DNA of 64,000 bases from Octopus sinensis (Eukaryota), in contig NC_042998.1 of NCBI RefSeq assembly GCF_006345805.1, positions 31,000,001-31,064,000 on the forward strand. The letters run 5' to 3'. The notes under the pieces are model-generated. The model searched no databases and was not told the origin of the DNA. It worked only from the letters and a program-made list of their open reading frames with translations. Position 1 is the stretch's first letter; every line of letters begins with the position of its first letter. Below are positions 1 through 64,000 of this stretch, in pieces. The translations under genes and the position numbers were made by a program.

Positions 1-365
1 ATAATTTGGGTGGGGGGACTAATGGGAAAAAATGATAATTAGCAAAAGGACAGGCAATGGTAAAAGAGTTTGAATATGGATTGATAGGACATCAGCTCGT
101 TACACAGGCAGCCTGACATGGTGTAATACGTGGGTGATGGTGGTAGTGGGGTTCCAATATGAACAGGTCTCTATTCCAATCTTCATCACAACCTCCATTT
201 CACCATCATTTTGCCATACATCAATGGGTGGCTGGGTCTTGAATAAAGGTAATCTGCAACAACTTATTCCAAACAAGTTTTTCCTAAAAAAAATTTGTGC
301 CTGAAAAATATTAAACAAAAAAAAAAAAGGGATCAGACTGGACTGTAGAAGAAAACTATTTAACT

Positions 366-508
366 TCTGTTGTGACTGGGGAGAGTCATTTTCTTTTTAT
401 GCCTTTAACACACTCACTGGTAAAATTTCCACTTATTTCTTATTTTACCGATGAGGGTGTTAAATTATAAGACACAAAAAGAAAATGACTCTCTCCAGAC
501 ACAACAGA
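366..508. repeat. Imperfect hairpin with about 60-bp arms and a 15-nt loop
   Basis: 366-426 vs 442-508. Confidence 0.8.
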
Positions 509-2459
509 ATATGCTTCAACACACGAACTCATATAAAGAATCTTGCAAACAAAATCCGAAAACGAAACTATTTAACTTGATGTCTCTTAATTATGCACAA
601 GGCTAATTGTTTGTAATCTTATAGAATAGTGTACTCAACTAAATTGATGGCAGTATTTTTGTCGTGTATATTTTTACCAGAGCTAAATGTAGAAACATTC
701 CACTCAAGTAGGATTCTTGCTGATAACTGAGAGGGATGAAATTAAATTCTGCAGCACATTTGGTCATTTTCTTCTCCAATCAATATGAAATATGATAAGA
801 CGGCGAGCTGGACGAATTGTTAACATGCTGAACAAAATGTTTAGCGCCAAAGTGAAGTAGCAGTCAAATATTGGATGCGATGTGATCGACAATTGCCTCC
901 TAAGCAAAAAAAATTGTTGGCTTTGTGCCAAAATTTGAAACAATTCATTGTTGCTGGTCTTAACATGAATTATACTCTCAAGAAAAACCACGATTGGGAA
1001 AAATTCAAGGGAAATAACTACCAAAATATATTGCGAGTGATCTCCCTTGAAAAGTTTTTTGTTTGTAAATAGAATTTAAAAATTATGGAAATGTATTTGA
1101 ATAGCAAGTGACCTGATCTGCGATCGTGTGCTGAAAGAAAAACAATTGCAGCGTGAAAGGTGCTTGTAAGCCACTTAAGAAACACACAAAAACCGTTAGA
1201 TTCCCTTCAACATTTGAATTTAATTTGTCAAAATATTTTCGTCGCTTTTAGACCGCGACCTGTTCACTAACAAAATTCGGTGCTGCATCTGGTGGTTGAC
1301 ATGCAGCACGGAATTTTGTCAGTAAGAAGGCGGCGAGCTAGCAGAAACGTTAGCACGCCGGGCGTGGTTTATGCTTAAGCTGAAAAGGAAAGTGTATTTT
1401 GAATAAAAGTTTAAAATCTCAATTGAAGTCTCATATTGAATCTGTTTTATTCATATCAATAAGAAAGCTAAGCAAAAAAGATATTAAGTCATCTCCATCC
1501 ACATTTTCAGCTTCAATCAGCCTACTCCAAACATGTTGCATCAGCTACAAAGCCTGGTATTGCTAACTGTAACACATGGGTTTAAAAATATATCAAAATA
1601 TATGAGCTTGACCAGCTGCTCTCAGTTTGCGCCAGTAATTAGATAGGTTTTTAGCGGGAAAAAAATGTGAAAAACTATGGTCGTTTAGTGGATATTGAAG
1701 GAATTGTTCAGTTTACGAGCGTACCAAAAGTAATTAAAAAATTAAGGGGAGATAACTTCTAATAAAAAGTAGCAAAGGGAAGTAAATCAACTTCTTCCCT
1801 GAATTAAACCATAAGCTTTATTAAGGAATGATTGTGATGGCTCTATGACTACTATGAACTTTGTCAATAACGATTGTATGCATAAAGTTGTGTAATGCTT
1901 TATTAAATTTTCCTTCGTTCCACGCCATTATGACCTGGAAACGGAAATAAGGAATTGGTAGGACTACTAGGAAAGCTGCTGCTATAAAAAAGGTTCGAGA
2001 TTTCCAGCTGCCTCACATCAGTATCTTTGCTCAATGTATTCGGTCATTTTGACTCAAAAAGAAAAATCGCACAGCACACTCTTCACGTCTGTACGCAACG
2101 CGTCACTGCAGGCAAATGGTGCGACCTACAGACACAATAATTTTTGTACATACTTACGAAGGACGTGGCCACCTAATACCCATGTGGATTTTGCTCACAT
2201 ATTATTATTTTGTGCAAAAAAAAAAATCAAAGTTGGATAATTTTTGACTACACCTTGTAATATGAACCAAACTCTGCAATAGTAACAACCAACATTACTA
2301 AGTATCTAATTTCAAAACAATACTTTTTAAGTCATGGCACATATTCCTTGAAATAGAGGCTAAAATCCCTGTTTGGCCAGATTATTTTCATCTTAACCAA
2401 ATAGTTTTATCTTTAAGGACCTGAACTTTTAACAACTATATTTTGGTGAAACAAGAGTA

Positions 2460-2680
2460 TGGCAGAAACGTTAGCGCGCCGGGTGAAATGCTTAGCGGTA
2501 TTTCGTCTGCCACTTATGTTCTGAGTTCAAATTCCGCCGAGGTCAACTTTGCCTTTCATCCTTTCGGGGGCGATTAATTAAGTACCAGATTAATTAAGTA
2601 CCAGTTATTACTTAATCCTTTTGTCTGTCCTTGTTTGTCCCCTCTATGTTTGGCCCCTTGTGGGCAATAAAGAAATAAGA
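2460..2680 (+). mobile_element. SINE family C (ggcagaaacgttagc...ctttgcctttcatcctttcgggg...)
   Basis: Further copies near 1330, 6350, 8435(-), 8630-9310(-), 12120-12330(-), 22713-22940, 35037-35465, 38540-38745(-), 62140-62225(-). Confidence 0.8.
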
Positions 2681-2907
2681 GTATGTTTTATTTGAATGAA
2701 AATGTTTTTAAGACTATTAGCTTCAGCTTAGAAGCATATGCATATAATTACTTTTACCCAACATTTCATCTGATTTAACAAGCAATACTGAACTGGCCTT
2801 ACTGTAGAACTATTAATTCTAGATAAAGGATAACGTTCTTATCTACTAAAATTGTTATTATTGTAATACTGCAGAAATGAAACCTACTTTAAAATATTTT
2901 TGAACAT

Positions 2908-3087
2908 TGCAGTGTGGTAAGAAGCTTACTTCTCAACCACATGGTTCCAGGTTCAGTCTCGCTGTGTGGCACCTTGGGCAAGAGTCTTCTACTAGAGCCT
3001 CGGGTTGACCAAGGCCTTATGAGTAGATATTGTAGATGGAAACTGAAAGAAGCCCATTGTGTATATATATATATATATAATATGAAT

Positions 3088-3137
<50 letters not shown>

Positions 3138-3206
3138 TAATATGAATAAGATAGTCAACAAGCTCTATTTTGTACTCTGCTGCATTCCTAACGGAATACA
3201 CCTCAA

Positions 3207-3245
<39 letters not shown>

Positions 3246-3440
3246 ATGTTTGTGTATCTGTGTTTGTTCCTCCATCATTGCTTGACAATCGATGTTGATG
3301 TGTTTACGTAACCAAACTTAGCAGCTCGGCAAAAGAGAGGAATAGAATAAGTACTAGGCTGACAACGAATAAGTCATGGGGTTGGCTTGTTCAACATAGT
3401 CAGTCAAATGTCTGAAACAGATAAAAGACTAAAAGAATAT
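2908..3440 (+). mobile_element. tRNA-derived SINE family A with internal (TA)/(TG) tract
   Basis: tRNA-like head, ggcaccttgggcaag, tail gactgaaac..taaaagag. Other copies: 7470-7650(-), 18127-18530(-), 37172-37606(+), 43275-43668(-), 43798-44192(-), 44468-44670(-), tails at 45060, 49825, 63950. Confidence 0.8.
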
Positions 3441-3646
3441 TACTTTTAGGTATTTAATTTGTTCTATTGTTTCTTTCTTTTAAATCAAAACTGTTAGCTT
3501 TTATGAGATTATGTATTTATTTGATGAATCATTTTTTAACTGAAATAAAATAATCGGTATTTAGTATACATTAATAAAATCTATTTGAGCAAAATTTAAT
3601 CTCACTTTATTTTTAATCTATTTAAAATTATGCATTTGTTTTGCAG

Positions 3647-3814
3647 GTGCTTGGCCTCTGTGGGAACTTTGATAATTCTTTAAATAATGATTTCACTAGC
3701 TATAATGGATTAGTATTGCATAAAAATGAGTTTATCAAAGAATTTATGAGCCTATCATGTCCTGCAGAACAAGTAGAAGAAACTGATGTGGACCCATGCG
3801 TTATAGACGATTCT
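3647..3814 (+). CDS. Exon 1 in window of VWD/C8/TIL SCO-spondin/mucin-like gene: C-terminal part of VWD (D2)
   Basis: ttttgcag acceptor, gtaagt donor, 168 nt, phase 0-0; VLGLCGNFDNSLNNDF is the VWD GLCGNFD...NDF motif. The upstream part of the gene is not found in the window. Confidence 0.93.
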
Positions 3815-4736
3815 GTAAGTTTTTATTAATTTTTTTTATAAAAGTCTCTTCATTAAACTTTAAACTCTCTATATAAACTCTAAACTGCTTTATTCAAAAG
3901 TGCAGCATTTTTACATTTCAGCTACCCCAGCTGATCTAAAATAAGCAAAGCAGACAGGAATACATTTTATATACACATATTTTACACATGATATATTTAT
4001 ATTATATGTGTATTATTCAGTTTCTTAAGTAACCTTTAAATAGCTGACATCATCAATTTAACATGAATATAGCCATCATCAAAGGAAACTGAATATTTTA
4101 TGGTAATTTTCAATAATGAGATCGTAAATTTTATTGTGTGAGTGATCAACAATTATTGTGGTTTTTGTACTTATTTAAACTGAAAATGACTATAACAATT
4201 ACATTTAAGGAAAAGTGGTTCCTTTCGTCTTTTGTCGATTAGGCACACACATTGGTGCAACCCTCTCCGACTGTTTAAGGATTAATCAAATATTATTTGA
4301 GCAGTAATTCCTATTTGTCCTTCTATTAAATGTTAAATTGGGTTTAGTCTAGATCAGTGGTTTCTCAACCATTTTTTATCTATGGACCCCAGTTCTAGGA
4401 GAATCATTTCTATGAAAATTTCCAGTTATCTGTATTTCAAGAGAATGTGTACAAAACAACGAAAAAAAATATACACACTCACTTGCTTTCTCCCCCAAAA
4501 TTTAATGCTCTAAGCTTAGATTTTTGGGGCCAGCCAGATTTTAACAATCTCAAGTGTAACTGGCGAAAACTGTAAGGACGATCTGCATACTTGGCTGATG
4601 AGAGAAGGCTGCAATGGACCCGTCCTTATTTTTTCTTGTCTGTTTTGTATTGCCTATCTGTCTGGACATCTTATTGTTGTCTGTTGCATTCTTGTTACAT
4701 TTTTTGGATTTATATATACATATAGTGGAGTGTATG

Positions 4737-4836
<100 letters not shown>

Positions 4837-4879
4837 TATATATGTGAGAGAGAGAGAAAGAAAGAGAGACCTTCTATTT

Positions 4880-5290
4880 CCAATAGTGGTAAATAGCTCT
4901 CTGAACTCACTCTATCCCATTCTTATTCTAGCAACTATATTTTCATTTCAGGACATATTCCTATGGCTAATTAAGCTGTACTGGTAACATAAACTATCTA
5001 CTATCTCTAGCAACTCTCCAGGGCATTTGACAAAATCTATTTCCAATGTATCTTAGGTTTTTATGGCATCTCTGCATTTTCCACATATAAACACTACTTT
5101 CTCCACTAACCTTCCTGTCACTACTCAGCACCATTTGCCTACACCATTCCTACATACTAAGCAGGGCCATTTACCTGAAGGAGGTAGAGTTCTATCTGTT
5201 TTCCGGCTTACTAGAATGCTGGTCTTTGCTAAGTTAACTGTAAGACCTTCAATTTCAGGTTTTACATTCACACCTGGAATTCTTTTGTGT
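4880..5290 (-). mobile_element. Degenerate RTE RT fragment
   Basis: EGLTVNLAKTSILVSRKTDRTLPPSGKWPCLVCRNGVG is homologous to the long copy. Confidence 0.8.
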
Positions 5291-5944
5291 GCTGGTGGCA
5301 CGTAAAAAGCACCATCTGAACGTGGCCAATGCAAAGTGCCGCCTTGACTGGATTCTGTGCCAGTGGCATGTAAAAAGCACCAACCGATCATGGCCATTGC
5401 CAGCCTCGCCTGGCACGTAAAAAGCACCCACTACACTCACAGAGTGGTTGGCGTTAGGAGTGGCATCCAGCTGTAGAAACACTGCCAGATCAGACTGGAG
5501 CCTGGTTCAACCTCTTGGCTTCCCAGACCCCAGTCGAACCGTCCAACCCATGCTAGCACGGAAAACGGACGTTAAACGATGATGATGATGATGATTCTGG
5601 TATGAGAATGCAATCATCAATATTTACTAGTTCCCTGGGGAAGCCAATCTTGAATTCTTCTGTTATGACTTAGTGGTCAATGATGAATAAGAGGGGAGTG
5701 GGAAATGAACCCTAGTGAATGCCTACCGACATACTGAATTCATTACTGTACTCTCATGGCCAACTCTCATCTTATTGACATCATCCCCGTACATGGCTTA
5801 TGCGGAATCTTTGGTTATCTGGAAATATTTTTCTATAAAAGCATATAAATACATGTATCATGCATAATATATGCTGTTGTTTGTGTTTCTCTTTTTACTC
5901 CTTCCTTAATAAATAAAATATTTGAACACATAATATTCTTTCAG

Positions 5945-6182
5945 AACTTAGAAACGGCTACAAAGTACTGCTCAATTTTGGAGGAAAGTCCAGTATTTGA
6001 AGAATGTTTAAGCGTTGTTCGATCAGACACATATAAAAAACTTTGCATGAGGGATATGTGCAATAGTTTAAATTACAATAAACAAGCATTTTGCATTGCC
6101 CTGGAAGCTTATACAAGAGAATGTGCTGAAAATAATATCACTATTGACTGGCAGTCTAATTCCACAATCAATGATGCTTGTA
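5945..6182 (+). CDS. Exon 2: C8 domain
   Basis: tttcag / gtaagt, 238 nt, phase 0-1; NLETATKYCSILEESPVFEECLSVVRSDTYKKLCMRDMC...FCIALEAYTRECAENNITIDW matches C8 cysteine spacing. Confidence 0.93.
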
Positions 6183-6731
6183 GTAAGTAAAAAGCTTTGT
6201 CTCCTTTTGCAAATGTCTCAGTTGTGCCTCTTGCGAATAACAGTATTTATTAATTTATGTGTTTACTAAAGATTAAAAATATTTGTTTAGTGTGATTAGT
6301 AATGACTAAATAACAGTTAATTTTTCTCTTAGTGACTTTGTTAAGGCAGAGGTGTGGCAGAAAAAGTAGACCCCATTGATGGTTGCCTTGCAACATTTAA
6401 TTTCATCCTTCTATAATCTGAGTTAAAATCTCAGAACATAAACAGTTCCATCCTTGGCTGTTGAATACATACCAAGTCATATATTATATATATGTATATA
6501 TATGTGTGTGTGTATTTATGTGCATGTATATATATATTTATACACACACATATACATACATATATATGCACATATGCACACACACATACATACATATATA
6601 TAAGTATATATATACATACATGCTAAGTCTAGCAGTTTTTCTTAAAGGAAAAGAAAACACATAATCCCATCCAAAATTAAAAGTATTTAAAAAATTTTCT
6701 AATATGAAGATTATGGCTGAGAGATAACAAT

Positions 6732-7037
6732 TTAGCCACAGTAGCAGCCCTTAGCTTCCATCATGGCTTCTAGGCGGTTCCAGAACTTAGAGCATCTGCT
6801 TTTCACTGTGTCCCTAAAATGACTTTCAAACAGTTCCTTGATCTTGGCCACCAGTTCAGCAGTGGGGTAGCAGACAGAACACACGGTATCTTTCTCAACT
6901 GCACCGCAAGCATAGTAGACCATAGAATTACCATCAGGTGAATTAGGATGTCAGGAATTGAGGCTGGTGAAGTCATAGAAACCCTCTGACAACCACTGCT
7001 GACCCTGTCAGGTAATATGGCAAGGAGCTGAATCTGA
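6732..7037 (-). mobile_element. Tc1/mariner-superfamily transposase relic with DD37D-type spacing
   Basis: DSAPCH...QQWL...PNSPDGNSMVYYACGAVE...CSKFWNRLEAMMEAKG; 37 residues between the second Asp and the expected third-Asp position; contains stops. Confidence 0.7.
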
Positions 7038-7445
7038 AGTCAGTAATAACAAGCCTATGCTAAGGGATACACTCTTCAGTTGGGAAGGACTTGCATTGTA
7101 TAATTAACTCACTTTCCTGCTTTCTAGTGAGAATGTTGTCAATCTAGCTTGTGTGGACACCAGATTAATAAGTGAACTGGTTACTGACTGATTAATAAGT
7201 GAACAGGTGACTGACCGATTAGTAAGTGAACAGGTGACTGACCGATTAATAAGTGAACAAGTGACTGACTAGTATTGCAGATTTTAGAATCATTTGCATC
7301 ACATAACTCCATCAAACTCATTGTGGGAACCAATTCCAAAACCTCCATGCACCCCATAGAAGCTGTTCAGATGCTGCCCGACATGTCGATTGAAGTCACC
7401 AGCCATGAAGAGGTCACTGCTATTTGCCAATAAGGTAGTCTGCAA
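7035..7445 (-). mobile_element. Degenerate RTE AP-endonuclease fragment with an internal 27-bp tandem repeat (about 4 units, 7163-7270)
   Basis: DLFMAGDFNRHVG...GVHGGFG and IDNILTRK...SFPTEEC..HRLVITDF. Confidence 0.75.
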
Positions 7446-7960
7446 GAAAATATGTATGTGTGTGTGTGTATACATATTCTTTTATTCTTTTCAGTCAGTT
7501 TGACTGTGGCCATGCTGGAGCACCGTCTTTAGTCGAACAAATCGATGCTAGGACTTATTCTTTGTAAGCCTAGTACTTATCCTATCAGCGTCTTTTGTCT
7601 AACCACTAAGTTACAGGGACGTAAACACACCAACATCGGTTGTCTTATTTGTATATATATATATAAAAATAAGAAAATTGATTTTTTCTAATTTTTATAT
7701 ATATATATATATTGTGTGAAATTTGATTTAGTATTTCTAAATTGAATTTTTTTCCCTGTAAGTTAAGATTAATATTCCCTCAAATAATTATTATATATAT
7801 ATCATCATCATCATCATCATCGTTTAACGTCCGTTCTCCATGCTAGCATGGGTTGGACGGTTCGACCGGGGATCTGGAAAGCCAGAAGGCTGCACCAGGC
7901 TCCAGTCTTATCTGGCAGTGTTTCTACAGCTGGATGCCCTTCCTAACGCCACATATATAT

Positions 7961-8007
<47 letters not shown>

Positions 8008-8146
8008 ATGTGTTTATTATTTTCCCCTATGGTTTAGTTACTCAGTTACTAATTTCAATGACCTTAAATTCTTGGTTCCTTGTTTGTTTTGATGTTTTCC
8101 ATGTTATTGTTAAAGTTTAAATTATACATTTTCAATATCATTACAG

Positions 8147-8399
8147 GCATAACATGTCCTGAAGGTACAGGTCAGCAATATTTAAGCTGTAAATCTTCAT
8201 GCCTGACATCATGTCATGACTTAGATAAGGACTTGTCACAATGCAAAACTGGCTGCATATCTGGGTGTCAGTGTCCAGATGGCACATTGATGAACGATAT
8301 TGGAATATGTGTAAAAATCTCAGAGTGTACCTGCTATGATAAACACCACAAGAAACATTACGAGAATGGTGAATCTGTACAGATATTTGGCCGAGATTG
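8147..8399 (+). CDS. Exon 3: TIL domain and start of E module
   Basis: ttacag / gtaagt, 253 nt, phase 1-2; ITCPEGTGQQYLSCKSSCLTSC...CISGCQCPDGTLMNDIGICVKISECTC. Confidence 0.93.
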
Positions 8400-8685
8400 G
8401 TAAGTAATCAATTTTAGTGTTTTCCTCATTGGTTTCAAATTTTGGCACAAGGCCAGCAATTTCAGGGACAAGATTAAATCAATTACATCGACCCCCGTAC
8501 TCACAATCTTGAAGGAATTTGAACTCAGAATCTAAAATGTCCAGTCTGGTAATGATTCTACCAACTTGCCATATTGTCCAATGTACTAATAATTCTGCCA
8601 GCTTGCTGTTATTATAACAATAGTTTAAAATTTTAGCACAAGGCCAGCAAATTCAGGTTACCTGAACCTCAACACTCAGCTAGTA

Positions 8686-9251
8686 TTGGGTTGTCCGGAA
8701 AGTTCATGCCGATTTATAGTAGCTTAACTTACGACTTATTTTAGAACATGGTTGAGTCTATAAAATAGGATTTGATGACACCTCCATTTAGAGCACAGTT
8801 TAAGCTAACTTTTTATGGAAGAAGGTTTATGTTCCTATAACCTGTATTAATTCTGTAATCCTTTAAAATGGAAGATAAGAAAGTTCATTTTCAGCACTTG
8901 ATGCTTTGGGAACCAGACAAAAATTGCTGCAGCTCGGCTGGGATGTGTTACCCCACCCTCCATATTCACCAGATAATGCTCCTTCGGATTTCCACTTATT
9001 CAGGTCTCTACAGAATAGTCTTAATGGTAAAAATTTCAATTCCTTGGATGACATAAAAAGATACCTTGATGAATTCTTTGCTATGAAACCACCACAATTC
9101 TGGGAAGAGGGTATTTCCAAGTTAAAGGAAAGATAGAGATGCATTGTGCAACAAAATGGTTCATATTTGGTTGATTAAAACTGTAATAGCAAGTATTTAT
9201 TGACCTTTTTTTTTCCTTTAAAAATCGGCACGTACTTTCTGGGTAACCCAT
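8686..9251 (+). mobile_element. Internally deleted mariner element
   Basis: 30-bp TIRs (24/30 match) with TA at both ends; N-terminal MEDKKVHFQHLML joined to C-terminal HPPYSPDNAPSDFHLF. Confidence 0.9.
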
Positions 9252-9946
9252 TACTTATTTTATTGATTCCAAAGGTATGGAAGATAAAGAGTTGACCTCA
9301 GTGGAATTTGGAGGACAGCTGTGTAAAGAAGCAATGATCTCTAACTGTGGAGGGAAGCTGTGGGAGAGGTAGACCCAGGAAGACATGGGACGAGGTGGTG
9401 AAGCATGATCTATGAACTTTAGGCCTCACAGAAGCAATGACCAAGACAAGTAACTAACTGACCTAGTGAGAATTGCCTCACCACTGCAGGGGATTCGTTC
9501 AGTTTCTCATATAACCTGCTGCAAATCTTAGTCAATATTCATATTACTAGATAAACAGTATTAAAGATGACTTGTGGTACACCATCACTTTCTTCACTTT
9601 AGTTGTCATTATTTAACCCCAGATCAGCTCTGAATGTATGTGCCTTTGATCAAGGGCATGCCAGCCATTATCATCATGTTCTTATATTAAAGCATAGTGA
9701 ATCCAAGACTACTATGTCATCCAATGTGTTCTTTCCTTATATAAGATTATTGAAGATGGTATGTTGTAGATTGACTATGATTTAGTTGTTATTTCTAGCA
9801 GCGCTAGTGACCACTTTGAAGCTCCCACATTATTACCATTAGCATTATCATAGCATCATTACCTCCAGCATCATCAACCTAATCATGTAAATTGAAGAAA
9901 AGTAACTTTTTCTTTCTATTATTACGTTGTTGTATTTGGGAAAATA

Positions 9947-10827
9947 AGTGGTCTGATCAATAAGTATCCAGACTGTTGCCATAGTAACAAAGCTAAAGCA
10001 TGCAGAGTAAAGCTATTAGGCAAAGATTGACCTTGAACTCTGCTGTCCATGCACACTAAGTTTTAACATTCTAGCTCACTTCCACTGTTTACAACAGTGC
10101 TTGGAAGGAACATGTGTAGTGTGTGGTCATCGCATTGACATGAATCTACATCAAATTTTGCCAAAAGCTTGGCAATACCTGCTCAGAAGCCTACGCAAAG
10201 TTGCAGAAGTGTATGGAGAGGAGTGTATGATAAAAAAAAATTTCGATAATGACGAAAATTCTGAGGGACTTGCAACCAACAGAACTGAGAAAAACATCGC
10301 AGATGTGGATGCAGCTGTGAGAGGAAATTATCGAATCCTCATCAGTGAGTTATCAGAGAATGTGCAGATTAGTTATGGTTCAGTTAAGTCTGTTATCACT
10401 GAAGATTTGGGTATGAGACATGTGTCTGCCAAGTTTGTGCCAAAACTGCTTTCAGTTGACAATGCACTTGCCCATTCAGCACAGCTTGTGCAGCAGTTTT
10501 TAGCTAGGCACAGCATTCCCCAGGTCTGCCAGCCACTCTATTCCCCCAATCTCACCCCTTGCAACTTTTTCCTCTTTCGAAAAATCAAATCCCACTTGAA
10601 AGGAAGAAGATTTCAGGATGTTGAGGAAATCAAAGTGAATGCAATGAGGCAGCTGCTGATTATCCCAGAAAACAAGTTCCAGGAATGCTTCCATCAATGG
10701 AAACAGTGCTAGATTAAGTACTTGGATTCTGAAAGGGATTATCTTGAAGGAGATTAAATGCCAAATTGGTACACATTCTGGTTTTGTTTTCATAGCACCA
10801 GTTCGGATACTTATTGATCAGACCTCG
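9947..10827 (+). mobile_element. Second mariner lineage, internally deleted
   Basis: TIRs ggtctgatcaataagtatcc / ggatacttattgatcagacc with TA flanks; 203-aa ORF with HTH region, DNALAH and YSPNLTPCNF. Confidence 0.9.
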
Positions 10828-11418
10828 TATTTACAAATGACTGGCATCCGAACTAGCGGGCTGCAAAGTGCACCATACAAGTGTGATCGTTGACAGAGTG
10901 GCTAACCAGCTTCCGTGCCTGTGGCACATAAAAGGCACTATTCGAGTGGGATCGTTACCAGCGTTGCCTTACTGGCACTTGTGCCCATGCTAGTAGGGTG
11001 CCAAGAGCACCATCCGAGCGTGATCGTTGCCAGAGCGGCTAACTGGCTTCTGTACCCATGGCACGTAAAAGGGCACCATTCGAGTGTGATCATTACCAAT
11101 GTCGCCTTACTGGCACCTGTGCTGGTGGTGTGTGTAAAAACATTCGAGCAAGGTCATTGCCAGTACCGCCTGACTGGCTCCTGTGCTGGTGGCACATAAA
11201 AAGCACCAACTACACTCTCAGAGTGGTTGGCGTTAGGAAGGGCATCCAGCTGTAGAAACTCTGCCAGATCAAGATTGGACCCTGGTGCAGCCATCTGGTT
11301 CGCCAGCCCTCAGTCAAAATCATCCAACCCATGGAAAGTGGACGTTAAACAATGATGATTATGATGTAGTTGATGTAAATAATGTTAAGGTCTAAGTAAT
11401 ACAATTTTCTGCTTTCAG

Positions 11419-11614
11419 TACATGTGCTAGTGGTACATGGGAGTGCAATACAACTACAGAAGAAGTGATCTGCCGCAAAAATCATACATGGGTCAACAAT
11501 GCAACAGACTGTCAAGAAACCTGTCATACTTTATCCAAACCTCAACCGTGTATACTTTATGAAGAAGAGTATGAAGGTTGCAGATGTCCTCCAGATTATG
11601 TGACCTCTCCAGAT
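11419..11614 (+). CDS. Exon 4: end of E2 module and TIL' domain
   Basis: ctttcag / gtaagt, 196 nt, phase 2-0; completes a TG|T Cys codon; CTCASGTWEC...CQETCHTL...GCRCPPDYVTSPD. Confidence 0.92.
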
Positions 11615-13662
11615 GTAAGTAAATCTCAAAAATATTTGGTCACTTTACTGGCACCTGTGCCGGTGGCATGTGTAAAAAGATTCGAGCGAGGTCATTGCCA
11701 GTACTGCCTGACTAGCCCCCATGCTGGTGGCACGTAAAAAGCACCCACGACACTCTCGGAGTGGTTGGCGTTAGGAAGGGCATCCAGCTGTAGAAACTCT
11801 GCCAAATCAAGATTGGAGCCTGGTGCAGCCATCTGGTTCGCCAACCCTCAGTCAAAATCTTCCAACCCATGCTAGCATGGAAAGCGGACGTTAAACGATG
11901 ATGATGATGATGACGATTTCTGTTTAGTGCTTAATCAGGCAAGAGGAGACAGTAAAAATATTAACTAGTATTCCTTTCTACTAAGGCCTCAAATTTTGGG
12001 GGAATTACATCGATCCCAGTGTTGGGCAAAGTGAACCTAGCAAAACTTGAACGCAGAGTATAAAGTCAAACAAAATGTCACTGAGCTCAGTGTACCAGTG
12101 ATCTGGCCAGCTCGCTACCTTTGGTCTCAAATTTTGGCAAAGGCTGGGTGTGGGTGTTAGTCAGTTAAATTGACCCCCAACATTCAGCTGATATTTACTT
12201 TATTGACCCTGTAAAGGATGAAAGGCAGGGGTAAACTCAGCAGAATTTGAATTCAGAACATAATAATGGATGAAATGCCATCATGCATTTTGCCTGGCAT
12301 GCTAATGAGTGTGCCAGCTTTCCACCTTACACTAATTAATATTAATTGCATCTTTTGAATTATATTATTCGAGTTTTGATTTTTTTCATATATTTTTATA
12401 CCTTTCATTCAGTCCATAATTACAAAATTAAGACTACCCAGCTCAAAGTCTGATGAAAAATATTTTATATCTGTTGAAATAATTATATATCCCACAAGTT
12501 GGGATATATAATTTTGAGCATGGTTGTTGCCAGTACCGCCTGACTGGCCCTCGTGCTAGTGGCATGTAAAAGCACCCACTACACTCTCGGAGTGGTTGAC
12601 GTTAGGAAGGACATCCAGCTGTAGAAACTCTGCTAGATCAGACTGGAGCCTGGTGCAACCATCTGGTTTGCCAGTCCTCAGTCAAATTGTCCAACCCATG
12701 CCAGTATGGAAAGCGGGCATTAAACAATGATGATGATGATGAAGTTGAGTATTATAAAAATTATAACAAAATGTTTATAAGAGAGTGAATGTTTGGAATT
12801 ATTACAAGTAGAGTTCACAAAATTCCATTTCCTATAAATAGTTATACTAAACAAATTTTTTAAATGCCATCACCAAATGTCTTACTTTTTTGTGTTAGCA
12901 GTGTAATATTCTTACTTTCGAGTGATAAACTGTAGATTTTGTATTGAATTAAGAGCTAGCAGAGTAAATTATAATGCTGTAACTTACAGTGTTAGCTCTG
13001 AATTCTATAAAAATTTATAGTTTATCACTTAGAAATAAAACATAGAATACAATTAATCAGATTGTTACAGTTTACATTGAAACTCATTGTTGCAGCAGCA
13101 CAGTTAATTAAGAAAAAACTCATTTTTACAATGGAAGAAAGCTGTTTGTATTGAAAAAGTTTCAATAAAATTTGACTCTCACTCACCTAGATGGATAGAC
13201 ATGAGACTTCTGTGCCAAGTTTATACATTGTGAATGTTACCAATGACAAAAGCAATAGAAGAATTAAAAGTTTGTCTTGTGGTGAAGGTAGCTACAGCTG
13301 AGGCAAGACTTTTAGATTCTGGATGGTATGCTTAGTCTGTCATCCAACTTAACACCACTATCTGTCCTGTGGGTATTGTTAGCAAGTTCATTCTTGCAAA
13401 CATGTAGATAAAGTCTTTAGTATAAAAATATCACAAAACTCATGATTTCTTCCTACATTTTCCTTTGCACCAGTCTTTTCAAAGATCACAGGCTCACAAC
13501 TTTCACTTTTGACTTTACCATAACAAAAATTTCAAAAGATTCCCAAAATCTCTACATAACCAAATAACAAGGCAAGCTTTTTTTTCTAATCAATACTAAG
13601 CAGAATGCAGATACATTCCTACAACTTAATCTTTGCCTTTTAAAAATTTTTTTTGAAATCAG

Positions 13663-13754
13663 GGTAATTGTGTTTTACCAAGTCAATGTCCTTGCAAATA
13701 TGGAAATGTGTGGAAGCCGGCAGGAACCAAATTGGATATTGGTTGCAAAAAATT
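13663..13754 (+). CDS. Exon 5: end of TIL' and start of E'
   Basis: aaatcag / gtaagt, 92 nt, phase 0-2; GNCVLPSQCPCKYGNVWKPAGTKLDIGCKK (read by eye, too short for the ORF track). Confidence 0.9.
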
Positions 13755-15086
13755 GTAAGTACCAAAATTCTATTTAACAGCATAGCTACTTCATTTACTA
13801 AGGATTTCAATAAAATTATTAGATATGTTTTATAAAAGATGATTCTAATTTCAAGTTATAACCACTGCCCAGGTAGAGGCAATCATTTGGGTTTTGGAGC
13901 CTTTTTGACAAATTCACCCAGTTGTAAACATTGTAAACATTTGGACTAGGTTTTCAATCAGCTGACAACGTTCTTCCTTTTTCTCAACAATCATGGAGGC
14001 CCTGAAAGACATCCTGTGCGTTGCCCTTTCTCTTGTCACAAAGTGGCCAAGACTTATATAAAAACATAAGAGAAACCAAAACTCTCAAATGTCTTGATAA
14101 TTAATGAAGACTTCTGGGAATAATCAAACGGTCAGAACATCTTATGCCAAACTAAACATCTTCATTCACTCCTGTCTGATTCTCTGAACATGTCTATTTT
14201 CATCGTTAATTACAAATTCCATTTCTATTCAATATGACACTGATATTTTATAAGTATATCCTGTCTTTGTCTCACCAAACAATCAATATCCGCAAAACAA
14301 CCATTGACCCATACATCCTTTAGCCCTAGAAACACCCAATATATTTCATTAAATGCTACTTCATGCAACTCTAGTTAATTAATTTCAGCTTCACCAAATT
14401 TTGCACACATCAGCAAATGTACTATTTAATCATTATTAAAAACATATACTCAACGTATGTGATTTGCTCATTTGCATGTAGGCTGCAATTTGACACAGTG
14501 GAGGTGACTCTCTCAAAATGCCCGGCACTAAAGCACCTGAAAGTCATAGACAGGCAAGACAACTCACCCCAAATCCTATCCAGCAGTGATGGACATTGAT
14601 GTTTCACCATTCTTGTGGCTATTAGTGTCATGTACCTGGAAGCAAGCTGAATAGCCTGTAAATGATTATATGTATCCATCAGCTGCTATGCCCCGATTTT
14701 GTATCCATAGGAATAGATTCAAATATTTGGCTACATATATATATATATATATAAATACAAACTGGGACAAGAACGTAAGACATTTAGAAGACAATACAAA
14801 AAACACAGACGGGACATTCGAAGCCTTCAATCTTCAGTCAAGAACCGGATCATCCTCGCAATTTCGTCTGATTAATCTTGAGATTGCTCCGATCTGGCCA
14901 GCCCCAAAGAAAAATCTAAGCCAAGCACATTAGATTCCTTGGAAGAAAGCCTCGAATGTATACAAAACAGGGACGGAAAAATGGACAATGTTACACAAAT
15001 AAGAATACAAAAATACGTAAAAACAATAATGATAATAATAATAACAAAAACAGGACGTCACAGGCAGGTGTCTTTCGACAGGAATA

Positions 15087-15131
<45 letters not shown>

Positions 15132-15260
15132 AGTGAATTGAAGAAATGGAGTTGAACGAAGATTGAACAGAAATCGTTTGGCCATGGGCTCTTAGGAGCC
15201 TCGTTCGATTTGTTTTGCTCCGCCTCTGTTCTGTTTTTGTTTTTTCCAACGGATTTCCTA

Positions 15261-15346
15261 TTTCTTCCTGAAGAGAAAGACACAATATGGTCTCCTTATT
15301 CAATCGGAATTTGGTAAATTGTGGCTTTCGAAACACGTGTAGAATG
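15261..15346 (+). ncRNA. Minimal type I hammerhead ribozyme motif, probably from a Penelope-like pLTR
   Basis: CUGAAGA (15268-74); 11/12-bp stem II closed by G-C; GAA; stem III AC-ACGU-GU; cleavage triplet GUA (15339-41); 3-bp stem I UUC/GAA; AATAAA just downstream. Confidence 0.7.
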
Positions 15347-15580
15347 CAATAAAACGATTTCTGTTCAATCTTCGTTCAACTCCATTTCTTCAATTCACTA
15401 ATAATATTATAATTCAATTATCCACACCAACGCATGGTTGCAACACCATATGGTTGTACCTCCAACCGTGCTGTCTTCTGCTGTGATTTTTGCTACCAAG
15501 GTATCGGTTAAACTTTTGATTAATCTGCAACAAGATTATTCATCTTTCTATTTCACAAAATATATATATATATATATATA

Positions 15581-16374
15581 CAGGGGTTGGACAAAATAAT
15601 GGAAACACATAGCATCATAATTTTGAAATATCTATAAAACAGTCAAAAGCTTGTTTCACTATTATTACTTTCTAAAACAAAGGTTGCAAAGCATTTAGAG
15701 TGGAGTAAAAACCTACAGAATTCATCCCTAGAGCAGTGGAAGAATGTTGTTTTCTTGGACAAATCATCCTTTACCTGATTTCTGATCACCAGTCAAGTAT
15801 ACATGTGGAGACAGCCAAAAGAAGCATTTGACCCAGACTGTATTCTTCCAACTGTTAAACATGGAGGAGGATCTGTGATGATCTGGGGCAGCTATATCTT
15901 GGAAATCTGCCGGCCCAATGATTTCCCTTCATGGCAGACTATTAAAGCATTTTATCTCATCAAATTCATCCTATGGTTGCGGAACTGTTTCCGGAGGGAA
16001 ACACAATCTTTCGGGCTGATAATGCTCCAATTCACACAGCTAAAGTTGTTACTGAATGGCACGAGGAACATTCTAGTGAAGTTGAACATCTTATTTGGCC
16101 ACTACAGTCCCCAGATCTCAATATTATTGAACATTTATGATGCATTTTAGAAAAACAAGTAAGGAATTGATATCCTCCACCATCATCACTACAAGAACTG
16201 GAGACTGTTTTAGCTGAAGAATGGACAAAAATTCCTTTGGAAACAATTCAAACTTTGTACGAGTCCATATCTTGTAGAATTCAAGCTGTAATTACTGCCA
16301 AAGGCGGTCCTACCCCATATTAAAATAAATTTGTTTGAAATTTTAAGATGTTTCCATTATTTCATCCAACCCCA

Positions 16375-16375
<1 letters not shown>
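15581..16375 (+). mobile_element. Tc1-like element relic
   Basis: TIR caggggttggacaaaataatggaaaca / tgtttccattatttcatccaacccc inside (TA)n; PTVKHGGGSVMIWG, DNAPIH, SPDLNIIEH. Confidence 0.88.
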
Positions 16376-16428
<53 letters not shown>

Positions 16429-16468
16429 TCATCATTGTTTAACATCTGTTTTCCATGGTAGCATGGGT

Positions 16469-16501
<33 letters not shown>

Positions 16502-17608
16502 ATGATCATTTAACCTGATGCCAACCACTTTACAGAGGATACTGGGTGCTTTTACTGACTCCAGTACAGGTGCTTTTTACATAGCACCAGCACCCATGAG
16601 CCTACAAGATTAGCAACACTCAGCTGATTTTACTTTGCTTGGTGTTTCTTCTCAAGCACCGTGCAAATTGCCAAGAGTCTCAGTCCCCTGTCATCCCCTC
16701 TGTGAAGACATCTGTAGAGCCTTTCTCATCACTTCAGCCCACATCTTCCTGAGCCTATCCCTCCCATATATTCCTCTACGATTAGAAATCAGCACCTCTT
16801 GATGCAACTGTCTTCATTCATACACATCACATGACCACACCAGCACAGTCTTCTCTCTTGCATCCTACAACTGATACCTCATATACCCAGTTTTTCTCTC
16901 AGATCACTTACATTCTGTCATATATGCACACTGACTTTATTCCTCCTGTGAAGTATACTGGCTTCATTCCCTTCAAGCCTTTGCATATCCCCTGTAATCA
17001 CAGACTGTCTCACTGTCGTGTAGCATAGCTGTTCGTACACAGGCATCATACAATCTGCCTTCCACTCTGAGAGGGGAGTCATTCATTACTAACAGAGGTA
17101 GTAGCTCTCTGAACTTTACCCAACCTATTCTTATTCTAGCAGCTAGGCTTTCAGAGCATCCTCCACCACTGCTAACTTGGTCACCTAAATAATGGAAACT
17201 ATCTACTACTTCAAAGGATCCCTACTGACATTGGAGGGTGTCTATTTTTTTTATACATTCCTTGTGTTTAATGTACCTGCTCGTCTGCCACATGTAAAGA
17301 CTCTGCTAGTCTTCCAACGATACTGCTGCACCTCTTATGTGTCCATAGCTTGCGCTGGGTACACCGTATGCAGTTTCTCTTGACACCTTTTCTACATATC
17401 AAGCAGGGCCATCTCCTCTAAGGGATCTGTGATTTGTCTTTATCCTTGAACTAAGAAAAACAGTTTGATGAAGTAATCATCCTTATTTGCCAATTGCTTT
17501 CCAATAGAATTATCAAGCAAAGCACACAATTTCATTTTGCTTTATCTCAAATTCAACAGTGAAATTCTATACTCTTGATTTCATTTATATTTTTTTTTGG
17601 TATTTTAG

Positions 17609-17661
17609 AGAATGTATGAATTCAGTATGGCAGCAGAGGAATACTCCAGAAGACTGTCCAG
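17609..17661 (+). CDS. Exon 6: end of E'
   Basis: tattttag / gttagt, 53 nt, phase 2-1; LECMNSVWQQRNTPEDCP; bridges the phases of exons 5 and 7 exactly. Confidence 0.85.
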
Positions 17662-18719
17662 GTTAGTTTGTTAATTGCATAAAAAAACATACAATAATTT
17701 TTTTTTAAGCCCAAGTTTTAAAAATTTTGCTCCTTAATTGATAAAAATCAGTAACTCTAAAATTTCTTCAGCTTATCATCATCTACAATTTTGAAAATCA
17801 CTGGTACTAATATCCTTATACTCATATATCTCTAATGATGTGAGAACTATTTAGATTGGTGGGGAAACAAATTGTCTAAGCAAAATATGCTCATTAATTC
17901 TATTCTAGATGTCACCTGCACACAGGTAGATGCTAGGAGTGCCACAGTACTGAGGGCTGGGAAGTCTATGCACCTTGACTAATATAATTTCATCATATTT
18001 AAATAGAGGTAGAAGCCCACTTCTTTGATGCAGCACTATGGCTTGTTGGCAACAGAAATGACCCTGCTGAAACATTGTTATAATCAATAGATTCCATTAG
18101 CCTGGATTGTCTTTGACAATACATACTCTCTTTACTCTTTTACTTGTTTCAGTCATTTGACTGCGGCCATGCTGGAGCACCGCCTTTAATCGAGCAACTC
18201 GACCCCAGGACTTATTCTTTTTGTAAGCCTAGTACTTATTCTATCGGTCTCTTTTGCCGAACTGCTAAGTAACGGGGACATAAACACACCAGCATCGGTT
18301 GTCAAGCAATGCTAGGGGGACAAACACAGACACACAAACAAACATACATACATATATATATATATATACGACAGGCTTCTTTCAGTTTCCGTCTACCAAA
18401 TCCACTCACAAGGCATTGGTCGGCCCGGGGCTATAGCAGAAGACACTTGCCCAAGATGCTACGCAGTGGGACTGAACCCAGAACCATGTGGCTGGTTAGC
18501 AAGCTACTTACCACACAGCCACTCCTGCGCATACATGAAAATTATTCTTTTATTTGTATTCTAATAACTAAACATGCCAACTGGTTCGAGAATCAATCAG
18601 GCAACTGTGAGCATAACAACCTAAACACTTGGCCACATGCTTCATGTCGAAATATGATGAAAGGAAAATTTCCCAATTAACCTCACTACCACAAGTGCAT
18701 TTGCACTTAAACTGAAAAG

Positions 18720-19400
18720 AAGTGTCAATATTTTGTGGAGGCTGAGTAACCTTTTGACTCTGAATTGAGGGGCCAGTTATTGAGATGTAGTCTGAATTAT
18801 GTTAAGGAGGTATTTTTGTCAGAAGAGATCCTTAGTGTTAAGAAGACCAAACAATTGGAGTGGTTTTGTGGACTCTAGTTGAGTGGAGATTATGATTGAA
18901 GGAGAGAAATGTCGTGTGATAAGGTTTTCTTTATATGACTAGTATATGTATTTCCTTGTTCTTGAAAAAAACAAAATTGGCATATCTCTATTGGAAAATA
19001 TTTTCAAGGTCTCTGTTCATGGAGTGCATGGGAGTTGGTGTGTGGAATTGACCCATTGAAAGTGGAAGACACATGGCCGGATGTATTAGGAAAGAATGAA
19101 GTTTAGTGTCATCTGCATAAGTGTGGGTGTAGTTGGATGTGGGGATAAGTCAATGGTGTAAAGAAATAGGGTAACAAAAGTAAAGTTTAGGGCATGCCAT
19201 AGTTGATAGTATGAGGGATAGAAAAAGCTTTATCAATAGACAATGATAGTGAAATGTAATTCAAATGATGAGAGACAGACAGTTTTGAAAGGAGAGTTAC
19301 ATGCCAGACATGGTTGAAAGCTTTGTTGATGTCCAAAATGACAACTTTGCTTTTGATAAAACTTCTCCAAAGGATAAGCCCACCGGTTGGTTTTATGGAA
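18720..19400 (-). mobile_element. CR1/L2/Jockey-group LINE RT relic
   Basis: DINKAFNHVWH at 19316-19333 and YADDT at 19105-19119 on the minus strand; frameshifted. Confidence 0.65.
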
Positions 19401-19419
19401 ATGCCAGGGGCATAACCAG

Positions 19420-20025
19420 CCCACTTTTGTGTACCTTTTCATTTTTTGGACACTAAAACTCTGCTTGCAAAGACCTGTTGAGGCAAGTGAAATCAAAATC
19501 AAATTCGATGACTGGCGTCCATGCTAGCAGAGTGCAAAGAGCACCATATGAGTGAGATTGTTGTCGGAGCAGCTAACCAGCTTCCGTGCCAGTGGCACAT
19601 AAAAGGCACCATTTCAGTGTGATCGCCTTACTGGCACTCAAGCCCCGTGCTAGTAGGGTGTTATAAACACCATCCGAGCGTGATCGTTGCCAGAGCAGCT
19701 ATCTGGCCTCCATGCCGGTGGCAAGTAAAAGACACCATTCAAGCGTGATCATTACCAGCATCGCCTTACTGGCACCTGTGCCGGTGGCATGTGTAAAAGA
19801 TTCGAGCGAGGTTGTTGCCAGTACCACCTAACTGGCCCCCGTACCAGTGACATGTTAAAGCACCCACTACACTCTTGGAGTGGTTGGCGTTAGGAAGGGC
19901 ATCCAGCTGCAGAAACTCTGCCAGATCAAGATTGAAGCCTGGTGCAGCCATCTGGTTCACCAGCCTTCAGTCAAATCAGCCAACCCATGCTAGCATTGAA
20001 AGCGGACGTTAAACGATGATGATGA
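19420..20025 (+). repeat. RTE 3'UTR remnant, longest of about 15
   Basis: 5' part aligns to 29560-29640. Other remnants: 5290-5595, 7800-7950(-), 10840-11360, 11640-11915, 12520-12740, 16420-16600(-), 24255-24580, 45153-45385, 47449-47486, 49490-49790, 62325-62520(-). Confidence 0.85.
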
Positions 20026-20265
20026 TTAACGAAAATGATGAAGACAATAAACGTATATGTAAATATATATATATATATATATATATTAAAAATGATGTAG
20101 TTTTACCAATGTGTCGAAAATAAACACTTTTGTGAAATGTGTTCCATCTGATCCAGCCTTACCCAAAATATATATTAAAATGTATGTATGTAATATCCCA
20201 CACAACCATATATATATAAAGTTTGCTAAACCAAATTGTAAACAAGCATTATATTTCTATTTCAG

Positions 20266-20607
20266 CTGAATGTTGGACATCTGGTGCATCTCACTACTCT
20301 ACATACGATGGTCTTCACTACTCCTTTGAAAGCGATTGTGCATATACCTTTACAGAATCATTGGATGGAACATTTAAAGTTATTGTCAGGAATATTGAAT
20401 GCAACTTCCCGTTTACATATTGCACAAAGAATGTTGAGTTAAAAATCTTCAACAAAACCATTCACTTTGTACAAGGAAAGCCACCAACCTTTGATGGCAC
20501 GGATATTTCTGATAGAGGTCTTGTCAGAAATAATTTTTCAGTGAAGGCAACCGAATTCACTTATATAGTTCATACAAGTATAGGTTTTACACTTACATGG
20601 GATAAAG
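20266..20607 (+). CDS. Exon 7: N-terminal part of VWD (D3)
   Basis: atttcag / gtaagg, 342 nt, phase 1-1; AECWTSGASHYSTYDGLHYSFESDCAY matches C..G..HY.TFDG..Y.F...C.Y. Confidence 0.95.
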
Positions 20608-20706
20608 GTAAGGAAACTTTGAAATTTATTAGAAAGAATGTGAGAGATAGAATGGATAACCAGCTTTGACATGCATATGTTATTATCTTATATTTATACA
20701 TATTAG

Positions 20707-20903
20707 GTACTAGACTTTATGTCCAACTGAGCGAGGAATGGGCTGGAAAAGTACAAGGTCTGTGTGGCAACAGAGATCAGGATTCTACAAATGACTTTCT
20801 AACAAGATCCAATTCAAATGAAAAAGTACCTTCTGAATTTGCCCATACTTGGAGAGTTAATGACTGCCTAAAGCCTCCTTCAACTTTGATAGATGCTTGT
20901 GAG
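20707..20903 (+). CDS. Exon 8: C-terminal part of VWD (D3)
   Basis: tattag / gtatgt, 197 nt, phase 1-0; (WDK)GTRLYVQLSEEWAGKVQGLCGNRDQDSTNDF...W...C. Confidence 0.94.
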
Positions 20904-21699
20904 GTATGTCAAAATATATTCTTTTCATTTAAAAAAAAATTTTTTTTTTATTGTAGCATAAGCTGTTTGACCAATAATTTGAGGTGGAATTTCATAGATG
21001 GAAACTGTGTGGATACTCGTTGCATGTACAACTCATTAACTTTTATTGGACTTCATAGTTCGATATTATGAAAAAAGAAATTCAAATTAAAGAAAAAAAA
21101 ATCTTACTTGAGATTTACAGTTAGGATCAATTCTTAAGAATTTACCTTGTTATTAAAATCATAGACTCTCTAAAGAATATTTACAAATACCTCTTTGTTT
21201 TAATGGATTTGAGAAAACATGAAATATGTTAAACAACATGGTCTTATCCAAGTGTCTATATAACAATTTTAAAGTTATTTACTTTCCAAATGTTCATGAT
21301 TTTTCACAATAGCACACCTTCTAGTTGGATATAAGCTGTTCAAATACCAACACAAAGATGTAGAAAAATTTACTTTTGTCTTAATTCATTAACTGGGTTA
21401 AATATTTTCTATGATTTTGTAGTGAATTGAAAGAGTTCATGTTAAACATAACCCTTAGAATAAATTCAATTAAGTGCCATTAGAAGTCACTGAGTTGGTA
21501 AATGTTTTTCTTTAAAAGTATTGCAGTATTTAGCTTTATCTCTCTAAACTCTTAATTTAGATTATGCTGAAGTCAATTTTGTATTTATCTAAGATCAATA
21601 AAACTGAGCATCAGTAAAACAAGATAGTTAATCCAGTTGACTGTGTTCTCTTCTTTGCACTCAAGTTATGATTCAGTTTTGATAGGAAACTTTCTTTAA

Positions 21700-21944
21700 C
21701 CCATTCATGTCAATTGTCCATTTGAACTGACACTTAATTTATAAGGATATAAAACAAATACTTGATACAAATTGTGATTTGCGTATGATCTGTATCAAAG
21801 AATGAAACATGTTCTTAACGCGTATGCAGTCTGCATCAAATGGGTTTCAAAGAAATTGTTTCCAGCTGTTATTTAAGTCAAAATAATAGAATCTGTGAAT
21901 TTTCAGGCAATTTCATTCACTAGAAAAATTTCAGCACAAATGGG
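21700..21944. mobile_element. Possible unrelated piggyBac-type MITE
   Basis: TTAA-CCCATT...AATGGG-TTAA, only 6 bp of terminal symmetry. Confidence 0.35.
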
Positions 21945-23385
21945 TTAAACAATGTCAAACATAGTCACTGGAATTTGAAGGTATTTTTGGTGGTTTGGGT
22001 TACCAAGAAAGAATCCAGCAAATGCCAAAACTCAGGCATGCTATTAGTAAACTGGTCGTTGCAGAAAAATTCTGTTTCAAACTGAGATTGCTTGAAAACA
22101 GTCTGTAAAAGAACAGCAATAGGAAACAAAAGAAACGGGAACGAATGTATGAGAAAAAGAAAAAGGGGAAAATATTATAGTATTGGAAGCAGAGATAAGA
22201 GTTGATTGTATTTATCCGATGGAGATCAATGAAAACTATGACATCAATGTGATATCAATTGAGGATGCTGCCATTTGGAGACCAAATAATTACAACTGAT
22301 CCCACCTGTCCAACACATTCCATGTGCCCTTACAAGTGAAGAAACTTTGAAAGTGGTAGTATTTCCATTGTTGCAGGTGTGTGTGATGTGCCAACCACTG
22401 CAATGAAAGGTCCATTTGTCTGTGACTCCAAGAAGCTCACACACCAGTTAATTGCAAGATCATGGCATGGTGTAATCTAGTTTTAAATGACAAGAACTTG
22501 AACAACATCATTCATGTTCCATTATCTCTAATCAGCTGGATCCAATGGCAAGACACAATCAGGATGGTGGAGATGAGACTGAATACAGAAATAACCAGAC
22601 TTAACAGCGTTGAACAATAAAAACTATATGCCAGAATACTATGTCAGAATTGTTTCCCTTAGCTTTATGCTACATCCTAACTCTCACTACCCGATGAGTG
22701 CCAGGTGTAGGTGGAGAGCTGGCAGAAACGTTAGCAAGCCGGGCGAAATGCGTAGCCGTATTTCGTCTGCCATTATGTTCTGAGTTCAAATTCCGCCGAG
22801 GTCGACTTTGCCTTTCATCCTTTCGGGGTTGATAAATTGAGTACCAGTTACGCACTGGGGTCGATGTAATCGACTTAATCCCTTTGTCTGTTCTTGTTTG
22901 TTCTCTCTGTGTTTATCCTCTTGTGGGTAGTAACGAAATAGGTGTAGACGTGTAGATGATGAATAACTGAATGAAAAAATGTAAATGGAGCAATGTCACC
23001 AAGAGTGATTGTGGAGAAGTTAAACAGAATGCAAACAAAATAAATGTAAGCTAAGGGTGAGGGATGATAGCAGGAAAAATTGAGTTAAACAAGGGAAACA
23101 TTATTCAATCAGCCCCTCTTGATGTACAAGTTTCACAATAAGAAAATAAATTCATGTTCCTGGTGAACTGACGGAATTGTCAGAACATGGGATAAAATGC
23201 CTAATGATTTTTGTTCAATTTCTCTGTGCCCCGAGTTTGAATCTTGTCAAGGTCAATCTTCTAGGATTGATAAAATATCTGTAAAATATTGGAGTTGGTT
23301 CTTGTTTCTCTTACTTTTGAAATTAATTACATATCATATATGTAATTGTGCCATATGAGATTACTCACAGTATTCTTTTCTCTAT

Positions 23386-23700
23386 GGAGGCACATGGTCT
23401 AGTGGCTAGAGCATCGGATTTGCAGTCGAAGGATTGTGGGTTTGAATCTCAGACTGGGCATTGTGTGTGTTTATGAGTGAAACACCTAAGCTTCACACAG
23501 CTCCAATAGAAGGTAATGGCAAACTTCTGCTGACTCTTTCGCCACAACTTTCTCTCACTTTTTCTTCCTGCATCCAGCAGCTCACCTGTGACAGAGTGGC
23601 GTCCCATTCAGGTGGGGAACCTATATACCAATGAAACCGGGAAACCAACCCTTATGAGCCAGACATGGCTCAAGAAGGAACAAATAATCCTTTTCTCCAG
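23386..23700 (+). mobile_element. tRNA-headed SINE with a V-domain-like core
   Basis: A box tggtctagtgg, B box ggtttgaatc; core cctgtgacagagtggcgtcccattcagg resembles the V-SINE core as recalled. Confidence 0.6.
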
Positions 23701-24792
23701 TAATGGAGAAAGATTGAGTTTTGGAAGCTAGCAGCCTCTTCTTGTAGAAAAACTGAGATGCTATTGAAACCATCTAAGGACAGTTCAATGTGCAGTTCAG
23801 CCCAGAATGGAAATAAAGATAACAGAATGGTTATAAATATTACATGACCTACAGTATAAAGTGACAGCAAAACCTAAAAACTGGCTTAGCAAGGTGAAGT
23901 GAAAGGCTCAACCTATGTTTAGAGAGCTCTTGATAACTCCTATGTTCAGCAAAGTTTTTGCATATGATTATCCATATTTTAACATCTTTCATTGGTACAG
24001 AAAATTTTGCAAACAGTGCAATAAATGTAAAAAGTGAGGTTTTGAGTGACACAAGGGTTAGCATAAAAAATTTTAAACTATTTAAAAATATAAATTTGTA
24101 TAAATGGTACAAGTTCTCTACTCATGAATAGATATCATATCAAATAACCTATCAGCTAAGCTGAAATATTTTGTCATAAAATATTATTTATGTACAAGAA
24201 TTTCATGGGATATTAATACTTTTATCAATTTTTTCTAGATATTAATTTTTTTGGCACTTGTGCCCGTGCTAGTAGGGTGCCAAGAGCACCATCCGAGCAT
24301 GATCATTGCCAGAGCAGCCAACTGGCTCCGTGCCAGTGGCACGTAAAAGGGCACCATTCGAGCGTGATCGTTACCAACGTCACCTTACTGATGGCATGTG
24401 TAAAAAGATTGAAACGGGGTCATTGCCAGTACCACCTGACTGGCCACCATGCCGGTGGCACATAAAAAGCACCCACTACACTCTCGGAGTGGTTGGCGTT
24501 AGGAAGGGCATCCAGCTGTAGAATCTCTGCCAAATCCAGATTGGAGCCTGGTGCAGCCGCCTGGTTCACCAGCCCTCAGTCAAAATTGTCCAACCCATGT
24601 TAACATGGAAGGCGGACGTTAAACGATGATGATGATGATGATAAATTGTAATGGAAAATGTTACTTCTGTATTTCATGAATTATTTCATATCGGGTTGAA
24701 AATATATGAAAATGGAAGATAATTCAGTTTATAAATCAAATAGTCTGCTAATGTTTTTAATAATATTCCTTTTAATACATTTTGAAATTCAG

Positions 24793-24932
24793 GTACAGCC
24801 AGGCAGAAAACCATGGGCTATTGAATCCTGTAAAGTTATTAAATATGGCACTGTCTTCTCCTTATGTCGAGAAGTGTTACCAGATACTGTAGTGCAGGAA
24901 TATTATGAAGACTGCTTACACGATTCTTGTGG
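24793..24932 (+). CDS. Exon 9: first half of C8-3
   Basis: aattcag / gtaagt, 140 nt, phase 0-2; VQPGRKPWAIESC...FSLC...YYEDCLHDSC. Confidence 0.93.
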
Positions 24933-25879
24933 GTAAGTTGGAACTATTTATTCCTTTAAATTTTTAAAAATTGTTGTTACAATGGTTTATTGGATAAGAT
25001 TTTTACACTTGTGGCTTCAAAGTAAACTCCCTACCCTAAACTTTGCCAAATAAAGTCCAAAATTCAGTAGGCAAAAATTAAATTTTGCTTTAAAATAAAT
25101 TTGGGGATTATACCCAACATATTTTAAACAAGAGATGGAATAAGAATTTCATGGTCATTCCAAGAGCTTTTTTGTTTCTTAGTCAGACAAAAGTGTAATT
25201 ATATCATGACTTATAGTAACTCTCATACGAAAAATAAATACTACATACTACATAATAAACAGTTTCTTATCATTAGGGATATTTACAGCCTTTCACATAA
25301 TGAAATACTAAAGAGGCCACTTAAAAGCTGTTGAATCCAGTTGCAGAGTCATTGTCCTGTACTTTACCAAAAACATTTGCAGTTATAAACCCAGTGTTGT
25401 TGCTTTGTAATAAGTATTAATGTTATAAGCATGTTACTGGTTTGATAATCATACTATGTAGCATTTTGCATAATTTTTGAATTATGTAAAACCAGGAGAT
25501 GACTTTCTTGATGATAATTTGAATTTAGATGAGAGACAGAAAAAGGTTGTCACATTACAGCCTGGAGAAATTGGCTGATTCCAGGGCAACACCATGATGA
25601 GATGGTGATAAAAGTATCATCAACATGTACTCCATATAGAAATTAACAACGTGTATGTTATTAACCCAGCTAATTAGATTGTGAAAGAGAATTGTTTGGC
25701 ACATTTTCAAGCCAGACCTAATTTTTATTAGTTATAAAGTTGGAGAAGGAGCAGTAGTATCCATGAATTAGCAAGTTTTTTTCAAAAGTGTTAGGCAAAT
25801 GCAATTGATGTTGAGCTTCCTGCAGAAAAATATATAAGTATTGAGGGGGTTCCAAGCATGGGATACTTTGTCAAAACCG

Positions 25880-26312
25880 CAGAAAGTATGAGGTTGAGCA
25901 GAGATGGTTTTCCTTTTCCCTGTTGAGAAGGACTGAGAGGAATGGGTGGTGTGAGGCTGTTTGATAAGAGGAGGACTGAGGACTTGATGGGGATGCTGGG
26001 GTTGGAGGAATCGGTAGAACAGCTGGCAAAGGTGAATGGTGGTATGGGCATATGTAGAGGAGGGATGAGGACCATGTTCTGAAGAGGGTACAAGAGTTCG
26101 AGGTAAATGGACAGCGAAAGTGAGGTAGACCGAGGAAAATGTGGAGGGGACAGGTGGAGCAGGAGAGTGGGAGGGCTTTCTTGAGAAGGGAGGACACATA
26201 AAAGTGGGCAAGATAGTGTGAGGGTGATTGCTGTGGAAGTGCGGTAGATCCGACCCACCCCCATTAATAGGGACAAAACCCAAATTCAAAATGATGGATG
26301 ATGATGATGATG
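25880..26312 (+). mobile_element. 3' fragment of a different RTE-like LINE
   Basis: GVRLFDKRRTEDLMGMLGLEESVEQLAK..WYGH...GRPRKMW; ends in (GAT)n. Confidence 0.7.
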
Positions 26313-26614
26313 TTCAAAAGCAAAAAAGTTGTCATAGTATAAAAGATAAAAAAGGGAGAACAATGTCTGCATAATAGTGTTTTATTTTTGCATGTAATTA
26401 ATGATTTTGAAAGTAATTTAAGCTCTTTGTATCCAGATATATATAAGGAATGATTCAGTGTTGGGGGAACTTAAGCTTTTTCAAAGTCATTAATTGATTT
26501 TTCTAACCTTGAGAAGAAATTTTGGGGATGTAGATATTGTTGCAATGTTGTAGATATGTACATTATTTACATCATTTACATTGGACGGATATGTGTCCTC
26601 ATCTTGTTTGTTGT

Positions 26615-26662
26615 TACCACAACATTTCAGCTGATTTACTCTCCAGCCTTCATCAGGTGTAC
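26615..26662 (-). ncRNA. Degenerate hammerhead-like motif; homologous copy at 30264-30312 (+)
   Basis: CUGAUGA-A-GGCUG-loop-CAGCU/C-GAAAUGUU; stem III is not intact in either copy. Confidence 0.4.
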
Positions 26663-26732
26663 TGCTGGAATTTTGAACCCAACCCCGGGTTTTAAGGTAT
26701 TTTTTGATATTATTATTATTATCATTATTATT

Positions 26733-29700
26733 GTAGATAAAGTAATTGAGGTAATCAGAGTATGTGACAGAATACTTAAGATTAGATTAGTGCTTCATCA
26801 TAGTTTAGCAACCATTATATGGACAGAAAGACCGATTCTATGACACTCTACTGCAGACTACCTCGTTGACGAACGACAGAGACCTTATCTTTGTGGCTGG
26901 TGACTTCAATGGTCACGTTGGACGACATGCTGGGGGCTTCCATGGCGTACATGGAGGCTATGGCTATGGCTCCCGCAACGAGGAGGGAACCAGGCTGCTG
27001 GAGTTCTGCGATGCAAATAATCTTATGATTTGCAACACTAACTTCAGGAAACCTACCAGCCACCTAGTCACTTACCAATCGGGCCAACATACCAGCCAAT
27101 TGACTACATCCTTACAAGGCAAAGGGAGAGATGGCTGCTTATAAATACCAAAACCTTCCCAGGTGAAGAATGTACCCCACAACATAGACTGGTAGTTAGT
27201 GACTTTAGGATCAGGACTAGGAGGACAACCAGAAGACGACAAATATGGAGAAGAAGGATCTGGAAGCTTAAAGATCCTGCAAATGGACAGAGATTTAGGG
27301 ACATATTACTTGAAGCCTCTGACGAAGTAGAAGGGGATAGAGCATCACAGGGGGTAGAAGACAGCTGGACGTTTCTAAGGGACAACCTGCTGAGAGCCAC
27401 TGACCAGATCTGTGGCTGGTGCAAAGTCCCCTCTCGACCTAGAATAACGTGGTGGTGGAACAATATTGTAGACAGGGCTATTAGAGAAAAGAGACAGGCT
27501 TGGAAGGTCTGGAAAAATGGGGGTAGCAGGGGATTGTATCAGACTGCCAAAAGAGAAGCTAGGAGACAGGTTTATTTAGCCAGAGGGGAAGCAGATAAGA
27601 AAAAATTTGCCAATGTTCTGCGCCGTGAGGACCAAAGACTGGAGGTGTTTCGTGTTGCAAGACAGTGTGTGAGAGAGAATCGTGATGTGGTAGGAGAGAA
27701 GTGTGTTCGCATGGAAGATGGTTCACTTGCGCTAAATGAGGATGCAAAGAGAGAGGTTTGGAGATGCCACTATGAAAGGTTGCTGAATGAAGAAAATGAA
27801 TGGGATAAAGAGAGTCTGCCGAATGTTGACCCAACAGAGGGACCAGCTATCCGAGTTGATAGTTCCGTGGTAGCTAAGGCAATTAGAAGCATGAAGACAG
27901 GGAAAGCCCCAGGCCCATCAGGAATCACTGCAGAGATGCTCAAAATGTCTGGTAGTGTCGGCTATAGCCTAGTCACCCGTATAGTTAATCAGGTGATACA
28001 CAAAGGGGTCATACCCAATGACTGGTGTAGCAGTATAATAGTCAACTGCTACAAAGGTAAAGGTGATGCCCTAGATACAAATAACTACAGAGGTATCAAG
28101 CTGTTGGACCAGGTGATGAAGGTTACGGAGAGGGTCATAGCCCAACTAATTAGAGAGAGAGTTAGTTTAGATGAGATGCAGTTTGGGTTTGTGCCAGGGA
28201 AAAGTACTACTGATGCTATATTCCTGGTAAGGCAGCTGCAGGAGAAATACCTAGCCAAAGATAAGCCCCTGTACCTGGCTTTTGTTGACATGGAGAAAGC
28301 CTTCGACAGGGTCCCCCGATCCCTTATCTGGTGGGCAATGAGGAAACTAGGGATAGATGAATGGTTAGTGAGAGCTGTGCAGGCCATGTACAGGGACGCC
28401 GCTAGTAGGGTGAGGGTTGGAAATGTGTACAGTGAAGAATTCCGGGTAGAGGTAGGAGTCCACCAAGGCTCAGTACTCAGCCCCCTCCTATTTATCATAG
28501 TCCTCCAGGCAATAACGGAGGAATTCAAGACAGGATGCCCTTGGGAGCTCCTCTATGCTGATGACCTTGCTCTAATTGCTGAGTCGCTATCAGAACTGGA
28601 GGAGAAGTTTCAGGTGTGGAAACAAGGATTAGAATCGAAGGGCCTCAGAGTCAATCTAGCTAAAACCAAAGTCGTAATCAGTAGGAAGGTAGACAAATCA
28701 CAAACACCTTCAGGTAGATGGCCCTGCTCGATCTGTAGAAAAGGTGTAGGTAGAAACTCTATAAGATGCACCAAGTGTAAGCTATGGACACATAAGAGAT
28801 GCAGCAATGTCAAAGGAAGGCTAACTAGGAAGATGGTTTTTGTATGTGGCAGATGCTCAGGAACAATAAACACTGAAAATGCTCTGAGACCAACTTCCGT
28901 CACTTTCCAGGGAGAAAAACTAGAAATAGTTGATAGTTTCCGTTACCTAGGTGACCAAGTCAGCAGTGGGGGCGGGTGTGCTGAAAGTGTAACTGCTAGA
29001 GTAAGAATAGCTTGGGCAAAGTTCAGAGAGCTCTTACCTCTGCTGGTGACAAAAGGCCTCTCGCACAGAGTGAAAGGCAGACTGTATGATGCGTGTGTAC
29101 GAACAGCCATGCTACATGGCAGTGAAACATGGGCCGTGACTGCTGAGGATATGCGTAAGCTCGCTAGAAATGAAGCCAGTATGCTCCGATGGATGTGTAA
29201 TGCCGGTACTCACACTCGGCAGAGTGTAAGTACCTTGAGAGAAAAGCTGGACCTAAGAAGCATCAGTTGTGGTGTGCAAGAGAGACGTTTGCGCTGGTAT
29301 GGTCATGTGGCGAGAATGGATGAAGATAGTTGTGTGAAAAAGTGCCACACCCTAGCGGTTGAGGGAACCTGTGGAAGAGGCAGACCCAGGAAAACCTGGG
29401 ACGAGGTGGTGAAGCACGACCTTCGAACTTTAGGTCTCACTGAGGAAATGACTAGAGACCGAGACCTCTGGAAGTGTGCTGTGCGCGAGAAGACCCGGCA
29501 GGACAAGTGAGTCCATAACCCGTGGCCTTCTACATGGGATGGAGCCAGCCTACGTATGCATACCTTCCCTTCTTGGGACACAAAACTCTACTTGTGAAGA
29601 CGTGATGAGGCAAGTGAGGATCAGAATCGAAATCGATCAATGGAAATTGCGGATGTGCTACCAGTGCCGGTGGCATGTCAAAACTCTGCTTGTGAAGACC

Positions 29701-30122
29701 CATTGAGGCAAGTGACGATCAGAATCGAAATCGATCAATGGAAATCGATCAATGGAAATTGCAGATGTGTTACCAGTGCCGGTGGCATGTAAGAGAACTT
29801 TCCGTTTCGCGACCGTTGCCAGCACCGCCCCGTTTCGTGTCCGTTGCCAGCCTCGCCTGGCCCTCGTGCCGGTGGCACATAAAAAGCACCATCCGTTCGT
29901 GGCCGTTTGCCAGCTCTGTCTGGCACCAGTGCGGGTGGCACGTAAAAAGCACCCACTACACTCACGGAGTGGTTGGCGTTAGGAAGGGCATCCAGCCGTA
30001 GAAACACTGCCAGATTTGACTGGGCCTGATGAGGCCTTCTGGCTTCACAGACCCCAGTGGAACCGTCCAACCCATGCTAGCATGGAAAACGGACGCTAAA
30101 CGATGATGATGATGATGATGAT
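26733..30122 (+). mobile_element. RTE-clade LINE, 5'-truncated within the AP endonuclease; RT ORF intact; 3'UTR and (GAT)n tail
   Basis: APE motifs GDFNGH and IDYIL..QHRLV; RT motifs [38 protein letters not shown]; stop at 29510. There is a frameshift near 27098 and a small deletion near 26820. Confidence 0.93.
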
Positions 30123-30899
30123 TGTCACCTTATAGCCTGGAGAAATTTTCTGATTCCAGGGGAACGTCATGATGAGATGGAGATAAAACTATAATAATAA
30201 TAATAATAATATCAAAAAGTACCTTAGGAATGAGAACCCGGGGTTGGGTTCAAAATTTCACCAGGACACCTGATGAAGGCCGGAGAGCAAATCAGCCGAA
30301 CTGTTGTGGTAACAACAAAGACGAGGACACATAACTATCAAATGTAAATAGAAATGATATTGTACAGAATTCCTCATCTCTAAAATATAGAAAAGTATTG
30401 TAGACTTGTGAAACTATGTTGATGAGCAGATTAATAGTTTTTACTCATTTGAACAAAGAACACCAGTGTTTAGCATTGAAGAATTGTATAAAATGTTAGA
30501 ATTGTTGGCAATTTATAAATGTGAAAATACCATATTGATATAGTCTACTTTTATTAAAATTTGTATAAAAGCTCTCTTGGTAAAAAATGAAAGAGATTGT
30601 ATGTAACTCAGGAGAGTGCTGTCAAGGTGTTGAAATACAATATAAAATCAGATTTTCATCAGATTCATGAAGAAGGAAATGGCCAGTAGTTGTTTTAAAA
30701 TATTTATGCTCAAGACCAGAATAATAGTATTTGCAGGGTTATTTTCTTTTTTCTGTAAAATAAATTTTTCAATTCTGTAAATTTGTGAGGTCGATTACAG
30801 AACTTAAAGAAAAATAAAGAGACTGTATATAAAAGTTAAGAAAATCTTTAATATAAACAAGCATTTATTTGAATTTTTAATCCTTTTTAATTATTATAG

Positions 30900-31009
30900 T
30901 TGCAACTTGGGTGGAGATTGTGAATGTTATTGTACAGCAGTTGCAAACTTTGCCAAAAGATGTACAAACATTGGAGTTGTAGCTAGATGGCGAAACAATG
31001 ATAGGTGTG
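30900..31009 (+). CDS. Exon 10: second half of C8-3
   Basis: ttattatag / gtaagt, 110 nt, phase 2-1; GCNLGGDCECYCTAVANFAKRC...WRNNDRC, the D3-specific C.C..GGDCEC.C.AVA motif. Confidence 0.94.
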
Positions 31010-31859
31010 GTAAGTATTCAGAAATATATTTTTGCATCAAGTTCAAAGAATAAAGCATAAATAATATGAGCAATGCTTTTGCTATATGGATCTCTCTTTT
31101 CATCACTATACATCTATTTCAATACAGTTACACTTCTTTCTTAATAACTTACACACACACACACACACATCTGTTTACTTTAGTTTGATCAAAGGCCCCA
31201 GATGTTGCTCATAAAATCTATGCTTCTAATTGTCAGCTGCCACCTGTTAATTCTATCCCCACAGTAATCTGATGGTATGGTTATACATGGAATTCCTTTC
31301 AGCTTGGTATAAATATAGCAAGAGCACTCAGCACAAACCTCTACCAAGGCAACACCAGCGTCCTCTCAACGATTAGCCGGAGGTGATTTTTAAATGAGAA
31401 TATCTGAAATAAACTCAACTGCTCTCACAAACGAGAATACTAAAAATGAACCCAACCACTCTCAAAAATTAAGTAAAAAAATTAAAAAAAAACAGAAATA
31501 TAACAGAATCCTTGTCCAGAACCAGATTGATCCCCAAATCTCATCAGTTCATGCCAGTCACAAGACCAAACATCCTTGAGAGTTTCATTCAAATCCATCC
31601 AGCAGTTTTTGAGATATCTTGTCCACTGATAAACAAACAAATACAACTGAAAACAATACCTCCACCTTTGCTAAGACAGAAATAATAATAGCAATAATAA
31701 CTTGCAGATGGAACATCATAGACTTTATTAATGTACATAAGAGGTGCAGCAATATCAGAGGAAGGTTAACAGGGAAAATAGTTTTTATGTATGGAAGGTG
31801 CATAGGTACAATTAACACTAAAAATGTGCAGAAAATAGACTCCATCAAATGTCAGCAGT

Positions 31860-31899
<40 letters not shown>

Positions 31900-31903
<4 letters not shown>

Positions 31904-32244
31904 CATAATTTACAAGATAAGGGCAGAAGAAAAATTCTAATGCCAAATATGCCGAAACAAAAAATTGTCGATAACCATTAGAATTTATGCGTCTCGAAAC
32001 AAACCGATAGAAATCTCTAAAAAATTCATATTTCATTTATATCTCGCGTATTTGCCGCTGAAGAGGGGAAAATTTCTCATGAATTAACCCCGAAATTGGA
32101 CCAATACAGTAATAACAAATTTTTTAGAGCTTTCTATCGGTTTGTTTCGAGACGCATAAATTCTAATGGTTATCGACAATTTTTTGTTTCAGCATATTTG
32201 GCATTAGAATTTTTCTTCTTCCCTTATCTTGTAAATTATGTATA
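31900..32244. repeat. Inverted repeat with 127-bp arms and a 91-bp spacer
   Basis: 31900-32026 vs 32118-32244, 3 mismatches counted by eye. Confidence 0.92.
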
Positions 32245-32486
32245 AATTTTACCTTTAAAGGCATTTTCTGATATGCTGGCCATTGATAAAATTTTTTTCC
32301 CGAAAAAAATTTTATCCTATATCAATTATATATATATATATATATAGGTTGAAAAAAAGATTAGAGATCTATAGAAATCAAATTTTTATATATAAAAGAT
32401 GGAGGTGAAAGCAGCACAAAAAAGTAAGTCTAAGACATTTCAATTTAAGAGGAAATTTAATAAAAATGGTTCTTTAAAACTTATAT

Positions 32487-32852
32487 AGGTGCAGGAGTGG
32501 CTGTATCGTAAGTAGCTTGCTTACCAACCACAAATATAACTTCCTTTCAAGTGTTGGGCCTCGTGGAAGCAATGACCGAGACTTTTGGCATTATGTTGTG
32601 CTTGAGAAGACCCATCAAGCCAAGCAAAATTGAAGTCCTGGCAGATACCAGTGTCACACAAACAGCACCCACACTGATGACACGTAAAAGCACCCATTAC
32701 ACTCTCGGAGTGGTTGGCATTAGGAAGGGCACCCACCAGCTGTAGAGAACCATACAATATCAGACTGGAGCCTAGCACAGCCTTCCAGCATGCCAGCTCA
32801 GTCAAACTCTCGAACCGATACCAGCATGGACGGACAACAGATGTTAAATGAT
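32487..32852 (+). mobile_element. SINE with family-A tRNA head and RTE 3' tail
   Basis: ggtgcaggagtggctg...cttgcttaccaaccaca head, distinct body, then the cactctcggagtggttggc...gttaaatgatgat tail. Confidence 0.7.
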
Positions 32853-33518
32853 GATATATATAAGTATAATAATGCCAAGGATCTGTAACCTTTTAAGGGA
32901 TGTTTGCATCCTAGTTCTCTGGTTTATACCAGTGTTCAGTGAAAGCTAAAGGCTTTAGTTTTATATTGATGTATATTGGTATTTAAAATATCTATGAATG
33001 AGAAAAAATAAGAAAATGGAGAAATTGACGTTGGAATGCAACTTCTTTCTGGAAATTCTCCCCTGATGAAATACCCAACATGAAAATTTTAAATTGATTT
33101 AATTTAATTTCTCTAATTGAACTAATTGGTTATGGAAATGGGTGTAGGGATAAGAATTTCATATTATGTTGATTTGATTATCTTTGAATAAACTAATGTC
33201 TATTCATCAATTTTTCCATTTTGTCCTTTTTTCTCATTCATATATATATATAGTGATAAAAAATCTACAGATGGAGAAGGACATACTACCACCATGTTCT
33301 TAATGATGAAATTAACCTCTCTATCTATATATCTACCCTCTTTGTAATGTTGGCAAATGAAATAAGTATAAAACTATACATTGTCTATTTAATTAAAAAA
33401 TTCAATTTGTGGCTGAAGATTGCTCGACATTTTAAAACTGATGTAATACTTACAGTGTTTAATAAAATGAAGTAGCATGAAATGATTGTACTACACTACC
33501 TTGGATATCCTTGTTGCT

Positions 33519-33775
<257 letters not shown>

Positions 33776-33931
33776 AGAGAGAGAGAATGAACAGAAAGAA
33801 CACAATTGTTTCGAGTATCTTTCCCCCAAGAAATAACCACTGTGCTGTGTATAATCAATTTCAAGTTTTAAATGATGTCATAAAAATGTTTAATGCACAA
33901 AATATTAAAACTAAAATATGTCCTATTTCAG

Positions 33932-34078
33932 CTGTTATGTGTGATGGGCTTCGAGTCTACAAAGAATGTGGTTCTTCCAATCCTCCAACATGTAGAGACA
34001 AACAAGAAACCCATCTTTACGACAATACTACCTTTTGTGTAGAAGGCTGTTTTTGTCCACCGGGTTATGTTGAAGACG
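33932..34078 (+). CDS. Exon 11: TIL3
   Basis: atttcag / gtaagg, 147 nt, phase 1-1; VMCDGLRVYKECGSSNPPTC...CVEGCFCPPGYVED. Confidence 0.93.
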
Positions 34079-35161
34079 GTAAGGAAGATTTGAAGTACTT
34101 AAAAAATGTTATTTCCTACGTTTTCCTCCTTGTTTTTATTTACTGTTTTTTTTCCACTTTTGCAAATATATCTTCTACTTTCAATAACTTTTTAGACTTT
34201 ATTTATTGATTGGTATCTTCGTTAAACATCTATTATTTCTCAGTCTATTAATATTGTTCACTTGCACTTCGCCTCAAGAACACAACTTCAGGATTCTTTA
34301 CATATGCAGAAGTACACAGACCACACACGCACATCACTTATCACTATGGAGTATTTAATCATATATAACTATACCTTTGGCATTCAATTATTTTTCTCAC
34401 ACATGTAACTTCCCTCCTATCTCTAAATGAACATTTTCCCTTCAGTTCCATAAAAAAAATTCAACAGCTATAGGAGAAAAAATGTTTTATTTAATTAAGA
34501 TGTTGGATTTGATTATTTAAATAGTTATTTATCTATCCAGCTACACACACACACACATACACACACTGAAAAACACAGTGTTGACTTCTAAAGCATTTAA
34601 TATACTCAATAGTATGATATGGTTGCATAACGAAATGTTGGTTCTCTACAAGTCATTAATATGTATGTACTAGCTGCCAAGAATGTCTTTAATATGTAAA
34701 TTGGTATATCCAATAATGTTACACTGCTATATTTAGTGGCTAATTAAGCAATGAGTCTGTGGATGATTAAGGGGTTGGATGGGTGCTGATGAAGTAGCAA
34801 AAACTTTTGAAATATGGCATATACACTCATTATCTATTTTTCCATCTTTGATTGCATTACACATGTTCGGATACAAAACATTGTAAGAGATCAGTGCTGA
34901 CGATAACTTCTATAGAATATCTGTAGATATAACCTTAACATGTGAGATATATATATATATATATTTATACAAGTTCTTCTACCAATGTAGCAGAATCTGC
35001 ATGAATACTGAATAGTAATACCAATATCCTACTTAAAGGCAGTGAGCTGGCAGAATCATTAGCATGATGGACAAAATGCTTAGCGATATTTCACTCATTT
35101 CTGAGTTCAAATTCTGCCGAGGTCAACTTTGCTTTTCATCCTTTCGGGGTCGATAAATTAA

Positions 35162-35382
35162 CCCTTTCATTACCAACCCAGCTGAAACTAACTTTGGCTC
35201 TGTAGTACAAATGTCTTATTTTCATAAGTTTTGAATTAAAATCTTCCACCAAACCTTAGTCACAATTTATATTCCTAACACCAGCTTAATGATAACTAAG
35301 TTATTTTACTAATTTTTTTGTTATATTTAAAGTAATTGAAAGAAACACAGAGCATCTCAAAATAAATACAATAACGGAAGGG
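35162..35382. mobile_element. piggyBac-type MITE copy 1, inserted into a SINE
   Basis: TTAA-CCCTTT...AAGGG-TTAA, 221 bp; interrupts the SINE sequence gataaaTTAAgtaccag. Confidence 0.85.
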
Positions 35383-35906
35383 TTAAGTACCAGTCAAGAA
35401 CTGGGGTCAATGTGATCGACTATCCCCTTCCCCACAAATTCCAGGCCTTGTGCTTGCAAAAGAAATTATTAATATTCTACTTAAGGTGAAATGTACTATA
35501 AGAATGTCATAATGCTGCAGTGTCCATCTTGAGAAAGCATATTATATAGATATATATTATTAAAAAGCACACAAGTATCAGTAGCAAAAGTAAGTTGAAT
35601 TCATGTGATCCAGAAGTTCTGCTGCCAGTGCTGGACATTTTTCATCTGCTACTGTTAGTTCTCTGCTTCTGAGCATTTTATGTCTAAACGAGATGCTTTA
35701 TCAAAACGAATACTGCAGTATTGTTGAATTTTTACAGTATATCCACATTAAATAGGATATACAGATTGCTTTTTAGTACTAATACTATATATAGAGATAT
35801 AAATATACACATAAACACAGACACACACACACACATAGGAATAAGGGCATACAGCAATCTAAAAGTAGTATAAAAATAAAAAATACAAAAATATGAAATC
35901 CATTAA

Positions 35907-36128
35907 CCCTTTTGTTACCGTATTTATTTTGAGGTGCTCTGTGTTTCTTTCAATTAATTTTAAATATAACAAATAATTTAGTAAAATAACTTAGTTATCA
36001 TTAAGCTAGTGTTAAGAACATAGATTGTAACTAAGGTTTGGTGGAAGATTTTAATTCAAAACTTATGAAAACAAGACATTTGTACTAGAGATCCAGAGGC
36101 GGTTTCAGCCGGATTGGTATCGAAAAGG
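35907..36128. mobile_element. piggyBac-type MITE copy 2, inverted relative to copy 1
   Basis: TTAA flanks, same family. Confidence 0.85.
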
Positions 36129-36346
36129 TTAATCTCTCAGTAGTCTTGTGAGTGAGGAGTTGTATTTGTAAGTTTGACACTCTTGTTACTTCTTGAAGTG
36201 ATGATTTTATGTACAACATTACATCTTGTTTCTAAATTTGCTCAGTTTATAAGGAAATGAAAAATATTTCTCTAATACTACCCAGAACATAAACTGCTAA
36301 AAGATCAGGATGAATTAGCATCAGAGTATTATTTTAATTTTTATAG

Positions 36347-36443
36347 GAGAAGATTGTATTAAACCAGATGACTGTGTTTGTTGGTATGAAGGGAAAATAT
36401 ATCCATCTAAAGCTGTCGTTAGATTTAACGACTGTCATAACTG
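36347..36443 (+). CDS. Exon 12: end of TIL3 and start of E3
   Basis: tttatag / gtgagt, 97 nt, phase 1-2; GEDCIKPDDCVCWYEGKIYPSKAVVRFNDCHN. Confidence 0.9.
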
Positions 36444-37324
36444 GTGAGTTTTTGCATTTATTTATTTCTCCTAAATTTATATTCCTGACAGGAGCTTGTC
36501 ATATTTGTTATGTCAGAATGCTGAAGAAAGTGTCTTGCACTCTGCAGTTGTGACTCTTTATATTCTAAATTCAAATTTGTTGATGTCACCTTTGTCTTTC
36601 AATCTTTTAGTGTCAGTAAGATATCTGACAGTCAAATATTGGGGTTGGTACTGTTCACTGGTTCTTCCTCCTGTCAAATTTCTGATCTTGTGCTTTAAAT
36701 AAAAATACAGAGATTTAAATAACAGTAAATGTATATTAAACAAGAAATTGTCTGTTTATCTAGCAGATAATGTCATAATACAATATTTATGACCAGAACA
36801 AATCCTAAGAATACATACATGCATGCACACACTCACACACATACATATTTATACATACATGTCTTCTTAGGATTTGTTCTAGTCATCAACATCAAATTTC
36901 TGAATAATAGATGATTGCATTAAACACTAATGGGGTATCCTGTCGGCTGGTAATGAAAGGATGACAAAATTAATTGTATGTAAGTTTACATACAGTAAAT
37001 TTACCTGAAGCTGTTTATAAAAGAATGACAGAATGAGGGGACAAAGCCTCTTTGGTGGAATCAATAAGGTAGCTGCTCAGTAACTATATATGACATGTAG
37101 AAAACGTTGCCTCTTTTTATGTACACTCATAAGATTGGGTTTGTAAATATTTTACATTATAAATATGTGTGGTAAGTGGCTTACTTACGAACCACATGGT
37201 TCCAGCTTCAGTCCCACTGCGTGGCACCTTGGGCAAGTGTCTTCTACTATAGCCTTGGGCCGACCAAAGCCTTGTCAGTGGATTTGGTAGACGGAAACTC
37301 AAAGAAGCCTGTTGTGTGTATATA

Positions 37325-37355
<31 letters not shown>

Positions 37356-37943
37356 GTGTGTGTGTGTGCATGTTTGTGTGTCTGTGTTTGTTCCCCCACC
37401 CCACCCCACCCCCAACATCGCTTGACAACCGATGGTAGTGTGTTTACGTTCCCATAACTTAGTGGTTCAGCAAAAGAGACCGATAGAATAAGTACTTGGC
37501 TTACAGAGAATAACTCCTGGAGTCGATTTGCTTGACTAAAGGTGGTGCTCCAGCATGGCCACAGTCACATGACTGAAACAGGTAAAAGAGTAAAAAGAGT
37601 AAGAGTATATATACATCAATTATTATTTAAAACAGTTTGGCCCGAATCCCATGCAACTTAGAGTTTTGTAGGCCCCTTATAAAATCCTAGCTAATCAGGC
37701 TCAGGCAGCTGAATGGAAAAGTGCAAGAAGTCCAAGATGGCTACTGGAAATTGGGCTGCCATTGGTCAAAACAGGTCACATGGTGTTATTAGCATTGGAC
37801 CTGAAATTTCAGCAACATCAAATCCATTAAAAAAGAGAATGTGAATTTCTTGGACTGCTTGGCTGGACAGAAAGCTGGAGATGCCTTGCGGTCTGGCTGG
37901 TCTTCAAAGTGACTTGAGCACCAATGGATCCATGGCTTGCAAG

Positions 37944-38360
37944 GATGTGTGTGTGTGTGTGTGTGTGTGAGCTCTGTCAGTGCATGTGTGCGCATGTCTT
38001 GTGTGTGTGTGTGAGAGAGAGTGTGTGAGCGAGCGAGCGAGTGTGTATGTGTGCGTGAGAGTGTGTGTGTGTGTGTAAGTGAGAGTGTGTATGTGAGTGA
38101 GTGCATGTGTGGGAGAGAGTGTGTATGTGAGTGAGTGCATGTGTGGGAGAGAGTGTGTGGGAGAGAGTGTGTGTGTGTGAGTGTATGTGAGTGTGTGTGT
38201 GAGTGTATGTGAGTGTGTGTGTGAGTGAGTGAGTGTGTGTGTGTGAGAGAGTGTATATGAGAGTGTGTGTGTGTGTAAGAGTGTGTGCATGTGAGAGTGA
38301 GAATGTGTGCATGTGTGAGTGTATGTGTGTGCATGTGTGCATGTAAGCTGGCATGTGAGT
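37944..38360. repeat. Compound (GT)/(GA)/(GTGA) microsatellite
   Basis: Direct reading; explains the His/Thr-rich ORFs. Confidence 0.95.
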
Positions 38361-39283
38361 GAGAGCTGATGACATTATCTTGCTGGTGTGTATGTATGTT
38401 TGCTAGGGTGTATGTACATGTGTGTGCAGGTGTGTATCAGCCATGTGTGAATACCTACATGTGCACACATACGAGTATATATGTCAGCTGTGTATATCAG
38501 CCGTGTCTGAATGAATACATGTGCATTAATCTTTTCTATTCTAGGCACAAGGCCTGAAATTTTGGGGGAGGGGCCAGTCAATTAGATTGACCCCAGTATG
38601 CAACTGGTATTTTATTTATCGACCCTGAAAGGATAAAAAGCAAAGTCGACCTCGGCAGAATTTGAACTCAGAACACAAAGACAGACGAAATACTACTAAG
38701 CATTTCGCCCAGCGTGCTAACGATTTTGCCAACACGCTGCCTTGTGCATTAATATCTGCTGTATGCATGTGTGCATATATATGCTTGGAATGCATGCATG
38801 GGTGTGTATGTACATATGGATGCTTGAGTATGTATTTCTATATTTATATCTTTATGTATGAATATGTGTGTGTGTGTATGTGTGTTTTTATCTGGATAAA
38901 TATGTATACATATGTTTACAGCTGATGTGTATGTGTGCATGTGTGTGTATGCTTCTGACATTTGTGTGTGTGTGTGCGTATGGGAGTGCATGTATTGTGT
39001 GTGTGTGTGTGTGCATGAGTGAGTGTGTTTGAGTATGACTGGTGTATGATAATGCAGTTGCATCAGTATTGATATTGGGTGAGATTTTGGTAGTGCTAGG
39101 GTGAAAGAGAGGAAAATTATACATACATAGATGTATATGTGTGTGTATATGTGTGTGCACAACCGCTTAGATAGAGACAATCATAGGTTACAGAGAATGC
39201 ATAAGGTTGGAAGGCCAGCCTAAGATCTGTGCAGGCATCAGTGGATGGTACTCTACTCTTGGTTATGAAGCAGCCATTATTAA

Positions 39284-39501
39284 CCCTTTCGTTACCAACC
39301 TGGATGAAACCAGCTCTGGCTCTGAGTACAAATGTCTTGTTTTCGTAAGTTTTGAATTAAAATCTTCCACCAAACCTTAGTCAATTTATGTTCCTAACAC
39401 TAGCTGAATGATAACTAAGTTATTTTACTAAATATTTTGTTATATTTAAAGATATTGAAAGAAACACAGAACATCTCAACAGAAATACAGTAACGAAAGG
39501 G
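39284..39501. mobile_element. piggyBac-type MITE copy 3
   Basis: TTAA-CCCTTTCGTTAC...GTAACGAAAGGG-TTAA. Confidence 0.88.
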
Positions 39502-40281
39502 TTAAAGTGGTGTATATGGAGACAATCATATTCATATGTTTTGAGCTGTTTATCATTTACAGCATACAACTTGAGATCAACCATATTCAGAAGATGGTAA
39601 ATAGCCTAACTATAGCACTTGTATCCACATACAGTTCTGTTTAGTATGTCAGTTAAAGGCATCAACACCAAACACAGATGGCGTAAAGAAAGAGAATACC
39701 CATGAAATATTCCTTGTGTAAAAAAAAAAAAAGAAACAACCATCACAACAGAGGTAGGAATCCAGATATGAAATAAGATCCCCAGCTTCTGGTTAAAATA
39801 TTTAACAAAGGCTCATAAGGTGCTATAGGGAAAATTTTATGAGATGCAGATGGAGTAAAAGACAACACTCAACTGGCTTACTGAAAAGAAACCCATCTTA
39901 ATCCCTAAATCTAAGAAACCACAGATTCTCAAAACTACAGACCCTTAACATGTCTTCCTACAACCTGCAAAACCTTAATTGCAAAGAGTGAACAAACAGA
40001 AAAAGAAAACCTGTTTCCCGAAAGGACTTTGTAACCATTCATGTAGCTGTGAAGATAATCACTCACCAATAAATCAATAACTAAAGATTGACGAAGGAAA
40101 AGGAAGGGTCTGAGCATGGCGTAGCTTTAGGGCCGGAAGGCTTTTGATTGTATTGCCCATGCATGGATCCTAGAAATATAGTCATTAAAAGTTGGATTTA
40201 GTTTTAGTTTCCTTCTATTTTTTGTTTTTGTAACTTCAAAACTGTGCCATTTTCTCATATGTTTCATATATTTTCTTGTTA

Positions 40282-40530
40282 TTGGGTTGGTGCACAATTA
40301 TTGCAGCTTTTTTTCAATAAATTTTATTCAACAAAAACAATAACAACATAACAAAAACATCTTTAAATGATTATTCTGGAACATATTCACCATCTACTTC
40401 AATTACTGCTTCCCCTTTGCTTGGCAGATGGTCAGACCATCATTTAAAGATGCTTTTGTTAAATAATATTATTGTTTTTGTTGAATAAAATTTGCTGAAA
40501 AAAAGTCGCAATAATTATGCACCAACACAA
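40282..40530 (-). mobile_element. Mariner-derived MITE with about 90-bp inverted arms
   Basis: ttgggttggtgcacaattattgc...gcaataattatgcaccaacacaa with TA flanks; core encodes LPSK.EAVIEVDGEY*. Confidence 0.8.
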
Positions 40531-40539
40531 TATTTGTGC

Positions 40540-42300
40540 TACATCCTTTACAAAGCACTTTTTTTCTTGATGATCTCTGACAACTATATCTGGCCTATTG
40601 GCCTTAATTTCTCTATCTGTGTGTATTGTCATATCCCAGAGTATGGTTGCTTTCTTATTTTCTGTGACCTTTTCTGGTGTGTGCCTATACCATCTTTTTT
40701 CTGTTGTTATTTCATAGTATTGGCATAGCTTCCAGTGTATATAGGTTCCAACTCTGCCGTTACTGCTTCTTCTCCATCACCACATATTCTGCAGTTGTAT
40801 TTCTTTTTATTACATGTTCTTAATGATTTCTGGTGGCGGGGAGGCTTTGGTCTTGGGCTGCAATTAAAAATCCTTCAGTCTCTGCTTTGAGTCCTGAGCT
40901 TCTCAGCCATTGCTGGGATTTTGCTTTGTCTATTTCTTTTCTGTTTAGTTTAACCCAATATTTGCAATAAAGGGGTTTTTCTTGCCTATTATTATTATTA
41001 TCATCATCATTATTATTACTATTATTGTGTGATTATTATTATTATTATTTGCTTGGCTTTTGCTTTGTATTTGTACAAGTTGACTCCAAGTCTTAGCTAG
41101 AGACCTCAAGAGACAAGTTAGAAGTTTGAGTTGTTGTTATGCCTAGGTGTCATGTATTTGGTTTTTGAGCAAAGTATTGTTCTAGAGAATGTCTGTGAAA
41201 ACATTAGAAAATTAGAAGTTTGTTCTAAAAGTGATTTGATTATAAGATGATAGTGTGATATTAACCCTTTCGTTACCGTATTTATTTTGAGATGCTCTGT
41301 GTTTCTTTCAATTAATTTTAAATATAACAAAGAATTTAGTAAAATAACTTCGTCATCATTCAGCTAGTGTTAGGAACATAAATTGTGACTCAGGTTTGGT
41401 GGAATATTTTTAATTCAATACTTATGAAAACAAGACATTTGTACTACAGAGCCAGAGGCGGTTTTGGCCGGGTTGGTATCAAAAGGGTTAAGATGAGAGT
41501 AAAAGGTGTTTCCTGTTATGTTCATTTAAAATTAATTTTCAACCATGATTTGATTTTTTAGACCTTCTAGTTCAGTTGGGTCAATTTCTGTGTGACTTTC
41601 ATCTGTTTGATTTTCATCTTCCTTGATATTTATGGCTGGTTCAGAAAGTATTTCACTTTGCTTATAAGTTACATTGACTCTTTCTATCATTATTGCATTT
41701 TCATCAAACCTGGGTTACTCTGTAATTATTTCTTCAATAGTATCTTCTTTAGTTGCACCTTCGTTCATATTATCCTTTACTGATTGTTTTATCTGGTCAA
41801 TCTCTAATTCAGTAATTTCTTTGTGATATTGTTTCTTCTGACATTGGCAAGCTTGTTACTATCTATGTAGGAACTTGCTTCAAAGTGCTTCTCTCTCTAT
41901 TACAGGTAGGCTTGTTCAGTATTGAATTTATTTGTAGGGAAATACATGGTGCAATAGAAAGCCTTAAAAACTTCTTTATTACCTTTCCTGGACCACTTTT
42001 CATTCTTTTTCTTTTGATTATTAGATGATGAGCATGGATGGCCACCTGTTAGAATATTCCAGTTGTGGTTCACATCCAGCTCCTGTATTTCGGGAAGATT
42101 TGAACCAGCAGTTGGTTTTTCACCCCCAGTGTGATTCCTCATTTGGATGTGCAGCTCTTGTTGACCCAAGGGATGGCCAATCTGGTGTTAATTTTGCTTT
42201 GTTATCATTGAGATATGAAGAGCTTGGATGTTGCCATTAAGCAATAGACCTGTCTATTTAGCATTAACTTTTTGAGACATCACCACCTCTGGCTTCTTTG
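40540..42300 (-). mobile_element. R4/Dong-like restriction-endonuclease LINE relic, internally deleted and interrupted
   Basis: QWLRSSGLKAETEGFLIAAQDQ, ILWDMTIHTDREIKANRPDIV and N-terminal KW.RK.NKEV..AFY; family assignment from recalled motifs. Confidence 0.6.
41265..41487. mobile_element. piggyBac-type MITE copy 4
   Basis: TTAA flanks, same orientation as copy 2. Confidence 0.88.
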
Positions 42301-43159
42301 TATGAAAACCTTCCTCATAATATAGTTTCATAAGGCTAACAGAACAGTATTTGACATTTTTCTTCTTTTTTTTTTTTTTTTTTTGTTGACATCAGTGGTG
42401 GCTCATAGATAAAATTAGTTGGGGTATTGCTTCAGAAAATTTTTAGCCGTTGTTTTAATACTGTTTAAAAGGAAACAAACATATAAAACGAATATTTATA
42501 CATAAACTTGTATGGTTCGTGCTTTAGCCATTGCCGGGTAGTGTGTTTAATTTGTTCACTGAACACCACCATGAATTCCCCCTTGGTTTTCAAAAATCAC
42601 CCGAAATCACAAAATAAGGGGGAAAAATCTGCCCTATTTTCCAAATCCTGGCAACAACACTGTAACTGGAAGTAGAATAATAATCTAATTCTACACTTCG
42701 TCACATTCAAGAATATAAACACGTTTTTAAGCACAATACACATGGAGTCAAAGAGAAACAGTACCTTTTACCAGCACATCAGGGTTAGCACTGTGTGAAC
42801 GACAGTGCTCTCTCTCCCTAGTGTGCAGCTCCCTATCTCCAATATGCGAGGATGCGTACAACAGCCAAACATCATGTTGCTGGAACTGTGAAGCGCACAG
42901 TTCTATATAAGGATTTTAGTGTCTTTTTCATAAACTCGAGGTTGGCTACTTATATTAATTAAGCTTAAGGTTTATATAATGTACAAGTATAAAGAAAGAA
43001 TTAAAGAAATTTTTTTAAAAATTCAATCAAAGAATTGAATGTTATTGATAATATCAAGTGGAAATAGTGGGTGCTGCAGTTCTGCAGTGCCTATACACAA
43101 GCCATCACTGCTGAAATATAATATTCCTATAAAATTTACCTCTATATTTTCATTTATTA

Positions 43160-44206
43160 ATTATTTATTTATTATTATTTATTCATTTATTAATATTTAT
43201 TTTTATTTATTATTTACTTATTTGTTTATTATTTATTTTTATAGTTTATTATTACTTATTTATTTCTTATATTCTTTTATTTGTTTCAGTCATTTGACTG
43301 TGGCCATGCTGAAGCACCACCCTCAGTCAAACAAACTGACCCTAGAACTTATTCCTTGTAAGCCTAGTACTTATTCTATTGGTCTCTATTGCCAAACCGC
43401 TAAGTTACGGGGACATGAACACACCAACATCAGTTGTCAAGCAAAGGTGGAGACACAAACATACTCACACACACATACACACACACACATATATATATAT
43501 ATATACACACAATGGGTTTCTTTCAGTTTCTGTCTATCAAGTCCACTTACAAGGCTTTGGTCAGCCCAAGGCTATAGTAGAAGACATTTACCCAGGTGCC
43601 ACGCAGTGGGACTGAACTCAGAACCATGTGGTTGGTAAGCAAGCTACTTACCACACAGCCACTCCTGTGCCTATATTTATCTATTATTTATTTATTATTA
43701 TTTATTCATTTATTAATATTTATTTTTATTTATTATTTACTTATTTGTTTATTATTTATTTTTATAGTTTATTATTACTTATTTATTTCTTATATTCTTT
43801 TATTTGTTTCAGTCATTTGACTGTGGCCATGCTGAAGCACCACCCTCAGTCAAACAAACTGACCCTAGAACTTATTCCTTGTAAGCCTAGTACTTATTCT
43901 ATTGGTCTCTATTGCCAAACCGCTAAGTTACGGGGACATGAACACACCAACATCAGTTGTCAAGCAAAGGTGGAGACACAAACATACTCACACACACATA
44001 CACACACACACATATATATATATATATACACACAATGGGTTTCTTTCAGTTTCTGTCTATCAAGTCCACTTACAAGGCTTTGGTCAGCCCAAGGCTATAG
44101 TAGAAGACATTTACCCAAGGTGCCACGCAGTGGGACTGAACTCAGAACCATGTGGTTGGTAAGCAAGCTACTTACCACACAGCCACTCCTGTGCCTATAT
44201 TTATCT
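43160..44206. repeat. 523-bp tandem duplication containing a SINE A copy
   Basis: Period of 523 bp; the only difference found is a 1-nt indel. Confidence 0.92.
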
Positions 44207-44274
44207 ATTATTTATTTATTTATTTTCATTTATTTATTTATTTACCTCTGTATTATTTTCATTTAATTGAACAG

Positions 44275-44417
44275 TACTTGTGAGGCTGGAGATATGATAT
44301 GTTACAAGTGTGACTGTACTGATGGTTTCCAGTGCACTGATCTTACGTGCATCAACAAAACTAAAGTTTGTGATGGGACCTTCGATTGCCATGATGCAAC
44401 AGATGAACTGAACTGCG
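44275..44417 (+). CDS. Exon 13: end of E3 and LDL-receptor class A repeat
   Basis: gaacag / gtaagt, 143 nt, phase 2-1; CTCEAGDMIC, then six-Cys LDLa C..GFQC....CI....VCDGTFDCHDATDELNC with the acidic calcium motif. Confidence 0.93.
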
Positions 44418-44635
44418 GTAAGTATAAAGCTTTTTTATATTTGAAATGAAAACTTTTTTTTTTTCCTTTTACTTGTTTCAGTCAGTTGAATGCGGCCATG
44501 TTGGGGCACCGCTTTTAGTCAAATTGACCCCAGAACTTATTCTTTGTAAGCCTAGTACTTATTCTCTTTGGCTGAACTGCTAAGTTACAAGAGATGTAAA
44601 CACACCACCATCAGTTGTTAAGTGATAGTGGGGGA

Positions 44636-44669
<34 letters not shown>

Positions 44670-45477
44670 AAATACACTGCTTTATTTGGAGTTTGCTAGT
44701 GTTAACAATAATCACAAATAAAATAGAGACTGGAGTTGTAGTGCTCCAAGTGAGATATATTCAACTTAATAATTTCAATTGAGGCAATACAAGCGGAAAA
44801 CTAGAGGAACATTATTAATAACCACACTCGAAAATTAAATATATATATATATGTATATATACATGCATATATATATATATATATGTATACATATATGCAT
44901 ATATATATGTATACATATATGCATATATATATGTGTGTATATATATGCATATATATATATGTGTGTATATATGCATATATATATGTATACATATATGCAA
45001 ATATATATGCATATATATAGATGTACATATATATGCATATATATATATATATCTTTTTTATTCATCTAGTTTCAGCTCACAAGCTATGGCCATGCTGGGG
45101 CATCGCCATTTGGTGTCGCTACATAATTTTACTTCGTATATATATATATATATCATCATCATCGTTTAATGTCCATTTTCCATGCTAGCATGGGTTGGAT
45201 GGTTCGACCGGGGTCTGGGAAGCCAGGAGGCTGCACCAGGCTCCAGTCTGATCTGCCAGCTGTAGAATCTCTGCCAGATCAGACTGGAGCCTGGTGCAAC
45301 CTCCTGGTTTCCCAGACCCCAGTCGAACCGTCCAACCCATGCTAACCTCGAAAACAGACATTAAATGATGATGACGATGATGATATATATATATATATAC
45401 ATACATACATACATATATATATATACATATACATACATATATATATATACATATACATACATATATACATATCATCA

Positions 45478-47428
45478 TCATCATCATCATCGTTTAGCGT
45501 CCACTTTCCATGCTAGCATGGGTTGGACGGGTCAACTGGGGTCTGTGAAGCTGGAAGGCTTCGTCAGGCCCAGTCAGATCTGGCAGTGTTTCTACGGCTG
45601 GATGCCCTTCCTAACGCCAACCACTCCGCGAGTGTAGTGGGTGTTTTTTACGTGCCACCTGCACAGGTGCCAGACAGAGCTGGCGAACGGCCACGAACGG
45701 ATGGTGCTTTTATGTGTCACCGGCACGGGGCCAGGCGATGCTGGCAACGGACACAAACGGATGGTGCTTTTACGTGCCACCGACACGGGGCCAGACAGAG
45801 CTGGCAACCGGCCACGAGCGGACGGTGCTTTTACGTGTCACCGGCACGGGGCCGGGCGAGGCTGGCAACGAACACGAACGGATGGTGCTTTTACGTGCCA
45901 CCGACACGGGGCCAGGCAGAGCTGGCAAACGGCCACGAGCAAATGGTGCTTTTACATATCACCGGCACGGGTGCCAGACGAGGCTGACAGCGGACACGAG
46001 CGGATGGGTCACTTAACCCCTGCTTTCTGATATATGATTTGATTTTGATTGTTCTCACTGGTCTTGCCGGGTCTTCTCACGCACAGCATACTTCCATAGG
46101 TCTCGGTCTCTGGTCATTTCCTTGGTGAGATCTAGAGTTCGAAGGTTGTGCTTCACCACCTCGACCCAGGTTTTCCTGGGTCTACCTCTTCCACAGGTCC
46201 CCTCAACTGCCAGGGTGTGGCACTTTTTCACACACCTATCTTCATCCATTCTCACCACATGACCATACCAGCGCAATCGTCTCTCTTGCACACAACATCT
46301 GATTCCTCTTAGGTCCAACTTTTCTCTCAAGGTACTTACACTCTGTCGACTATGAACACTGACATTACACATCCAACGGAGCATACTAGCTTCATTTCTC
46401 GCGAGCTTACGCATGTCCTCAGCAGTCACGGCCCATGTTTCATTGCCATGTAGCATGGCTGTTCATACACATGCATCATACAGTCTGCCTTTTACTCTGA
46501 GCGAGAGGCCTTTAGTCACCAACAGAGGTAAGAGCTCCCTAAACTTTGCCCAGGCTATTCTTACTCTAGCCGTTACACTTTCAGCACACCCACCCCCACT
46601 ACTGACTTCTAGTTTTTCCCCCTGGAAAGTGACGGAAGTTGTTTTCTGCAGATTTTCGGAGGTCAATACTCCCGAGCATCTGCCACATACAAAAACCATC
46701 TTCCTAGTTAGCCTTCCTATGACATTGCTGCACCTCTTATGTGTCCATAGCTTACACTTGGTGCATCTTATAGAGTTTCTACCTACACCTTTTCTACAGA
46801 TCGAGCAGGGCCATCTACCTGAAGGCGTTTGTGATTTGTCTACCTTCCTACTTATTAGGACTTTGGTTTTAGCTAGGTTGACTCTAAGGCCCTTCGATTC
46901 TAAACCATGCTTCCACACCTGAAACTTCTCTCTCCAGTTCTGATAATGACTCAGCAATTAGAGCAAGGTCATCAGCATAGAGGAGCTCCCAGGGGCATCC
47001 TGTCTTGAATTCCTCCATTATTGCCTGGAGGACTATGATAAATAGGAGGGGGCTGAGGACTGAGCCTTGGTGGACCCCTACCTCTACCCGGAATTCTTCA
47101 CTGTACTCGTTTCCAACCCTCACCTTACTAGCAGCGTCCCTGTACATGGCTTGCACAGCTCTCACTAACCATTCATCTATTCCTAGTTTCCTCATTGACC
47201 ACCATATGAGGGATCGGGGGACCTGTCAAAGGCTTTCTCCATGTCAACAAAAGCCAGGTACAGGGCCTTATCTTTGGCTAGGTATTTCTCCTGCAGCTGC
47301 CTCACCAGGAATATAGCATCAGTGGTACTTTTCCCTGGCATGAAACCAAACTGCATCTCATCTAAACTAACTCTCTCTCTAATTAGTTGGCTTATGACCC
47401 TCTCTGTAACCTTCATCACCTGATCCAA
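45478..47428 (-). mobile_element. Second, more truncated and frameshifted copy of the same RTE LINE with 3'UTR
   Basis: ORFs 46055-46456, 46463-46957 and 46884-47195 match the 658-aa ORF; 33-nt deletion removes IVDSFRYLGDQ. Confidence 0.92.
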
Positions 47429-47483
47429 ATATATATATATATATATAGCATGGAAAGCGGACGTTAAATGATGATGATGATGA

Positions 47484-49490
<2,007 letters not shown>

Positions 49491-51239
49491 AAAAGGCTCC
49501 GATCGAGTGTGATCGTTACTAGCATTGCCTTACTGCACTTTTGCCGGTGGCACATGTAAAAACATTCGAGCGAGATCATTGCCAGTACTGCCTGACTGGC
49601 CCCCATGCCAGTGGTACGTAAAATCACCCACTACACTCTCGGAGTGGTTGGCGTTAGAAAAGGCATCCAGCTGCCGAAACTCTGCCAGATCAAGATTGGA
49701 GCCTGTTGCAGCCATCTGGTTTGCCAGCCCTCAGTCAAATCATCCAACTCATGCTCGCATAGAAAGCGGACATTAAACGATGATGATGATATATGTATAT
49801 ATGGAGTAAAATTATGTAGCAACACCAAATGACAGTGCCCCAGCATGGCCACAGCTCGTAAACTGAAACTAGATGAAATAAAAAAAATAAAATATATATA
49901 TATATATATAGATATAGATACATATACATACACACACACACACACATAATATCTCATAATATCTCTTCTTTCATAGATGTATGATAAGGATTAGTACGTT
50001 TGTTGGACTGTTGAACGTGCAGATGAAAACCATGATGTATTAATCAATTTCACGCACCAACCTAACGCAAAACTTCTATTAATCTGAAGCAATTCTTGTT
50101 GAGTCCCATCCAGAACATTATCTGTCTAGTATCAGCACCTGAAAGTCAGAGACAGAGAGCTAGGCTTTATAAGTATGGCATGAGACTTGTTCTACAGCAA
50201 TGTATATATCCAAACATCATTCCGATTAAAATTGCAGCTTCTCTTTCTCGTCTCTTATATAGTTAATCCGGTTTTCCCCTAATAGTGTTCTTTTAGCATA
50301 CGCATTCTGTTATTATATGGAAATTTGTTGGATGAAGTGGACTGGCACACATCGGTGCCCCATAGTGGAACCCTGCATACACTCCTTCATTATTTGGAAT
50401 GAGTTTTATATAATCCCTGTGGATTCATACGCAACCTTTGTGCATGTGTCAGTTGTTTGTTTAGCTATGTGTTTGCCATAATGCTTGAATTAGGACATTC
50501 AAGATGCATGAAAAAAATCTGCTTTGAGTCATTTGTATAGAACAGATTAAAGTGAAGTGTAAAGAAGAGAGGAAGAAAGACATAGAGAAAGGGACGGACA
50601 GACAGACAATGTTTGAAACTGGCAGTTGTATGATGGGAGATGTACACTCACCCAGCAACCAATAAAATTTATTGTACACCACCAACCAATATAATTCAAG
50701 ATAAGCTGTAACGCTTATAATAAAATTAGTTGTTGCGATGAAGGAATTAAACCTGACGTTCTGAACAAAGATTGAAGAACCCTCGTCTCAATTCAAATCC
50801 CGTCATAGCCTGCTTCATGAGTAGACTTAATCTCTCACTTGGTTTGATACCACCACATAGCCATTGAGTATTTTTAGCACTGTGGAAAACATGCAGGCCT
50901 ACGCTTGAACCCTTCTCACCGATGTGCCAATGCCAAACGGCAGAATGACACTGCAACCAGTTTCAACGACATTGAATTCTATTTTGAACCAAGCTGCCAG
51001 ACAATTTGAGTGCACCCCCACTCAAATGAGCCATTCGTATGAGAGATGCAGCTTCTTACTGGAAGTGAAAGGTCAATGAGATAAAGGGAAAGGCTGAGGT
51101 CACATTCACCAGTGCATTCGACTTTGAAATGGTTCAGTTTGATTCATAATACGGGGAGGAAAATGATTGTTGTGAATCTAGTGAAGAGCACAAACAGATG
51201 AAAAACTGAAAATTGCTGCAAAGTAAGAGAAGATCAAGC

Positions 51240-52560
51240 TATTAACCCTTTTGCCACAAAATTGGTCTCAGGGGAAAAACTAGTGAAAATTTTAATATAA
51301 GAGATCGTATGGTGTGGAGATCGCAACAACCGGAAAAAGAAAACGGTATTTTGGCGGATCCTCACCCAAACAAAGGCAAGAGAACGCTTGCTTCTTATGT
51401 CACAAAACAAATAATACAATTGTATGTGTTGGAAGAATATTAGCATGTTTGCCCAGCTAAAATAAAAATTCTTACTATAAAGAAGAATGGAGTAAAGGTT
51501 CACCAGCAAAAGCAGCTATTGCTTGTGAATGTGCATGAACTTTTTGCGGAATACAGTAAGAAGGACTCAGCAGATCAGGTAGGCCTTTCAGGGTCTTCTG
51601 GCTTGCAAGTAAAATGGTGTGTTCCTGTTAATGCCTCAGTATGTGACCGTAAGCAACACCAAAATGCAAAATTTATCGCCACTACAATTCCCCATGTAGT
51701 CACGACTACAAAAACTTACTTGGCAAAATGTTCTCTTCCATGAACAATCATGATTACGTGCTGTTCCTGTGTCAATCATGCCCTCGCATGATTAACATTG
51801 AACAACGGAAATTGTTAGGCATTCTTCCATCATGATTTTCACTTTGACAATTTAGTAACATAGAATGAGAGTGCACATGTGGAGTGGACTGCCCTCTTAT
51901 GCCTAACAAACACAGTGAGTGACTTCATTCAAACCGCTGGCAGAGTATTTCATTCTCCATGACAGCACCATTTCATAGCAACACCTCAAGTTTCCTTAGT
52001 TATCTGAAAGATGATTTGACATCAAATCAAGCTATAGTATTTTGGGATTTTACAGGAGATTATCTTTTGGTAGTTCAGGAAGAGGTGCATGTGTTTTTTT
52101 GGAACAATTCACCCATTCATTACAGAGACCATTGGAAACCTGCAATGGACTTCAAACTATCATATCTGATTGTTTGAAACACATCACCACCAAAACGCAC
52201 GCCTCTCTTACAAGGGTTATAAAAGCACGTCAATTATAGCTGCTATTCATAAATAAGCTCCCGTACTTCAGTGACGGTGCAGCCAAACAATACAAGAACT
52301 ACAAAAGCCAAACAAATCTCTGTCATCATCAGAACGAATATAAGCTCGAGATAATTTGGAATTTCTATGCCACACCACATGGAAAGAGTTCATGTAATAG
52401 AATCGGTGGGAGAGTGAAAAGTTTGGGTCGAAAAGCAAGCTTACAAGCAGCAAAAGAAAGATAAAATCACACAGCTTCCGACATATAAAACTAGGCACGC
52501 GCAAGCATTCCAGCAATAAATTTCTTTACATGTCAGCCACCGATGTCGTCCTATATTAAA
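51240..52560 (+). mobile_element. Decayed DNA-transposon transposase, Sola2-like
   Basis: Across frames: LTLLPQNWS, QKQLL, KWC..HQN, DF..DY..VQEE, ISDCLKH, FSDGAAKQYKN, FYATPHGKSSC..IGG.VK; superfamily name from memory. Confidence 0.6.
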
Positions 52561-53298
52561 TTCATTTCGACTTGCATGCATGATTCAGTTACGCAGAGAA
52601 AGTAATTCACTCACAATACCAACACTGCCTTGTTCCTTTTTCAACAAGTAAACAGCTAATAAAAACAATAGCAGCTGATCACCATTTCACCCTTCTAGAT
52701 AAAGTATAATCAAGTAGGGTACCATTGGCTTATGTTATTAAGCTATTCTATTCGCCAGAGGACATACTATTTGTCGAACATCATGATATCTGACTTATAG
52801 ATTTCCCCAAGTAAGGTTTTTGCATTTCCACAATCCAAACTTAGAGCATTTAAGCACGTAAGGATCTCACCTGTTATCCATGTGGTTTCTCAAACCTGGC
52901 TCACCTGGTTTTAGCACCATCTAACATAGTTTTGTAAAATTTCTCTTATAGAAATTAACTCGTCTTCTCGTAAACAGTGATTTACATAATAGGTAATCAA
53001 TACATTATTAAGATTGTAATCTCTTTATATTTACTGCTTCAATATGAAATTTTATTCAAGCTTTCAAACCTAATTATTTTAGGACAAGATAATTCTGCAC
53101 ACACATATTAGGTTCGTTTTACTCCACTATGCATCTAAAAACATTCAGAAAAACAATTCATTTCTTTCAACCAAACAAAGAGTTCTTTTACAGTATCCTT
53201 CCACAAGACAATTTAATATTATTGTAAAACTCTTTGATTTAAATTTGATATCAAAAGTCATTTACTTTATGAATAAACTTCCTTCTTTTTCATTAAAG

Positions 53299-53331
53299 GA
53301 CCTCCTATCCCTACAGAAACAACACCCACTG
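53299..53331 (+). CDS. Putative Thr/Pro-rich mini-exon A (GPPIPTETTPT)
   Basis: cttctttttcattaaag acceptor, gtcagt donor, 33 nt, phase 1-1, compatible with exon 13. Confidence 0.7.
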
Positions 53332-54077
53332 GTCAGTATCAATTTTGACATCTCTCTCTGTCTTACTGAATACAATTATAAGCAGATCTCTTTTATCTCT
53401 CTCTCTATTTCTTTGTCTGTCAGTCTATCCATCCATCCATCCATCCATAGATGCCATCGCCCCACAAACTTTTCTTGAGACTCTAAAGCCAAAATCAAAT
53501 ATAATGCTTCACCTCTAGGAGGTGGGAATCTGTTATGGGCATTTGGTCAGCTAGTAAATGAAGGAAAATAATCTGGCGTCAGTGAAAATGGGTCATCTCC
53601 GTTAGAACATTTTTTTCTTACCCAACAGAGCAGTGACGAGGGATTTATAAATGGGGCTTACTTCCAATCGTAAGAACCCCCATGGTTCTACTCAGAAACT
53701 AGGGAATCCTATTTTAGTAAAATTTTTCTAATAGAAATTATCTCCCCTTCCCATAAACAGTGCTTTACATAATATGTTATCAATACATTAAGATTGTAAT
53801 CTCTTTATATTTACTGCTTCTATATCAAATTTTATTCAAGCTTTCAAACCTTATTATTTTAGTAAAAGATAATTCTGCATACACATATTTAGTTCGCTTT
53901 ACTCCACTATGCATCTTAAAACATTCAGAAATACAATTCATTTCTTTCAACTAAACAAAGAGTTGTTTTACAATATCCTTCCACAAAACAATTTAATATT
54001 ATTTTTAAACTCTATCGTTTAAATGTGATATTGAATTAATTTATTTTATAAACAAATCTTCCTTCTTTTCATTAAAG

Positions 54078-54110
54078 GAACGACAGCCTCTACAGCTACA
54101 ACAACCACTG
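54078..54110 (+). CDS. Putative Thr-rich mini-exon B (GTTASTATTTT)
   Basis: cttcttttcattaaag / gtcagt, 33 nt, phase 1-1. Confidence 0.7.
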
Positions 54111-54202
54111 GTCAGTATCAATTTTCACATCTCTCTCTACTCCTCTGCGTGTCTCTCTCTCTTATTTAATACAAGATTAAGCATATCTCTGTTTTATATA
54201 TA

Positions 54203-55145
54203 TACTAGCAGCATAGTCCGGCGTGTCCCGGGTATGTAAGAGCCCCTAATAGGCAACGACTTGCGGCTGCAGCAGCGATTAGCAGAAGTATTCCAAGGTT
54301 ATGTTGTCTGGTCATGTTTCGTCTCGTTGACTGCTTGAAGTGTTGGGGGTAAAGTCTCGAATGTAATTTCTTCCTGGTAGGAAATGGTTCACCAAAACTT
54401 AGGTTAGGCTGGAGGTTTCGATGTAATCTTTGGTTTGTATGTGGGATACCTTGAAGATTAAGTCTAGATTTCCTCCTGTGGGTTGAATTATCGATAGCTG
54501 TTTGATAGTTATTTGGGGCAGTAAGACAGTTAAAGAAGGTCGAGTTGCGTCCCCTAGACAGTCTGTGGTTTGTGTTTAATACACAAATCGTGCTATGTGT
54601 GCCACATATGATTTAATTAACCGATTTTTCCAGTAATAAAGTATCCTATTGGAATAAAAAAGGGCCATATAGCTCCTTGGAGCAGACATGATGTTCGCTG
54701 TGAATTTCAAAAAAAATTCCTGCCAATTTGGTAAAGTATTGTCGAAAATTGTCATCTTGAATTTGAACGCGATTTCCCAAATGGCATGATTTTTATCGAT
54801 TTTTCTCATGGTAAGGTATTGCATGGAAACCTAAAATCAGAATTAAGTTTCTTAGGGTAACCATTTAGCTTCACCATGAATATGGAGAAAATCGATTGCA
54901 AGTTGCGAAAACTACAACAGAAAATGTGTTGCGTATGAAAGCTTAGATTCTCGACCCCATGTCGAATTTATCGATTTTTTTCAGAACTGGGGGAACTTTT
55001 CAAAATTTCGCTATGTAGTTTTGAATTATGACATTGGGCTATGTGTGTGTCAAGTGTCATCAGAATCGGTTGAAAGCCGTGGTCGGGTGAGGTACAACCT
55101 GACAGACACCACAACAGAAAACTTGCCTTTTATAGAGAGAGATAT
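54203..55145 (+). mobile_element. Helitron-like non-autonomous repeat; partial second copy at 56206-56940
   Basis: Starts tACTAG followed by the GC-rich ccggcgtgtcccggg; ends aatcggttgaaagccg...cagaca...cttttatagagagagat; no TIR or TSD seen. Confidence 0.45.
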
Positions 55146-55265
55146 ATATTCCAACCCATGCTACAATGGAAAGCAGATGTTAAACGATGAGCACATGTAT
55201 ATACATATGTGTGGTTTCTCAAACCTGGCTCGCCTGGTTTTAGTACCATTTAACTTTGTTCTGTA

Positions 55266-56105
55266 AAATTTGGATGTTTTCACTTTTATTGGTAGATTTT
55301 TCAAATAATTTCTATGTAACTAAAAAATTTTAAACTTTGTATGCTGCTAGAATGTGTTTATAAAACATCTTTTTCTCTTGGCTTACTTTAGAAAATTATG
55401 TAGTTTGTAACATATTTGTTGTTTACTTTCTTGCATTTCGGCAATTTCAACCAATCAATGACGGCTATTGAGGTGAAAATAATTTCTGCCTTAACATTTT
55501 CTGGCGGCGTCATGTGAGAATGTCCCTGTTACATATTATATATTCGTTTCAGAAACAGATTGGGTTTATTTACATTTCTGAAGAGAAAAAAAATACCCTT
55601 CCACCCACCCATAACCCTCAAAATTGCCGAAATGCAAGAATTTAAACAACAACTATGTTACAAACTACAGAATTTTCTCAAGAAAGCCAACAGAAAAAGA
55701 TGTTTTATAAACACATTCTACCAGTATAAGAAGTTTTTAATTTTTTAGTTACATAGAAATTACTTTAAAAATCTGCTGGTCAAAGTGAAAAGATCCTCTT
55801 TTTTTTTTGTCAGAAATGTAAATAAACCTAATGACTTTCTTAAACGAATATATAATATGTGACAGGCACATTTTCATATGACGCAGCCAGCAAATGTTAC
55901 GGCAGAAATTGTTTCCAACTCAATAGACGTCCTTGATTGGGTGAAATTGCAGAATTGCACAAAATTAAACACCAAATATGTTACAAACTACAGAATTTTT
56001 TCAAGAAAGCCAAGAGAAAAAACTGTTTTATAAACACATTCTACCAGTATACGAAGTTTAAAATTTTTTAGTTACATAGAAATTATTTTTAAAATCTGCC
56101 ATCCA
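55266..56105. repeat. Foldback element: one forward arm and two inverted copies; second copy at 57056-57925
   Basis: 55270-55450 is reverse-complemented at 55620-55800, and 55270-55600 from 55800 onward. Confidence 0.75.
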
Positions 56106-56205
56106 NNNNNNNNNNNNNNNNNNNNNNNNNNNNNNNNNNNNNNNNNNNNNNNNNNNNNNNNNNNNNNNNNNNNNNNNNNNNNNNNNNNNNNNNNNNNNNN
56201 NNNNN
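56106..56205. other. Assembly gap (100 N)
   Basis: Run of 100 n. Confidence 1.
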
Positions 56206-58279
56206 TCTTTGGTTTGTATGTGGGATACCTTGAAGATTAAGTCTAGATTTCCTCCTGTGGGTTGAATTATCGATAGCTGTTTGATAGTTATTTGGGGCAG
56301 TAAGACAGTTAAAGAAGGTCGAGTTGCGTCCCCTAGACAGTCTGTGGTTTGTGTTTAATACACAAATCCGTTTGCTATGTGTGCCACATATGATTTAATT
56401 AACCGATTTTTTCCAGTAATAAAGTATCCTATTGGAATAAAAAGGGCCATATAGCTCCTTGGAGCAGACATGATGTTCGCTGTGAATTTCAAAAAAAATT
56501 CCTGCCAATTTGTTAAAGATATTGTCGAAAATATGTCATCTTGAATTTGAACGCGATTTCCCAAAATGGCATGATTTTATCGATTTTTTCTCATGGTAAG
56601 GTATTGCATGGAAAACTAAAATCAGAATTAAGTTTCTTAGGGTAACATTTAGCTTCACCATGAATATGGAGAAAATCGATTGCAAGTTGCGAAAACTACA
56701 ACAGAAAATGTGTTGCGTATGAAAAGCTTAGATTCTCGACCCCATGTCGAATTTATCGATTTTTTTCAGAACTGGGGGAACTTTTCAAAAATTTCGCTAT
56801 GTTAGTTTTGAATTATGACATTGGGCTATGTGTGTGTCAAGTTTCATCAGAATCGGTTGAAAGCCGTGGTCGGGTGAGGGTACAACCTGACAGACACACA
56901 GACAGAAAACCTGCCTTTTATATAGAGAGAGATATATATTCCAACCCATGCTACAATGGAAAGCAGATGTTAAACGATGAGCACATGTATATACATATGT
57001 GTGGTTTCTCAAACCTGGCTCGCCTGGTTTTAGTACCATTTAACTTTGTTCTGTAAAATTTGGATGTTTTCACTTTTATTGGTAGATTTTTCAAATAATT
57101 TCTATGTAACTAAAAAATTTTAAACTTTGTATGCTGCTAGAATGTGTTTATAAAACATCTTTTTCTCTTGGCTTACTTGAGAAAATTATGTAGTTTGTAA
57201 CATATTTGTTGTTTACTTTCTTGCATTTCGGCAATTTCAACCAATCAATGACGGCTATTGAGGTGAAAATAATTTCTGCCTTAACATTTTCTGGCGGCGT
57301 CATGTGAAAATGTCCCTGTTACATATTATATATTCGTTTCAGAAACAGATTGGGTTTATTTACATTTCTGAAGAGAAAAAAAATACCCTTCCACCCACCC
57401 ATAACCCTAACCTTGACCCTCAAAATTGCCGAAATGCAAGAAATTAAACAACAACTATGTTACAAACTACAGAATTTTCTCAAGAAAGCCAACAGAAAAA
57501 GATGTTTTATAAACACATTCTACCAGTATAAGAAGTTTTTAATTTTTTAGTTACATAGAAATTACTTTAAAAATCTGCTGGTCAAAGTGAAAAGATCCTC
57601 TTTTTTTTTTGTCAGAAATGTAAATAAACCTAATGACTTTCTTAAACGAATATATAATATGTGACAGGCACATTTTCATATGACGCAGCCAGCAAATGTT
57701 ACGGCAGAAATTGTTTCCAACTCAATAGACGTCCTTGATTGGGTGAAATTGCAGAATTGCACAAAATTAAACACCAAATATGTTACAAACTACAGAATTT
57801 TTTCAAGAAAGCCAAGAGAAAAAACTGTTTTATAAACACATTCTACCAGTATACGAAGTTTAAAATTTTTTAGTTACATAGAAATTATTTTTAAAATCTG
57901 ACCATCAAAGTGAAAAGATCCTAACATTTTTCTAATAGAAATTAACTTCCCTGCCCAAAATCTGTGCTTTACATAATATGTTATCAAAACATTATTAAGA
58001 TTGTAATCTCTTTATATTTACTGCTTCTGTATCAAATTTTATTCAAGCTTTCAAACTTTACTATGTTAGTAAAAGATAATTCTGCATACACATATTTAGT
58101 TCGTTTTACTCCACTATGCATCTACAAACATTCAGAATCACAATTCATTTCTTTCAACTAATCAAAGAGTTGTTTTACAATATCCTTCCACAAACAATTT
58201 AATATTATTTTTAAACTCTATAGTTTAAATGAGATATTGAATTTATTTTATGAACAAATCTTCCTTCTTTTCATTAAAG

Positions 58280-58312
58280 GAACGACTGCCTCTACAGCTA
58301 TAACAACCACTG
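58280..58312 (+). CDS. Putative Thr-rich mini-exon C (GTTASTAITTT)
   Basis: cttcttttcattaaag / gtcagt, 33 nt, phase 1-1. Confidence 0.7.
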
Positions 58313-60039
58313 GTCAGTATCAATTGTCACATCTCTCTCTAATCCTCTCTGTGTCTCTCTCTCTTATTTAATACAAGTATAAGCATATCTCTGTTACATA
58401 TAAATAATTCAAATGAAATCAAGCCCGTTTTATGCTTCACAATTACTTATGACACAATAAAGGACTGAAATGCATATTAACAGAACTGTCCAATGCTCAT
58501 ACAGTCTGCAATGTATTAAGAACATTTTTGAAACTTTTCTCATGCTAAAATCATAAAATATTACATTCAAAATGCATTTTTGTATAATTGTGTCCAAGTC
58601 GAGAGGAGCTAGATGACACTGAACAAGGATATGATATTCAGGAAAATACAATGTGCAATTTCACACTCTCATAAAAAATAATGCTACAATAGAGACAAGA
58701 GAGGTGTGAAGAAATTGTGTGAATTAAATTTTCAATGGAAACACCCTTCGACTATATAGAATGCACAAACAAATTAATAGTCCACATGAATTTGTTTTTC
58801 AGTAACAACTTCACCTCAAAACAATGGGATAATGGACCTTTTCAATATACACAAACCTATGTTTATTCATCGCATCCCTTGTAGAAAGTGCACACCAAGT
58901 GTGATGTAAGAACATCTGAAAACGAAACAGCTGAAATGTGTTTCTCGTTTAGCAAATTTGATCTGAATGTTTCCACATCTCTCAAAGCTGTTGATACTGC
59001 TAACAACTCCAAGCATTTCTCCCTATTTCTCACACACTATCGTTCTTCACTCTCTCTCACTCGTTCTACCTATTTCTCTCACTCTCACCGCCTCCTCCTC
59101 TCGTGATCTCTCTGTAATACATACATATCTACTCTCTCCAATTTTCTGCCTTATGTCCACAAACACTTAATTCAGGTCTCATTATAAATTTTCTTCAAGA
59201 TATCAAGAGAGTTAATTAAATTATTTAGGTATCTTTTTCAAAATTAGTAATGCATGATAGGCGTTGCAAATGCATTACATAATAATTTTTTGCTGATCTC
59301 ATTTCCTGACATTTCCAGAAGTCTCGCAGTTACCAGAGACAAAGCATATCTCTTTTATATCTCTCTCTCTATTTCTTTGTCTGTTAGCCTACCCATCCAT
59401 ACATCCATAGATGCCATAGCCCCGCAAACTTTCATCAGACTCTAAAGCCAAGATCAAATATAACTCTTCGCCTCTCGGATGTAGGAATCTGTTATGCGGA
59501 TTTGGTCAGCTAGTAACTGAAGGAAAATGATCTGGTGTCAGTGAAAATGGGTCATCTCCGTTAGAACATTTTTTTTCTTACCCAACAGAGCAGTGACAAG
59601 GGATTCATACTTGGGGCTTATTTCCAATCGCAAGAACCCCCATGGTTCTACTCAGAAAGTAGGGTATCCTATTTTTGTAAAATTTTCCTAATAGAAATTA
59701 TCTCCCCTTCCCATAAACAGTGCTTTAAATAATGTTATCAATACATTATTAAGATTGTAATCTCTTTATATTTACTGCTTCTATATCAAATTTTATTCAA
59801 GCTTTCAAACCTTATTCTTTCAGTACAAGATAATTCTGCATACACATATTTAGTTCGTTTTACTCCACTATGCATCTAAAAACATTCAGAAAAACAATTC
59901 ATTTCTTTCAACTAAACAAAGAGGTTTTTTACAATATCTTTTCACAAAACAATTTAATATTATTTTAAAACTCTCTGATTTAAATTTGAATATCAAATTC
60001 ATTTACTTTATGCATAAACCTTCCTCCTTTTTATTACAG

Positions 60040-60078
60040 GAATTACAGGAACCACCACACCTTATATACCCACTGGAG
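60040..60078 (+). CDS. Putative Thr/Pro-rich mini-exon D (GITGTTTPYIPTG)
   Basis: ctcctttttattacag / gtcagt, 39 nt, phase 1-1; a second in-frame acceptor lies 9 nt inside. Confidence 0.65.
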
Positions 60079-60622
60079 GTCAGTATTTAGTTTGATATCA
60101 CTCTCTACTCATCAGTTTCTCTCTCTCTCTCCCATGCCCTCTTATTACATACAAGCATAAGCATATCTATTTATATCTGTCTCTCTATCTCTCTTTCTGT
60201 CAGTCTATCCAGCCATTCATCTATCTATCTGCAAATGCCATAGCCCTGCGAATGTCTCATCAGACTCTAAAGCCAAAAACATATATAAGTCTTCACCTCG
60301 GGGAGGCAGGAATGCATTATGGGTATTTGGTCAGCTAGTAACTCTAGAAAAATAGTCTGGAGTCAATGACAATGAGTCATGTTCGTTAGACCATTTTTTT
60401 GTTGCCGATTAGAGGGGGACAAGGCATTTAATCTGGGGCTTCTTTTGGATCGTAAGAACACCTCTGGTTCTAATTAGAAAATAGGGAATCCTATGCTTGC
60501 ATTAAGGAGCATTTGGAAATGAATGCAAGGGCTGTAAATGCCCATGCATCCATTTATACACAATATGCTGTTAGATATGAAGAATATTATAATGCATTAC
60601 AATACATTTATTTAATTTATAG

Positions 60623-60661
60623 ATAGTCACATTCATTGTAATGTTTCAGTTTTGCAAACTG
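60623..60661 (+). CDS. Possible further symmetric mini-exon (DSHIHCNVSVLQT, or 12-nt VLQT from 60650)
   Basis: tttaatttatag or gtttcag acceptor, ACTG|gtaata donor, phase 1-1, no stop; not part of the duplicated unit. Confidence 0.3.
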
Positions 60662-62543
60662 GTAATATCTTATCTCACTTGTATTTTCCCCATTAAATGC
60701 TAATTTATATATTCAGGTTCTACTAAAACTTTCCAATTCATTTTTAGTTTAGCCATATTTATAATGTGAAGGTTTTACAGTTAACAAAATTGCTTACATA
60801 GTAACTCAACAGGCTAAAAATAGTAGCTGAAACAAAAATTACAGTTTACCATTTTGAAACCATCAACGAAATCATCTGATGGTGTGGATTTAAATAGAAT
60901 ATGTCTGAAGCAAAAGTGAAAAATTATGAGGTTAGCACATCTGCATCGCTTATGATCATAGGTCTGCTTCATCAGGGATGATCTCTATGCAAATCAGTAA
61001 AAATTAGAAATATGGCAAGGCTTTTTGAATTGTCAACAGCAATTAATAAAGAAATTATCTAGAGTATAACAGTTGTTGTTGGCTGTTCAAGTGGGTGTTA
61101 TTAAATGGAAAAATAGTTCGTATGAATCACCATAAAACATTTTTGTGTATAAATATATTGTTTATTCTGTGTTCATCTTTTGTGCTGGAAGCATGGGGCA
61201 TGATATAAAAACATGTGTGTTTACATACAAAGAAAGTTTTGATTTTTGCTTTTGCAGTGTAAGAAGTTACAGATAATATTTCTATTACAGTACATATGCT
61301 TGTGTGTAATGAGAACCGTCATTTTGAGAATGTGTGTGCAATAAAATATCTTCATTTACAAAACGTATATCCTGTGTCGAGGTGAATAGACATGTAACAC
61401 ACATGGGAGACGTGTCTTTGACCAAGGCCTGGCAGGAACTGAGATCGCTTCTATTGTGTAGCTCAGAATAAGGCTACTGTATCAAAGCGAGGCTAGCTAC
61501 ATCATCGATATATTGGTCTACAGTGCAGGTTGACTCACATATTACTATGCCTCAGTTATGTAGCTCTGCTACATAACCTACTGCTAGACTTGAAAAAGTT
61601 GAGAAAAGGTAAAGAGATGGCATATGTAAATGTGCAGTGCAGAAAGGAGGTAAGAACATGGAATATAAACAGAAGAATGCAATACAACAAAAAATGAGAA
61701 ACTGAAATGAAAAGGCAAAGCATGGTGACGGTAAACAATATGACCGCAAAGAAATAAGTAAAATGTTCAAGTTGATTACGTAAAGTTCAAAGGAATACTA
61801 TGAAGAACAAAAATGCGTTGTTGGTGATACATGTTGAAAAGTCTTTGGTACGTTCACAAATAGTTCACATGTATATAGTTTCAGACAGCGTGGTGGTCCA
61901 ATGTACACAGTGACCACTACAAGTCAAAGTAATGTATGTAGATGGAGGAGGGGTTAGTGTGTGTGATGGTGTTTGTAGTGGATGCAGAGGAGTAACAATG
62001 GTTTTAAGTTGTACAGTGAATGTGGGAGGTGTATGATGTGGTATTATACCCCTGTCTGTGTATGCCCACTTAAGCCTGACTATTGAGACAGTTTCCTTTT
62101 TACCATTAATATCTATGGTATATATATTTCTTTACTACCCACAAGGGGCTAAACATAGAGGGGACAAACAAGGACAGACATAGGTATTAAGTCGATTACA
62201 TCGACCCCAGTGCGTAACTGGTACCCTCCTTCTTCCATTTTCCTGAGCGCCTAATAATAATAATACTGTAATTGTTCCACGTGTTGTTGTTTTTTCTGTT
62301 TTCCCGTTTGGATTAACCTTATATATCATCATCATCATCATCGTCGTTTAACGTCCGTTCTCCATGCTAGCATGGGTTGGACGGTTCGACCGGGGTTCTG
62401 GGAAGCCAGAAGGCTGCACCAGGCTCCAGTCTAATTTGGCAATGTTTCTACAGCTGGATGCCCTTCCTAACGCCAACCACTCCGTGAGTATAGTGGGTGC
62501 TTTTTACGTGCCACCTGCACAGAGTTGCCACCATAATATATGG

Positions 62544-62549
62544 TATATG

Positions 62550-62580
<31 letters not shown>

Positions 62581-62585
62581 GATAT

Positions 62586-62617
<32 letters not shown>

Positions 62618-62683
62618 GATATATATATATATATTATGTATATATATATATAGTATATATATATATGTATGTATATATATATG

Positions 62684-62777
<94 letters not shown>

Positions 62778-62780
62778 ATG

Positions 62781-62856
<76 letters not shown>

Positions 62857-62882
62857 TGTATATTATATATATATATATATAG

Positions 62883-62940
<58 letters not shown>

Positions 62941-63298
62941 GTATATATATGTTATATATATATATATATGTATATTATATATATGTATATATATATGTAT
63001 ATATATATATATGTATTATATATATGTATATATATATTATATGATATATATGTATATATATATATATGTATATGTATATATATGTATATATATATATATA
63101 TGTATATATTGTATATATAATATATGTATAATATATATATATATGTATATATATATGTATGTATATATATATATATGTATATATATGTATATATATATAT
63201 ATGTATTATATGTATATATATGTATATATCGTATATATATATGTATATGTATATATATGTATATATATGTATATATATATATATGTATAATATATATG

Positions 63299-63391
<93 letters not shown>

Positions 63392-63455
63392 GGATATAAT
63401 ATATATATATATATATGTAATATATATATATGTATATATATATATAATATATATG

Positions 63456-63490
<35 letters not shown>

Positions 63491-63592
63491 GTATAATATA
63501 TATATGTATATAATATATATATATATGTATATATAATATATATATGTATATATATATATATATATGTATATATATGTATATAATATATATTG

Positions 63593-63627
<35 letters not shown>

Positions 63628-63645
63628 GTATATATAATATATATG

Positions 63646-63676
<31 letters not shown>

Positions 63677-63900
63677 GTATATATATAATGTATTGTATAT
63701 ATATATGTATGTATATTATATGTATGTATATATATATGTATGTATATATATATATATATGTATATATGTATATATATGTATATATGTATATATATGTATA
63801 TATGTATATATATGTATATATGTGTATATATGTATATATGTGTATATATGTATATATGTATATATATGTATATATGTATATATATGTATATATATGTATG

Positions 63901-63932
<32 letters not shown>

Positions 63933-63950
63933 TATGTATGTATATATATT
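62544..63950. repeat. 1.4-kb degenerate (TA)n array with TATG interruptions
   Basis: Direct reading. Confidence 0.97.
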
Positions 63951-64000
63951 ACTCTTTTACTTGTTTCAGCCATCCGGCTGAGGCCATGCTGGGGCACCGC

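What the first reader, a model, noticed from the sequence alone, without database searches (positions are those of the whole stretch)
53299..60078. Mucin-like Thr/Pro domain built from an array of symmetric 33-39-nt micro-exons
Seen: four short segments, each with a pyrimidine-rich AG acceptor and a G|gtcagt donor. All lengths are multiples of 3, all are phase 1-1 and so match the phase left by the LDLa exon. They read GPPIPTETTPT, GTTASTATTTT, GTTASTAITTT and GITGTTTPYIPTG. None appears in the ORF track, and gene predictors would probably miss them. Established: PTS regions of vertebrate gel-forming mucins usually lie in one very large exon, and symmetric micro-exon arrays (schistosome MEGs) allow combinatorial splicing. 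Inference: this gene assembles an O-glycosylated spacer from modular micro-exons, so skipping could tune its length and glycan density without a frameshift.
Basis: partly seen in the sequence, partly recalled or inferred. Interest (0 to 1): 0.85.

Follow-up and report, generated by a model that had tools for sequence, protein, structure and literature searches.

The report
Threonine-rich micro-exon array, octopus SCO-spondin-like gene
Four tiny, frame-preserving exon-like segments that would add a threonine/proline-rich (probably sugar-coated) spacer to an octopus SCO-spondin-like mucus-type protein are really in the sequence and look like true exons, but no transcript of this locus could be checked, and the design resembles a known schistosome mucin gene layout.

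Summary
Four segments lie on the + strand at 53299-53331, 54078-54110, 58280-58312 and 60040-60078 (33, 33, 33 and 39 nt). Each has a pyrimidine tract plus AG, and a G|GTCAGT donor. All are phase 1-1 and continue the phase-1 end of the LDLa exon (44275-44417). The product is 46 residues with 22 Thr.

Each segment sits in a ~780-nt head-to-tail genomic unit. The intron flanks are 84-93% identical between units. The exon bodies are only 36-70% identical, with one 6-nt indel, and they form the least conserved stretch.

The N gap lies deep in an intron, between two 97.7% identical 1.7-kb copies. It cannot affect the frame.

The gene is an octopod SCO-spondin-like paralogue (VWD-C8-TIL-LDLa). Paralogues carry the same design after their LDLa exon:
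- annotated 36-42-nt phase 1-1 Thr/Ser/Pro exons in O. sinensis and O. vulgaris;
- an unannotated array of 54-66-nt ones in Argonauta.

There is no transcript evidence for this locus, the splice sites are weaker than in the gene's other exons, and genome-wide copy number could not be tested. Regulated skipping is untested.

The closest precedent is the schistosome SmPoMuc genes, which have ~1-kb repeats each holding a 27-bp exon. I rate this a new variant of a known kind, of moderate interest.

The parts
3644..36441 (+). Upstream exons of the same gene in the window. They encode the end of one VWD domain, C8, TIL, TIL, VWD, C8, TIL and a post-TIL Cys module. Exon cores lie near 3644-3799, 5990-6181, 8149-8379, 11420-11614, 13660-13755, 20271-20609, 20720-20879, 24799-24933, 30907-31005, 33931-34080 and 36346-36441.
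   Evidence: tblastn of Argonauta SCO-spondin-like P0003 against the window. Pfam VWD, C8, TIL and Ldl_recept_a all score above their cut-offs. Most have GTAAGT-type donors and all have YAG acceptors.
44275..44417 (+). LDLa exon, 143 nt, phase 2 at the start and phase 1 at the end (...TGC G|gtaagt).
44418..53298 (+). Putative 8.9-kb intron filled with SINE copies, LINE fragments, TA-rich microsatellite and other decayed mobile DNA. It holds no recognisable domain exon.
52927..53709 (+). Repeat unit U1, complete: ~370-nt up-flank, exon, ~380-nt down-flank.
53299..53331 (+). Micro-exon 1, 33 nt, phase 1-1, (G)PPIPTETTPT.
53710..54204 (+). Repeat unit U2. Its distal down-flank is replaced by inserted DNA.
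54078..54110 (+). Micro-exon 2, 33 nt, phase 1-1, (G)TTASTATTTT.
54205..57913 (.). Inserted DNA in intron 2. It holds a reverse SINE remnant and a foldback element with 324-nt arms. It is present as two 97.7% identical copies (54427-56103 and 56206-57906) on either side of the assembly gap 56106-56205.
57914..58400 (+). Repeat unit U3, proximal part. Its distal down-flank resumes at 59342-59669, after a ~940-nt unrelated insert at 58401-59341.
58280..58312 (+). Micro-exon 3, 33 nt, phase 1-1, (G)TTASTAITTT.
59670..60494 (+). Repeat unit U4, complete. No further unit follows before the window ends.
60040..60078 (+). Micro-exon 4, 39 nt, phase 1-1, (G)ITGTTTPYIPTG. An alternative in-frame acceptor 9 nt downstream would start the exon at 60049.

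Best explanation
The four segments are most likely real coding micro-exons of an octopod SCO-spondin-like gene. That gene encodes a secreted protein with VWD-C8-TIL modules, which in its relatives link molecules by disulfide bonds, followed by an LDLa module.

Spliced after the LDLa exon, the segments add G-x10 modules. Together these make a Thr/Pro-rich linker (46 residues in this window, 22 of them Thr). By composition it should carry dense mucin-type O-glycans and act as a stiff, hydrated spacer.

The linker is built from a ~780-nt genomic unit (intron, exon, intron) that was duplicated head to tail. Every exon is symmetric (phase 1-1), so gain or loss of units by unequal crossing-over between the near-identical introns keeps the reading frame. 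So does skipping of any exon. The exon bodies are ACN-rich, slippage-prone tracts. They turn over much faster than the introns, which are either kept alike by recombination between units or constrained because short exons with weak sites need intronic help to be recognised.

Shown: the anatomy, the phase, the contrast in evolutionary rate, the gene's identity, and the same design in paralogues. Inferred: that these exons are spliced in, that the product is glycosylated, and that copy number or splicing varies.
For: 1. Anatomy and phase: the four segments and the LDLa exon fit together in phase 1.

2. Rate contrast: flank identity between units is 84-93%, exon identity 36-70%. Fisher p ranges from 0.04 down to 1.6e-10 for five of six pairs. 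U2 and U3 are a recent pair at 94%. The only indel inside the exon is 6 nt. The variable block starts right after the AG and stops at the GGTCAGTAT that is invariant in all four.

3. Composition: exon GC is 46-52% against 23-35% in the flanks.

4. Specificity: Thr-rich phase 1-1 candidates occur only here in the window. In three relatives' loci they occur only downstream of the LDLa exon or between downstream domain exons, always on the gene strand.

5. Gene identity: Pfam VWD, C8, TIL and LDLa. The nearest named relatives are SCO-spondin-like proteins of Argonauta hians, Octopus vulgaris, O. sinensis and O. bimaculoides.

6. Precedent in paralogues:
- O. sinensis XP_036370413.1 and O. vulgaris CAI9741631.1 read ...EEDC-PTTVTTYTTFMPT-G. 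In O. sinensis DNA this is a 39-nt phase 1-1 exon, 4.3 kb after the LDLa exon (L003 36457-36495).
- The O. vulgaris model continues with 12- and 14-residue Ser/Thr/Pro repeats.
- O. vulgaris locus L005 has annotated 42-nt and 36-nt phase 1-1 exons, APSSPTPYLGSSPT and GPSVSGAAVTPA.
- Argonauta paralogue L004 has, within 12 kb after its LDLa exon, nine 54-66-nt phase 1-1 Thr-rich exons with GTAAGT or GTGAGT donors, arranged in ~2.1-kb tandem units.

7. No other domain exon is detectable between 44418 and 64000.

8. SCO-spondin(-like) proteins are reported in the O. vulgaris skin-mucus proteome (PMC11431876).
Against: - No transcript or protein containing these exons was found. Three protein searches and one exhaustive search found no product that includes these micro-exons; the only orthologous proteins found cover upstream exons (P0153, Argonauta; P0120, a genomic ORF).
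- Splice sites are weaker than in the gene's other exons. The donor is GTCAGT, where nine of the twelve other exon ends examined have GTAAGT or GTAAGG; the acceptor is AAG in three of four, where the others have YAG.
- The Argonauta orthologue has no such exon in the 6.4 kb held after its LDLa exon. The octopus ones start 8.9 kb downstream, so this is weak evidence.
- Only 46 residues are encoded in the window, and the downstream continuation of the gene lies outside it.
- Paralogous units share ancestry, so their common features are not four independent observations.
Confidence: 0.7

Rival explanations
1. Pseudo-exons. The array is a non-coding intronic (or post-genic) tandem duplication whose ACN-rich core merely looks like an exon. 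The real transcript skips all four units or ends before them.
For: - No transcript evidence was found.
- The sites are weak: an AAG acceptor and a GTCAGT donor, against YAG and mostly GTAAGT-type donors in the gene's other exons.
- Two of the three frames are open in all four copies, so openness alone is weak evidence.
- An ACC/CCA microsatellite can mimic Thr/Pro coding, as in the Argonauta intron L001 16604-16830.
Against: - The fast-evolving block is bounded exactly by AG and GT.
- Its only indel is a multiple of 3.
- Its Thr-rich frame is the one demanded by the LDLa exon.
- Paralogues have annotated exons of the same size, phase, composition and 3' end (...CCN ACN G|gt) in the same position.
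Confidence: 0.2
2. Dispersed repeat. The ~780-nt unit is a mobile or satellite element found genome-wide, and the exon-like core is part of that element rather than of this gene.
For: The genome could not be searched. The surrounding introns are full of mobile DNA.
Against: - Within 64 kb, all copies are in one head-to-tail cluster on the gene strand. None occurs in the other 52 kb or in the 200 kb of related loci fetched.
- There are no terminal repeats and no coding capacity.
- ORFs from the unit matched no protein in 5.8 billion.
Confidence: 0.05
3. Non-coding host-gene layout. This would be an array of poorly conserved short exons separating conserved introns that each carry a small RNA, as in snoRNA host clusters.
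For: Conserved introns with divergent exons are the hallmark of such clusters. A block 70-310 nt upstream of each acceptor is 92-96% identical.
Against: - No Rfam match, even at E=1.
- No C/D or H/ACA box visible by eye in the consensus.
- The only stable hairpin is confined to the recent pair U2/U3 and is absent in U1 and U4.
- The flank is 23-25% G+C.
- This reading does not explain the conserved phase or the Thr-rich frame.
Confidence: 0.03

Closest known systems
SmPoMuc (Schistosoma mansoni polymorphic mucins), the tandem exon-2 genomic repeats
   Same: - Genomic units of about 1 kb, each holding one very short exon (27 bp there, 33-39 bp here) that encodes a mucin-like repeat.
- Units lie head to tail.
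- The intron part is highly conserved between units.
- An imperfect dinucleotide microsatellite lies beside the exon: (GA)n there, a CT-rich run just after the donor here.
- The symmetric exons keep the frame whatever their number (PMC2576457).
   Different: - No sequence relationship, and a different phylum.
- SmPoMuc exons are near-identical between units, with up to 20 per gene. Here there are four units with strongly diverged exons.
- The host protein here is a large VWD-C8-TIL-LDLa protein, not a small secreted mucin.
- Variable repeat number in transcripts and trans-splicing are shown for SmPoMuc and untested here.
Schistosome micro-exon genes (MEGs)
   Same: Short symmetric exons whose lengths are multiples of 3, which allows in-frame exon skipping (summary in PMC4015677).
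   Different: In MEGs the micro-exons make up most of a small secreted protein and are not tandem copies of one unit. Here they form a short linker within a very large multidomain gene.
SCO-spondin / SCO-spondin-like proteins of cephalopods (e.g. GAB1608825.1, CAI9741631.1, XP_036370413.1, XP_036361565.1)
   Same: The domain order VWD-C8-TIL ... LDLa and the sequence similarity. In the paralogues too, Ser/Thr/Pro-rich stretches follow the LDLa region.
   Different: - The window's gene is a separate paralogue, about 40-44% identical to those named proteins. Its true Argonauta orthologue (L001) is 56-77% identical exon by exon.
- Only one LDLa exon is seen.
- The N-terminal part and everything after the linker lie outside the window.
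Vertebrate gel-forming mucins (MUC2, MUC5AC, MUC5B, MUC6)
   Same: N-terminal VWD-C8-TIL assemblies followed by Pro/Thr/Ser-rich, presumably O-glycosylated sequence.
   Different: From my own knowledge, not tested here: in those genes the PTS region is one very large exon. Here it is split into 33-39-nt exons with kilobase introns, and an LDLa module intervenes.

Membership tests
SCO-spondin-like proteins | Repeated VWD-C8-TIL modules | tested here: met
   Pfam VWD 112 bits, C8 90 bits, TIL 62 bits, all above their cut-offs. Exons were mapped with P0003.
SCO-spondin-like proteins | LDL-receptor class A module(s) after the last VWD-C8-TIL module | tested here: met
   Ldl_recept_a scores 25.6 bits against a cut-off of 24.1. 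Exon 44275-44417 aligns to the first LDLa of P0003, P0005, P0011 and P0157. Only one LDLa exon is found in the window.
SCO-spondin-like proteins | N-terminal EMI domain and C-terminal thrombospondin repeats / CTCK | not testable with these tools
   The window starts inside the gene, at about residue 674 of P0003, and ends before any further domain exon.
SCO-spondin-like proteins | Closest named relatives are SCO-spondin(-like) | tested here: met
   The best hits carry that name in Argonauta hians, O. vulgaris, O. sinensis and O. bimaculoides. These names come from automatic annotation.
Gel-forming mucins | Long central PTS region encoded by one large exon, with CysD and C-terminal VWC/CK domains | tested here: not met
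   The Thr-rich sequence is split into 33-39-nt exons and amounts to only 46 residues in the window. CysD and CK could not be looked for, because they would lie outside the window.
SmPoMuc-type tandem micro-exon repeats (architecture, not homology) | Head-to-tail genomic units of about 1 kb, each with one short symmetric exon encoding a mucin-like repeat | tested here: met
   Start-to-start spacing is 780 nt where no insertion has occurred. There are four units with 33-39-nt phase 1-1 exons.
SmPoMuc-type tandem micro-exon repeats (architecture, not homology) | Intron part of the units highly conserved (>94% in SmPoMuc) | tested here: inconclusive
   Identity is 84-93% over the 372-nt up-flank and 92-96% in its central block. 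This is conserved relative to the exon but below the SmPoMuc figure.
SmPoMuc-type tandem micro-exon repeats (architecture, not homology) | Transcripts with variable numbers of the repeat exon | not testable with these tools
   No transcript data for this species or locus was reachable.
Schistosome micro-exon genes (MEG) | Micro-exons make up most of the coding sequence of a small secreted protein | tested here: not met
   Here they are a short linker in a gene with at least 12 ordinary exons in this window alone.

The most novel reading that the evidence does not exclude
Octopods have turned a family of SCO-spondin-like mucus proteins into a modular system. In it, O-glycosylated spacers are assembled from arrays of symmetric micro-exons with conserved introns and fast-evolving exon bodies. 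Unit gain and loss plus regulated exon choice would then produce individually or tissue-specifically variable glycoprotein spacers. This would be an independent, free-living-animal counterpart of the schistosome SmPoMuc 'controlled chaos'.
Probability: 0.15. Interest if true: 0.75.

Novelty: new variant of a known kind. Interest (0 to 1): 0.5.

Why it matters
If these exons are used, three things follow.

1. A mucin-type spacer in a VWD-C8-TIL protein can be encoded as a string of tiny symmetric exons rather than as one giant exon. That form can change length in whole modules, by recombination between introns or by splicing.

2. It explains a practical problem. Gene models of this family in several cephalopod genomes break off exactly where these arrays start, so the proteins are probably much longer and more glycosylated than annotated.

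3. It gives a concrete locus for asking whether conserved introns around fast-evolving micro-exons reflect splicing control or concerted evolution.

Tried and rejected
1. The first protein search used the conceptual spliced product including the Thr-rich tail. It returned only two distant hits and missed relatives found later, probably because low-complexity words swamped the candidate stage.

2. ORFs from the repeat unit's introns were used as bait, to find copies of the unit in other genomes or elsewhere in this one. Nothing was found.

3. Exact look-ups of three window ORFs, two in the units and one beside the gap, were not on record. No second assembly could therefore be used to close the gap.

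4. Tandem Repeats Finder reports nothing, because the period exceeds its limit.

5. Argonauta orthologue (L001): the apparent Thr/Pro match 40 nt after its LDLa exon is an intronic (CCA)n microsatellite next to a SINE. It has no acceptor, so I rejected it as evidence. No micro-exon candidate lies in the 6.4 kb held downstream.

6. In O. sinensis L003, no further micro-exon is found in the 10 kb after the 39-nt exon.

7. DNA for the long O. vulgaris and O. sinensis models could not be fetched, because the gene ranges are 262 kb and 110 kb. Whether their 12- and 14-residue repeats are one exon each is therefore inferred from the neighbouring locus L005 only.

8. The small-RNA host idea failed: no Rfam hit and no conserved hairpin.

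9. The shared TCATTAAAG|G acceptor between the window and one Argonauta exon is only a 10-mer, too short to count as homology.

10. U2 and U3 are not an assembly duplicate of one unit. The duplicated insert lies downstream of the U2 exon and upstream of U3, and the units differ more (7%) than the insert copies do (2.3%).

Full report
**Observation**

Reading 53000-60400 and extracting the candidate segments with their flanks confirms four exon-like segments on the + strand.

| Segment | Coordinates | Length |
|---|---|---|
| 1 | 53299-53331 | 33 nt |
| 2 | 54078-54110 | 33 nt |
| 3 | 58280-58312 | 33 nt |
| 4 | 60040-60078 | 39 nt |

- Each is preceded by a pyrimidine-rich tract and AG: cattaaAG in three, ttattacAG in the fourth.
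- Each is followed by G|GTCAGTAT.
- All lengths are multiples of three.
- In phase 1-1 they read (G)PPIPTETTPT, (G)TTASTATTTT, (G)TTASTAITTT and (G)ITGTTTPYIPTG.
- The LDLa exon 44275-44417 is 143 nt. It starts in phase 2 and ends ...TGC G|gtaagt in phase 1, so the join is in frame.
- Exon 4 has a second in-frame AG 9 nt further on.
- The 46-residue product has 22 Thr, 2 Ser, 6 Pro and 6 Gly. The exons are 46-52% G+C in flanks of 23-35%.

**The gap**

The only N run is 56106-56205. It lies 1995 nt downstream of the donor of exon 2 and 2074 nt upstream of the acceptor of exon 3, so it is deep in an intron.

The 1.7 kb to its left (54427-56103) and to its right (56206-57906) are direct copies, 97.7% identical. 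They differ by 22 substitutions and 14 small indels, many of them in short base runs.

- The left copy stops within about 10 nt of where the right copy runs into the next repeat unit.
- This is what an unmerged overlap of two contig ends, or of two haplotypes, looks like. A real, recent tandem duplication would look the same.
- In both cases the two sides are neighbours in the same orientation.
- The reading frame does not depend on the gap, because each exon is delimited by its own splice sites and is symmetric.
- What stays open is the true intron length (about 2.4 or 4.2 kb) and whether the gap hides anything more.
- The filler of this intron is ordinary. It holds a reverse-oriented SINE remnant and a foldback element with 324-nt arms.

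**Repeat structure**

The segments are not isolated. Each sits in a ~780-nt unit made of ~370 nt of up-flank, the exon, and ~380 nt of down-flank. The units are arranged head to tail.

| Unit | Coordinates | State |
|---|---|---|
| U1 | 52927-53709 | Complete |
| U2 | 53710-54204 | Then the insert with the gap |
| U3 | 57914-58400 and 59342-59669 | Split by a ~940-nt insert |
| U4 | 59670-60494 | Complete |

A BLAST of the unit against the whole window finds only these copies, all on the + strand.

**Rate contrast**

In the four-way alignment (A1) the up-flank is 84-93% identical between units, and its central block 92-96%. The exon columns are 36-70% identical, except for the recent pair U2/U3 at 94%.

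- The exon is the least conserved 39-column window of the first 440 columns.
- The difference is significant in five of six pairs, with Fisher p from 0.04 down to 1.6e-10.
- The variable block begins two to three bases after the AG and ends at the invariant GGTCAGTAT.
- Its only length change is 6 nt, whereas indels in the flanks have lengths 1, 2, 3 and 5.
- So the 33-39 nt evolve under a different regime from their surroundings, with boundaries at the splice signals, while the Thr-rich frame and the symmetry stay intact.
- The four units share ancestry, so this is one pattern, not four independent ones.

**Chance**

A mechanical scan looked for a pyrimidine tract + AG, an open phase 1-1 segment of 18-75 nt with at least 60% Thr/Ser/Pro, then GT. 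On both strands of the window it returns these four as the only Thr-dominated hits. The remainder lie in transposon-derived or other intronic sequence, have poor donors and are not Thr-rich.

**The gene**

The ORF list, tblastn with a relative and Pfam show a + strand gene. Its exons in this window encode the end of a VWD domain, then C8, TIL, TIL, VWD, C8, TIL, a Cys-rich module and one LDLa.

- An exhaustive profile-free search of 1.8 billion representatives found 1640 relatives.
- The closest named ones are SCO-spondin-like proteins of Argonauta hians (GAB1608825.1), Octopus vulgaris (CAI9741631.1), O. sinensis (XP_036370413.1, XP_036361565.1) and O. bimaculoides (XP_014781837.2). All are 40-44% identical, so they are paralogues.
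- The true Argonauta orthologue is an incompletely annotated locus on the same contig as GAB1608825.1, about 190 kb away. Its exons are 56-77% identical (L001).
- No product that includes the micro-exons was found in any Octopus species. No protein containing this gene's LDLa exon turned up in the word-indexed search.
- The window itself looks octopod, from its characteristic SINE and its TA-rich microsatellites. A short genomic contig from a related species is 81% identical.

**Independent support from paralogues**

1. The O. sinensis and O. vulgaris models of one paralogue read ...EEDC-PTTVTTYTTFMPT-G.
   - In O. sinensis DNA the LDLa exon ends ...TGT C|gtaagt, which is phase 1.
   - The peptide is a 39-nt exon, ttttcag|CAACAACAGTG...GCCAACAG|gtttgt, lying 4.3 kb downstream and in phase 1-1 (L003 36457-36495).
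   - The O. sinensis model ends there by reading into the intron ('GL*'). The O. bimaculoides model does the same.
   - The O. vulgaris model goes on with runs of 14-residue (YSASIPTASSAVPP) and 12-residue (SGPSVSSIAVTP) repeats between copies of a ~130-residue domain.
   - Its DNA could not be fetched, because the gene spans 262 kb.
2. A neighbouring O. vulgaris locus has annotated exons of 42 nt (APSSPTPYLGSSPT, cag|...|gttagt) and 36 nt (GPSVSGAAVTPA, cag|...|gtaagg). Both are phase 1-1 (L005).
3. In the Argonauta paralogue, the 12 kb after the LDLa exon (which ends in phase 1 with G, as here) hold nine Thr-rich phase 1-1 exons of 54-66 nt.
   - They have GTAAGT or GTGAGT donors and sit in ~2.1-kb tandem units that are 94-98% identical.
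   - They lie beyond the end of the published model (L004 88439-97254).
   - Across L004's 98 kb, Thr-dominated candidates occur nowhere else.

Many of these exons end ...CCN ACN G|gt, as do exons 1 and 4 here.

So short symmetric Thr/Ser/Pro exons following the LDLa exon are a family trait, and some are already in public gene models.

**Weaknesses**

- No transcript of this locus could be reached.
- The gene's other exons have YAG acceptors, and nine of twelve have GTAAGT or GTAAGG donors. The micro-exons have GTCAGT in all four, and AAG acceptors in three of four. This fits regulated exons and pseudo-exons equally well.
- Two of the three frames are open in all four copies.
- The Argonauta orthologue shows no such exon in the 6.4 kb available after its LDLa exon. 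The Thr/Pro-like match there is an intronic (CCA)n microsatellite.
- Genome-wide copy number of the unit is unknown.

**Mechanism**

The best reading is that the four segments are spliced after the LDLa exon and add a Thr/Pro-rich linker, presumably O-glycosylated, to a secreted multimer-forming protein. The linker grows and shrinks in whole modules because each module is a symmetric exon inside a duplicated unit.

Shown:
- the anatomy and the phase;
- the rate contrast;
- the gene's identity;
- the family precedent.

Inferred:
- that these exons are used;
- glycosylation;
- variation in copy number;
- any role of exon skipping.

The conserved introns may reflect recombination between units or splicing control. 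The data do not separate these two.

SCO-spondin(-like) proteins are listed among O. vulgaris skin-mucus proteins (PMC11431876). This fits a mucus role for the family but says nothing about this paralogue.

**Rivals**

- Pseudo-exons in a non-coding tandem repeat: about 0.2.
- A dispersed element: about 0.05. All copies found are local, and bait ORFs from the unit hit nothing.
- A small-RNA host layout: about 0.03. There is no Rfam hit at E=1, and the only stable hairpin is limited to U2/U3.

**Comparison with what is known**

The nearest architecture is the SmPoMuc genes of Schistosoma mansoni. They have ~1-kb genomic repeats, each with a 27-bp exon encoding a mucin-like repeat. Their introns are more than 94% identical, imperfect dinucleotide microsatellites sit between units, and there are up to 20 units per gene (PMC2576457; PMC4015677).

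- The layout here matches, down to the CT-rich run after each donor.
- There is no homology, the exons here have diverged, and the host protein is different.
- Schistosome MEGs share the symmetric micro-exons but not the tandem units or the gene type.
- Vertebrate gel-forming mucins share the VWD-C8-TIL head, but they encode PTS in one large exon (my own knowledge, not tested here).
- Searches of the held literature found no description of such exons in cephalopods.

**Verdict**

- This is a new variant of a known kind.
- Confidence that these are real coding exons is about 0.7.
- Interest is moderate, at 0.5.

Noticed in passing
L004 88439-97254 (Argonauta hians BAAFZT010000070.1, about 1859900-1868730): An unannotated array of nine phase 1-1 Thr-rich exons of 54-66 nt, with GTAAGT or GTGAGT donors, in ~2.1-kb tandem units. 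It lies directly beyond the end of the published SCO-spondin-like model GAB1608825.1.
   Followed up: partly
L003 36457-36503; proteins P0156, P0005, P0003: Published gene models of this family stop or read into the intron exactly at the first Thr-rich micro-exon. XP_036370413.1 ends 'PTGL*' and XP_014781837.2 ends in intron read-through. These proteins are probably truncated in the databases.
   Followed up: partly
window cols 65-300 of alignment A1, e.g. 53000-53230, 53775-54010, 57985-58215, 59740-59975: An intronic block 70-310 nt upstream of each micro-exon is 92-96% identical between units, more than the rest of the unit. It could be a splicing control element or simply the core of recent recombination. 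No RNA family or conserved fold was found.
   Followed up: partly
window 60040-60049: Two in-frame acceptor AGs lie 9 nt apart at micro-exon 4 (ttattacAG|GAATTACAG|GAACC). They would give products that differ by three residues (ITG).
   Followed up: no
window 55265-56101 and 57055-57924: A foldback-type element with 303- to 324-nt inverted arms (87% complementary, ~210-nt spacer) is inserted at the 5' edge of unit U3. The sequence just before it (55210-55271) matches the sequence just before unit U1 (52881-52942) at 90%.
   Followed up: partly
window 27534-29510 (+) and 46055-47728 (-): An intact 658-aa ORF that looks like a LINE/retrotransposon reverse transcriptase sits in an intron. Decayed fragments of the same element lie on the other strand in the intron after the LDLa exon.
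   Followed up: no
window 8906-9136, 10101-10712, 15803-16150: ORF fragments with mariner/Tc1-type transposase motifs lie inside introns of the gene.
   Followed up: no
window 45152-45670, 62334-62522, and about ten more places (e.g. 5444-5607, 7801-7951, 11755-11917, 29965-30122): Many copies of one SINE (ATCATCATC-GTTTAACGTCC...CCATGCTAGCATGGGTTGG...) are present. They are also abundant in the Argonauta loci. The copies are often followed by long TA/TATG microsatellites (47444-49560, 62540-63940).
   Followed up: no
L001 16604-16830: In the Argonauta orthologue, a (CCA)n microsatellite begins 40 nt after the LDLa exon's donor. It translates as poly-Thr or poly-Pro and can be mistaken for a PTS exon by protein-to-DNA searches.
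   Followed up: yes
Argonauta contig BAAFZT010000070.1, 1781475-1859808 and 2049627-2072619: Two SCO-spondin-like paralogues lie about 190 kb apart on one contig, which suggests a tandem gene family.
   Followed up: no
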